This document shows, one piece after another, positions 1 to 36,238 of a stretch of 36,238 nucleotides of DNA; position 1 is the first letter of the stretch; each line of letters starts with the position of its first letter. The notes below the pieces were generated by a model, which saw only the letters and a program-made list of their open reading frames with translations, searched no databases and was not told where the DNA came from. Source of the DNA: Candidatus Hydrothermarchaeota archaeon (lineage in GTDB: Archaea; Hydrothermarchaeota; Hydrothermarchaeia; Hydrothermarchaeales; CAZSVW01). The stretch spans positions 1 through 36,238 of the forward strand of contig CAZSVW010000001.1 of assembly GCA_964610485.1 (NCBI GenBank). The letters run 5' to 3'. Position numbers and translations under genes: made by a program.

Positions 1-207
1 GGATGTCATCCGGGAGACTGTCACTACATCTCCGGAAATAATTACATGGCTAAGAGGGAGAAGAAAATAAGAAAGATGCTGGAAAAGAAAGGAATAGAAC
101 AAGAGAGGTTTAGGCTGGATTGGATATCTGCAGCTGAAGGAGCAAGATTTCAGAAGATAGTCAAAGAATTGACGGAGACCCTTAAAAGATTGAACTCCAA
201 AAAATGA
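1..207 (+). CDS. mvhD: MvhD-type iron-sulfur subunit (Mvh hydrogenase / Hdr-associated delta subunit); C-terminal fragment cut by the window edge
   Basis: Frame 1 reads GCHPGDCHYISGNNYMAKRE...RFRLDWISAAEGARFQKIV...NSKK*. The GCHxGDCHY..GN and W(I/V)SAAEG blocks are the conserved C-terminus of MvhD/FlpD-like proteins. Stop TGA 205-207 overlaps the next ATG (ATGA). Confidence 0.6.
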   Translation, partial: GCHPGDCHYISGNNYMAKREKKIRKMLEKKGIEQERFRLDWISAAEGARFQKIVKELTETLKRLNSKK

Positions 208-1232
208 GATATGACGTTGCCATAGTAGGTGCAGGTCCTAGTGGAGCATCCACGGCAAAACACTGTGCAGAGAAAGGGTTAAAAGTCATAATAATTGAAA
301 AAAAAGTTCAACTGGGATATCCATCCCACTGTGCTGGATACATACCAAAACTTGTTTCGAGGTATTTTAGGATACCAAGAGCATGTGTTCAGCAAAAAAT
401 AAAGAGGATGGCAACTTTTTTTCCGAGTGGAAAAATAAAATTTACCTCTATGCATGGTTTTATTGTAGATAGGAGTCTTTTTGATAAGTTTTTATGTCTT
501 CAAGCACTAGATGCAGGCGCAGAGATAGTTGTCGGGGGATCTGTAATCGCATTGAAAGAAAAGACGCTCAAAGTGATGGTTAAAAATAAAAAAATAGACA
601 TAAAGGCAGATTTTATAGTAGGAGCTGATGGAGCATTATCCAAGGTAGCTCGGTGGATGGGATTTAACAGGCCTAATTTGATTAAATGCGCCCAATATGA
701 GGTTCATAATATAACGGGTATAGAAGAAGAAACAGCAGAAACATATTTTGACCTAAATTTGACTAAGGCATATGCATGGATATACCCCTGTGGCAATTCC
801 TCAGCAAAAGTGGGAATCGGAACCATAAATGAAAATCCAGAAAAAAAATTGAATCTATTCATGAAGATTGTTCCTAAATTAAGAAATACAAATGTTTATT
901 CTATCTATTCTGGATTTATCCCAATAAGAAAATCTTTAGCTCTGGGTAAAAAGCATGTTCTCCTCGTTGGAGATGCCGCTGGAGTTACGGATGCCATTTC
1001 CGGGGCGGGAATTCTTTCGGGAATAATAAGTGGAAAGGCTGCAAGCAAAGCCATAGCTATGAATGATATTGAAGTCTACCATAAATCTATCAAAAAGATA
1101 CTAGGTAAAAGATTAAAAAGAGCATTATTAAAGAGGGAAAAATTAAATCGCCTTAAAAGCAATAGTGAACTAGAAAAAGAACTCCCAAAACTTTGGATTG
1201 CCTTTAAAGATTATTGGAGGAATGAAAAATGA
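204..1232 (+). CDS. Geranylgeranyl-reductase-family FAD-dependent oxidoreductase (LipT-like by context)
   Basis: N-terminal Rossmann motif DVAIVGAGPSGAS..EKGLKVIIIEKK, then GADGALS and LVGDAAG motifs typical of GGR/FixC-type flavoproteins. ATGA-coupled to both neighbours. Confidence 0.75.
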   Translation: MRYDVAIVGAGPSGASTAKHCAEKGLKVIIIEKKVQLGYPSHCAGYIPKLVSRYFRIPRACVQQKIKRMATFFPSGKIKFTSMHGFIVDRSLFDKFLCLQALDAGAEIVVGGSVIALKEKTLKVMVKNKKIDIKADFIVGADGALSKVARWMGFNRPNLIKCAQYEVHNITGIEEETAETYFDLNLTKAYAWIYPCGNSSAKVGIGTINENPEKKLNLFMKIVPKLRNTNVYSIYSGFIPIRKSLALGKKHVLLVGDAAGVTDAISGAGILSGIISGKAASKAIAMNDIEVYHKSIKKILGKRLKRALLKREKLNRLKSNSELEKELPKLWIAFKDYWRNEK

Positions 1233-1975
1233 GGAGGATGAGATTCATAGACCTTGGATACGTAAGTCTACCTATGCTTCACGCCATAGAGGAAGCTATA
1301 GCAATGAAGGGTGTACCCACATTTATGCTATGGATAGCTTCTCCTCCTACGGTGAGTCTTGGATATTTCCAGAGCGTGGAGGAGGAAGTAGATGTAGAAA
1401 TGTGTAAAGAGCTTGGGATAGAGATAAGTAGGAGGCCTTCTGGAGGAGGGGCAGCTTATTTTGATGAGAGAGAGCTCTACTACTCTATTGTAGCAAAGCA
1501 TGAGAGTGGGATTTTGCCAAAAGAACCAATTGCATGTTTTAGAAAAGCGGGAGAGGGGCTTATAAATGCCTTGAAGTTTTTTGAACTAGAAGGAACTTTG
1601 ACTGGAGTAAATGATATTCAAGTCCTCGGAAAAAAAATATCCGGAAACGCACAAACCACGATGCACGATGCTAAAATTCAGCATGGCACTTTTTTAGTAG
1701 ACTTTGACATGGAAACAATGCTAAAAGTTTTAAAAATACCCAAAGAAAAAATATCAGATAAAGGTATAAAATTTGTTGAAGAGAGGATTATAACTCTAAA
1801 AAAAGCTCTAAAAAGGGAGGTAAGTATAGAAGAAGCAAAAAAAGCTTTGATCATGGGCTTTAAAGAAGCATTAAATGTTAAATTTTATAACTCAGAGTTA
1901 AGCACGGACGAAAGAAAAATTGCCAATGAGATTGTAAAAAAATACATGAGTAAAGAATGGATATTCAAAAGATAA
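1229..1975 (+). CDS. lplA: Lipoate-protein ligase A, catalytic (BPL/LPL) domain only
   Basis: RRPSGGGAAYFDE (the RRxSGGGAVYHD-like motif) and GKKISGNAQ (lipoyl-AMP lysine motif). It ends ...SKEWIFKR*, where fused LplA proteins continue into the C-terminal domain. Confidence 0.85.
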   Translation: MRRMRFIDLGYVSLPMLHAIEEAIAMKGVPTFMLWIASPPTVSLGYFQSVEEEVDVEMCKELGIEISRRPSGGGAAYFDERELYYSIVAKHESGILPKEPIACFRKAGEGLINALKFFELEGTLTGVNDIQVLGKKISGNAQTTMHDAKIQHGTFLVDFDMETMLKVLKIPKEKISDKGIKFVEERIITLKKALKREVSIEEAKKALIMGFKEALNVKFYNSELSTDERKIANEIVKKYMSKEWIFKR

Positions 1976-2241
1976 TGAAAAAGTCTATCTATAAAGCCAA
2001 GGGAGGGCTGATAAGGATAAAGATCAAGGGAGAAGATAAAATAGAAAAGATAGTAATTACTGGAGATTTCTTCTTTTATCCAGAAAATGAACTAGAAAAC
2101 TTAGAAAAATATCTTATTGGGACTAAAATTTCAGAGGAAGAGGTATATAAATCAATAAAAAAATTTTATAAAGAAAAAAATATAGAATCTCCAGGATTAA
2201 ATCCAGAAGACCTAACAAAAGCCATAATACTAACAAAATGA
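1957..2241 (+). CDS. lplB: Lipoate-protein ligase accessory (C-terminal) domain protein, LplB-type
   Basis: KAKGGLIRIKIKGEDKIEKIVITGDFFFYPE matches the LplA C-terminal domain signature (G.i.v.l....I....i.GDFF). The more likely start is ATG 1975, which overlaps the lplA stop as TAATG. Confidence 0.75.
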   Translation: MDIQKIMKKSIYKAKGGLIRIKIKGEDKIEKIVITGDFFFYPENELENLEKYLIGTKISEEEVYKSIKKFYKEKNIESPGLNPEDLTKAIILTK

Positions 2242-3092
2242 GAGAAATTATATTTTATTTTACAGGAAAAAATTTTCCTCCAATCTCCATAACTGGAAAA
2301 AAATGTGCACTAAATTGTAAACACTGTGGTCGTAGAATGCTTGAAAATCTATATTACGCCACTACCAACGAGGAGTTGGTTAATTTAGCATTGAAATTTG
2401 AAAAGAAAAAGGCAAAAGGTATATTATTAACCGGAGGATGCAACTCATCGGGGAAGGTTCCTATTACAAAATTTGCAAAAGCTATAGAAAAGATAAAAAA
2501 AGAAACAAACCTAATTTTACTTGCACATACGGGTATAATAAACTTTGAAGAAGCCAAAATATTGAAAGAAGCTGGATTAGATGGTGTATCTCTGGATATA
2601 GTAGCAGATGAGAATGTAACCCAAAAGATATATGGCATTAGGATCCCGAAAGAAGAATATAAGAACTCTCTAATTTCTCTAAAAAAAGCAAAAATCGATA
2701 TAATATCGCCTCATATATGCGTTGGTCTCAATTTTGGAAATTTAAGCCATGAATTTGACTCATTAAAGCTTGTCTCTACTATTAAACCAAAAAATCTAAT
2801 AATAATTGCATTAATGCCGCTAAAGGGTACAGAAATGGAGAACGTAAATGTCAACCCAAGAGATGTTGCTATGGTATTCAAAGAGGCAAAAAAACTCTTA
2901 CCGAGGACTAAGATAGTATTGGGATGTGCCCATTCAACTGGGGAAAATAGAGCTAAAATTGAAGAACTTGTCCTTCCCATAGTAGATGGGATAGCTCTCC
3001 CCACCCCAAGAATTAAAAAAATTGCTCAGAAATCCAAAATGAGTATTATTGAGCAAAAAACGTGCTGCGCTATTCCGAGGTTGGAAAGATGA
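2238..3092 (+). CDS. Radical SAM protein, LipS1/LipS2-type lipoyl synthase component candidate (family A, copy 1)
   Basis: CX3CX2C motif in ISITGKKCALNCKHC. Further conserved Cys in GGC, LGC and a C-terminal CC (KTCCAIP). Paralog of 4042-4962. ATGA overlap with lplB. Confidence 0.65.
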   Translation: MREIIFYFTGKNFPPISITGKKCALNCKHCGRRMLENLYYATTNEELVNLALKFEKKKAKGILLTGGCNSSGKVPITKFAKAIEKIKKETNLILLAHTGIINFEEAKILKEAGLDGVSLDIVADENVTQKIYGIRIPKEEYKNSLISLKKAKIDIISPHICVGLNFGNLSHEFDSLKLVSTIKPKNLIIIALMPLKGTEMENVNVNPRDVAMVFKEAKKLLPRTKIVLGCAHSTGENRAKIEELVLPIVDGIALPTPRIKKIAQKSKMSIIEQKTCCAIPRLER

Positions 3093-4045
3093 AGTGGATT
3101 AGGGCATCTATAGGAACTGCAAATATGTTGGGATTAGAGAGAATCAAAATGGATGTTGAAATGAAGACCGCATATCTCCTTACATATCACAAAGGAAGAT
3201 GCAAAGCAGACTGCAAGTTCTGTGCACAAGCCAGAAACAGCAAAGCTAATATTGGTTTTATAGCCCGTGGACTATATAAGCCATATCCTTTTGGGAAAGT
3301 AGTAAATTCCCTAGTAAACTCCATCAAAGAAGGGAAAATAAAGAGGGTATGCCTCCAGACAATTAATTATGACTCACTCCATATGGACACGTTGGAGATA
3401 TGCGATACCATCCTTTCCAAAGTTGAAGTCCCCATTTCTGTGTCCAGACATCCTCTTTCTACTTCAGAGTTAAACGAACTTAAGGACATTGGTGTAGACC
3501 GTATAGTTATACCCCTAGATGCTGTAACCGAGGAGATTTTTAATAACATAAAACCTACCTACCGCTGGGAAGAACACTGGAATGGTCTTAAGAGAGCCCT
3601 AAAAATTTTTGGGCCGTGGCACGTAGGAACCCATCTGATATTGGGACTTGGAGAAACGGAAAAGGAAGCCATTGAAACGCTTCTAAAACTCCATGAACTA
3701 AAAATAAATACTGCTCTATTTGCTTTTGTGCCTATAAAGGGAACTGGATTAGAAAATCTAAAAAGACCAAAAATCTCAAGTTACAGGAGAATACAGCTGT
3801 CGTACTATCTAATAAAAATGGGAATAAACAAATTCTACTTCAAAGATGAAAAGATAATATTTGACCACGATGAAATACTGGATAAAATAATAGAAAGTGG
3901 AGAGCCGTTTCTAGCTACCGGTTGCCCAGACTGCAATAGACCCTACTCCACAGAGAGACCATCATCCACGCCATATAATTTCCCCACTCTCCCCTCAAAA
4001 GAAGAAATAGAGAAGATCAAAATAGAAATTGGTGACTACAGTTGA
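3062..4045 (+). CDS. Radical SAM protein, BioB-like, LipS1/LipS2-type lipoyl synthase component candidate (family B)
   Basis: CKADCKFCAQ (CX3CX2C, BioB-like) and a C-terminal TGCPDCNRPY Cys pair. The likely true start is ATG 3089 (MKWIRAS...), overlapping the upstream stop as ATGA. Confidence 0.65.
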   Translation: MLRYSEVGKMKWIRASIGTANMLGLERIKMDVEMKTAYLLTYHKGRCKADCKFCAQARNSKANIGFIARGLYKPYPFGKVVNSLVNSIKEGKIKRVCLQTINYDSLHMDTLEICDTILSKVEVPISVSRHPLSTSELNELKDIGVDRIVIPLDAVTEEIFNNIKPTYRWEEHWNGLKRALKIFGPWHVGTHLILGLGETEKEAIETLLKLHELKINTALFAFVPIKGTGLENLKRPKISSYRRIQLSYYLIKMGINKFYFKDEKIIFDHDEILDKIIESGEPFLATGCPDCNRPYSTERPSSTPYNFPTLPSKEEIEKIKIEIGDYS

Positions 4046-4962
4046 ATTATTCTGAAGCTAAAAAACTATTTGAAAAACCATTAGAAAAACTATTTTCAGA
4101 AGCTAGAAGCATATCTGATAAAAAAATAACATTCTATAAAAACGCCTTTGTTCCTATTTCTATTACTGGTGAAAAATGCGAGCTTAACTGTAAACATTGC
4201 TCTAAAATATATCTAAAACATATGCTAAAGGCTGAAAACCAAAAAAGTTTAATTAATCTATGCCTAAAACTTCAGAATCTAGGGAATAGAGGAATAGTTC
4301 TAAGCGGAGGATGTACAAAGGAAGGTATAGTACCCTTGCACAAATTTTCGAATGCCATAAGGAGAATAAAAGAGGAAACCTCCCTAATAACACTCGCACA
4401 TACGGGAGTAGTAGATTACAATAAAGCTAAATTACTGGGAGAAGCGGGATTAGATGGTGCTCTTGTTGATGTGGTCGGCAGCTCGTTGACTACAAAAGAA
4501 ATTTTTGGCATAGAAATATGCCCTAATCAGTATGTAAAAACGCTCAAGGCACTAAATGCGAGTAAGATAAGGAAAATATCCCCCCACATAATTGTTGGTT
4601 TACATTATGGGAAAATAAGAGGGGAAATAAAAGCTCTTTCTTTGCTTAAAAATACTAGGCTTGACACGATCGTTATAGTAGTACTTATTCCAACCAAGGC
4701 AACGCCTCTAGAGAATATAAAGCCTCCTTCACCCGAAGATGTAGGTAGAATAGTGGCAATAGCAAAGCTCATGTATCCCGATATCCATATTTCTCTAGGA
4801 TGCGTTAGACCGGGAGGCATTTATAGAGGAAAAATTGATGAATTTGCGATCAAGGCAGGGGCATCCAAAGTAGCCATACCTTCAACAAAAGCAAAACTTG
4901 TAGCAAAAGAGCTTGGGTTGAAAATAAAGGAATACGAACAGATGTGCTGTGGGTGGATATGA
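4042..4962 (+). CDS. Radical SAM protein, LipS1/LipS2-type candidate (family A, copy 2)
   Basis: ISITGEKCELNCKHC, GGC, LAHTG, EAGLDG, SPHIIVGL, LGC and a C-terminal MCCGWI. These blocks are collinear with 2238-3092. The TTG start overlaps the upstream TGA (TTGA); no in-frame ATG lies before the Cys motif. Confidence 0.65.
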   Translation: MNYSEAKKLFEKPLEKLFSEARSISDKKITFYKNAFVPISITGEKCELNCKHCSKIYLKHMLKAENQKSLINLCLKLQNLGNRGIVLSGGCTKEGIVPLHKFSNAIRRIKEETSLITLAHTGVVDYNKAKLLGEAGLDGALVDVVGSSLTTKEIFGIEICPNQYVKTLKALNASKIRKISPHIIVGLHYGKIRGEIKALSLLKNTRLDTIVIVVLIPTKATPLENIKPPSPEDVGRIVAIAKLMYPDIHISLGCVRPGGIYRGKIDEFAIKAGASKVAIPSTKAKLVAKELGLKIKEYEQMCCGWI

Positions 4963-5730
4963 ATGGAGATAGCAAAAGCTTGTGGTATATCTATTCATGC
5001 TCCAGAACGAGCAAAGATAACTTTTTTCAATAGTCCCTATCCTGCCCATAAAGAAAAGAAGGCAGTAGACATATATTTTGAAGGTGATATAGCACTCAGC
5101 CCAATTGAGGGTAAAGTCGAAAAAATAAGGAGATTCGAGATATCTAAACCTATCAGATTATTTAATGTAATGGATAGGGATGCATTCGATATAGAATCTG
5201 AAAAATATGAATATGCAACAATTATAAGGAGCTCTGAAAATCCAAAAAAAGTCATAAAAATTATCCATATGGAGCCCTATGTAAGCGAAGGGGAAAAAAT
5301 AGATATATTTCAGGAAATTGGAAGACTGATAGTAAGCAAATTCTTCACTTTCTGGACGGGAAAACATATCCATGTAGAGGTTAGGAATCATAATGACTAT
5401 TTTAGAGCCAGAGGAGGAGAGGAACTGGAAATTACTGGAAAATTTAAAGGAGCACATGTTGAAGTAGGGGACAAAATTGCTATAATAGACGGAGGCATAC
5501 CATACAATACCTACGGGGGGATTCTGTCTTCAGCTGAGAAAGGAACCAAAGTTAAAATAGGAGGATTCAATATAGGTAGAGTTATAAGAAGCTATAAAGA
5601 TGCCTCAATATTCAAGTGTAACCAATTTCGTATAAGGCTTAACAAAATCGAATATAGAGGAATATCTTTCGTATTAAATGGAAAAGCAAAGCTTATACCA
5701 AAGAGGAGATGTGATATTGAAATTACCTGA
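4963..5730 (+). CDS. Hypothetical protein with degenerate LytM/M23-like (duplicated hybrid motif) signature
   Basis: The ATG directly follows the upstream TGA. Motif series AVDIYFEGDIALSPIEGKVEKI ... IKIIHMEPYVSEGEKIDIFQEIG ... GKHIHVEV resembles M23 blocks (xGxDI..G.pv.a...G.V / H...V..G..V..G..IG / HLHFE). The first metal-ligand His position is a Lys. Confidence 0.5.
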   Translation: MEIAKACGISIHAPERAKITFFNSPYPAHKEKKAVDIYFEGDIALSPIEGKVEKIRRFEISKPIRLFNVMDRDAFDIESEKYEYATIIRSSENPKKVIKIIHMEPYVSEGEKIDIFQEIGRLIVSKFFTFWTGKHIHVEVRNHNDYFRARGGEELEITGKFKGAHVEVGDKIAIIDGGIPYNTYGGILSSAEKGTKVKIGGFNIGRVIRSYKDASIFKCNQFRIRLNKIEYRGISFVLNGKAKLIPKRRCDIEIT

Positions 5731-6292
5731 ACCGAGATTCAGGGGAAAAGTGTCTGTAGAAGAGGCTTTACTTAATCGGAGATCTGTCAGAGAATACTCT
5801 AAAGATAAACTTACAATGCAAGAGATTTCTCAGATATTATGGGCATCACAAGGGATCACGCAAAAAAAATGGAGATTGAGGACAGTTCCCTCAGCAGGAG
5901 CCTTATATCCTATTGAAGTTTACGCTGTTCTTGAGGAAGGTGTATTTCACTATAGACCATATGAACACTCCCTTAAGCTTATTAAAAGAGGAGATGTCAG
6001 ATGTGAGCTCTGCGAAGCTTGTTTAAACCAAGAATATGTTAGAAATGCACCTCTAGTGCTTGTATTTACCGGGGTTTTTAATAGAACTTGCAGAAAGTAT
6101 GGAGAGAGAGGTATCAGATACGTATTAATAGAAGTGGGACATGCCTCACAGAATGTATATCTTCAGTGTGAGTCCTTGGGATTAGGTACTGTGGCCATTG
6201 GAGCCTTCTATGATTCAGAAGTTAAAAAAATTCTGGACTTACCTAAGGAGCATGAACCTCTCTATGTTATGCCCGTTGGTCGCAAAAAATGA
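5678..6292 (+). CDS. SagB/ThcOx-type nitroreductase-family dehydrogenase
   Basis: NRRSVREY...LRTVPSAGALYPIEVY...FHYRP..HSL...RKYGERGIRYVLIEVGHASQNVYL...LGLGTVAIGAFYD. This is the canonical stand-alone SagB-type domain pattern. An alternative GTG start lies at 5711. Confidence 0.8.
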   Translation: MEKQSLYQRGDVILKLPEPRFRGKVSVEEALLNRRSVREYSKDKLTMQEISQILWASQGITQKKWRLRTVPSAGALYPIEVYAVLEEGVFHYRPYEHSLKLIKRGDVRCELCEACLNQEYVRNAPLVLVFTGVFNRTCRKYGERGIRYVLIEVGHASQNVYLQCESLGLGTVAIGAFYDSEVKKILDLPKEHEPLYVMPVGRKK

Positions 6293-7317
6293 AATGCGAA
6301 ATATGTGGGAAAAATAATGTAAGTGCTATTTTAGGTGTATGTTCGGACTGTATAAGGGAGGAGTGGGATAGAACAAAATTTTTTGTAGAAAAAGCTCATC
6401 ACATAAGTAGAAAGAAATTCAACTTGCCTCCAAAACCACCAAAGAAAGGTGTAGAGTGTAATCTATGTATTCATCACTGTAAAATATCGGAGGGTGAAAG
6501 AGGCTACTGCGGTATTAGAACGAATATAAAGGGAAAGCTGGTACATCTTGCAGGAACTCCGAGCAGAGGGATTGCAGAATGGTATTTTGATCCATTACCA
6601 ACGAATTGTGTGGCATCTTGGTGTTGTCCAGCTCGTGATAAATTCTCCCCGCTTAAAAATCTCGCAGTATTTTATGGTGCTTGTACCTTTAACTGTCTCT
6701 ACTGCCAGAACTGGACATTTAAAGAGAACACTATGCTTCTCTCTCCTACAATCTCCGCAAAAAAACTTGCTAGTAATATAGACGAATACACCTACTGCAT
6801 ATGTTACTTCGGAGGAGACCCTACACCCCAAGTTGCCCATGCTCTGAAAGTCTCAAAGCTTGCAACCGAAGTAAAAGATATAAAAATATGCTGGGAAACG
6901 AATGGAAGTATGAATAGTAGAATTCTAAAAAAGGTAGCAGAAACCTCGATAGAAAGCGGGGGAACTATAAAGATCGACATAAAAGCTTGGAATGATAATT
7001 TGCATAGAGCTCTAACCGGGGTAACAAATGCTCAAACACTCAAAAACATAGAGTATCTCGGGAAAATTGCCCCCGAAATCATTGTAGCAAGTACGGTACT
7101 TCTTCCATATTATATAGACCGTGAGGAAATAGAAAATATTGCTCGTTTCCTTTCTAGTATTGATGAAAATATACCGTATTCATTGCTAGCCTTTTATCCA
7201 ACGTTCTACATGAGGGATTTGCCGACTACATCCAAAAAACATGCTCTAGAATGCTACCATATAGCTAAAAAATATCTCAAAAATGTTAGATTAGGCAATG
7301 TACATTTACTCCACTGA
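6289..7317 (+). CDS. Radical SAM enzyme, PflA-activase / AmrS-like, with N-terminal zinc ribbon
   Basis: N-terminal CEICG...CSDC, then CNLCIHHCKISEGERGYCGIR, then the radical SAM motif GACTFNCLYCQNW. ATGA overlap with the nitroreductase gene. Confidence 0.8.
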   Translation: MKCEICGKNNVSAILGVCSDCIREEWDRTKFFVEKAHHISRKKFNLPPKPPKKGVECNLCIHHCKISEGERGYCGIRTNIKGKLVHLAGTPSRGIAEWYFDPLPTNCVASWCCPARDKFSPLKNLAVFYGACTFNCLYCQNWTFKENTMLLSPTISAKKLASNIDEYTYCICYFGGDPTPQVAHALKVSKLATEVKDIKICWETNGSMNSRILKKVAETSIESGGTIKIDIKAWNDNLHRALTGVTNAQTLKNIEYLGKIAPEIIVASTVLLPYYIDREEIENIARFLSSIDENIPYSLLAFYPTFYMRDLPTTSKKHALECYHIAKKYLKNVRLGNVHLLH

Positions 7318-7362
7318 TGTTTTCACAATTTTTAATAAAATGTTAAACTACTCTTCTTTGGA

Positions 7363-7641
7363 ATGATGTATAGTAGAGTACATGTATATATATCTGGAAA
7401 AGTCCAAGGAGTTTTCTTTAGAGAATATACAAGAAGGAAGGCAAAAAATCTGGGGATAAAAGGATGGGTGAGAAATTTACCCGATGGAAGAGTTGAAGCT
7501 ATATTTGAAGGTGAAAAAGAGAAAATAAAAGAGATGATAGAGTGGTGCCATACCGGTTCACCTTATTCTAAGGTTGAAAAAGTAGAGGTAACCGAAGAAG
7601 AGTATAAGGGAGAATTCGAGGATTTTGAGATAAGGTGGTAA
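7363..7641 (+). CDS. acyP: Acylphosphatase
   Basis: ISGKVQGVFFR and GWVRNLPDGRVEA signatures; about 90 aa. Confidence 0.9.
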   Translation: MMYSRVHVYISGKVQGVFFREYTRRKAKNLGIKGWVRNLPDGRVEAIFEGEKEKIKEMIEWCHTGSPYSKVEKVEVTEEEYKGEFEDFEIRW

Positions 7642-7642
7642 A

Positions 7643-8143
7643 ATGAGAATAAGCCTAAGAATAGAACTGAAAGACAAACCTGGCCAGTTAATAAAAGCTA
7701 TAGAGCCTATTTCCAAATACGGGGGGAATATAGTCAGCATAGTTCATGTTAGGGAGGAAACTCGAGGGGAACGTGTTCCCGTGCACCTGATATTTACTAT
7801 AGAGGATAGAAAGTCCCTTGAAAAAATTTTAGACGAACTTGAGAGGAGAGACGTACTGATATCAAAAATAGGAGAGGAGAAGAAGAAGGAAGTCATATCA
7901 ATGGTCTTAATCGGACATATAGTAGATAGCGACCTTAAGGATACCTTGGACAGAATAAATTCAACGGGTGCAAAAGTGGTTGACCTAGACTTAATAATGC
8001 CCCATCCAGAAAAGGAATCCTCTGCCAAGTTAGGAGTAGAAGTATACGGAGAAGAACAAAAAGAGATTGTACTTAAGGTTGTAGATGAGGTAGCCAGAGA
8101 AAAAGATTTCTTAGTAATTAGGGCACTGGAGGTTTTGCGGTGA
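7643..8143 (+). CDS. ACT-domain amino-acid-binding protein
   Basis: L.IELKDKPGQLIKAIEPISKYGGNIVSI is an ACT-like beta-alpha-beta start. The gene sits immediately upstream of hom and is GTGA-coupled to it. Confidence 0.7.
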   Translation: MRISLRIELKDKPGQLIKAIEPISKYGGNIVSIVHVREETRGERVPVHLIFTIEDRKSLEKILDELERRDVLISKIGEEKKKEVISMVLIGHIVDSDLKDTLDRINSTGAKVVDLDLIMPHPEKESSAKLGVEVYGEEQKEIVLKVVDEVAREKDFLVIRALEVLR

Positions 8144-9147
8144 GAGTTCAGCTGATAGGATTCGGAGTAATTGGCCAAGGGTTCGCCAGAGTCTTACTTA
8201 AAAAGCGGGAATTCTTAAGAAAAAAATATGGATTGGACATTAAAGTCGTATCAATAAGCGATTTGAGCGGAACTGCTATAGAAGAAGATGGAATAGACTT
8301 AAAAAAAGCACTTGAAATTATGGAAAAGAAAAATGCCATCATTCATTATCCAAAAGCTCGCCAAATCGGTGCTTTAGATGCAATAAGAGAGATAGAAGCG
8401 GATCTAGTCTTAGAAGCTACTCCCTCAAACATAGAAACTGGAGAGCCGGGATTAACACACATACTAACAGCCATGAAACTAGGAAAACATGTTGTAACTT
8501 CCAATAAAGCTCCACTTGCTCTAGAATTCAAAAAATTGAGAGAAACTTCGAGAAAATATAATGTAGAGCTGAGGTATGAAGCTACTGTAGGCGGAGCTAT
8601 GCCCATAATAAATCTAGCTAAAGAAATACTCTCAGCAGATGAGATAAAAGGAATTAAAGGCATACTGAACGGAACAACCAATTATATCTTGACTAGGATG
8701 ACCAAAGAAGAGGCTCCTTTAGACATAGTACTAAAAGAAGCCCAAGAAATGGGGATTGCAGAAACTGACCCACGTTATGACATAGACGGGATAGATACTG
8801 CAAGTAAACTTGTTATACTTGCAAATTCTATACTCGGGCTAGATATAACTTATAGAGATGTCAAAGTGGAGGGAATACGAAGAATAACTCCCGAGGCTAT
8901 TAGACTCGCAAAAAGAGATGGGAAAGTCATCAAACTTATAGGGGAGGTTAGAGATTCTGTAGTAGAGGTATCTCCAAGACTAGTCCCTGTAAACCATCCG
9001 CTCAATGTTGATGGTGTACTCAATGTTGCCATGCTTGAATGTGATATAGCGGGAGATATCACCGTGGTAGGAAAAGGAGCTGGGGGGATAGAAACAAACT
9101 CTGCTATCTTAAGCGATATAATTGAAATATGGAGAAATATCCAATGA
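8140..9147 (+). CDS. hom: Homoserine dehydrogenase
   Basis: LIGFGVIGQG NAD-binding start, VVTSNKAPLA, GILNGTTNYIL and a DIDGIDTASKL.ILAN catalytic region. Confidence 0.9.
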   Translation: MRVQLIGFGVIGQGFARVLLKKREFLRKKYGLDIKVVSISDLSGTAIEEDGIDLKKALEIMEKKNAIIHYPKARQIGALDAIREIEADLVLEATPSNIETGEPGLTHILTAMKLGKHVVTSNKAPLALEFKKLRETSRKYNVELRYEATVGGAMPIINLAKEILSADEIKGIKGILNGTTNYILTRMTKEEAPLDIVLKEAQEMGIAETDPRYDIDGIDTASKLVILANSILGLDITYRDVKVEGIRRITPEAIRLAKRDGKVIKLIGEVRDSVVEVSPRLVPVNHPLNVDGVLNVAMLECDIAGDITVVGKGAGGIETNSAILSDIIEIWRNIQ

Positions 9148-10289
9148 AGTATATCGTTCTAATTCTAGATGGTGCTGCAGACTATCCATTAGAAGAGCTT
9201 AATTGGAAGACCCCGCTTGAAGAGGCATATACTCCAAATCTAGATTTTATAGCAAAAAAAGGAAGAGGAGGGCTTCTCAAAACTCTATTTAAAGGGCTTC
9301 CAAAAGGTTCTGACGTAGCAAACCTTGCAATTTTGGGATACGACCCTAGGAAACATTACACTGGAAGAGGTGCTATAGAAGCTAAAGCGCTCGGAATAGA
9401 ACTAAGCGATGAAGAAATTGCATTTAGGTGTAATCTTATTACCCTAAAAGATGAGAAAATCGAGGACTACTCAGCAGGGCATATTTCCACACAAGATGCA
9501 AAAGAGATAATCAGTATTTTAAACAAAGAGTTAGATATAGGAAGGTTCTATGCAGGGGTGAGTTATAGGAACATTTTTATCGTGGATGCCCAAGGATGCG
9601 ATCCTAAAATGTTAAAGAGTACTCCTCCACATGAAATATTGGGAGAGCCCATAAGCCAACACCTAATTAGAGGGGAATGTAGTCTGGTAGATAAACTGAA
9701 TAAGCTAATGATAGACTCAATCGAAGTACTAAAAAAGAGCAAAGCCGATATGATATGGCTCTGGGGTCAGGGAAAAAAACTGGAATTAGAAAGTTTTGAA
9801 AATAAATACGGGCTCAAAGCTGGAGTAATTTCTGCTGTAGATTTAATAAAGGGGATAGCCGGTTATGCTCGCATGCGAGTCATAGAGGTGGAAGGCGCAA
9901 CGGGATACTATGACACCAATTATAAAGCAAAAGGTAAAGCTGCAGTAGATTCCATAAAAACCTTAGATTTCGCGTATATCCATGTAGAGGCTCCCGACGA
10001 AGCCGGACATGAGGGGAACGTAGAAGAGAAAATTAGGGCAATAGAGAATATAGACAGGGAGATACTAGGGATGATATTAGATTCTGGAGTAGAAGTGAAA
10101 ATCGCAGCTCTCCCAGACCACGCAACGCCAATTAAAGTTAGGACGCATACCGCCGATCCGGTGCCTTTTATTATTTACTCCCCAAAAGATAAAGGAGATG
10201 AAATTAAAAAATTTTCAGAAAGGGAAGCTATATTTGGATCATTCGGTATAAGAAATGCTCTAGAACTCATGCAACTTTTACTTTCTTAA
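9129..10289 (+). CDS. apgM: Cofactor-independent phosphoglycerate mutase, archaeal type
   Basis: MKYIVLILDGAADYP...TPLE.A.TPNLD, HVEAPDEAGHEG and LPDHATP. The likely start is ATG 9144, overlapping the hom stop (ATGA). Confidence 0.9.
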   Translation: MEKYPMKYIVLILDGAADYPLEELNWKTPLEEAYTPNLDFIAKKGRGGLLKTLFKGLPKGSDVANLAILGYDPRKHYTGRGAIEAKALGIELSDEEIAFRCNLITLKDEKIEDYSAGHISTQDAKEIISILNKELDIGRFYAGVSYRNIFIVDAQGCDPKMLKSTPPHEILGEPISQHLIRGECSLVDKLNKLMIDSIEVLKKSKADMIWLWGQGKKLELESFENKYGLKAGVISAVDLIKGIAGYARMRVIEVEGATGYYDTNYKAKGKAAVDSIKTLDFAYIHVEAPDEAGHEGNVEEKIRAIENIDREILGMILDSGVEVKIAALPDHATPIKVRTHTADPVPFIIYSPKDKGDEIKKFSEREAIFGSFGIRNALELMQLLLS

Positions 10290-10503
10290 TCTTTCCATTT
10301 TTATCCAATTGAAACTCCAGCATTACCCTATGGGTTGCAAATTTTTTTGCACTAAAGCTCTGACCACATGTTTTGCATTGGAGATCGCACTCGAGTTCTA
10401 AAGCGTACCAACTTACTTCCGCATACCAACTATTACAGAACGGACATCGAGTTATGCATATGTCTAAGTAAGTTTTTTCCATGATACATATTTTTATATC
10501 CAT
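10267..10503 (-). CDS. Small zinc-ribbon protein (hypothetical)
   Basis: CPFC ... CKTC cysteine pairs. Divergent from the methyltransferase gene. Its 3' end overlaps the apgM 3' end by 23 nt. Confidence 0.45.
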   Translation of the reverse strand: MDIKICIMEKTYLDICITRCPFCNSWYAEVSWYALELECDLQCKTCGQSFSAKKFATHRVMLEFQLDKNGKIKKVKVA

Positions 10504-10520
10504 AACTTAAACCTTATGCA

Positions 10521-11633
10521 ATGGACAAAAAAGATAAAATTGCTCTCAGAATACTATCAAAGTGGCTGAAAAAAGGAAATATGGCTATGCGTATGAGGAA
10601 CATACTCCCTTATTCTGGTTTGAGTTACAGAGAAAGAGAAAGTGTGGCAAAACTCCTTCACAATATCGTTAGATGGAAAAGGTACTATGATTTTATCCTA
10701 GAGTATCACTCTATGGACAAAGAACCCAACAACTATATTGATTTAGCAAGAAACAAGATTAAAATAGACCGAAAAATAGAAAATGTTATTCCCAAGGAAA
10801 AATTTGTAGCAATAAGATACTCCTTCTCTGACTATATTGCCAACTTATTAGAGGAAAAATTTCCTGAACTGATAGAGTACCTAAACTCCGAACCCGATAC
10901 TACGCTATGTGTGAATCTAATTAAAACAACGAGGGAAAGGGTATTAGATATACTCTTCGAAGAAGGAATAAGAGGTAAGAGCTCTATTTTAGAAACCGCC
11001 GTAATTACCGAATCAATAGCTAGATACTCCTATGTTATAAGGCAAGGGCTAGCTCACGTGCAAGATGAAGCCAGCCAGCTTATAGCGAAAATAACTGTGT
11101 CTTTTGGAATGAGAATATTGGATTATTGTTGCGGAAGCGGCGGAAAAACTCTTGCAATGGCATCTATCACTAGAAATAAAGCTAAACTTTATGCTTATGA
11201 TATAAATAAAGATAAACTGCTAAATTTAAAGAAAAGAATGTCTATTTATAGAGCCAAAATAAAAATTTTATGGGAGAAACCCAAAAAAAAGTTTGAAGTT
11301 GTTCTCGTAGATGCTCCATGTTCCGGCATTGGAGCTTCCCGTAGAAACCCTGAAGCAAAATACATCAGTTCCTGTAGGGAGTATCAAATCAAGCAACTAG
11401 AAATACTCAAAGAGGCCTCAAAAGTTGTTAAAAAAAATGGATACCTAATCTACGCAGTATGTACTTTTACGCCCGAAGAAACTGTTGAGGTTTCTAAAAT
11501 TTTTCTCAAAAAATTTAAGGAATTTAGGGAAGTTGAAGTAAACTACGATATGCTAAAAGAGTTGGACGTCGGATATCTCACATCCATTCCCGGCGGAGAC
11601 ATATTTTACCTATCAGTATTCAGGAGGTCTTAA
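10521..11633 (+). CDS. NOL1/NOP2/Sun (RsmB-like) RNA cytosine-C5 methyltransferase
   Basis: SAM motif DYCCGSGGKT. Catalytic VLVDAPCSGIGASRRNPE (motif IV PC) and YAVCTFTPEE (motif VI TC). Confidence 0.85.
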   Translation: MDKKDKIALRILSKWLKKGNMAMRMRNILPYSGLSYRERESVAKLLHNIVRWKRYYDFILEYHSMDKEPNNYIDLARNKIKIDRKIENVIPKEKFVAIRYSFSDYIANLLEEKFPELIEYLNSEPDTTLCVNLIKTTRERVLDILFEEGIRGKSSILETAVITESIARYSYVIRQGLAHVQDEASQLIAKITVSFGMRILDYCCGSGGKTLAMASITRNKAKLYAYDINKDKLLNLKKRMSIYRAKIKILWEKPKKKFEVVLVDAPCSGIGASRRNPEAKYISSCREYQIKQLEILKEASKVVKKNGYLIYAVCTFTPEETVEVSKIFLKKFKEFREVEVNYDMLKELDVGYLTSIPGGDIFYLSVFRRS

Positions 11634-11635
11634 AA

Positions 11636-12106
11636 ATGAAAATAATGTTCCTCAAATGTAAAAAACCCATCGAGAAAGAAATTATAAAAAAATACAAAAA
11701 TATCCAAATTATAGACTCCAGAAATTTAGCAGGGGAAGAGCATCTGAAATATGCGATTTTACATGCGAAAAAAGCTTTTAGAAGAGGTAAAAACATAAGC
11801 AATAACTTACTGGTAGAAGTTGTAGTTAGAGCCTCCTGCCAAAGACAGATAAGAAAAGCTCTCCAAATCTTTGGTATAAGGGAAAATTCAAGAGAAGTGG
11901 CGGTCTTTGGAGACCGAATACCTATTGAAATCTTTAGCGTATATAAGTGCAATAAGACAAAACCCAGCTTAAATAAGGAAAAGATTGAAAAGATAAAAAA
12001 AGTATTCAAGATTACTGATGAAGAAATTAGGGCTACTAGAAAGAGAGAAAATGACGCAATTATCGAGATAATAAAAGAGAGGATAGCTCTCATCGAAATA
12101 GAATGA
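11636..12106 (+). CDS. cgi121: KEOPS complex subunit Cgi121
   Basis: EVVVRASCQRQIRKALQIFG and the C-terminal ERIALIEIE closely parallel archaeal Cgi121 (ILVRASGQRQI..AI...G ... EKIALIEL). About 155 aa. Confidence 0.8.
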   Translation: MKIMFLKCKKPIEKEIIKKYKNIQIIDSRNLAGEEHLKYAILHAKKAFRRGKNISNNLLVEVVVRASCQRQIRKALQIFGIRENSREVAVFGDRIPIEIFSVYKCNKTKPSLNKEKIEKIKKVFKITDEEIRATRKRENDAIIEIIKERIALIEIE

Positions 12107-12143
12107 CAAGGTTTATCTATCCATTAGTGCAAAATCTGAAACT

Positions 12144-12893
12144 ATGGATTTTAACTTAAGTGCATATCTCCCACGAAATTATGGATATGGTATTAGTATT
12201 TACTATTATTATATTCCTCTTGCTCTTTTTTTTCTTATATTACTGTTGTTAGTTATTAAGAGCAAGAGGAGAAAAGAAAAAATATCAGATTCTTCGCTTT
12301 TAAAAAAAGAAAAGGAAAAAGAGGACCTACTTGACAATTTAAGAAAACTAAAGGAAGAAAAAATAAAATTAGAAAAAAGAATCTCAGAATTGGAGGAAAA
12401 AATAGAAGAACAAAAAGAAAAATTCAGAAAAAAAGAAGAAGAAATTATAGAAAAGGAGAAAAGATTTGAAGAATCTCTCCTTAAACAAAGTGCAATGGAA
12501 GATGAGATAAAATTTCTCCAAACAAGGATAGGAGAGCTTGAAAAAGAAAAAAATGAAATAATACAAGAATATGAAAATGAAAAAGAGAAAATAAAAAAAG
12601 AAAACGAAATTTTAATAGAATCGCTGAAAAAAGAATACGAACTTGAAATTCAGAAGATAAAATCCGATTTTGAGAATAAAATTTTAGAATATGAAAAAAA
12701 GATAGACGAAATAAAGAAGGAATGCAACGATAAAATCGCAGAGATAAAAGAAAAAACAAAAAATTCAATAAAAAAAATAATATCTGAAAAAGAAGGTATA
12801 ATAGATGATTTAAGAAAAGAAAATGAACAACTTAAGAGAAAAATAGACAAATTAAAAGAAAAAATAAGGCTTTTAGAAGTTGAACGATTATAG
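12144..12893 (+). CDS. Membrane-anchored E/K-rich coiled-coil protein (hypothetical), paralog 1
   Basis: One N-terminal hydrophobic helix (IPLALFFLILLLLVI), then about 200 aa of heptad-like E/K/L/I sequence. It shares blocks with the next ORF (RIGELEKEK / RIGKLEKEK; ECNDKIAEIKEKTKNSIKKI / KCKERIKEIKEKSKHIIEEF). Confidence 0.65.
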   Translation: MDFNLSAYLPRNYGYGISIYYYYIPLALFFLILLLLVIKSKRRKEKISDSSLLKKEKEKEDLLDNLRKLKEEKIKLEKRISELEEKIEEQKEKFRKKEEEIIEKEKRFEESLLKQSAMEDEIKFLQTRIGELEKEKNEIIQEYENEKEKIKKENEILIESLKKEYELEIQKIKSDFENKILEYEKKIDEIKKECNDKIAEIKEKTKNSIKKIISEKEGIIDDLRKENEQLKRKIDKLKEKIRLLEVERL

Positions 12894-13466
12894 GTGATCA
12901 AAATGAATAATATTTACCAATATGCAATTATATGTAGTGGAATAAGTTTAATATTGCTTTTATTTAAAATTTCTGTATATAGAAAAGAAATTAATCTATT
13001 AAAAAGAGAAATCAAAACGCTAAAAAGAGAAAAGGCTGAAGTTGAGGATAGGTACAATGAACTAGAAACGGAACTTAGAAAACTCAAAGAAAAAGAGGAA
13101 GAAATCCATAATTTGAAGAAAGAAATAGAAAAACGTCAAAAAGAACTTAAATCAGAAAAAGAAAAAATAGAGAAAGATCTAATGAGAGTTAAGGCGATAG
13201 AAGAAACCTTAGAGAGACATAGAATAAGAATAGGAAAACTTGAGAAAGAAAAAAGAGAACTAGCCGAAAAACTAGAGAAGTCGGAAGAAAAATGCAAAGA
13301 GAGAATAAAAGAAATAAAAGAAAAAAGCAAACATATTATCGAAGAATTCTCAAAAAAGAGAGATGCAGAAATTGAAAACTTGATAAAAGAGAAGAAAGAA
13401 CTAGAAAAGAAAGTCAAAGAACTAAAGGAAAGGTTATCACTATGGGAGTCCGTGAAGGATCTTTAG
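12894..13466 (+). CDS. Membrane-anchored E/K-rich coiled-coil protein (hypothetical), paralog 2
   Basis: N-terminal helix (YAIICSGISLILLLF) plus coiled coil. The likely start is ATG 12903. It directly abuts the previous stop. Confidence 0.65.
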   Translation: MIKMNNIYQYAIICSGISLILLLFKISVYRKEINLLKREIKTLKREKAEVEDRYNELETELRKLKEKEEEIHNLKKEIEKRQKELKSEKEKIEKDLMRVKAIEETLERHRIRIGKLEKEKRELAEKLEKSEEKCKERIKEIKEKSKHIIEEFSKKRDAEIENLIKEKKELEKKVKELKERLSLWESVKDL

Positions 13467-14068
13467 AAAAAATAAAAAATAGTGTAAAAAATTTGATATA
13501 CGAAGGAGAAAGACTTAAAGAGATAAAAGAAGAAGAACTACTAAGTTATTACGAAAAATGGAACTTAAAATGCATCGAACTCATAGAGAAAACATTAGGG
13601 AGAGACTCGGAACATTTAAAAGACTTCATAAATGACAAAGTAAAGGGAGAGGAGATATTAAGAAAAATTTTCTCCAAAAAACTACAAATCCTCAAAAAAT
13701 ACGGTCCCTTTTATAGAATACTAGACCATCAGCTGAGTATATTGAGAAGTATTGAGGAAAACTTGGAAACACAAATAATAGAATATAGGAAAATTCTGAC
13801 TTTAGATTTATATCTAGAAATTCTAAATAAAGCAGAATCACTTCTAGAAATGAATTTAAAGGATGTTGCAGCCATATTATGTTACTGTACCTTAGAGAAA
13901 GTTTTAAACGATGAAGAAAAGAGGAAATTTCAAAGATTTATAGAAATTGGAGAATGTGCCATCTCTGGAAAGTTCTACATGTATACCAGAGATAAGGTAC
14001 ACGACATGATAAAATTTGCCAGAGAAACCATAGAAGCTCAATTAAAAGAATACGAAAAGATTAAATAA
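13442..14068 (+). CDS. Hypothetical all-helical soluble protein
   Basis: Long ORF overlapping the previous gene by 25 nt. No transmembrane segment and no motif I recognise. Confidence 0.55.
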   Translation: MGVREGSLEKIKNSVKNLIYEGERLKEIKEEELLSYYEKWNLKCIELIEKTLGRDSEHLKDFINDKVKGEEILRKIFSKKLQILKKYGPFYRILDHQLSILRSIEENLETQIIEYRKILTLDLYLEILNKAESLLEMNLKDVAAILCYCTLEKVLNDEEKRKFQRFIEIGECAISGKFYMYTRDKVHDMIKFARETIEAQLKEYEKIK

Positions 14069-14137
14069 CTACTCATATTCTCTGCTATCCTTCAAAATTA
14101 ATGACTTGAATCATATAAATTAGCGATATCATATATC

Positions 14138-14179
14138 TTTATATATATGATAAAGTAAGATAAGTAAGAAAAAACTTAC
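14138..14179 (+). promoter_or_regulatory. Putative TATA box plus repeat/palindrome operator upstream of the AbrB-type gene
   Basis: TTTATATATAT at 14138-14148, about 47 nt before the ATG. Direct repeat AAGTAAGA x2 (GTAAG at 14155-14159 and 14164-14168). Inverted repeat GTAAG-aaaaaa-CTTAC at 14164-14179, at the expected transcription start. Confidence 0.3.
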
Positions 14180-14189
14180 ATTTAAGAAA

Positions 14190-14576
14190 ATGAAGGGAGA
14201 ATGTTCTAAGCAAAAGATTGTTTACGGAGTAGTAACGGTGAGTGAAAAGGGGCAAGTAGTTATTCCCGTTGATGCAAGAAGGGATTTGAACATTAAAACC
14301 GGAGATAAGCTAATCGTTCTTAAAAGAAAGGATGAAGCCGGATTAACGCTTATCAAACTTGATAAAATGGATGAGCTCATGTTTCTCATCCAAGAAGATG
14401 AAAAATTCTTTGAAAGATTAAAGGGAGGTGATAAAATAATGAAATATACTTGCAAAGACTGTAAATATTACAAGCCAATAGACGAAACAAAGGGAGACTG
14501 CTTTGGACACGAAGTTCCTGCAGATATGCCAGTAGAGAAATGCCCTGCGAAAGCATTTGAACCAAGGAAGGATTAA
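14190..14576 (+). CDS. AbrB/MazE/SpoVT-type DNA-binding domain fused to a C-terminal Cys-rich domain
   Basis: The N-terminus VTVSEKGQVVIPVDARRDLNIKTGDKLIVL is the SpoVT-AbrB swapped-hairpin signature. The C-terminus is MKYTCKDCKYYKPIDETKGDCFGHEVPADMPVEKCPAKAFEP (4 Cys). Internal GGAGGTGA (14424-14431) lies 7 nt before the in-frame ATG 14439. Confidence 0.75.
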   Translation: MKGECSKQKIVYGVVTVSEKGQVVIPVDARRDLNIKTGDKLIVLKRKDEAGLTLIKLDKMDELMFLIQEDEKFFERLKGGDKIMKYTCKDCKYYKPIDETKGDCFGHEVPADMPVEKCPAKAFEPRKD

Positions 14577-14607
14577 ATAATGGAAGAGTATCCAAAATTC
14601 TTCGTCG

Positions 14608-14640
14608 TTTTTCAAAATTTGTTTTTTATAATTTATTTTT
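14608..14640 (+). terminator. Oligo-T cluster, candidate archaeal terminator
   Basis: T5 (14608-14612), T6 (14622-14627) and T5 (14636-14640), 30-65 nt after the stop at 14576. Confidence 0.3.
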
Positions 14641-14658
14641 GGGTTAGCAATTTACGGA

Positions 14659-15027
14659 ATGCTAAAGTTTAGGTTAATTTCATTGTTTTATTTGCTCTTC
14701 ATTATTGTAATGCTGGGTTTAGTCTTAAGGAAGCATCTATGCACGAATTGCTATTACTACAATAAGCGATGTAACACTGGCTGGGGAATTCTGGCTAAAT
14801 TTTTATATGAGGAAAAATCTGGAGATTTTGAACTTGGATTAAAGCTTGCAAAATTCACTTGGGCTGCTATAACCATCTTCCCAATTATTATAATGGGAGT
14901 GGAAGTCCATTTTAATATGCTGAATCCCGTGATACTTGGTATTTTTGTAATTTTGAGCGGTTTTAATTTTTTAATTCATTCTTACGCTTGTAAGACATGT
15001 AAAATGAAGGAGAAGTGCTATGGTTAA
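14659..15027 (+). CDS. Small integral membrane protein with terminal Cys motifs (hypothetical)
   Basis: About 3-4 hydrophobic helices. [11 protein letters not shown] after helix 1 and [10 protein letters not shown] at the C-terminus. Overlaps the next gene by 8 nt. Confidence 0.55.
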
Positions 15028-15873
15028 GGAAATTTATGTTAAATCTATTTTGAATAGACACAAAACTCGCGACTCATGGTTTCTGGACGATTATTCTTTA
15101 AATCCCTATAAGCTATGCCAGTTCAACTGCATTTACTGCTATATCCATGGTAGCAAATATGGTAAAAATGTTAAAGAGTTTGCGGTTAAGATTAATGCTC
15201 CAAGGTTATTAAGAAAAGAGCTTGCAAAGCTACAAAAAGCAAAAAGTATGGCTTTATTGCCCTAAGCTCTGCTACAGAACCCTGGCAAAATATCGAAGAA
15301 AAATATTGCATAACGAGGAAATGCCTCGAGATCATTGCCAATTTCAAATTTCCTGTTCATTGTCTTACGAAGTCAAAGCTCATTTTAAGAGACTTGGACT
15401 TGCTAAGAAAAATCGATGAAAATGCTATTTTACCAAAAGATTTGGCCACGCTAAAGAATGGTTGCTTAATAACCATTTCTATCTCAACCTTAGATGAGGA
15501 AATAGCAAAAATTTTTGAGCCAAACGCTCCAAGACCAAAAGAAAGATTGGAAGTTTTATATAAGCTTAGAGAAGAAGGATTTTTTGCTGGTGTAGCTTAT
15601 ATTCCTGTTTTGCCTTTTATCTCCGATAGCAAGGAAGAGCTTGAGGAAATGATAAGCAAGGCAAAGGAATACGACGCGAGCTATGTTTTTGTGGGAGCTT
15701 TAACCCTCTATGGTGAAGGTAAAGAACTTTACTATAAAGCTATAAAAAAGCATTTTCCTGAGTTATTGCCAAAATATGAGCGTTTTAGGTTTAAAGGTTA
15801 TCAAAAGAAGCTTGAAGAAAGGGCAAAGAAGATTTGCAGGGATATTAATATTAATTACAAAATTCAAAATTAA
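15020..15873 (+). pseudogene. SplB-like (DNA-photolyase-like, COG1533-type) radical SAM gene interrupted by one frameshift
   Basis: The first frame gives ...[13 protein letters not shown]...[12 protein letters not shown], then a stop at 15263. The frame beginning 15247 continues [59 protein letters not shown]... to 15873. This is collinear with the family. The junction is in CAAAAAGCAAAAAGT (15233-15247). Confidence 0.7.
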
Positions 15874-15986
15874 AGTAATGTGAAATTGTATCTATCTTTT
15901 TACAAAAAAATTTTTAAATATTATTATAAAAATATATTTTTAAAAATCTTAAAATCATACAAAAATAAATTTGGGAAGTTACAGAA

Positions 15987-16133
15987 ATGAAGATAAGAGT
16001 AAAAATAAAAGATATGGTAGAAATGTTAATATTCCAAGACTACAAATCTTTTAGCGAAAAGTATCATATTTCCAGCGAAAATATAAAATTAATAATAGAT
16101 GCTCTGTATAACAAAAAATGGAAAGTAGTTTAG
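15987..16133 (+). CDS. Possible small ORF (48 aa), hypothetical
   Basis: ATG 15987 to TAG 16131-16133: MKIRVKIKDMVEMLIFQDYKSFSEKYHISSENIKLIIDALYNKKWKVV. It is preceded by very AT-rich TATA-like sequence, has a weak RBS, and was absent from the ORF track because it is under 60 aa. Confidence 0.25.
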   Translation: MKIRVKIKDMVEMLIFQDYKSFSEKYHISSENIKLIIDALYNKKWKVV

Positions 16134-16513
16134 AGGTATGGTTTAACTATAGACTCTATATGTTCTTTGGGAACCGCTCCAACTATCCTTTGGACTGCTT
16201 TTCCATTTCTAAATAAAATAAGGGTAGGGATACTGAATATTCCAAACTTAGAAGCAGTAATAGGGTTTCTGTCAACGTCCAACTTACCAATCACGATCTT
16301 TCCCCTATATTTCTTTGCGAACTCCTCCAAGATGGGGGCAACTATCTTACACGGTAAGCACCAAGGTGCCCAAAAATCTACGAGCACAAGCTGATACCTA
16401 TTAATGACTTTATCAAAATTTTCATCGCTCAGTATTATTGGCTCATCGGGGAAATGTTCCTTTAACATCTTCTTTAATTTCCTCCTCCTTATTTCCTCTA
16501 ATTCGTCCATCAC
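16130..16513 (-). CDS. trxA: Thioredoxin (active site WCLPC)
   Basis: VLVDFWAPWCLPCKIVAPILEE...FSIPTLILF..G is the thioredoxin fold signature, with Leu where Gly sits in canonical WCGPC. The start overlaps the hsp20 stop (TGATG). Confidence 0.9.
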   Translation of the reverse strand: MMDELEEIRRRKLKKMLKEHFPDEPIILSDENFDKVINRYQLVLVDFWAPWCLPCKIVAPILEEFAKKYRGKIVIGKLDVDRNPITASKFGIFSIPTLILFRNGKAVQRIVGAVPKEHIESIVKPYL

Positions 16514-16824
16514 CTCACCTTTATTTCCTCTCGTTTAACCTTTTTCTTGAGGGTTATCTTTAATATTCCATTCTGATATTTAGCTTTTGCGGAATGTGGT
16601 TCTACTTCATAAGGGAGACTGAATACCTTTCTAAATTTTTTCATTTCTTCTCTTCTATGGAATACCCCAAAGTTAAATTTCTCAACTGATACTTTTGTTA
16701 CTGCTGATATTTCAAGTAATCTGCCCCTCAGATAGATAGATATATCTTCTTTCCTAACAAAAGGCAAATCCACATATATGATTATGCTATCTTCTATCTC
16801 CTCAACATGGGTTAGAGGTTCCAT
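16510..16824 (-). CDS. Hsp20/alpha-crystallin-family small heat shock protein (short form)
   Basis: VDLPFVRKEDISIYL....LEISA ... AKAKYQNGILKITLKK matches the alpha-crystallin domain beta-strands, including the terminal A.y.nGvL.I.lpK motif. Confidence 0.8.
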   Translation of the reverse strand: MEPLTHVEEIEDSIIIYVDLPFVRKEDISIYLRGRLLEISAVTKVSVEKFNFGVFHRREEMKKFRKVFSLPYEVEPHSAKAKYQNGILKITLKKKVKREEIKVR

Positions 16825-16831
16825 CTGCCTA

Positions 16832-17581
16832 TCACCTATACATTACAGTAGAGGTCTCACTTTTCTCCTTCATCTCTTTCAACATTTCTTGTGTTCTTCT
16901 CATTAATTCCTTTGTTTTGAGTCTTATTTCCTCTTCTTTCTCTAAAAGTTTATCTATATTTACCTTTAAACCAAATAATCTATTTATCACCTCTATTGTA
17001 GCAGCTGCTGCTCCGGGGTCGGGGAACTGAAGATATGCCTCGGACATTAGATGGATAGAAGGAATTCCTTTTCTTTTACCTAGTAAAACTACCACTCCGT
17101 TTGGACCTACTAAAAAGCCCTCCTGAAACATGGGCACTCTCTTATCTTTTAATATCTTCTCACATTCGGCAGTGCTTGGAACCGCGTATACATTTGGTCT
17201 CTCTATTTCCATTCTCTCTGGATGAGCTATCCCTCCTATCGAAACAACAAAACTAACATCCTTATTTTTCAACCATTCCAGTATTGTGTTGGCTATTGGT
17301 TTTATTAGGTGGGAAGGAAGCGGTGTTTCGGATACCACACATATAATGCTCTCATTCCCGTACACCCTAATCAGACTTCTCGGACGGTTTTCCCTTACAA
17401 CCACTATCGGAGGAAGTTCTTCACTCTCGATATGAGCTATTTCTCCCAATCCAAGCGTTTCTATCATGTGAGAAACTGCGATTGTACCCACCAACCCCAC
17501 ATCAGGGAAACCTACAATAGCTATTGGCTTATTGAATTTTTTTTGGATGGTTTCTATTAACTCTATATCCCCCATATTCAT
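16832..17581 (-). CDS. PAC2-family proteasome assembly chaperone / activator (PbaA/PbaB-like)
   Basis: PIAIVGFPDVGLVGTIAVSHMIE is a PAC2-type N-terminus. There is a helical C-terminal tail, and the protein ends ...VMYR, a hydrophobic-Tyr-X (HbYX) motif. Confidence 0.8.
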   Translation of the reverse strand: MNMGDIELIETIQKKFNKPIAIVGFPDVGLVGTIAVSHMIETLGLGEIAHIESEELPPIVVVRENRPRSLIRVYGNESIICVVSETPLPSHLIKPIANTILEWLKNKDVSFVVSIGGIAHPERMEIERPNVYAVPSTAECEKILKDKRVPMFQEGFLVGPNGVVVLLGKRKGIPSIHLMSEAYLQFPDPGAAAATIEVINRLFGLKVNIDKLLEKEEEIRLKTKELMRRTQEMLKEMKEKSETSTVMYR

Positions 17582-17687
17582 CGCTCATATTTCTCTCTTT
17601 AAAAATTTAAATGTTTTTGGTGACCTCGAAGTAACTTGGATTAGTGAACGTAAATTTTATATTTGGAAGGGGAAAAAACCATGAAAG

Positions 17688-19577
17688 ATGAAAGTAGGGG
17701 TTTTTCTCTGTACATGTAATGATACTTGCAACATGGATTTCAAAAAAATTAAGAAAGCTATAGAGAGAGAAGTCGAATTTGTTGAAATTCACCGTCAATT
17801 TTGCCAAAAGGATGGATTGGCATACCTGATAGATGGGATAAGGAGAAAGAAACTCGACACCTTGGTTATAACTTGCGATTTAAAACAGGATTTCTTTGAG
17901 GATTTAAACCTAGGGGAGGTAATTACGCTTAACATTAGAGAGCTATGTGGATGGGTTCACAGCAAAAAAGATGCTACCGAAAAGGCTATTTCAATGATAA
18001 AAGAGCGATTATTTATGATAAATGTAGAGAAACCAAAGAGAATAATAAAAGAAACAGGAAACAGGGTACTAATAATAGGAAACTCAAAAAAATCATTTGA
18101 AATAGCAGATGGACTTAAAAATTTTGCAGAAGTAACGTTATTTGTAGATAAAACGCCAGAAATTGAAATCCCCAATGTTAAAACAATTTTTGGAAGTATA
18201 ACCCAAATCAACAGGAGGAGCATAAGATATAGGCCAAACCCTATAGATGAGAAAATTTGCATATTATGCGGTGAATGCAATAAAATTTGTGAAGAGAAAG
18301 CAATAGAATTCAATAAGAGATACTTTATAACTGAAAAATGCACAAAATGTGGAAAATGCATTCAAATATGCCCAACAAATGCTATAAAGTTTGAAAGAAA
18401 CGAAAAAGAACTTAAAACAGATCACATATTAGTAGAAGATGAAATTTCTTCTCCAAAACTTTTTGATTTACTCGCCAAAATCGGAGAGGCTGAGGTCTTT
18501 AAATATATAGACGCTAACTTGGAAAATTGCCCAAGCTTCAAAAGTATGTTGGAAGGGTGCAGCCTCTGCATAGAAGCTTGCCCCAATGATGTAATATATA
18601 GGGATAAAGAAGGAATAAAGTTCGATGACCTCTATTGTACTGGATGTGGCGTTTGCTCTTCTATCTGTCCTCTCTCTCTACTGGAACTAGTGGGAGATCC
18701 CGTCATGGAAAGGTTAAAGATATTACTTGATAACAAACTAGATAAGAAGATCCTCCTTATCTCATGCGATGAAAAAAGGAAAGAACTATATAAAATTGGA
18801 AGAGAAAAAACTAGATATCCCGCATATCTTCCTCTCTTTACAAATTTAGGGAGAATATCTGAGGTAGACTTGCTAGAAGCCTTGCTTTATGGTGCAGACG
18901 GGATAATAATATGGGGTTGCGAAAAATGTTTAGAGGAACTCGACAGAACAAAAAGCTTTGAAATAGCCAATGCGATTCTCCAAAATTTCGGTTTGGAAAG
19001 CAGAATAAGAGTAGTAAAAGATTTCAAAGAAATTAAAGACATAGAATTTACCAAAATTAAACATAAAAAAATTGATCTATCAAATAAGAATAAAAGAGAA
19101 AGGCTCATCATAATAGTAAAAGAATTAATGGATCTATTTAAGAGTAAAAAATTAAAATTTACAGGTGAATATCCATTTGGGGAAGTTAAAATAGGAGAAG
19201 AGTGTACTTTCTGCGATGCTTGCATAAGCATGTGCGCAACGGATGCATTAAAGAAAGAGGGGGATAAGCTAACGTTCTCCTATCCCAAATGCATAGCATG
19301 CACGCTGTGCGAGAAGGCATGTCCAGAAAATGCAATAAAGATAGAAAAGGTCTTAGATGTAGAAAAATTGAGTAATGAGAACTACCTACCGATCTATGAG
19401 GCAGAACTAATAAAATGCAAAAAATGTGGTAAACCATTCACGAGTAAAAAAATATTGGACAAAATACTTGCATTAAAAATAGACATGGACAGAGAATTGC
19501 TCTATTACTGTGAAGATTGTAGGGCTGAGATGGCCGTTAGGAAAATGATAGAAGAAAATGCTCAGCGCAAAATATAA
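17688..19577 (+). CDS. Polyferredoxin-like Fe-S protein with MvhD/FlpD-like modules
   Basis: Five canonical CX2CX2CX3C(P) motifs (CILCGECNKIC, CTKCGKCIQICP, CTGCGVCSSICP, CTFCDACISMC, CIACTLCEKACP) plus one variant (CSLCIEACP). The MvhD-like block is ILLISCDE...LGRISEVDLLEALLYGADGIIIWGCEKC. The C-terminus has CKKCG...YYCEDC. Confidence 0.75.
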   Translation: MKVGVFLCTCNDTCNMDFKKIKKAIEREVEFVEIHRQFCQKDGLAYLIDGIRRKKLDTLVITCDLKQDFFEDLNLGEVITLNIRELCGWVHSKKDATEKAISMIKERLFMINVEKPKRIIKETGNRVLIIGNSKKSFEIADGLKNFAEVTLFVDKTPEIEIPNVKTIFGSITQINRRSIRYRPNPIDEKICILCGECNKICEEKAIEFNKRYFITEKCTKCGKCIQICPTNAIKFERNEKELKTDHILVEDEISSPKLFDLLAKIGEAEVFKYIDANLENCPSFKSMLEGCSLCIEACPNDVIYRDKEGIKFDDLYCTGCGVCSSICPLSLLELVGDPVMERLKILLDNKLDKKILLISCDEKRKELYKIGREKTRYPAYLPLFTNLGRISEVDLLEALLYGADGIIIWGCEKCLEELDRTKSFEIANAILQNFGLESRIRVVKDFKEIKDIEFTKIKHKKIDLSNKNKRERLIIIVKELMDLFKSKKLKFTGEYPFGEVKIGEECTFCDACISMCATDALKKEGDKLTFSYPKCIACTLCEKACPENAIKIEKVLDVEKLSNENYLPIYEAELIKCKKCGKPFTSKKILDKILALKIDMDRELLYYCEDCRAEMAVRKMIEENAQRKI

Positions 19578-20127
19578 AAAGCATTTTCAAAAATTTTTTG
19601 AACCTATTGCTAGGGTATTTATAAAAGTAAATCCAAACGCCATTACATTAATTGGTCTTTTGTGGAGTTTTTTCACCGTTTTAGCTTTTTATATAGAAAA
19701 TTTACGATTAGCTCTTCTTTTTCTACTATTAACTTCTTTTTGCGATGCTTTGGATGGAATGGTAGCTAGGCTCTCTGACAGGGTTACAAAATTTGGGGGA
19801 TATTTGGACTCGGTGCTAGATAGATACTCCGATGGTATGATATTTCTTGGAATAATGGTATACCTCAGAGAAAAATACTTGTTAATATTCCTTGCAATGA
19901 TGGGGAGTTTCATGGTGAGCTATACAAGGGCAAAAGCAGAAACTTGGATCGATAAGTGCGATGTAGGAGTTGCGGAAAGAGGCGAGAGATTGCTCATTTT
20001 AATAATCGCTACCATCTTAGCAAATTTTGGAATTAACATATTTATAGAGGCAATTGCCCTAATAGTGATACTCACCCATATAACTTTCATTCAGCGTATG
20101 CTCTACACGAGAAGATTCATTAAATGA
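19558..20127 (+). CDS. CDP-alcohol phosphatidyltransferase family protein (possibly archaetidylinositol-phosphate synthase type)
   Basis: DALDGMVARLSDRVTKFGGYLDSVLDRYSD fits D-G-x2-A-R-x8-G-x3-D-x3-D. The protein has multiple transmembrane helices and is about 190 aa. Confidence 0.85.
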   Translation: MLSAKYKKHFQKFFEPIARVFIKVNPNAITLIGLLWSFFTVLAFYIENLRLALLFLLLTSFCDALDGMVARLSDRVTKFGGYLDSVLDRYSDGMIFLGIMVYLREKYLLIFLAMMGSFMVSYTRAKAETWIDKCDVGVAERGERLLILIIATILANFGINIFIEAIALIVILTHITFIQRMLYTRRFIK

Positions 20128-20953
20128 GAGTTACAGAATAATGCTTTCCGAAAGGTCTTGAGGAAAAGGGTATTACCTTCGTAAATTCTTTACTCCATAT
20201 AAGCTCTTCTGGAGTATTAAAAAGTTCACAAAATCTATTAATTATAGATTTGAGTATCTCCCTGTCCTCTTTCGTCACCTTGTCTTTCACCGCATATACT
20301 CCGAGCAAATGATTCGGCACTTCCCCTCTTATATAAATTCTTCCACCATGTATTCCCGCAGCCAAATCGCTCTGAACTATGGGGTCTGGCTTGTTCTTTA
20401 TCTTTTTTGGGTCTATATTATCCTTATCTATAGGTTTGCTTTTGTCTATTATGGCATCCTTAAAATCCAGGCCAAGAACAACTATTATCCCCCCTGCCAT
20501 GTATTCACCACAATACTGTTTTACACTACCACCATAGACTATTATTGGTCTTCTATCCTTGTATTCCTTCATATGTATCCCCACTCTGCTCCCTCCGTCC
20601 CCCATCACATATATTGCTCCCCCCCTAGCTCCCATTCCGGTGATATCCCAAGAATCCCCATAAACTATGAGTTCCCCTCCGTTGAGCGTGTTTCCTAAGA
20701 GATACTCCGAGGAACCGTGCACAATTATTCTTTCACCCTCAAAGAAAACTCCTAGGTCAAGACCCGCATCTCCAAATACCTCTATCGTTACTTTATCTTT
20801 TATCCCAGCGCCTATAAATCTCTGACCAGATACATTCTTAAGCACTATCCAATCATACCCTTTCCTTATTGCTTCTCTAATTTTCTTATTTAATTCTCGA
20901 TGATAGAGCTTTACTCCTCTAGGGCATGCATCAATAACTATTTTTTTGACCAT
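20120..20953 (-). CDS. Glutamate synthase GXGXG-domain subunit (archaeal split GOGAT, alpha-subunit C-terminal domain)
   Basis: GQRFIGAG....I.V.GDAG...G.....G.I.V.G repeats are typical of the GltB C-terminal beta-helix. The start overlaps the upstream stop as TAATG. Confidence 0.85.
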   Translation of the reverse strand: MVKKIVIDACPRGVKLYHRELNKKIREAIRKGYDWIVLKNVSGQRFIGAGIKDKVTIEVFGDAGLDLGVFFEGERIIVHGSSEYLLGNTLNGGELIVYGDSWDITGMGARGGAIYVMGDGGSRVGIHMKEYKDRRPIIVYGGSVKQYCGEYMAGGIIVVLGLDFKDAIIDKSKPIDKDNIDPKKIKNKPDPIVQSDLAAGIHGGRIYIRGEVPNHLLGVYAVKDKVTKEDREILKSIINRFCELFNTPEELIWSKEFTKVIPFSSRPFGKHYSVTLI

Positions 20954-22485
20954 TAATGACCACCCAGTCTAATTCTTTCACCTGCATGCTTAACTCCAAG
21001 AATTTGAGCTTCATGAGGATTTGGACCTATATACCTGAGCCTATCCCTGTTTCCGACAAAACTTTCGACAGCATCTATCCCCATGGTCCCAAGAACCTCT
21101 TCTAGATCATGCGTCCATGCCCTGAGCAAATTTGCTACTCTCTGTGCTGCCCAATTTACATCCAACCTTTGAGATAATACGGGGTCTGTTGTAGCTATAC
21201 CCCATGCACATTTTCCAGTTGGACATTGCTGACATACTCTACAACCCATTGCAATTAAGGCCGCAGTACCTATCATGCCCACGTCTGCACCTAGAGCTAT
21301 TATCTTTATTAAATCTGAGGAACTTCTCAAAGTTCCACCAGCTACTATGGTTATCTTGTGTCTTATCCCCTCCTCAGTGAGATGCTGGTCAACTGAAGCA
21401 ACTGCATGCTCTATCGGTATTCCTGCATTGTCCCTTATCACCCTTGGAGCCGCCCCTGTCCCCCCTCGAAAACCGTCTATCGTAATAAAGTCGGCTCCCG
21501 CTCTCACTATACCACTAGCAATGGGTGCAACATTATTTACAGCTGCTATTTTTACCCCAACTGGAATCCTATATTCAGTTGCCTCATGGAGGGCATCTAT
21601 CAATGTTTTGAGGTCTTCTATCGAGTATATGTCGTGCTGAGGATTTGGAGAGAGTGCATCGGTGCCTATCGGTATCCCTCTGGTTTCTGAAATTAGCTTA
21701 TTCACCTTCTCCCCAGGTAATTGTCCCCCATGTCCTGGTTTAGCTCCCTGTCCTATTTTTATTTCTATAGCGGCCACGTTTAGGTAATCTGGTGAAACTC
21801 CGAACCTTCCACTTGCCACTTCTGCTATTATGTTTTTCTTAAATTTATAATGGTTGGGATGTAATCCTCCTTCTCCGGTACCCATTAATGTTCCCACTTC
21901 TGTAACAGCCATCAACATTGCAGTTATCGCATTATAACTCAATGCACCGAGAGACATGTGTTCAATCAATAATGGCGTAGAAAGCATCACACCCGGAGGA
22001 AGGTCCTCTATATCATAACATCCCTCAGCGATTTCTTTAATTTTGATTGTTCTTTTTTTTCTCCCTAAGAACGTTCGCGTCTCTACAGGCTCTCTCAGAG
22101 CATCTATTGCTGGATTCGTTACCTGACATGCATCCCATACCAAATAATCGAACACGCAAGGATACGGCCTATCACATCCAGTTCCGGCGAGCAATACCCT
22201 ACCCGTCCTTGCTTGTTCATCTATTGCTCTAATATGGTAAGGCGTCCATGTCCCATGAGCAGGATAAACTACGGGATAAGGAGTAATAGAAATAGCCCCT
22301 ACCGGGCAGAAAGTAACACATCTTTGACAAGCCACACAATTAGAGGTATCCTTTACAATGGGCTTATTTTGTTCTCTATCATATACTATTGCTCCAAAAG
22401 TACAATTTGTAGCGCATCTACCACACTTAATACACTTATCATAGTCTATTTCTACCTTATATTTAGGGAGTTTCCTATCCATCAT
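20953..22485 (-). CDS. Glutamate synthase FMN/synthase-domain subunit with N-terminal 2x[4Fe-4S] ferredoxin domain
   Basis: N-terminal CIKCGRCATNC and CVACQRCVTFCP. Then GQGAKPGHGGQLPG, DIYSIEDL, ITIDG..GGTGA and GADVGMIGTAAL..GC..C..C..G.C.WGI, the GltB FMN domain with its 3Fe-4S region. Confidence 0.88.
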   Translation of the reverse strand: MMDRKLPKYKVEIDYDKCIKCGRCATNCTFGAIVYDREQNKPIVKDTSNCVACQRCVTFCPVGAISITPYPVVYPAHGTWTPYHIRAIDEQARTGRVLLAGTGCDRPYPCVFDYLVWDACQVTNPAIDALREPVETRTFLGRKKRTIKIKEIAEGCYDIEDLPPGVMLSTPLLIEHMSLGALSYNAITAMLMAVTEVGTLMGTGEGGLHPNHYKFKKNIIAEVASGRFGVSPDYLNVAAIEIKIGQGAKPGHGGQLPGEKVNKLISETRGIPIGTDALSPNPQHDIYSIEDLKTLIDALHEATEYRIPVGVKIAAVNNVAPIASGIVRAGADFITIDGFRGGTGAAPRVIRDNAGIPIEHAVASVDQHLTEEGIRHKITIVAGGTLRSSSDLIKIIALGADVGMIGTAALIAMGCRVCQQCPTGKCAWGIATTDPVLSQRLDVNWAAQRVANLLRAWTHDLEEVLGTMGIDAVESFVGNRDRLRYIGPNPHEAQILGVKHAGERIRLGGH

Positions 22486-23645
22486 TTCAATAACCTCTCA
22501 AGCTCTTCAAGGTCCCTAGATTGTCCATACTTAACAATTCCTTCCTCCGTTGCAATCACTGCACTACCTGGATCTGGCTGCCAGTAGTTCATCGTATCAT
22601 CTACCTCATGAATTGCATTAAGCTCGCTTGCTAAATAGAAAGTAGAACCACTTTCCGAAATTGCGGCTATGAGAGGGCGAAGTTTCTTTCTGTCTGAATG
22701 CCCAATCATTGCAAGTTTGGGATAATCCGTAGTTATAATTATACTAAAAGGCCCATTCGCCATGCCCCTTCTGTGGGTTATTCTAATTGCTGTGAACCAC
22801 TTCCTAAGCTTAGGAGACATCCTATCTATATCTCTCCAGTATGGGGGAGACAAAGCCACACAGGCTATCTGTTGTGAGATGTTTTTTGGATACCCACTTT
22901 TTCTAACAAAAAAATCAAAGAGATATGCTAAAACCTCGGTATCTGTATATAAATCACAAGTATACCCTAATTCCTTGAGATACTCAACATTTGTTCCATA
23001 AGAGGTTATTTCTCCATTATGTACAATTGCGTGTCCTAAAATAGAAAATGGATGGGCACCTCCCCACCATCCGGGAGTATTCGTTGGGAATCTGGAGTGA
23101 GCACTCCACATATAACCTTTAATCTCTTCGATTCTATAGAACTTCGCAATTTCGTAACTCCATCCACTCCCCTTAAATACGGCCATATTTTTACCAGAAC
23201 TTAAACAGAATGCACCATCTATTTTTCTATTAATCTTAAGCACCACATCTTTAATAACATCATCGGGATCTACTTTGTCATCTTTAGGATATACAAAGAA
23301 TCTCCAAACATTCGGATATTCCCTAAAAACATTCTTATTTACTTTAACTTTCTCCTCTTTGAATATCTCAACATGATTTTTAAGAAATTCTTCGACTCTC
23401 TCTTTCGTTGGAGGTAACCCTTCTATTTCCTCCATTATAAGTTGAATGCAATAATAATCTCCAAACTTTGGAAAAAGCCCATATACTGCAAATCCTGCTC
23501 CAAGACCGTTCTCCCTCTCTCGCATCGTACATATCATCTTAACTATCTTCTTTCCACTGACTATTTTCTTATCCAAATTAAAAAACCCAGCTATTCCACA
23601 TGCGCTATTATCTACTTTCCAGAGAGGTTTAGTAAATGAATCCAC
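22482..23645 (-). CDS. Glutamate synthase class-II glutamine amidotransferase-domain subunit
   Basis: The CGIAGF Ntn nucleophile follows a 15-aa leader. Also HSRFPTNT..W..AHPF and VHNGEI. GTG start with GGAGGT 6 nt upstream; ATGA overlap with the FMN subunit gene. Confidence 0.85.
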   Translation of the reverse strand: MDSFTKPLWKVDNSACGIAGFFNLDKKIVSGKKIVKMICTMRERENGLGAGFAVYGLFPKFGDYYCIQLIMEEIEGLPPTKERVEEFLKNHVEIFKEEKVKVNKNVFREYPNVWRFFVYPKDDKVDPDDVIKDVVLKINRKIDGAFCLSSGKNMAVFKGSGWSYEIAKFYRIEEIKGYMWSAHSRFPTNTPGWWGGAHPFSILGHAIVHNGEITSYGTNVEYLKELGYTCDLYTDTEVLAYLFDFFVRKSGYPKNISQQIACVALSPPYWRDIDRMSPKLRKWFTAIRITHRRGMANGPFSIIITTDYPKLAMIGHSDRKKLRPLIAAISESGSTFYLASELNAIHEVDDTMNYWQPDPGSAVIATEEGIVKYGQSRDLEELERLLK

Positions 23646-23649
23646 TCAA

Positions 23650-24957
23650 TTACCTCCGTGTTTTCTCGATTATCTCTCTTATTTCTTCAACTTCTATTTT
23701 CTCAGGCATTGGTAGACCCATTTTCTTTCTAACGCTTATTCTCGTGGGCATCGCATATCCGCTTCTCTCGAAGAGCTTTACCTTATCTCCAACAATCCTA
23801 GGAACTTTTCCTTTTTCGATGGCAAGTTCTCTCAACTTTTTAAACATATCTTTAAGTCCTATGTTACTTGGACAATTAACTTCACATTTGCCGCACTGTA
23901 AGCATCTCCATATATCTTTACTCTCCAAAACTTCGCTCAATTTTCCTTCTAGAAGTTTATTAACAGTTATCAATGGATCAAATGGTTCTTCATCGTTTTT
24001 AGTAACTATAGAGAGAGTACATTCATTACTGCAGGCGCCGCAATGTGCATTCAGCAAACCCAAATCAAAGTATTTTTTCACGATCTCCAACTCATTTTCT
24101 TTTACTTCACTTATACGCTCTAAAATTTTATCTGTACTCGTCATATGCAAATTGAGGTGGAGTTTTTCGGGGGGATATCCAAAAGAAAGGAGCAACAACT
24201 CTGAAAGATGAAGAACAGGGATCTTATATTCTTCTAACTTTGGATTTGGCATATCAAAGCGTAGAAAGCAACCTGGACATGTAGTAACTATACAGTCGGC
24301 TTTTCCTTTTATCTCCCTCAATTTTCTCAGTAGAAGTTCATCTGCACGTCTTGGATCATAAGCTAGGATAGGGACACCGCAACATGTAAATTTTTCTTCA
24401 TAGTCGATGCTCTCTGCTCCGGTGGCTTCTACAAGCTCGTCTAGGCTTCTTGGCTCTTTTCTGTCAACTTCGAGAACGGGTGGAAACACCGCGTGACAAC
24501 CATAATGAACTGCAACTCTCAAACCAGATAAACTTCTTTTTACTCTACTTTTAATTTCTTTGAGATTAGAATGGAGTTCTCCTAACACATGATTTATCTC
24601 CAACTTACCGGTGTATTTTTTTCTCAATAGAGAATTTATTTTTTCACGGATATTGGGTTCTGCTAATTTATCATTAGCCGACTTAAGAGTTACATAACAT
24701 CCATTACAGATCACAAGAAGTTCATTTGCAAGCTCTTCCGCTAATGCGAGATTTCTTGCAGATATACCCAGCGAGGTTTCTTCTCCATATGCGGCCAAAT
24801 AAGTTGGATCTGGACAGCAAGAGGCATTTTTTATCTCAACTAAATTTATATTTAAATTTCTAAACACCTCTCTGGTATCTTCCATCAAATAAGGCAAACT
24901 CTGAATTAAGGTGCATCCCCAGAACACTGGAAGATTTTTCTCTATGTACCTTACCAA
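23650..24957 (-). CDS. HdrB-HdrC-like fusion: two CCG domains followed by a 2x[4Fe-4S] ferredoxin domain
   Basis: CCG domain 1 is WGC-X31-CC-X35-CNGC. CCG domain 2 is YGC...FTCCGVP...CPGC. The C-terminal part has CGACSNEC and CLQCGKCEVNCP. The gene ends 4 nt before the GOGAT amidotransferase gene. Confidence 0.8.
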   Translation of the reverse strand: MVRYIEKNLPVFWGCTLIQSLPYLMEDTREVFRNLNINLVEIKNASCCPDPTYLAAYGEETSLGISARNLALAEELANELLVICNGCYVTLKSANDKLAEPNIREKINSLLRKKYTGKLEINHVLGELHSNLKEIKSRVKRSLSGLRVAVHYGCHAVFPPVLEVDRKEPRSLDELVEATGAESIDYEEKFTCCGVPILAYDPRRADELLLRKLREIKGKADCIVTTCPGCFLRFDMPNPKLEEYKIPVLHLSELLLLSFGYPPEKLHLNLHMTSTDKILERISEVKENELEIVKKYFDLGLLNAHCGACSNECTLSIVTKNDEEPFDPLITVNKLLEGKLSEVLESKDIWRCLQCGKCEVNCPSNIGLKDMFKKLRELAIEKGKVPRIVGDKVKLFERSGYAMPTRISVRKKMGLPMPEKIEVEEIREIIEKTRR

Positions 24958-25038
24958 TTTTTATCCTCTCCAATGCTCTGTTTCAAAAAGATACTTTAAT
25001 ATCTTATACATAAATTTTTTGAATGTTTTCAGAAAGGA

Positions 25039-26133
25039 TTATCTTCTACTTTGGAGTACTTTTGTAAGGGCTAATACAAATTTATCATTCTCGCTCTTTT
25101 TCCCTATACTCACTCGTATATATTCCCCATCTAAACCTAACAACCCTGTAACGTTCCTTACAAGTATTCCTCTCTTGCATAACTCCTCCACTAACTCGGA
25201 GGCATGGATTTTCAAGAGCTTAATTAAAATGAAATTCGCCTCTGAAGGAAAAGGTCTGACTCCATTTATATTTTTAAGGATATTCATTAAACGTTCCCTT
25301 TCACTTATGATGCGGTTTTTAAGTTTATTAAAATATTCAATCTCCTCCAGTGCTTTAGCTGCTGCTATCTCAGCAATCCTAGAAATTGAAAAGGGTTGTC
25401 TTACCTTTTCTATTAAACTGGCCAAAGTTGGATTTGTAATTGCATATCCTACCCTTAATCCTGCCAAACCAAAAAATTTTGAAAAAGAACGGACTACTAT
25501 CAGATTATCATACTTTTTGACTTTAGAAACAATGCTTCTTCCATAAAACTCTGAATAGGCCTCATCTACAATAACTGGGGTGTCTATGCTCTCTATTATA
25601 TTACATAATTCTTTTTCCTCAATTACCGAACCTGTAGGGTTATTTGGAGAACACAAAAAAAGAAGCTTTGCACCCTTGCAACTGTCGGTTATCTCCTCAC
25701 TTTTAGGAATAAAATTTTCTTCCTCTTTCATTTTAATAGTTTCTATACTTGCATCCCTAAGCATGGAATAAAAAAAATACAAAGTATAGGTGGGTACCGG
25801 GATTACAACCTTATCAAACGGCTCTAAAAAAATATTAGAGATGCTCTGAATAATTTCTGTTGCTCCATTTCCTACTGCAATATGATCTGGGGGGAGTTTT
25901 ACGTATTCTGAAATCTTTTCTTTAAGGAGAGTATAGTTGGGGTCTGGATATCTTGGTATACTATCTAGCGCATGCACGACCGACTCGATTAAACTTTCAG
26001 GCGGGGGGAATGGATTTTCATTGGACTTTAGATTAACTATAGCACTCAAAGGTATACCGTATTTTTTTGAAATTTCGATAGGATCTATTCCATAATCATA
26101 TTTTCCAATGAATTCTACTGTTTTCCTTACCAT
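25039..26133 (-). CDS. hisC: Class-II PLP-dependent aminotransferase, histidinol-phosphate aminotransferase family
   Basis: LKSNENPFPPP, GNGATE, CSPNNPTG, VDEAYSEF and the RSFSKFFGLAGLRVGY PLP-lysine motif. A CobD-type alternative cannot be excluded. Confidence 0.72.
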   Translation of the reverse strand: MVRKTVEFIGKYDYGIDPIEISKKYGIPLSAIVNLKSNENPFPPPESLIESVVHALDSIPRYPDPNYTLLKEKISEYVKLPPDHIAVGNGATEIIQSISNIFLEPFDKVVIPVPTYTLYFFYSMLRDASIETIKMKEEENFIPKSEEITDSCKGAKLLFLCSPNNPTGSVIEEKELCNIIESIDTPVIVDEAYSEFYGRSIVSKVKKYDNLIVVRSFSKFFGLAGLRVGYAITNPTLASLIEKVRQPFSISRIAEIAAAKALEEIEYFNKLKNRIISERERLMNILKNINGVRPFPSEANFILIKLLKIHASELVEELCKRGILVRNVTGLLGLDGEYIRVSIGKKSENDKFVLALTKVLQSRR

Positions 26134-26448
26134 TTAACCTTCTATAGCCTCTTTAAGGTTGTCTATCTCTTTCTTTAGGTCTTCAAGTGGGAGGACTCCT
26201 GTTTCTTTCTCTTCTGCCCCTGCAAGCGCCCAGAATAATCGTGCTACTACTACCATCAATTTCCCCGCATATCCAGGGGAGTAGGGTAATAGTTCCGCGG
26301 CAACATCTCCACACTTCTCTAGCACTCCCTTATCCAACTTTTTAGCTTTTTCGGCTGCAGCCCCTAAAACAGAGATTCCTTTCCCTAGCACTTGTTCCCT
26401 TGCCGCATACGCTTTAGCGGCTTCGCTAGTGACCCTATGCACTCCCAT
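26134..26448 (-). CDS. Hypothetical Ala/Gly-rich 104-aa protein
   Basis: Strong SD (GGAGGTGAT, plus-strand 26455-26463) 6 nt before the ATG. Its stop TAA is directly followed by the aminotransferase ATG. No motif I recognise. Confidence 0.6.
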   Translation of the reverse strand: MGVHRVTSEAAKAYAAREQVLGKGISVLGAAAEKAKKLDKGVLEKCGDVAAELLPYSPGYAGKLMVVVARLFWALAGAEEKETGVLPLEDLKKEIDNLKEAIEG

Positions 26449-26465
26449 TTCTATATCACCTCCTC

Positions 26466-27929
26466 CTAATAGTCAAGATATTTCATTATTTCCCACGGAG
26501 TTACATATAAGCAATATTGATTCCACTCGTCTATCTTTAAACTGATAAATGCTTCATATATGTGGTCTCCAAGCGTCTCTTGAAGGACTTCATCTGTAGT
26601 CAAGTGATCGATAGCATCTCTCAATGTGGTTGGAAGTTCACCTACTCCATATTTTTTCTTTTCTTCTGGGGTAAGCTCGTACATATCTTCTCTTAATGGG
26701 TCTCCCGGTTCAATCTTTTTCTTTATCCCATCAAGTCCGGCTGATAGCAAACACGAAAACGCTAGATAAGGATTGCAGCTTGGATCAACTGCCCTATATT
26801 CGCATCTTATAGTTTTTGGGCTTTTGAAGTAAATTGGAACTCTGATAAGAGCGCTTCTGTTCCTTGGACTCCAACTGATATTAATTGGTGCCTCAAATCC
26901 TGGTACTAAGCGTTTATAGCTATTCACCGTGGGGCAGCACACCGCAGTCAGGGCCTTAGAATGCTCTATCAATCCTCCTATGAAATATCTAGCTGTTTGG
27001 CTCAGTCCATATTCATCGTCTTTATCGAAGAATACATTTTCTCCTTTGAAAGGTTCTCCTTTCCAGAGGCTTATATGCGTATGCATTCCACTGGCATTAT
27101 CCAAGTACAGCGGCTTCGGCATAAATGTTGCAATCCATCCGTATTTCTTTGCAATGTTCCTAGCAACAAATTTATAAATATAGAATGCATCTCCGCATTC
27201 AACCACTTCTTTGGGACTAAAGTCCAGCTCTATCTGTCCTGCCGTAGCTACCTCGTGATGGTGGTATTCAACTTTCACTCCCATTTGAGTTAGATAGTAT
27301 GCTACTTCATTTCTATAATCGTTGGTTGTATCCTCTGGAGGAGCTCTGAAGTATGCTTCTTTTGGTCTGAGTATAATTCCGCCAGGAGTTATTTCTGGTG
27401 AACGAGGTACCACCCTCGGAGGACCCCAAGAGTCTCCTTTGCCTCCGTTTGGGGATACCCATAAATCATACTCTAGTTTTGTGGGATCAATGCTTTCAAA
27501 TACGAAATACTCTATCTCTGGACCAAATATTGCCCTATATCCCATTTTCTCTGCTTTTTTCATAGCTCTTCTAGCAACATATCCCCTTGGATCTACTTCG
27601 GAAACTACTCCGCCCCCTTTTTCTCCAAATGCTTCATATATGTCTCCGAAAATTATTGCAGACTTCTGTATTGGGTCATCTATCCAAGGAATGACTCTAG
27701 TAGTAGCTGCATCAGGCACCCAAACCATATCGCTCATTTCGATTGTTTTAAATCCTCTAATAGAAGACCCATCAAACCCTATTCCCGTTTCGAAAGCATC
27801 CCCCTCTATAAATCCATCCGCTGGAATTGTAAAGCTCTGTAATATCCCTCTGACATCGCTAAAGAAGCAGAGTACATTTTTTACCTTTGCTTCTTTCAAT
27901 TTTCTTATAGCTTCCTCACGCCCGGACAT
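26466..27929 (-). CDS. glnA: Glutamine synthetase type I
   Basis: FDGSSI.GF, GPE.EYF.F, HHEVA.AGQ.E, KP....NGSGMH-like (DNASGMHTHISLW), NSYKRLVPG.EAP and SPRNRSALIRVP. Confidence 0.95.
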   Translation of the reverse strand: MSGREEAIRKLKEAKVKNVLCFFSDVRGILQSFTIPADGFIEGDAFETGIGFDGSSIRGFKTIEMSDMVWVPDAATTRVIPWIDDPIQKSAIIFGDIYEAFGEKGGGVVSEVDPRGYVARRAMKKAEKMGYRAIFGPEIEYFVFESIDPTKLEYDLWVSPNGGKGDSWGPPRVVPRSPEITPGGIILRPKEAYFRAPPEDTTNDYRNEVAYYLTQMGVKVEYHHHEVATAGQIELDFSPKEVVECGDAFYIYKFVARNIAKKYGWIATFMPKPLYLDNASGMHTHISLWKGEPFKGENVFFDKDDEYGLSQTARYFIGGLIEHSKALTAVCCPTVNSYKRLVPGFEAPINISWSPRNRSALIRVPIYFKSPKTIRCEYRAVDPSCNPYLAFSCLLSAGLDGIKKKIEPGDPLREDMYELTPEEKKKYGVGELPTTLRDAIDHLTTDEVLQETLGDHIYEAFISLKIDEWNQYCLYVTPWEIMKYLDY

Positions 27930-27984
27930 TCTCCTACCTCACAAACTTTTTGGTTTTTAATAGGGGTTATAATATTTAATGGTA

Positions 27985-28003
27985 TTTGAGAATTTTTCAT
28001 AAT
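27985..28003. promoter_or_regulatory. Perfect 8-bp-arm palindrome upstream of glnA (candidate operator)
   Basis: TTTCATAA-ttt-TTATGAAA, 56-74 nt upstream of the glnA ATG (27929). It lies just distal to an AT-rich TATA-like stretch (27967-27980). Confidence 0.3.
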
Positions 28004-28271
28004 TTTTATGAAATTTAATTATGAACAAAATAGCTTAAATTTACGGAATAAAACCAAAAGAAGACAATATCTAGGAGATGAAGAACATATAATTCTAGAT
28101 GCTAACCATTGGGTTAATTGAAAATTCACATCCCAAGAAATCCTAGAGGGATTGAAGCTTTGTAACTTTTATAAACTTAGAAAAGTTTTAAAGAACGAAT
28201 ATGTTTTGATATTTAGAGAAGGTATTTGAAGGAATGAAATTAAAATGCAAACATAACCGGAGGATTAAATT

Positions 28272-29216
28272 TCACGCCCAATAAGGTTTCTTTACATATT
28301 TGTATGCATTTAATGCAGCTACCACCGCATCTCCACAAGCCGTAGCAAGCTGTCTCGCTCTATTAACAATATCCCCCGCTGCAAATACACCTTTTATATT
28401 TGTTTCTTGCTTAATATTCACTTCTATAAAATTTTTATTAGTTTTAAGTCCTGCTTTTTTTAAAAATTCAACGGAAGACGATATACCAATGCTTATTATT
28501 ATTTCATCTACACTTATTTTTTTACTTTTTCCCGTTTTGACATTATATACTTCTACTTCTTCAACATGCTCTTTTCCCATTATTCTTTTTATCTCCGTAT
28601 CCCACATTATCTTAACTCCACACGAGAGCAACTTTTCCCTGTAGGTTTCCTCCGCCCTAAGCTCTCCTCTTCTATGTACGAGGGTTATCTCCCTAGCAAT
28701 GCCAGATAATATGAGTGCATTTTCAACCGCCGCATTCCCTCCCCCAACTATTAGTACCTTCCTATTCTTGTATTTCTCGATGGTATCTATTTTATACTCC
28801 ACGCCTCTTCTAAAAAACTTCTCTTCTCCTTCTACATTAAGTTTTCTTGGCTCCCCCCCCGCCAGACCCAAGCACACTATTACGCTCCTACCCATATATT
28901 CCCCTTTCTCTGTTTTCACTATCTTATCCTCTCCACTCAAATTGAGAGAAACAACTTTTTCATCGAATCTTATCTCTGCACCAGAAAGCTCTGCATGATT
29001 TTGGAGTTTTTCTGCTAGTTCCTCTCCAGTAATACCTTTTGGAAATCCTGGAAAATTGTAAATGAGCTTTTTTGGATAGAACTTAATTAATTGTCCTCCT
29101 CCTCTACTTTCAGCTTCTAAAATTAAAGTTTTCATTCCCCTTCTTGCAGCATACATCCCCGCAGTCAATCCTGCAGCTCCGGCTCCCAACACTATTACAT
29201 CGTACTTTTGCACCAT
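28272..29216 (-). CDS. Thioredoxin-reductase-like ferredoxin-NADP+ oxidoreductase (YumC-type FNR); lacks the redox CxxC
   Basis: GAGAAG FAD motif. GGGQLIKFYPKKLIYNFPGFP matches the TrxR-like FNR block (GGQL..LYPEK.IYDV.GFP). GVEYKIDTIEKYKNRKVLIVGGGNAAVENA stands where TrxR has CATCDG. Also HRR..LRA and GVFAAGDI. Confidence 0.75.
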   Translation of the reverse strand: MVQKYDVIVLGAGAAGLTAGMYAARRGMKTLILEAESRGGGQLIKFYPKKLIYNFPGFPKGITGEELAEKLQNHAELSGAEIRFDEKVVSLNLSGEDKIVKTEKGEYMGRSVIVCLGLAGGEPRKLNVEGEEKFFRRGVEYKIDTIEKYKNRKVLIVGGGNAAVENALILSGIAREITLVHRRGELRAEETYREKLLSCGVKIMWDTEIKRIMGKEHVEEVEVYNVKTGKSKKISVDEIIISIGISSSVEFLKKAGLKTNKNFIEVNIKQETNIKGVFAAGDIVNRARQLATACGDAVVAALNAYKYVKKPYWA

Positions 29217-29274
29217 AAATAAGTTCTAAAATACCTTAAACCTTATATACTATTCCCGTATTCTCACTTTAAAT

Positions 29275-30393
29275 ATGTATAAAATTGCGGTTATACCTGG
29301 AGACGGAATAGGACCGGAAGTGATAAGGGAAGGAATTAAAGTACTTGAAGCTACTGGTATTAAGTTTAAATGGATAGAATATCCATATGGAGCAGAGTAT
29401 TATTTAAAAACTGGAGAGGTACTGCCAGATGAAGCTTTAAAAGAAATAGAAAAATGCCATGCTATTTATTTGGGTGCAGTGGGAGACCCCAGAGTAAAAC
29501 CTGGAATTCTAGAAAAAGGATTGCTCCTGAAGCTTAGATTTCATTTCGACCAATTTGTAAATCTAAGGCCCATTAAATTATATCCCGGAGTAAGTTGTCC
29601 ATTAAAAGATAAGAAACCGGAAGATATCAATTTCTATGTAGTAAGGGAAAATACAGAAGACTTCTACATAGGGATGGGCGACAGATTTTCAAAAAAGAAA
29701 CATAAATCGATTCTAGAGGTTAAAAGAAAACTTTACAACCTTAATTTTGAGATATCAATTACTCAAGATAAAGATAGAGAAATCGCATACCAGGTGGGAG
29801 TAATAAGTAGAGAGGGAGCCAGACGTGTGATAAAGTTTGCCTTTGAACTTGCTAAGAGAAAAGGATTAGAGAGAGTTACCTCTGTTGATAAGGCTAATGT
29901 CCTAACCAATGTATATTCTCTCTGGAGAGAGGTATTTGAAGAAGTATCAAAGGAATACAATGGGATAGAAACAGAATTTGCCTACGTAGATGCTATAACT
30001 ATGTGGTTCGTAAAAAATCCAGAGTGGTATAGGGTGGTAGTAACCCCAAATATGTTTGGAGATATAATAACAGATTTAGGGGCGATGATACAGGGGGGCC
30101 TAGGACTAGCTCCCGGTGCCAACATAAATCCTGATGGGATAAGCATGTTTGAGCCCATACATGGCTCTGCTCCTAAATATGCCGGAAAAAATGTGGCAAA
30201 CCCTATAGCCACCATTCTAGCTGGTCAGTTGATGTTAGAACAGTTAGGTGAAGAAAAAGCTGCGGAAATTGTAGAAAAAGCCGTAATTGAAATTTTAAGT
30301 GAAGGTAATTTTAGAACTAGGGATATGGGAGGAACTTCCACCACATCCGAAGTTGGAAATGCTATTGCTAAAAAGGTAGAGGAGTTAGTTTAA
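29275..30393 (+). CDS. Isopropylmalate / tartrate (D-malate) dehydrogenase family beta-decarboxylating dehydrogenase
   Basis: [47 protein letters not shown] and EPIHGSAP. Substrate specificity cannot be resolved from the sequence alone. Confidence 0.85.
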
Positions 30394-30639
30394 ATGCTGT
30401 CGTCTCAAGAACTGTTTATAATTCTAGCTTTAGTAATACTCTTTTATGGGAGAAAAAAACTTCCAGAACTCGCGAGGGCCTTAGGCAGAGCTAAACGTGA
30501 GTATCACAAAGAGATATCTAAGGATGATGTTATAAAAATTGCTAAAAATTTAGGGATAAATACTGAAGGGAAATCTTACGAGGAGATACTCAAAGAAATA
30601 AATGAGAAAACCAAACTCAGGTTTTCATCGGAACCATAA
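30394..30639 (+). CDS. tatA: Twin-arginine translocase TatA/E-family protein
   Basis: ELFIILALVILFYGRKKLPELARALGRAKREY matches the TatA transmembrane helix, FG-KKLP hinge and amphipathic helix. The ATG directly follows the upstream TAA. Confidence 0.8.
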   Translation: MLSSQELFIILALVILFYGRKKLPELARALGRAKREYHKEISKDDVIKIAKNLGINTEGKSYEEILKEINEKTKLRFSSEP

Positions 30640-30676
30640 GTTTATTAATCAATGTTCCCTATAAAAATAAATAAAA

Positions 30677-33034
30677 ATGCAATATCTATTATTGGATGCA
30701 GATTATGAAAGTAAAAATGGAAAACCTATAATCAAACTTTGTTTAAAGAGGGAAAAAACAATAGTAGCATATGATGAATCTTTTTTGCCATATTTTTATG
30801 TTCATGTAAAGGATGAAGAGGAATTCAAGAGAAGTTTAAGGAAATTTAATATAAAAGAATTTAAAATTGAAGAAAAGATGATTTTTGGGAAACCTTTAAG
30901 GATCTTTAAGCTAATCTTACCGCATCCTCAAGATGTTCCAAAAATACGAGACAAAATCAAAAATCTTCCAGAAGTTGAGGAGATTTATGAATACGACATC
31001 CCATTTGCACGAAGATATTTGATAGATAAGGGACTTACACCCATGAATTTAGTAGAGGCAGATATAGAGGAAAGAGATGGTCGCTACTTTATAAAGAAAA
31101 TTAAACCTGCAGGAGAGGCTACTCTATCTCTAAGGGTGATGGCATTTGACATAGAAGTATACAATCCGATGGGAGCCCCGAGGCCAGAAAAAGACCCCAT
31201 AATAATGATAAGCTTGTGCTCAAACTATGGTTTAAGGAAAGTTCTAACTTGGAAAAAACCAATTAAAGATTACGATTTTGTGGAAATCTGCCAAGACGAA
31301 AGAGATATGCTATCCAAATTTTTAGAAATTATAGAGAAGGAAGATATTGATATTCTAATCGGGTATAACACAGATAACTTCGATTTTCCTTACCTTAAAT
31401 CCAGATTTAAAAAACTTAAACTGAAATTAGAACTCGGAAGAGACGGAGGAGAACCGAAAATTAAAAGCAGAAGAGGACTTCCAGAAGCTAGGATATTTGG
31501 GAGATGCCATGTAGACTTGTATCCAATTATAAGGAGGAGCATTACCCTAAGCAGTTATGTGCTTGAAAATGTTGTCAGGGAGCTCCTTGGAATTGAAAAA
31601 GAGAAGATACCTGGAGAAAAACTTTGGGAATTCTGGAATAGTGGAGGAGAGAAACTTTGCAAACTCATAGAATATTCAATGGAAGATGCAACAACAACCA
31701 TGAAACTAGGAGAGAAGTATCTCCCAATTTACATAGAGCTCTCTCGTCTCGTAGGTCAAACCTTATTCTCTGTCGCAAGAATGACATACGGACAAATGGT
31801 AGAATGGACACTGCTTAGAGAAGCATACAAACATGGAGAGATAGCTCCTAACAAGCCGCGGGGAAGAGAGTACATAGCAAGAGAAGAGGAGAGCTATGCT
31901 GGAGGTTATGTTGTTGAACCGAAAAAAGGTATGGCTGAGAATATTGCGGTCTTTGATTTTAGAAGCCTATACCCCAGCATAATCGTCACCCATAATATCG
32001 ACCCTTCCACCCTAACAATATGTAAGGAAGGGGAGAACAAAGCTCCGGGACTAGACTACTGCTTTCCATCCAATAAAATAGGATTCATTCCAGAAATTCT
32101 TAAAAATTTAATAGATATACGGATAAAAATAAAAAAAGAAATTAAAAAAGTCAAAAATACGGAAATAAGTAGAAATCTAGACGTAAAACAAAAAGCACTT
32201 AAGATTTTAGCTAACAGTTTTTATGGTTATATGGGATATGCAAGAGCTAGGTGGTACAAAAAGGAATGCGCGGAAAGCGTTACAGCATTTGCCCGCATGT
32301 ACATAAAAAAAGTTATGAAAATAGCCGAAGAAAAATTTGGTTTAGAGGTAATATATGGGGACACAGACTCCCTTTTCACCGTTATACCCCAAGAAAAAAG
32401 GGATGAAATCGTAAGTCAGTTTTTGAGTTATGTTAATGATATATTACCTGGAATTATAGAGCTTGAATTTGAGGGATTCTACAAGCGAGGAATCTTCGTA
32501 ACTAAGAAAAGATATGCGCTGATAGATGAAGACGGTAAAATAACAGTTAAAGGTCTGGAATTTGTTAGGAGAGATTGGGCTCCGATAGCAAGAAAAACCC
32601 AAGAAAAAGTTCTAAGAGCTCTATTAATGTATGCTTCACCAAAAAAAGCACTTAAAATAGTAAAAAAAGTGATAGACGATATAAGAAATAGGAATGTTAA
32701 ACTTGAGGATCTCGCCATCTATACCCAGCTAACTAAAAAAATTCAAAGCTACAAGAACATAGAACCCCATGTAATAGCAGCACAAAAACTTGAAAAAAAA
32801 GGAAAAAAAGTATATCCAGGGATGATTATCGGATATATCATTGTGAAAGGTAGTAAAAAAATATCTTTCAGAGCAGAACCTATTGAATTTGTATCCATCA
32901 ATGATTATGATCCTGAATATTACATAGAAAATCAGATTATGCCAGCAGTACAGAGAATAATGGAAGCAATTGGATATTCGAAAGATTTCCTGAAATTTGG
33001 AATTAAACAGGAGAGAATAGAAAAATGGTTTTAA
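30677..33034 (+). CDS. polB: Family-B DNA polymerase
   Basis: Exo motifs FDIEV, YNTDNFDFPYL and YSMEDA. Pol motifs DFRSLYPSII, KILANSFYGY and YGDTDS. At 785 aa with contiguous motifs, there is no intein. Confidence 0.95.
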   Translation: MQYLLLDADYESKNGKPIIKLCLKREKTIVAYDESFLPYFYVHVKDEEEFKRSLRKFNIKEFKIEEKMIFGKPLRIFKLILPHPQDVPKIRDKIKNLPEVEEIYEYDIPFARRYLIDKGLTPMNLVEADIEERDGRYFIKKIKPAGEATLSLRVMAFDIEVYNPMGAPRPEKDPIIMISLCSNYGLRKVLTWKKPIKDYDFVEICQDERDMLSKFLEIIEKEDIDILIGYNTDNFDFPYLKSRFKKLKLKLELGRDGGEPKIKSRRGLPEARIFGRCHVDLYPIIRRSITLSSYVLENVVRELLGIEKEKIPGEKLWEFWNSGGEKLCKLIEYSMEDATTTMKLGEKYLPIYIELSRLVGQTLFSVARMTYGQMVEWTLLREAYKHGEIAPNKPRGREYIAREEESYAGGYVVEPKKGMAENIAVFDFRSLYPSIIVTHNIDPSTLTICKEGENKAPGLDYCFPSNKIGFIPEILKNLIDIRIKIKKEIKKVKNTEISRNLDVKQKALKILANSFYGYMGYARARWYKKECAESVTAFARMYIKKVMKIAEEKFGLEVIYGDTDSLFTVIPQEKRDEIVSQFLSYVNDILPGIIELEFEGFYKRGIFVTKKRYALIDEDGKITVKGLEFVRRDWAPIARKTQEKVLRALLMYASPKKALKIVKKVIDDIRNRNVKLEDLAIYTQLTKKIQSYKNIEPHVIAAQKLEKKGKKVYPGMIIGYIIVKGSKKISFRAEPIEFVSINDYDPEYYIENQIMPAVQRIMEAIGYSKDFLKFGIKQERIEKWF

Positions 33035-33708
33035 AAGCTATTTTCTTCGATATAGACGATACCTTGTTTGACAGCACCCAATTGACTATCATGGCTAGAA
33101 GGAACTCCATAAGGGCGATGATAGATGCCGGACTGCCCGTTGATGAAGAAAAGGCTCTAATGATGTTACAGAAAATAATTAAAAGATTAGGACCTAATTA
33201 CCCCAAACACTATGATGAATTACTAAAAGAGCTCGGAATAGGATGGAATCCAAAAATAATAGCTGCTGGAGTGGTAGCCTATGAACATACTAAGATGGGA
33301 TTTCTAAAACCGTTGCCAAAAGTAATACCTACCCTCCTAAAGTTAAAAAAGCGTGGATACAGGCTGGGAGTAATTTCAAACGGTCTAGCAGTCAAGCAGT
33401 GGGAAAAACTTGTATCTCTAGGTCTGCACCATCTTTTCAATGTTGTCGTTACTTCAGAAGAAGTAGGATACGAAAAACCTGACAGGAGAATATTTCAGAT
33501 AGCCGTTGAAAAGCTCAATCTAAAACCCGAGGAGTGTGTAATGGTAGGAGATAGAATTGATGTAGACATTAAAGGTGCAAAATCTCTTGGGATGAAAACG
33601 ATAAGAATAAAGAGAGGAAAACATAAAGCCGAAACTCCAAAAAATGATAAAGAGAAACCTGATTATGAAATTAAAAAGTTTGAAGAACTTTTAGAAATAC
33701 TGCCATGA
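33025..33708 (+). CDS. HAD-superfamily hydrolase, subfamily IA
   Basis: FFDIDDTLFD (DxDxT), GVISNG, K-P and MVGDRIDVDIKGA. Confidence 0.8.
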   Translation: MVLKAIFFDIDDTLFDSTQLTIMARRNSIRAMIDAGLPVDEEKALMMLQKIIKRLGPNYPKHYDELLKELGIGWNPKIIAAGVVAYEHTKMGFLKPLPKVIPTLLKLKKRGYRLGVISNGLAVKQWEKLVSLGLHHLFNVVVTSEEVGYEKPDRRIFQIAVEKLNLKPEECVMVGDRIDVDIKGAKSLGMKTIRIKRGKHKAETPKNDKEKPDYEIKKFEELLEILP

Positions 33709-34301
33709 TCAAAAAAATAAAAGAAGCCTCAAAATTGATCAGATCTGGAAAACTTGTCATCTATCCTACCGACACTCTCTATGCTCTGGGATGTGATGCT
33801 CTAAACGAACATGCGATCCGCCGGGTGTTCTTGGTGAAAAAAAGAAGTTTCTCCAAACCTTTACCTATAGCAGTACATAGCATAGAAATGATGGAACGGT
33901 ATGCGTATTTAAATGAAAAAGCTAAAGTTTTGATAAAAGAATTTTTGCCTGGAGCTTTAACAATAGTTTTAAAGAAAAAAGAGAAAATACCGCATATACT
34001 TACAGCAGGGTTTGATAAAGTTGCTATCAGAATTCCTGCAAATGATATAGCTCTAAGACTTATAGAAGCTGCAGAGGTACCTTTGGTTGCCACAAGTGCA
34101 AACATTTCGGGGGAACCTCCTCCAGCATCGATAGAAAAAATCAAAATAAAAGCTGACTATATACTAGATGGAGGAAAACTAGAGGGTATACCCTCCACAA
34201 TCGTTGACCTAACTGAAAAAAAACCAAAGATTTTGAGGAGGGGCATGATAGATGAACAGAGAATCTTTAAAGTGTTACAGAAAAGCGGGAGAGATAGCTG
34301 A
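33705..34301 (+). CDS. tsaC: L-threonylcarbamoyladenylate synthase, short YrdC/TsaC-type (no Sua5 C-terminal domain)
   Basis: VIYPTDTLYALGCDA, KKRS..KPL, LPGALT, IRIP and TSANISGEPP. Confidence 0.85.
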   Translation: MIKKIKEASKLIRSGKLVIYPTDTLYALGCDALNEHAIRRVFLVKKRSFSKPLPIAVHSIEMMERYAYLNEKAKVLIKEFLPGALTIVLKKKEKIPHILTAGFDKVAIRIPANDIALRLIEAAEVPLVATSANISGEPPPASIEKIKIKADYILDGGKLEGIPSTIVDLTEKKPKILRRGMIDEQRIFKVLQKSGRDS

Positions 34302-35151
34302 AGAAGTTTTAAATGAAGGACTAAAGAAGATTAAACCCGGTGTAAAGGTGTTAGAAGTAGCTGAATTTGTTGAAAAGTCGATCATTGAAAAAGGAGGAAA
34401 GCCCGCTTTCCCATGCAACATATCTATAAATGAAGTTGCTGCCCATTATTCTCCAAGTGCCTGGGATGAAAGGGTCTTTAAAGAAGGGGACGTAGTAAAG
34501 TTGGATATTGGGGTGCATATAGATGGATACATTGCAGATACTGCAAAAACTAAGGAGCTCGGTTCGTGCTATAAAAAATTAATAAAAGCTAGTGAAGAGG
34601 CGCTTAAAAATGCAATAGAAATAATCAAACCCGGAGTGAAAACCAATGAGGTAGGGGAGGTGATAGAAACTACAATTAAAGAATACGGTTTTCTCCCTAT
34701 CAGCAATCTAACAGGACATCAACTAATGAGATTTACTCTACATGCTGGGACTATAATTCCAAACATAAAAACAAACTACGGAAAAGAATTTAAAGAAGGA
34801 GATGTTTTTGCTTTAGAACCTTTTGCGACCACTGGCTGTGGCAGGGTAGTAGATGATGTGAATGTTTTAATTTTTAGGTATATCCAAGATAAGCCAATGA
34901 GAGTAAGAGAAGCTAGAATTATTTTGCAATATGTAAAAGAAAATTTCAAATCGCTTCCATTTGCTGAGCGATGGATAGCTCATTTGACTTCTAGGCTGAA
35001 ATTGTCACAAGCTCTACGGCTATTAGTCCACTCTAAAGCTCTGCACGCTTATCATGTGCTAAGGGAAAAAGATAAAGGAATAGTTAGCCAAGCTGAACAT
35101 ACGGTTATAGTTACTAAGGAAGGGTGCGAGGTTACTACTGGAGAAATCTAA
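34252..35151 (+). CDS. map: Methionine aminopeptidase, type 2 (archaeal)
   Basis: The YRKAGEIAEEV start resembles archaeal MAP2. AAHYSP, DIGVHIDGYIADTA, GHQL and EPF..TG. Overlaps the tsaC 3' end by 50 nt. Confidence 0.9.
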   Translation: MNRESLKCYRKAGEIAEEVLNEGLKKIKPGVKVLEVAEFVEKSIIEKGGKPAFPCNISINEVAAHYSPSAWDERVFKEGDVVKLDIGVHIDGYIADTAKTKELGSCYKKLIKASEEALKNAIEIIKPGVKTNEVGEVIETTIKEYGFLPISNLTGHQLMRFTLHAGTIIPNIKTNYGKEFKEGDVFALEPFATTGCGRVVDDVNVLIFRYIQDKPMRVREARIILQYVKENFKSLPFAERWIAHLTSRLKLSQALRLLVHSKALHAYHVLREKDKGIVSQAEHTVIVTKEGCEVTTGEI

Positions 35152-35161
35152 ACCTAATTTT

Positions 35162-35635
35162 GTGAAGGGTTCACATTTTTTTGGGAAAATTTTAATATTA
35201 AAGCTTATTAAAAGTATTTACATGAATTCTATGGAGAAAGTAAGAATAAAGTCAGAGATAAAAAAAATTCTAAAAACTATGCCGAATATTCTTTTTGCAT
35301 ATATTCATGGCTCGTTCTTAAAAGAAAAGTTTAGAGATATTGACGTAGCAATTTATTTAGATAAAGAATATGAATATGATAAAAAAACCATTCTAAAAAA
35401 AGAACTAGAACTTGAGGAAATTTTAGGTAGGAAAATAAAATATCCAGTAGATGTTAGAGTTTTGAATAATTCTCCTCTTTCCTTCAGGTTCAACGTAATA
35501 AGGTATGGAGAAATTCTTTTCAGTAAAAATGAAGATGTGAGAAGTGATTTTGAGGCTTTGACGATATCAGAATATCACGACTTTGCATATTTTAGGAGAG
35601 TTTACATGAAGGAGGCTTTGAATCTTGAAGTATAA
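35162..35635 (+). CDS. mntA: MNT-type nucleotidyltransferase antitoxin (type VII TA)
   Basis: YIHGSFLKEKFRDIDVAIY is the GS-X(n)-DxD minimal nucleotidyltransferase motif. The likely true start is ATG 35222 or 35231. Confidence 0.8.
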   Translation: MKGSHFFGKILILKLIKSIYMNSMEKVRIKSEIKKILKTMPNILFAYIHGSFLKEKFRDIDVAIYLDKEYEYDKKTILKKELELEEILGRKIKYPVDVRVLNNSPLSFRFNVIRYGEILFSKNEDVRSDFEALTISEYHDFAYFRRVYMKEALNLEV

Positions 35636-36059
35636 ATATAATCCTGATAAAATAAGGAAGCTCTTCTCAGAATTATTTAATGCATTAGATAAACTTAGAG
35701 AACTTGCAAATTTACCAAAAGATGAATTTTTGAGAGATGTGCATAAAGTTGCAAGTGCAAAATATCATCTTCTAATTGCAATAGAAGCTTCTATTGACAT
35801 GTGTAATCATGTTATTGCTCAGAATAAGCTAAGAACTCCTGAAGATTATGCAGATACTTTTAGAGTTCTGCAAGAAGTTGGAGCATTTCCCAAGGACTTT
35901 CTTCCTAAATTAATAGAAATGGCGAGGTTTAGAAATAGGCTAGTGCATATCTATTGGGAGGTAGATAACGAAGTTATATATCAAATTTTAAAAGAAGATA
36001 TTTCAGATTTAGAGAAATTCACAGAATATTTTACAGAGTTTCTAAAGAAAAAAGTGTAG
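35625..36059 (+). CDS. hepT: HepT/DUF86 toxin (HEPN RNase)
   Basis: FRNRLVHIYWEVD is the Rx4HxY HEPN motif. TTG start with AAGGAGG (35609-35615) 9 nt upstream. Overlaps the MNT stop by 11 nt. Confidence 0.8.
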   Translation: MKYKYNPDKIRKLFSELFNALDKLRELANLPKDEFLRDVHKVASAKYHLLIAIEASIDMCNHVIAQNKLRTPEDYADTFRVLQEVGAFPKDFLPKLIEMARFRNRLVHIYWEVDNEVIYQILKEDISDLEKFTEYFTEFLKKKV

Positions 36060-36062
36060 ATT

Positions 36063-36238
36063 TCACAAAATCTCTTCCACAAATTTTTCGGGGTCGAACT
36101 CAACTAGATCTTCATACCCTTGACCCGTTCCAAGGAAGTAAATTGGCTTATTTAGCAAATAAGCCAGAGAGATAGCTGCTCCGCCCTTTGCATCTGCATC
36201 TGCCTTTGATAAGATAATTCCTCCTATCTCCACAGCCT
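36063..36238 (-). CDS. ftsY: Signal recognition particle receptor FtsY, C-terminal fragment (cut by window edge)
   Basis: The reverse strand reads [57 protein letters not shown]. This is the SRP-GTPase G4/G5 region. The protein ends right after it, as in FtsY; Ffh/SRP54 would continue into an M domain. Confidence 0.7.

Follow-up and report, generated by a model that had tools for sequence, protein, structure and literature searches.

The 36,238-nucleotide stretch analysed here (the window) opens with a run of overlapping genes, raising the question of which protein-bound cofactor they assemble and by which route. The preliminary description had read this run as a non-canonical LplA-LplB-LipS lipoate pathway headed by an MvhD-type gene. 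NCBIfam cut-offs, Pfam matches and BLASTP alignments to the Thermococcus kodakarensis (Tk) enzymes supported that such a pathway is encoded here. The following features were recognised:

1-207 (+): 3' end of an HdrA2-type gene (HdrA flavoprotein, ferredoxin, C-terminal MvhD/FlpD); Pfam FlpD/MvhD, 3.8e-21
204-1232 (+): LipT-like GGR-family FAD flavoprotein, 342 aa; TIGR02032 GG-red-SF, 198.8 bits (cut-off 158.8)
1229-1975 (+): LplA, catalytic subunit of a bipartite lipoate/octanoate:protein ligase, 248 aa; PF21948 LplA-B_cat, 1.8e-43
1975-2241 (+): LplB, ligase accessory subunit, 88 aa; NCBIfam LplB NF053749, 69.3 bits (cut-off 65); PF10437, 2.1e-09
2238-3092 (+): LipS1a, divergent LipS1-family radical SAM paralogue, 284 aa; NCBIfam LipS1, 226.2 bits (cut-off 230)
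3089-4045 (+): LipS2, radical SAM sulfur insertase, 318 aa; NCBIfam LipS2, 322.6 bits (cut-off 270)
4042-4962 (+): LipS1b, 306 aa, TTG start; NCBIfam LipS1, 239.9 bits (cut-off 230)
4963-5730 (+): DUF8155, M23/LytM-fold putative metallo-amidase, 255 aa; precomputed Pfam PF26482
5678-6292 (+): SagB-type nitroreductase-family protein; TIGR03605, 149.8 bits (cut-off 78.4); PF00881, 5.7e-35
6289-7317 (+): fourth radical SAM, PflA/AmmeMemoRadiSam-like, 342 aa; TIGR04337, 80.2 bits (cut-off 220); PF04055, 2e-19

Direct reading of ORFs and junctions confirmed seven consecutive co-directional genes at 1-4962 (+), joined by ATGA (at 204, 1229, 2238 and 3089), TAATG (at 1975) or TTGA (at 4042) overlaps. 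Their domains were those listed beforehand, with an FlpD tail, a GGR-family flavoprotein, the LplA catalytic domain, LplB and three Radical_SAM domains being matched by Pfam and NCBIfam. The lipoate genes lie in the order lipT-lplA-lplB-lipS1a-lipS2-lipS1b within one overlapping operon. The overlaps thus agreed with the operon originally proposed, but its end at 4962 did not, since the next gene starts at 4963 with zero gap (TGA directly followed by ATG). Overlaps go on to 7317, with 53 nt shared at 5678 and an ATGA at 6289, and the gene ending there is followed by an AT-rich spacer of 45 nt. The overlap at 5678 shrinks to 20 nt if the gene-caller start from L001 is taken, a metagenome contig that is identical to the window sequence and extends the first gene upstream.

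The SagB-type gene, which overlaps the DUF8155 gene, had no match in the related loci L007, L009, L010 and L013 (tblastn, E <= 1e-6) and, in L005 and L096, matched nitroreductase genes only weakly, at 25% identity. The radical SAM gene at 6289-7317, ATGA-coupled to the SagB-type gene, is not a LipS. Together with the upstream HdrA2-type gene, both are predicted co-transcribed neighbours whose linkage to the lipoate genes is not conserved.

The ligase is split over two genes. LplA scored 171 bits with TIGR00545, covering the catalytic part, and carries the KISGNA lysine motif at residue 136. LplB passed its equivalog cut-off and would measure 94 aa with the alternative ATG at 1957. In the proposed pathway, catalytic LplA and accessory LplB would use ATP to activate free octanoate or lipoate and then load it onto the target lysine of an acceptor. 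As the preliminary description had stated, neither LipA nor LipB nor an acceptor is encoded in the window: Pfam searches of its ORFs of at least 90 aa taken as genes found no LipA, LipB, GcvH, E2 or lipoyl-domain gene, and neither tblastn with a GcvH query nor a reading of the six widest gaps between genes revealed an acceptor gene. A GcvH-family protein with an E(T/S)IK lysine motif is found among the genes of related clusters, and LipS1a, LipS2, LipS1b and an in-cluster lipoylatable GcvH are present together in L007, L009, L013 and L098/L099. This points to a GcvH encoded outside the window as the most likely client. The order LplA-LplB-LipS1a-LipS2-LipS1b was identical in L010, a relative at 64-76% identity.

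We have compared the three radical SAM proteins of the lipoate operon with TK2109 and TK2248, using the protein sequences that Neti et al. 2022 (PMC9585515) give in their SI. LipS1a and LipS1b were 32% (8e-40) and 35% (3e-46) identical to TkLipS1, respectively, and LipS2, for which a GTG at 3062 is an alternative start, was 39% identical to TkLipS2 (9e-80). LipS1a fell just below the NCBIfam LipS1 cut-off. Every Cys/His needed in the Tk enzymes by mutagenesis was present in the window proteins: LipS1a holds C23/27/30, H159, C230 and C276/277, and C38/42/45, C88 and C279/C282 of LipS2 correspond to Tk C39/43/46, C85 and C276/C279. Across the LipS1 family, the radical-SAM and auxiliary-cluster ligands were kept in all 128 aligned sequences, with 1-2 exceptions at the C-terminal Cys pair. 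The LipS1/LipS2 identity first suggested for the trio was therefore supported, at 32-39% identity, in its families but not as a simple pair, the window encoding two LipS1 paralogues and one LipS2.

LipS1a could in principle be a redundant or decaying copy of LipS1b, so that the operon works as a plain LipS1/LipS2 system. The two proteins share 41% identity and each covers the whole length of one and the same NCBIfam model, locus L096 has a single LipS1, and one LipS1 suffices in the T. kodakarensis system (PMC9585515). However, in neighbour-joining trees (the only tree method used, 200 bootstraps) they fell into separate clades, clade a with LipS1a (200/200) and clade b with LipS1b (198/200). 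Both types co-occur side by side in six loci, the named members being Thermoplasmata, Bathyarchaeia and Altiarchaeales. Both window proteins have all cluster ligands, and seven alignment columns are fixed differently between the clades. Such a combination fits long-term co-retention rather than redundancy, and we consider a superfluous LipS1a unlikely. Types a and b are two old LipS1 clades, LipS1a having diverged anciently with its cluster ligands intact. TkLipS1 lay outside both clades; LipS1b shares its residue at 5 of the 7 discriminating columns and is the paralogue closer to this characterised enzyme.

With two co-retained LipS1-type enzymes, sulfur insertion may be pictured as follows. 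LipS2 would place sulfur on C8 by means of a SAM-derived 5'-deoxyadenosyl radical and a sacrificial auxiliary [4Fe-4S] cluster, after which a LipS1 enzyme, more likely LipS1b, would place sulfur on C6. This order (C8 then C6) has been demonstrated for the T. kodakarensis enzymes only, and we infer it for the window system by analogy. LipS1a may also act in lipoate assembly.

The reducing equivalents for the LipS enzymes would probably be fed by the GGR-like LipT, as inferred by Tanabe et al. 2023 (PMC10332631). The product of 204-1232 is LipT-like, its putative orthology to the bacterial protein being based on family membership and position. It might instead be a common geranylgeranyl reductase for membrane lipids or quinones, its gene adjoining the lipoate genes by chance. 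The generic GGR superfamily is the sole model that it passed, several homologues are labelled digeranylgeranylglycerophospholipid reductase by JGI, and most archaeal genomes with a lipT match lack lipS1/S2, only 22% having them (PMC10332631). Against this, the protein missed all lipid-reductase equivalog cut-offs widely (125.7 vs 780; 80.2 vs 580) and, at 342 aa, is shorter than those models (~400-450 positions). On one side its gene overlaps lplA through an ATGA, a GGR-like gene also borders the L009 cluster, and a 46%-identical homologue may share a contig with a LipS1a homologue. An ordinary reductase thus seems improbable to us, although not strikingly so. A GGR-like protein from the sulfur oxidiser Sulfurifustis variabilis aligned with 98% of the LipT-like protein at 31% identity.

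At the head of the operon, the expected MvhD/FlpD domain was present, but not as a free-standing gene. The window contains just the final 68 codons of a gene that is open at its 5' end; with L001 the ORF grows to 604 aa or more, which scored 813 bits with NCBIfam HdrA2 NF040770 (profile positions 172-773 of 777), so that MvhD is the C-terminal domain of an HdrA-ferredoxin-MvhD fusion. It is improbable that this protein is a working part of the system, parallel to the sHdr-LbpA system of sulfur oxidisers, passing electrons to LipT/LipS or acting on the client's lipoyl disulfide. Its 3' end overlaps lipT by ATGA, Hdr genes occur within a few kb of the lipoate clusters in L004, L007 and L009, and HdrA- and HdrB-type neighbours of LipS1/LipS2 figure in the neighbourhood analysis of Neti et al. 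(PMC9585515). However, within the flanks fetched, none of 79 other loci with HdrA2 relatives (38-69% identical) had lipoate genes. These include the closest orthologues with a downstream flank, L017 and L078 (68%) and L018 (64%), and that of L023 (69%), where the contig ends at the gene. Conversely, the close relative L010 has lipoate genes and no Hdr gene. The hdrA2-lipT coupling is specific to this lineage.

It is most improbable that the trio belongs to another BioB-like family (BioB proper, HydE, PylB, HmdB) serving a different sulfur-containing or modified cofactor: all three gave weak BioB, PylB, HmdB or HydE matches and their nearest solved structures by sequence are biotin synthases, but those models, including the families named beforehand as competitors, scored far under their cut-offs (26-79 bits vs 225-348; BioB 42-79 vs 225, PylB 26-37 vs 348, HydE 26.5 vs 254.6), against 226-323 bits for LipS1/LipS2 (cut-offs 230-270) and E-values of 8e-40 to 9e-80 to the biochemically characterised TkLipS1/2, and the genes are translationally coupled to LplA/LplB, with GcvH inside orthologous clusters.

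The gene abutting lipS1b encodes a DUF8155 protein. Its AF2 model (pLDDT 92.9) retrieved lysostaphin, ShyA, EnpA and LytM by Foldseek, each with probability 1.0; the fold match covers the N-terminal ~150 residues, with a TM to target of up to 0.64. DUF8155 shares with these M23/LytM zinc metallopeptidases the fold and the HxH block, its PHxHxE(V)R block and an upstream Asp aligning with M23 motifs. Its first motif is H-x6-D, in contrast to the H-x3-D of M23 enzymes, it has an extra beta-rich C-terminal domain, and Pfam M23 scored below the gathering threshold (17.6 vs 28.7). D36, H135xH137, E139 and R141 were invariant in the alignments, and H29 and H102 did not vary in alignment A1 and reached 90% conservation or more in A2. 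The modelled protein has a complete set of metal-binding and catalytic residues. The window copy is ~40 aa shorter than most family members, whose taxon names are all archaeal. The lineages concerned are not known to have murein; if they lack it, the usual peptidoglycan substrate of M23 enzymes is absent as well. DUF8155 lay inside lipoate clusters in 6 of the 9 loci examined, among them L007, L009, L013, L096 and L098/L099, usually adjoining a GcvH gene. Of the 5 loci for which DUF8155 itself was the entry point, 3 (L011, L012 and L097) have it away from lipoate genes. We regard the protein as a candidate accessory factor in lipoate assembly that probably acts on amide bonds, and found no published description of it.

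Taken together, the gene identities, motifs, fold and synteny observed here make it very probable that these genes are an operon for building lipoyl groups on protein via the LplAB-LipS1/LipS2 route, with LipS1a and DUF8155 as additions. Tanabe et al. 2023 (PMC10332631) have already charted this pathway in 17% of archaeal genomes, so the core gene set is of a known kind. What goes beyond it is the second LipS1-type enzyme, for which we found no published description in lipoate clusters, and the M23-peptidase-like protein, both of which also occur in other archaeal lipoate clusters.

A likeness to the LipM-GcvH-LipL relay of Bacillus subtilis is seen in the related archaeal clusters only. These have an LplA-catalytic-domain-only gene, GcvH and the amide-acting candidate DUF8155 side by side, a gene layout that resembles the ligase/transferase, carrier and amidotransferase of the relay. 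LipL has the LplA/LipB-family fold, whereas DUF8155 has an M23/LytM fold, and the window has LplB and lacks GcvH. Ligases and octanoyltransferases group together in the tree of Tanabe et al. (PMC10332631).

In sHdr-type sulfur oxidisers such as Hyphomicrobium denitrificans and Thioalkalivibrio sp. K90mix, the genes form lipS1-slpl(AB)-lipT-lipS2 clusters, and an archaeal lipS2-lplA-lplB-lipS1 arrangement was catalogued by Tanabe et al. 2023, whose S4 table shows LipS to be rare in Thermoplasmatota, with 18 genomes vs 333 that have LipA (PMC10332631). The window shares with these clusters the ligase, LipS1, LipS2, a GGR-like LipT and Hdr-type genes in the neighbourhood, but differs in gene order, and its ligase is split rather than fused as in the sHdr clusters. 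No sHdr, LbpA, DsrE or TusA gene was found in the window, the Hdr gene being of the HdrA2 fusion kind that NCBIfam models on methanogen heterodisulfide reductase.

The LplAB-LipS1/LipS2-type pathway is established biochemically and genetically (PMC9585515; PMC10332631), T. kodakarensis using an Lpl-N/Lpl-C ligase, LipS1 (TK2109) and LipS2 (TK2248) (Jin et al. 2020; Neti et al. 2022, PMC9585515). The window has in common with it the bipartite ligase and the two-family radical SAM lipoyl synthase, with the essential Cys/His all conserved. It differs in having two LipS1 paralogues, neither in a clade with TkLipS1, and in carrying its genes in one overlapping operon, together with those for a LipT-like flavoprotein and the M23-like DUF8155.

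The preliminary description had claimed a run of seven overlapping genes at the beginning of the window, and the ORF map together with the junction sequences bore this out, with all of them on one strand. The genes and junctions that it had assigned to an operon at 1-4962 stand, whereas the operon end at 4962 does not, since a DUF8155 gene abuts at 4963.

Genes at the start of the window, with Pfam matches and junctions
Ends at 207, + strand: open-ended ORF; Pfam FlpD/MvhD, 3.8e-21
204-1232, + strand: LipT-like gene; Pfam FAD/GGR domains; ATGA at 204
1229-1975, + strand: LplA; Pfam LplA-B_cat (PF21948), 1.8e-43; ATGA at 1229
1975-2241 (alternative start 1957), + strand: LplB; Lip_prot_lig_C, 2.1e-09; TAATG at 1975
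2238-3092, + strand: LipS1a; Pfam Radical_SAM; ATGA at 2238
3089-4045, + strand: LipS2; Pfam Radical_SAM; ATGA at 3089
4042-4962, + strand: LipS1b; Pfam Radical_SAM; TTGA at 4042, TTG start
4963-5730, + strand: DUF8155 gene; start directly after the lipS1b stop
5678-6292, + strand: SagB-type nitroreductase; overlaps its neighbors
6289-7317, + strand: PflA/AmmeMemoRadiSam-like radical SAM; overlaps its neighbors

Because of their overlaps, the SagB-type and PflA/AmmeMemoRadiSam-like genes are probably co-transcribed with their neighbors; an AT-rich spacer of 45 nt (7318-7362) follows the 6289-7317 gene. As conserved lipoate partners, the SagB-like gene and this fourth radical SAM gene were rejected: the lipoate clusters of the relatives L007, L009, L010 and L013 yielded no match to either (L-numbers designate the related loci or contigs that were fetched). 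The nitroreductase gene found in locus L096, two genes downstream of DUF8155, is too slight a link to support a partnership. The window is archaeal in content (CGI-121, PAC2, PolB, split glutamate synthase; GC ~36%), and the near-identical deposited proteins RLF60049.1 and RLF60050.1, with locus tags DRN25_03370/75, are labelled "Thermoplasmata archaeon." The best LipS2 match among GTDB representatives, at 44% identity, was to Bathyarchaeota MAGs. The tRNA and Rfam scans of the window found nothing.

We have compared the three radical SAM proteins with curated models and, by BLASTP, with the characterized Thermococcus kodakarensis enzymes TK2109 (TkLipS1) and TK2248 (TkLipS2), whose sequences came from the supplementary information to Neti et al. 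2022 (PMC9585515). The three proteins belong to the LipS1/LipS2 families, as had been proposed, with a make-up of two LipS1 and one LipS2. The 3089-4045 product matched the LipS2 model NF053743 over its full length (1-292/292) with 322.6 bits (cut-off 270), and the ligands C38/42/45 (Cx3Cx2C), C88 and C279/C282 are present; in TkLipS2, C39/43/46, C85 and C276/279 proved essential by mutagenesis (PMC9585515). The pairwise comparison that the preliminary description had recommended gave 39% identity to TkLipS2 (9e-80), on which basis the window LipS2 is predicted to insert sulfur at C8 of the octanoyl-lysyl substrate.

Both LipS1 proteins matched the NCBIfam LipS1 model over its full length, LipS1b with 239.9 bits, above the cut-off of 230, and LipS1a with 226.2 bits, 3.8 below it. 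The same pairwise comparison aligned TkLipS1 with LipS1b at 35% identity (3e-46) and with LipS1a at 32% (8e-40). The residues that mutagenesis found essential in TkLipS1 are C27/31/34, H159, C230 and C276/277 (PMC9585515); LipS1a carries C23/27/30, H159, C230 and C276/277, and LipS1b carries C46/50/53, C254, C302/303 and the aligned His. These essential positions are kept in 125-128 of 128 aligned family sequences, with the exceptions (1-2) at the C-terminal Cys pair. The families named beforehand as competing assignments remained far below their cut-offs, namely BioB (42-79 bits vs. 225), PylB (26-37 vs. 348) and HydE (26.5 vs. 254.6). The curated scores and the comparison with the T. kodakarensis enzymes thus ruled out a BioB, HydE, PylB or HmdB identity.

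The ligase is bipartite, consisting of an LplA catalytic domain with its lysine (KISGNA motif at residue 136) and a separately encoded, neighboring LplB, which scored 69.3 bits against model NF053749 (cut-off 65). The window LplA missed the cut-offs of full-length LplA models, as expected for a split enzyme. Taken together, the curated scores, the BLASTP comparisons, the essential residues and the KISGNA motif make the lipoate-assembly reading of the gene set well supported. The original interpretation is thereby supported, with its first gene, its radical SAM make-up and its operon end corrected.

The gene at 204-1232, which lies within the lipS1/lipS2/lpl cluster and is ATGA-coupled to lplA, encodes a GGR-like FAD flavoprotein. 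The protein passed only the generic GGR-family model TIGR02032 (198.8 bits vs. 158.8) and failed the lipid-reductase equivalogs. It is 31% identical, over 98% of the length, to a GGR-like protein of the sulfur oxidizer Sulfurifustis variabilis, and another homologue, at 46% identity, reports a contig of the same length as that of a LipS1a homologue. The lipoate cluster of L009 is also flanked by a GGR-like gene. Both the position and the family of the 204-1232 product fit a putative LipT, a candidate electron donor to LipS1/LipS2; in the literature, too, this role is a proposal (PMC10332631).

LipS1a and LipS1b share 41% identity, and we have placed them in a neighbor-joining tree of 134 sequences with 200 bootstraps (numpy NJ implementation). 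Two clades were recovered, an a-type clade of 43 members in 200/200 bootstraps and a b-type clade of 26 members in 198/200, and none of the 198 informative replicates placed TkLipS1 inside either. The two clades have different fixed residues in seven alignment columns, and in five of these TkLipS1 carries the b-type residue. Reciprocal tblastn found an a-type gene, a b-type gene and one LipS2 gene together in the window and in L010, L007, L009, L013 and L098/L099, L007 being labelled Bathyarchaeia and L098 Altiarchaeales. From these comparisons, LipS1b would be the functional equivalent of TkLipS1, responsible for C6 insertion, and LipS1a a long-retained paralogue that is probably non-redundant. 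Tanabe et al. included in their published trees only genomes that had a single LipS1 and a single LipS2 (PMC10332631); given this restriction, multi-copy genomes had evidently been seen by these authors and left out of the trees. The Altiarchaeales cluster (L098/L099, 4854-8987) has the order LipS2 - LipS1b-like - DUF8155 - GcvH - LipS1a, with no LplA gene directly next to it.

The protein encoded at 4963-5730 has a precomputed Pfam assignment to DUF8155, a small family that numbers 323 clusters (50% identity) in a set of 1.84 billion representatives. The taxon names attached to its members are all archaeal (Bathyarchaeia, Methanomethylicia, Hermodarchaeia, Thermoproteota and Thermoplasmata). 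Residues D36, H135, H137, E139, R141, R148 and G151 are invariant, and H29, H102 and the DGG at 176-178 show no variation in an alignment of 32 sequences and at least 90% conservation in one of 70. Most members of the family have ~295-305 aa; the window copy, with 255 aa, lacks the C-terminal tail and, at the domain junction, some 30 residues, but retains every invariant residue. The AlphaFold2 model (pLDDT 92.9, pTM 0.90) showed an M23 fold in its N-terminal ~150 residues, matched by Foldseek with probability 1.0 to lysostaphin, ShyA, Csd, EnpA and LytM. H135 and H137, in the PHxHxEvR block, aligned with the HxH motif of M23. Where M23 enzymes have HxxxD as their first motif, however, DUF8155 has Hx6D, and the Pfam M23 profile PF01551 scored 17.6 against a gathering threshold of 28.7. 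Therefore, DUF8155 is classed as M23-like, outside formal M23 membership.

Of the loci retrieved by way of LipS1a, L007, L009 and L098/L099 have DUF8155 placed between a GcvH gene and LipS2 (or LipS1b), whereas L010 lacks it. The five loci reached through DUF8155 itself were divided, with the gene in a lipoate cluster in L013 and L096 and elsewhere in L011, L012 and L097. The Methanomethylicia locus L012 (5727-7888 and 12678-14888) has DUF8155 adjoining a thiolase/ACP_syn_III_C-type pair, ~5 kb from glycine-cleavage P-protein genes and not with LipS genes. To our knowledge, the archaeal lineages carrying DUF8155 make no murein, and thus the usual M23 substrate would be missing. In a literature search, DUF8155 did not turn up in any paper, and neither did M23 in combination with LipS1. 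The fold model and the lipoate-cluster contexts point to a putative metal-dependent, amide-acting enzyme that may have been recruited to lipoate assembly in some archaea.

Two of the loci carry additional genes after the lipoate cluster (L007, 15997-16841; L013, which has no taxon name, 7981-9097), encoding a 173-198-aa protein lacking any Pfam match and a DUF6951 protein. In L007 they lie between the lipoate cluster and hdrA-hdrC-hdrB-mvhD. These two proteins may be further conserved partners of lipoate clusters.

The "MvhD-type gene" that had been placed at the head of the operon was not borne out. Metagenome contig L001, which is identical to the window, extends 1.8 kb further upstream. On it, the ORF that ends at window position 207 reaches at least 604 aa and aligns with positions 172-773 of the 777 in the HdrA2 model NF040770, which covers the HdrA flavoprotein, the ferredoxin domains and the C-terminal MvhD domain. 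The score was 813 bits vs. a cut-off of 1100, the first ~171 profile positions being absent from all available contigs. Hence, MvhD is one domain of a fusion protein, and a stand-alone MvhD gene is ruled out.

We have then considered a conserved linkage between HdrA2 and lipoate genes, which was rejected on 80 fetched HdrA2 loci: lipoate genes lay downstream only in the contig from the same population, the other relatives being 38-69% identical. The closest hdrA2 orthologues with a downstream flank (64-68% identical) stand behind tandem hdrA paralogues and have no lip genes after them. Moreover, the 64-76% identical relative L010 has lplA-lplB-lipS1a-lipS2-lipS1b without hdrA2 and without lipT. 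The coupling of hdrA2 to lipT is therefore confined to this lineage. At a distance of a few kb, Hdr genes do accompany the lipoate clusters in L004, L007 and L009, and Hdr-type neighbors were listed by Neti et al. (PMC9585515); a functional link between HdrA2 and the lipoate system nevertheless appears improbable.

All contigs of the window's population break inside hdrA2. Four contigs reach this far: the window, L014 and L002/L016 end in this way, at position 1 in the window, L014 and L016, and the longest, L001, is also cut within the gene. In L017 and L078 (6100-11850), the nearest hdrA2 orthologues form part of tandem runs of hdrA paralogues, and the breaks are probably repeat-induced assembly breaks. 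An exact-pattern metagenome scan for HdrBC or a client gene upstream yielded no extension beyond hdrA2.

Consistent with the preliminary description, no LipA, LipB or lipoyl acceptor was found in the window, and the six largest intergenic gaps contain no hidden lipoyl domain. The GcvH proteins encoded within the clusters of related loci have the E(T/S)IK lipoyl-lysine motif, and GcvH is present in 79% of Thermoplasmatota (Tanabe et al. S4 table, PMC10332631). The most likely client is thus a GcvH encoded outside the window.

Several other features were observed in the window. An Rv2578c-family radical SAM gene at 15028-15873 appears broken over at least two reading frames, with CQFNCIYCY in another frame from 15029 and the C-terminal part in the ORF 15394-15873 (NF038135, 80 bits), and represents a pseudogene or else a sequencing frameshift. 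The GC content dips to 0.276 (vs. ~0.36) with a strong AT skew at 12001-14576, a stretch holding three ORFs without significant Pfam match (12144-14068) and then a MazE-like antitoxin gene (14190-14576), which may be a foreign island. A second Hdr/Mvh-related gene, at 17688-19577, encodes a 629-aa polyferredoxin with HdrA N-terminus-like stretches and an FlpD/MvhD domain. The minus strand at 20120-27929 carries a nitrogen-assimilation block, in which glutamine synthetase and an aminotransferase accompany the split glutamate synthase of archaeal type (subunits GXGXG, FMN/Fe-S and GATase) and, at 23650-24957, an HdrB/HdrC-like CCG fusion protein. Finally, an unannotated 81-codon ORF at 30394-30676 has a TatA/E-like N-terminus, a hydrophobic helix followed by an amphipathic stretch.

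The sLpl(AB)-LipS1/S2 pathway was demonstrated by Tanabe et al. 2023, who found Lpl with LipS1/S2 in 17% of archaeal genomes, gene clusters being the rule, and LipT in 17% of LipS-containing archaea (PMC10332631). As the core pathway is already known, the window mainly adds a Thermoplasmata example; within Thermoplasmatota the LipS route is rare, since LipS occurs in 18 genomes vs. LipA in 333 (Tanabe et al. S4 table, PMC10332631). To a pathway itself known, the window contributes a conserved pair, LipS1a/LipS1b, and DUF8155 as a partner. The HMMs of published surveys covered LipS1, LipS2, Lpl and LipT alone; in the literature searched, neither a second LipS1 clade nor an M23-fold partner was discussed. 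Their possible significance is twofold: six loci, with named members from three archaeal groups, retain a second LipS1 clade alongside the first, and an M23-fold protein whose catalytic residues are complete is embedded beside GcvH and LipS genes.

We tentatively suggest, as a possibility that we hold to be rather doubtful, that some anaerobic archaea use an expanded lipoyl-assembly machine of two LipS1 paralogues and a DUF8155 amidase/amidotransferase. Two non-redundant paralogues, LipS1a and LipS1b, would pair with a single LipS2, perhaps as a hetero-complex or by serving separate acceptors or intermediates. The target of DUF8155, as an M23-fold metalloenzyme, would be the N6-acyl-lysine amide. 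One possible activity is the relay of octanoyl/lipoyl groups from GcvH to other acceptors, which would make it a counterpart of LipL without homology to it; another is the removal of acyl groups that are misplaced or damaged, in which case it would be a new type of lipoamidase. Should LipS1a and DUF8155 take part in lipoylation, the partitioning of LipS among substrates, the octanoyl/lipoyl delivery to non-GcvH acceptors in LipL-less organisms and the existence of an archaeal lipoamidase would all become testable. Such a machine would differ from the two-enzyme LipS1/LipS2 synthase, and the archaea concerned would include named members of Thermoplasmata, Bathyarchaeia and Altiarchaeales.

Follow-up and report, generated by a model that had tools for sequence, protein, structure and literature searches.

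An HdrB-HdrC-like fusion protein as a probable, optional electron-handling partner of a split archaeal glutamate synthase

The window analysed here, a stretch of 36,238 nucleotides from a Candidatus Hydrothermarchaeota genome, encodes a block in which a gene for an HdrB-HdrC-like fusion protein (hdrBC) precedes the three genes of a split glutamate synthase (GOGAT). The features of the block and its surroundings are collected in Table 1.

Table 1. Features of the hdrBC-GOGAT block and the genes upstream of it.
Feature	Positions	Strand	Description
hdrBC-like fusion gene	23650..24957	-	435 aa, TTG start, TAA stop (ORF list)
HdrB-like half, residues 1-285	24103..24957	-	two CCG domains, ten Cys of two non-cubane [4Fe-4S] sites
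HdrC-like half, residues 300-435	23653..24060	-	ferredoxin dicluster and conserved C-terminal tail
GOGAT glutamine amidotransferase (GATase)	22482..23645	-	387 aa, class II, Cys16 after short propeptide; Pfam GATase_2/6/7
GOGAT FMN subunit	20953..22485	-	Pfam Glu_synthase (E 3e-126) and Fer4 families
GOGAT GXGXG (C-terminal domain) subunit	20120..20953	-	Pfam GXGXG (E 9e-25)
GGAGGT ribosome binding site of GATase gene	23652..23657	-	within hdrBC end; sequence reading
Spacer between hisC-like gene and hdrBC	24958..25038	-	81 nt; GGAGAGG before TTG and A/T-rich TTTATGTATAAGAT stretch
Upstream co-directional nitrogen genes	25039..27929	-	glnA, 104-aa ORF, hisC-like aminotransferase
glnA	26466..27929	-	co-directional, upstream of hdrBC
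104-aa ORF	26134..26448	-	between glnA and hisC-like gene
hisC-like aminotransferase	25039..26133	-	directly upstream of hdrBC

The hdrBC stop codon (TAA, 23652-23650) is separated by a 4-nt gap (ttga) from the GTG start of the GATase gene at 23645, the GATase and FMN genes overlap by ATGA (22485-22482), and the FMN and GXGXG genes overlap by TAATG around 20953. Each of these junctions, together with the GGAGGT inside the hdrBC end, had been described in the original prediction and was confirmed on the DNA. Judged by the 4-nt spacing only, hdrBC and the GOGAT genes are probably co-transcribed, and the A/T-rich stretch ahead of hdrBC is a possible internal promoter. The closest relative has the identical upstream order of glnA, small ORF and hisC-like gene, with a hisC-hdrBC spacer of 25 nt compared with 81 nt here and an 8-nt overlap of hdrBC with the GATase gene in place of the 4-nt gap. 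The small ORF, hisC and GATase genes are also grouped in a genome of the phylum that lacks HdrBC (L102).

As had been proposed, two CCG domains precede an HdrC-like domain within a single 435-aa ORF, an assignment on which Pfam, NCBIfam and the cysteine spacing agree. Pfam places two CCG stretches (E 4e-27) ahead of a Fer4_8/Fer4_17 dicluster at residues 305-366, and NCBIfam places HdrB over residues 11-282 and HdrC over residues 305-430. In the translation, the first CCG domain reads C15-x31-C47C48-x35-C84xxC87 and the second HYGC154...C192C193G...C227PGC230; the columns of these ten cysteines are kept in 27-29 of 29 aligned homologues. The HdrC-like half contains C306xxC309xxxC313 and then C352xxC355xxC358xxxC362P, so that the CxxCxxCxxxCP motif is complete and the first motif lacks its first Cys, with His305 in its place. 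This position is His in the window's clade and Cys in P0047, P0050 and P0052, and a distant clade has the full motif.

Profile searches against the PDB matched the fusion protein to HdrB (E 1e-99) and to HdrC (E 1e-20). Furthermore, an AF2 model (pLDDT 89.6) matched HdrB chains in Foldseek with TM scores of 0.86-0.89 and rmsd values of 1.9-2.3 A, and HdrC chains with TM scores of about 0.6; the CCG proteins LutA and EtfD were also among the matches. The NCBIfam HdrB score was 209.7 bits compared with at most 130 bits for any quinone-linked CCG protein, and weaker matches included SdhE, LdhH, GlcF and TfrB (58 bits). The HdrB-like half aligns with residues 5-291 of 5ODC chain B. At the positions that contact CoB and CoM in 5ODR it carries S20, L198, G229 and M236, and the GG insertion is absent. 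Equivalents of R14 and R201 are retained across most of the fusion family and lost in the window protein; overall, the substrate-contact residues of this half differ from clade to clade.

The FMN subunit carries the N-terminal ferredoxin domain expected from the original prediction, which contains eight Cys (Pfam Fer4_21/Fer4_7) and is of the 2x[4Fe-4S] type, in addition to a four-Cys cluster motif (C415xxC418xxC421PxxxC426). Also as predicted, Pfam and NCBIfam domain searches detected no GltD-type subunit in the block, and no credible Fer4_20/GltD match was found genome-wide in this genome, which is 85% complete. An alignment of HdrBC-linked and unlinked FMN subunits revealed no distinguishing insertion; the Cys columns are invariant in both forms and the Fe-S ligands identical, and thus the core enzyme presumably can draw electrons via its own ferredoxin domain.

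We then consider where the fused gene occurs. On genome contigs, the GATase, FMN and GXGXG genes lie directly downstream in 36 of 39 loci, and no more than 546 nt follow the gene in the remaining three. Similarly, they lie directly downstream in 44 of 48 metagenome-contig loci, with at most 303 nt available in the other four, and eight further linked loci were reached by other routes. Thus, wherever downstream sequence suffices (about 90 loci), the fused gene is linked in 100% of cases and in fixed order, and no occurrence elsewhere than ahead of GOGAT genes was found on genome or metagenome contigs with enough downstream sequence. Co-occurrence with split GOGAT genes had been suggested as the check on the original prediction, and orthologues without such linkage as its refutation; every testable fused orthologue proved to be linked. 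The hosts are archaeal and bacterial, come from at least six phyla and include Altiarchaeota, Asgard, ANME-2/Methanoperedens and Actinomycetota. In 93 loci no other recurrent redox gene, and no gene for a thiol carrier or thiol reductase, accompanies the unit; the recurrent neighbors are glnA (26 loci), an ANTAR regulator (22), a histidine kinase (18) and amt/glnK. The contexts are nitrogen-regulated (glnA, amt/glnK, ANTAR and Lrp regulators).

The fusion protein is also co-inherited with the synthase. Pairwise distances of HdrBC correlate with those of FMN (r = 0.93) and GATase (r = 0.93) subunits; the correlation between FMN and GATase (r = 0.95), two bona fide subunits, serves as a yardstick. 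On the FMN tree, subunits linked to HdrBC group together, with 5 changes required compared with 17 when labels are shuffled, and 43 of 45 linked HdrB domains fall in one clade. Complete linkage, near-monophyly and co-variation together support the predicted functional partnership of fusion and split GOGAT, for electron input or redox regulation. The partner is nevertheless optional and dispensable in evolution. Of the 38 genomes of the phylum, 33 have GATase orthologues, and only 4 of these 33 split-GOGAT genomes carry hdrBC. Two sister genomes, G013 (97% complete) and G014, have lost hdrBC yet kept a GOGAT of the window's clade (FMN subunits 75-76% identical); about 86 nt of the hdrBC 3' end is left in G014. 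GcvH-like lipoyl proteins, which 25 of the phylum's 38 genomes encode, showed no co-occurrence with the unit and are absent from G017 and G018.

Most likely, then, the fusion handles electrons for the split GOGAT as an optional partner of a kind not yet described; the searchable literature yielded no description of an HdrBC-GOGAT partner, in keeping with the original prediction, which knew of no earlier account of such a role. We give roughly even chances to a more specific proposal, in which it is a redox subunit, the fourth of the enzyme, linking the Fe-S chain of GOGAT with a thiol/disulfide couple, probably for electron input as in TfrB. The HdrB-like half would hold two non-cubane [4Fe-4S] clusters of the kind with which Hdr cleaves and forms a disulfide, and the HdrC-like half two further clusters, one with three Cys and a His in the window's clade. 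If the HdrC-like half binds the FMN subunit at its 2x[4Fe-4S] ferredoxin domain, a continuous Fe-S wire would run from the thiol/disulfide site through the HdrC-like clusters, the ferredoxin domain and the four-Cys cluster to FMN. Electrons would most likely enter by oxidation of a dithiol at the HdrB-like site, two of them reducing 2-iminoglutarate at FMN, on the pattern of thiol:fumarate reductase TfrB. As the thiol we would expect a protein-bound or low-molecular-weight compound rather than CoM/CoB. From textbook potentials we estimate the 2-oxoglutarate plus NH4+/glutamate couple at about -0.14 V, with glutamine hydrolysis shifting the acceptor to about -0.07 V; on this estimate, thiol couples between -0.14 and -0.27 V would be sufficient donors.

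In weighing this proposal we counted in its favor the linkage, the lack of a rival neighbor, co-inheritance, the conserved CCG cysteines and HdrB fold, translational packing, the precedent for a swappable fourth gene described below, the failure to detect a GltD-like NAD(P)H route and the thermodynamic estimate. Against it we counted evolutionary dispensability, as in G013 and G014, the identical ligands of linked and unlinked FMN subunits, the lack of a linked thiol gene, the lack of GcvH co-occurrence and the variable substrate-contact residues. A rival reading is a pure relay or adaptor without thiol chemistry, which we regard as unlikely. Here the fusion would extend the Fe-S chain so as to reach a different donor. 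This could be a particular ferredoxin, a hydrogenase/Hdr-type complex or, among bacteria with quinones, the quinol pool, in parallel to the CCG proteins GlpC, SdhE and EtfD. The LutA and EtfD structural matches, the weaker SdhE, LdhH and GlcF scores, the count of 0 of 93 loci with thiol-related genes and the inconsistent conservation of substrate contacts are consistent with a relay, as is His305, since His-for-Cys ligands are found on surface-exposed entry clusters. However, by bit score and PDB profile the fusion is far nearer to true HdrB than to quinone-linked CCG proteins, archaeal and bacterial members alike keep all ten Cys at both non-cubane sites, the FMN subunit comes with a ferredoxin-type entry domain of its own, and a conserved adjacent donor gene is also absent. 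Furthermore, most of the archaeal hosts (Asgard, Altiarchaeota) are not known to use quinones.

Electrons could instead flow outward, being split at the ferredoxin domain between FMN and the HdrB-like site, which would act as a ferredoxin:disulfide reductase that regulates GS/GOGAT or supplies a thiol under nitrogen limitation. This is somewhat more doubtful than a relay. Reduction is the normal direction for HdrB, nitrogen-regulated contexts and optional presence would be expected of a regulator or accessory, and the original prediction also allowed a redox-regulatory role. In contrast, no target thiol protein is linked, diverting low-potential electrons from GOGAT offers no obvious gain, and strict order, tight spacing and co-variation at the level of catalytic subunits would rather be expected of a stoichiometric subunit. 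We find it improbable that the genes are merely co-regulated, with HdrBC a stand-alone thiol/sulfur enzyme sharing the operon, or that the trio catalyses a related but different reaction in the manner of MgsABC N-methylglutamate synthase relatives. Split GOGAT-like trios with other functions, such as MgsABC, are known, and GOGAT of the window's clade occurs without HdrBC. Nonetheless, co-regulation alone does not easily account for 100% linkage in fixed order at about 90 loci from several phyla, HdrBC by itself lacks a flavin or any other second catalytic site with which a redox reaction could be completed, and the GATase-FMN-GXGXG order, the ferredoxin domain and the glnA/amt/glnK neighbors fit a genuine GOGAT.

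Among known systems, HdrB and HdrC of the CoB-CoM heterodisulfide reductase HdrABC (PDB 5ODC, 7BKB, 8RVU/8RWN) share with the fusion two CCG domains with ten non-cubane Cys, the HdrB fold at about 34-35% identity, and an HdrC-type dicluster domain with its C-terminal tail. In contrast to HdrABC, the fusion is a single polypeptide, B then C, that stays under the NCBIfam cut-offs (HdrB 209.7 against 345 bits, HdrC 52.5 against 160 bits), is one Cys short in the first HdrC motif and, in the window protein, has replaced the CoB/CoM contacts R14, the G198 loop, R201, F233 and R240. It has no HdrA partner, its invariant neighbor being GOGAT, and the family also occurs in bacteria, which to our knowledge lack CoM and CoB.

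The closest functional analogue is TfrB of Methanothermobacter. In TfrAB, Fe-S domains and two CCG domains pass electrons from thiol oxidation along an Fe-S chain to a flavin, where an organic acid is reduced. However, TfrB has its ferredoxin part N-terminal and its CCG domains C-terminal, the reverse of the fusion, and it belongs to the SdhB lineage with a fumarate reductase flavoprotein as partner in place of GOGAT. The Fer4+CCG fusions HdrD, GlpC, GlcF and DsrK likewise combine a 2x[4Fe-4S] domain and two CCG domains in one polypeptide, but with the ferredoxin domain N-terminal and membrane or flavoprotein partners; the window protein is much nearer to HdrB proper by sequence. NADPH-GOGAT (GltB-GltD) and ferredoxin-GOGAT share the GATase, FMN and GXGXG domains and the role beside glnA, whereas here these are three polypeptides, the FMN subunit bears the four-Cys motif and N-terminal ferredoxin domain, and no GltD was detected.

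A precedent for a swappable fourth gene is the putative F420-dependent archaeal glutamate synthase (FGltS I/II), whose extra adjacent redox gene encodes an FrhB-like fourth subunit assigned to electron input by genomic context (PMC3448663, PMC3087415). In Methanosarcina hadiensis, a Fer4+FrhB gene lies 6 nt downstream of the same three GOGAT genes, a locus that we take as the putative F420-dependent GltS of PMC3448663. Both arrangements consist of a three-gene split GOGAT core and one adjacent redox gene, but that of FGltS encodes a Fer4+FrhB F420H2-oxidising flavoprotein downstream of GXGXG, whereas that of the window encodes an HdrBC-like protein without a flavin domain, upstream of the GATase gene.

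The 435-aa HdrBC protein is encoded at the head of three adjacent GOGAT genes whose FMN subunit carries an N-terminal ferredoxin domain, the arrangement of a split archaeal-type GOGAT. The order of domains in the protein is CCG-CCG and then a dicluster ferredoxin domain in Pfam, and NCBIfam matches place HdrB at residues 11-282 and HdrC at residues 305-430. When the DNA was re-read, the cysteine spacings of HdrBC, the GGAGGT within the Hdr-like coding end, the 4-nt gap to the GATase gene and the ATGA and TAATG overlaps among the GOGAT genes were all exactly as in the original prediction, and Pfam and NCBIfam searches agreed with it that the block contains no GltD-type gene. The TTG start of hdrBC is preceded by GGAGAGG, as read from the sequence.

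Genes and spacer of the minus-strand block that carries hdrBC and the split GOGAT
Feature	Coordinates	Strand	Remarks
glnA	27929..26466	(-)	ORF calling, Pfam/NCBIfam
104-aa ORF	26448..26134	(-)	between glnA and hisC-like gene
hisC-like aminotransferase	26133..25039	(-)	Pfam/NCBIfam
Spacer, hisC-like gene to hdrBC			81 nt; carries A/T stretch, promoter-like by eye only
HdrBC fusion	24957..23650	(-)	435 aa, Pfam + NCBIfam
GATase (class II)	23645..22482	(-)	Pfam
Ferredoxin+FMN (Glu_synthase)	22485..20953	(-)	Pfam
GXGXG	20953..20120	(-)	Pfam

The 104-aa ORF is Ala/Gly-rich and conserved, and had no match in Pfam or NCBIfam. A homologue is found in the closest relative (locus L235), and another, 71% identical, is present in a genome of the phylum (G025, locus L102) whose GOGAT is without HdrBC. 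This ORF associates with glnA and hisC, not with HdrBC.

A homology search showed that the B-then-C arrangement recurs in both archaea and bacteria, in about 85 full-length proteins 430-455 aa long, and homologues at 50% identity were labelled Hydrothermarchaeota, Altiarchaeota or 'Euryarchaeota'. In a scan of one genome per species, the GAT, FMN and GXGXG genes lay in that order directly downstream in 36 of 39 fused loci, the other three having at most 546 nt of downstream sequence. A metagenome scan added 48 fused loci, 44 with GOGAT genes and four that end within 303 nt. The same gene order was seen in eight further loci reached outside both scans (G015, G017 and G018 of the window's phylum, a Helarchaeote, an Odinarchaeote, a Jordarchaeote, a Methanoperedens and the closest relative, at 68% identity), with all of these loci pooled without deduplication between collections and nearly all carriers being MAGs. 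The archaeal carriers are Altiarchaeota, 'Methanobacteriota/Euryarchaeota' MAGs, many Asgard lineages and ANME-2/Methanosarcinales; the bacterial ones are Coriobacteriia, Thermoleophilia and other Actinomycetota, along with MAGs labelled Eubacteriales, Deltaproteobacteria and Armatimonadota. Ordinary HdrB loci (about 290 aa) from the same scans had no GOGAT nearby. The original prediction suggested that the fusion may be an electron-input or redox-regulatory partner of GOGAT and staked this on linkage in other genomes, which was borne out, since every fused locus with enough downstream sequence is linked. Two apparent variants were discarded: a second B-then-C class of about 675 aa in Asgard, which arose from ORF extension across stop codons and is really an ordinary HdrB followed by another gene, and an 846-aa HdrBC-GATase fusion (locus L036), which merely reflects an overlapping frame that stays open in a high-GC genome.

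The four genes also share a history. HdrBC linkage is strongly clustered on the maximum-likelihood FMN-subunit tree, where it requires 5 changes; shuffling the labels gave 17 on average, and none of 500 shuffles came as low. Similarly, one clade of the HdrB-domain tree holds 43 of the 45 GOGAT-linked sequences, and the remaining two are long branches, a topology that leaves room for a single origin of the GOGAT-linked HdrB domains. Pairwise distances of HdrBC co-vary with FMN and with GATase distances (r = 0.93) nearly as closely as the distances of these two undisputed subunits do with each other (r = 0.95). Thus, the clustering on the trees and the co-varying distances indicate that the four genes travel as one cassette.

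Within the window's phylum the module is optional. Split GOGAT, as orthologous trios, was found in 33 of the 38 genomes in the collection, and fused HdrBC in only four (the window genome, G015, G017 and G018), where it always adjoins GAT. The remaining GOGATs in the phylum fall into a separate FMN clade; what lies upstream of them is unrelated and includes hisC with a copy of the small ORF, as well as glnA, pdxT, queC, helicases and transposases. Because hisC and the small ORF precede some of those GOGATs too, the window cassette occupies the same hisC-GOGAT position as the three-gene version of its relatives. Additionally, G013 (97% complete) and G014 carry a GOGAT of the window-type clade (FMN 75-76% identical) and no HdrBC. 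When G014 (locus L134, G014:C89, 114-1157) was compared with its congener G015 (locus L226, G015:C151, 2384-3676), DNA homology began about 86 nt before the hdrBC stop, and the upstream ORF of G014, an ammonium transporter, runs into the C-terminal tail of HdrBC (peptide ...IRKKMGIEPAKEIDVTTIVEIIEKTK...). This tail is the remnant of a deletion, or possibly an assembly join.

The FMN subunits were compared for residues diagnostic of linkage. The twelve Fe-S cysteines are common to linked and unlinked proteins, and the alignment showed no distinguishing insertion. The only standout was Q419 (21229-21231), within C415xxC418xxC421, which is Gln in 35 of 35 linked subunits and Lys in 16 of 19 unlinked ones; it possibly tunes the cluster, a difference confounded by phylogeny that led us to set it aside as a marker. 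Since GOGATs of the same clade lack HdrBC and share the Fe-S ligands, the core GOGAT can evidently exist without the module, and presumably works without it.

The AlphaFold2 model of HdrBC, built from 29 homologues, has a pLDDT of 89.6 and matched the solved HdrB chains 5odc_B, 8rwn_B and 7bkb_B in Foldseek with TM scores of 0.86-0.89 and rmsd of 1.9-2.3 A; for HdrC chains the TM score was about 0.6. A family profile agreed across five solved Hdr complexes (E of 1e-85 to 1e-99 for HdrB, about 1e-20 for HdrC). The protein has both the HdrB fold and two CCG motifs (CXnCCXmCXXC), whose ten cysteines (C15, C47, C48, C84, C87, C154, C192, C193, C227 and C230), those that in HdrB ligate the two non-cubane [4Fe-4S] clusters, are kept in 27-29 of the 29 homologues. 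The fusion passes the cut-off of no NCBIfam model, scoring 209.7 bits against TIGR03288 (HdrB, equivalog cut-off 345.15) and 52.5 bits against TIGR03290 (HdrC, cut-off 160).

In the 5ODR structure, CoM and CoB are reported to be held by R14, the backbone of G46 and G198, R201, F233 and R240 (PMC13261682). The equivalents in the window protein are S20, T52, a deleted GG insertion, L198, G229 and M236 by alignment. Among the 45 linked sequences F233 and R240 are kept in none, R14 in 38 and R201 in 32, the alignment near the insertion being uncertain; the R14 and R201 equivalents are retained by most Asgard and actinobacterial members and lost in the window's clade. Because the residues that hold CoM and CoB are replaced, the substrate of HdrBC is predicted not to be CoM-S-S-CoB. 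This would fit the occurrence of the HdrBC-GOGAT unit in bacteria, which to our knowledge lack CoM and CoB. Of the two CxxCxxCxxxCP motifs expected in the HdrC-like half, the second is complete, and the first reads H305-C306xxC309xxxC313, missing its first Cys. Position 305 is His in the window's clade and Cys in a sister clade, and a distant clade has the full motif, which suggests a His-ligated or three-Cys first cluster in the window's clade.

Together these features outline a possible Fe-S wire. Electrons would pass from the non-cubane clusters to the HdrC-like ones, then through the ferredoxin domain (2x[4Fe-4S]) and the four-Cys cluster (C415xxC418xxC421PxxxC426) to FMN, and each end of the wire would be a catalytic site. 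A dithiol would be oxidised at the HdrB-like site and its electrons would feed GOGAT. This is the simplest reading, because the GOGAT reaction takes up two electrons and HdrBC lacks any other catalytic partner. In this it would resemble the thiol:fumarate reductase TfrB, where thiol oxidation feeds fumarate reduction. The acceptor potential, estimated from textbook values and including glutamine hydrolysis, lies near -0.07 V, and therefore thiol couples would suffice. We consider the chances about even that HdrBC is a fourth, optional redox subunit that links GOGAT to a thiol/disulfide couple. The specific direction from thiol to GOGAT, under which the electron donor, a dithiol, would define a further class of glutamate synthase, is put forward more tentatively.

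Other readings of the cassette were weighed against this proposal. HdrBC might be a pure relay that passes on electrons from another donor, which we regard as unlikely; no second redox partner (HdrA, MvhD, GltD, FrhB, Lpd, lipoyl protein, thioredoxin or thioredoxin reductase) is linked in the 93 loci whose ORFs were all clustered. It is rather improbable that HdrBC instead serves as a disulfide-reducing or regulatory output. Mere co-regulation, or chemistry other than that of GOGAT, seems very unlikely. The recurrent non-core neighbours in the 93 loci are glnA (26), an ANTAR response regulator (22) and its histidine kinase (18); amt and glnK appear in a few loci, and regulators of the Lrp or OmpR type also recur. 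Such neighbours place the cassette in a nitrogen-assimilation context, which supports the prediction that the trio is a genuine glutamate synthase.

Several candidate partners were rejected. A lipoyl-protein donor is unsupported in the phylum: GcvH-like genes occur in 25 of the 38 genomes, G017 and G018 (98% complete), two of the four with HdrBC-GOGAT, lack them, and none of the 93 flanks holds a GcvH, Lpd or lipoyl gene. These results leave room for such a donor outside the window's phylum. The TrxR-like gene at 29216..28272 (-) lies near glnA in the window and its closest relative, not in other HdrBC-GOGAT loci. By eye, its product reads RRGVEYKIDT where the CxxC of TrxR is expected, and because CxxC is missing it is probably an FNR-like, TrxR-type ferredoxin/flavodoxin-NADP reductase. 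The 629-aa polyferredoxin (17688..19577, +), with HdrA-N-terminal-like and MvhD/FlpD-like parts, is convergent and is not conserved beside the HdrBC-GOGAT unit. In the closest relative (L235, 14437-19317) it adjoins genes for a TorD-like chaperone and a Tat-signal molybdopterin oxidoreductase, and it probably belongs to that system, not to GOGAT. A GltD-like gene near the HdrBC-less GOGAT of G013 was dismissed as an operon partner, as it belongs to a divergent NfnAB/SudAB-like pair (locus L133, G013:C9, 5-2238; GltD-like, 465 aa, and PyrK-like, 279 aa) about 2.2 kb upstream of the glnA-GOGAT cluster with two regulator genes between.

Redox genes elsewhere in these genomes were also recorded. 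The window genome encodes ordinary 287-aa HdrB paralogues as well as a 145-aa GcvH-like protein with the lipoyl-lysine motif ETIKA (locus L139, G000:C38), whose gene is part of a co-directional ThiI-like, FdhD-like, GcvH, TorD-like/molybdopterin-oxidoreductase cluster (3325..2570, 2651..1914, 1887..1450 and 1347..1). This setting is unusual for a glycine-cleavage H protein. In several genomes of the window's phylum an ordinary hdrB has a gene for a GcvH-like lipoyl protein no more than about 1.5 kb away (G015:C191:8876-10567, G016:C153:295-1983, G035:C92:1178-3011, G036:C134:3662-5476 and G037:C166:202-1984), with an hdrC-like gene between the two in G015 and G016. These neighbourhoods recall the bacterial LbpA-dependent sulfur-oxidising Hdr-like systems, and by analogy the HdrBC paralogues beside GcvH-like genes may act on a lipoyl protein.

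If the thiol-driven scheme is correct, there would be a direct tie between ammonium assimilation and the thiol redox pool in the window's lineage as well as in Asgard archaea, Altiarchaeota, ANME-2/Methanoperedens and Actinomycetota, and anaerobes could form glutamate without the cost of NADPH or low-potential ferredoxin. The HdrBC-type module would be a second input to split GOGAT, unrelated to the FrhB type, and the Hdr-like catalytic repertoire would reach beyond methanogenesis and sulfur metabolism; we know of no earlier role for HdrB-type non-cubane clusters in nitrogen assimilation. The window itself contributes a within-phylum natural experiment, in which the module was gained in the hisC-GOGAT position and lost twice, the divergent features of its clade (His305 and the lost R14 and R201 equivalents) and the negative test of a lipoyl-protein donor. 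The natural 'knock-outs' in sister genomes mark the module as an add-on and thereby constrain the mechanism.

The window protein departs from known Hdr systems in its architecture. HdrB proper is a separate polypeptide that works with HdrC and HdrA (or HdrE), whereas the window protein is fused to an HdrC-like domain and no HdrA is adjacent in the window or in the 93 related loci. HdrD, GlpC, GlcF and DsrK fusions have the ferredoxin domain N-terminal and CCG C-terminal; in contrast, the window order is reversed, CCG-CCG-Fer4, and the GlcF and GlpC matches in NCBIfam cover only its Fer4 part. Furthermore, NAD(P)H-GOGAT (GltBD) has a GltD small subunit (Fer4_20 plus Pyr_redox_2) that the window block lacks, and the only Fer4_20 match in the window genome (85% complete) is a sub-threshold one of 19 bits inside an HdrC-like ORF.

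No biochemical work that we know of has established which electron donor serves the split 'archaeal-type' GOGAT, and a full-text literature search returned no paper linking Hdr-like proteins to glutamate synthase. The sole published donor proposal we found is an FrhB-type F420 module, put forward from genomic context (PMC3448663). The putative F420-dependent FGltS has an FrhB/FdhB-type F420H2-oxidising subunit beside the GOGAT genes, whereas the window block is without an FrhB domain in Pfam and NCBIfam. In Methanosarcina hadiensis (locus L131), a gene for a Fer4+FrhB_FdhB protein starts 6 nt after the GXGXG gene of the same trio, the arrangement that led, from genomic evidence, to the proposal of an F420-dependent glutamate synthase (PMC3448663; also PMC3087415, PMC9012536). 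With this locus the trio is therefore found in three forms: bare, with an FrhB-type module and with an HdrBC-type module. The M. hadiensis locus is a precedent for a swappable fourth gene, and we regard the window block as a split GOGAT whose accessory redox module is of a new type.
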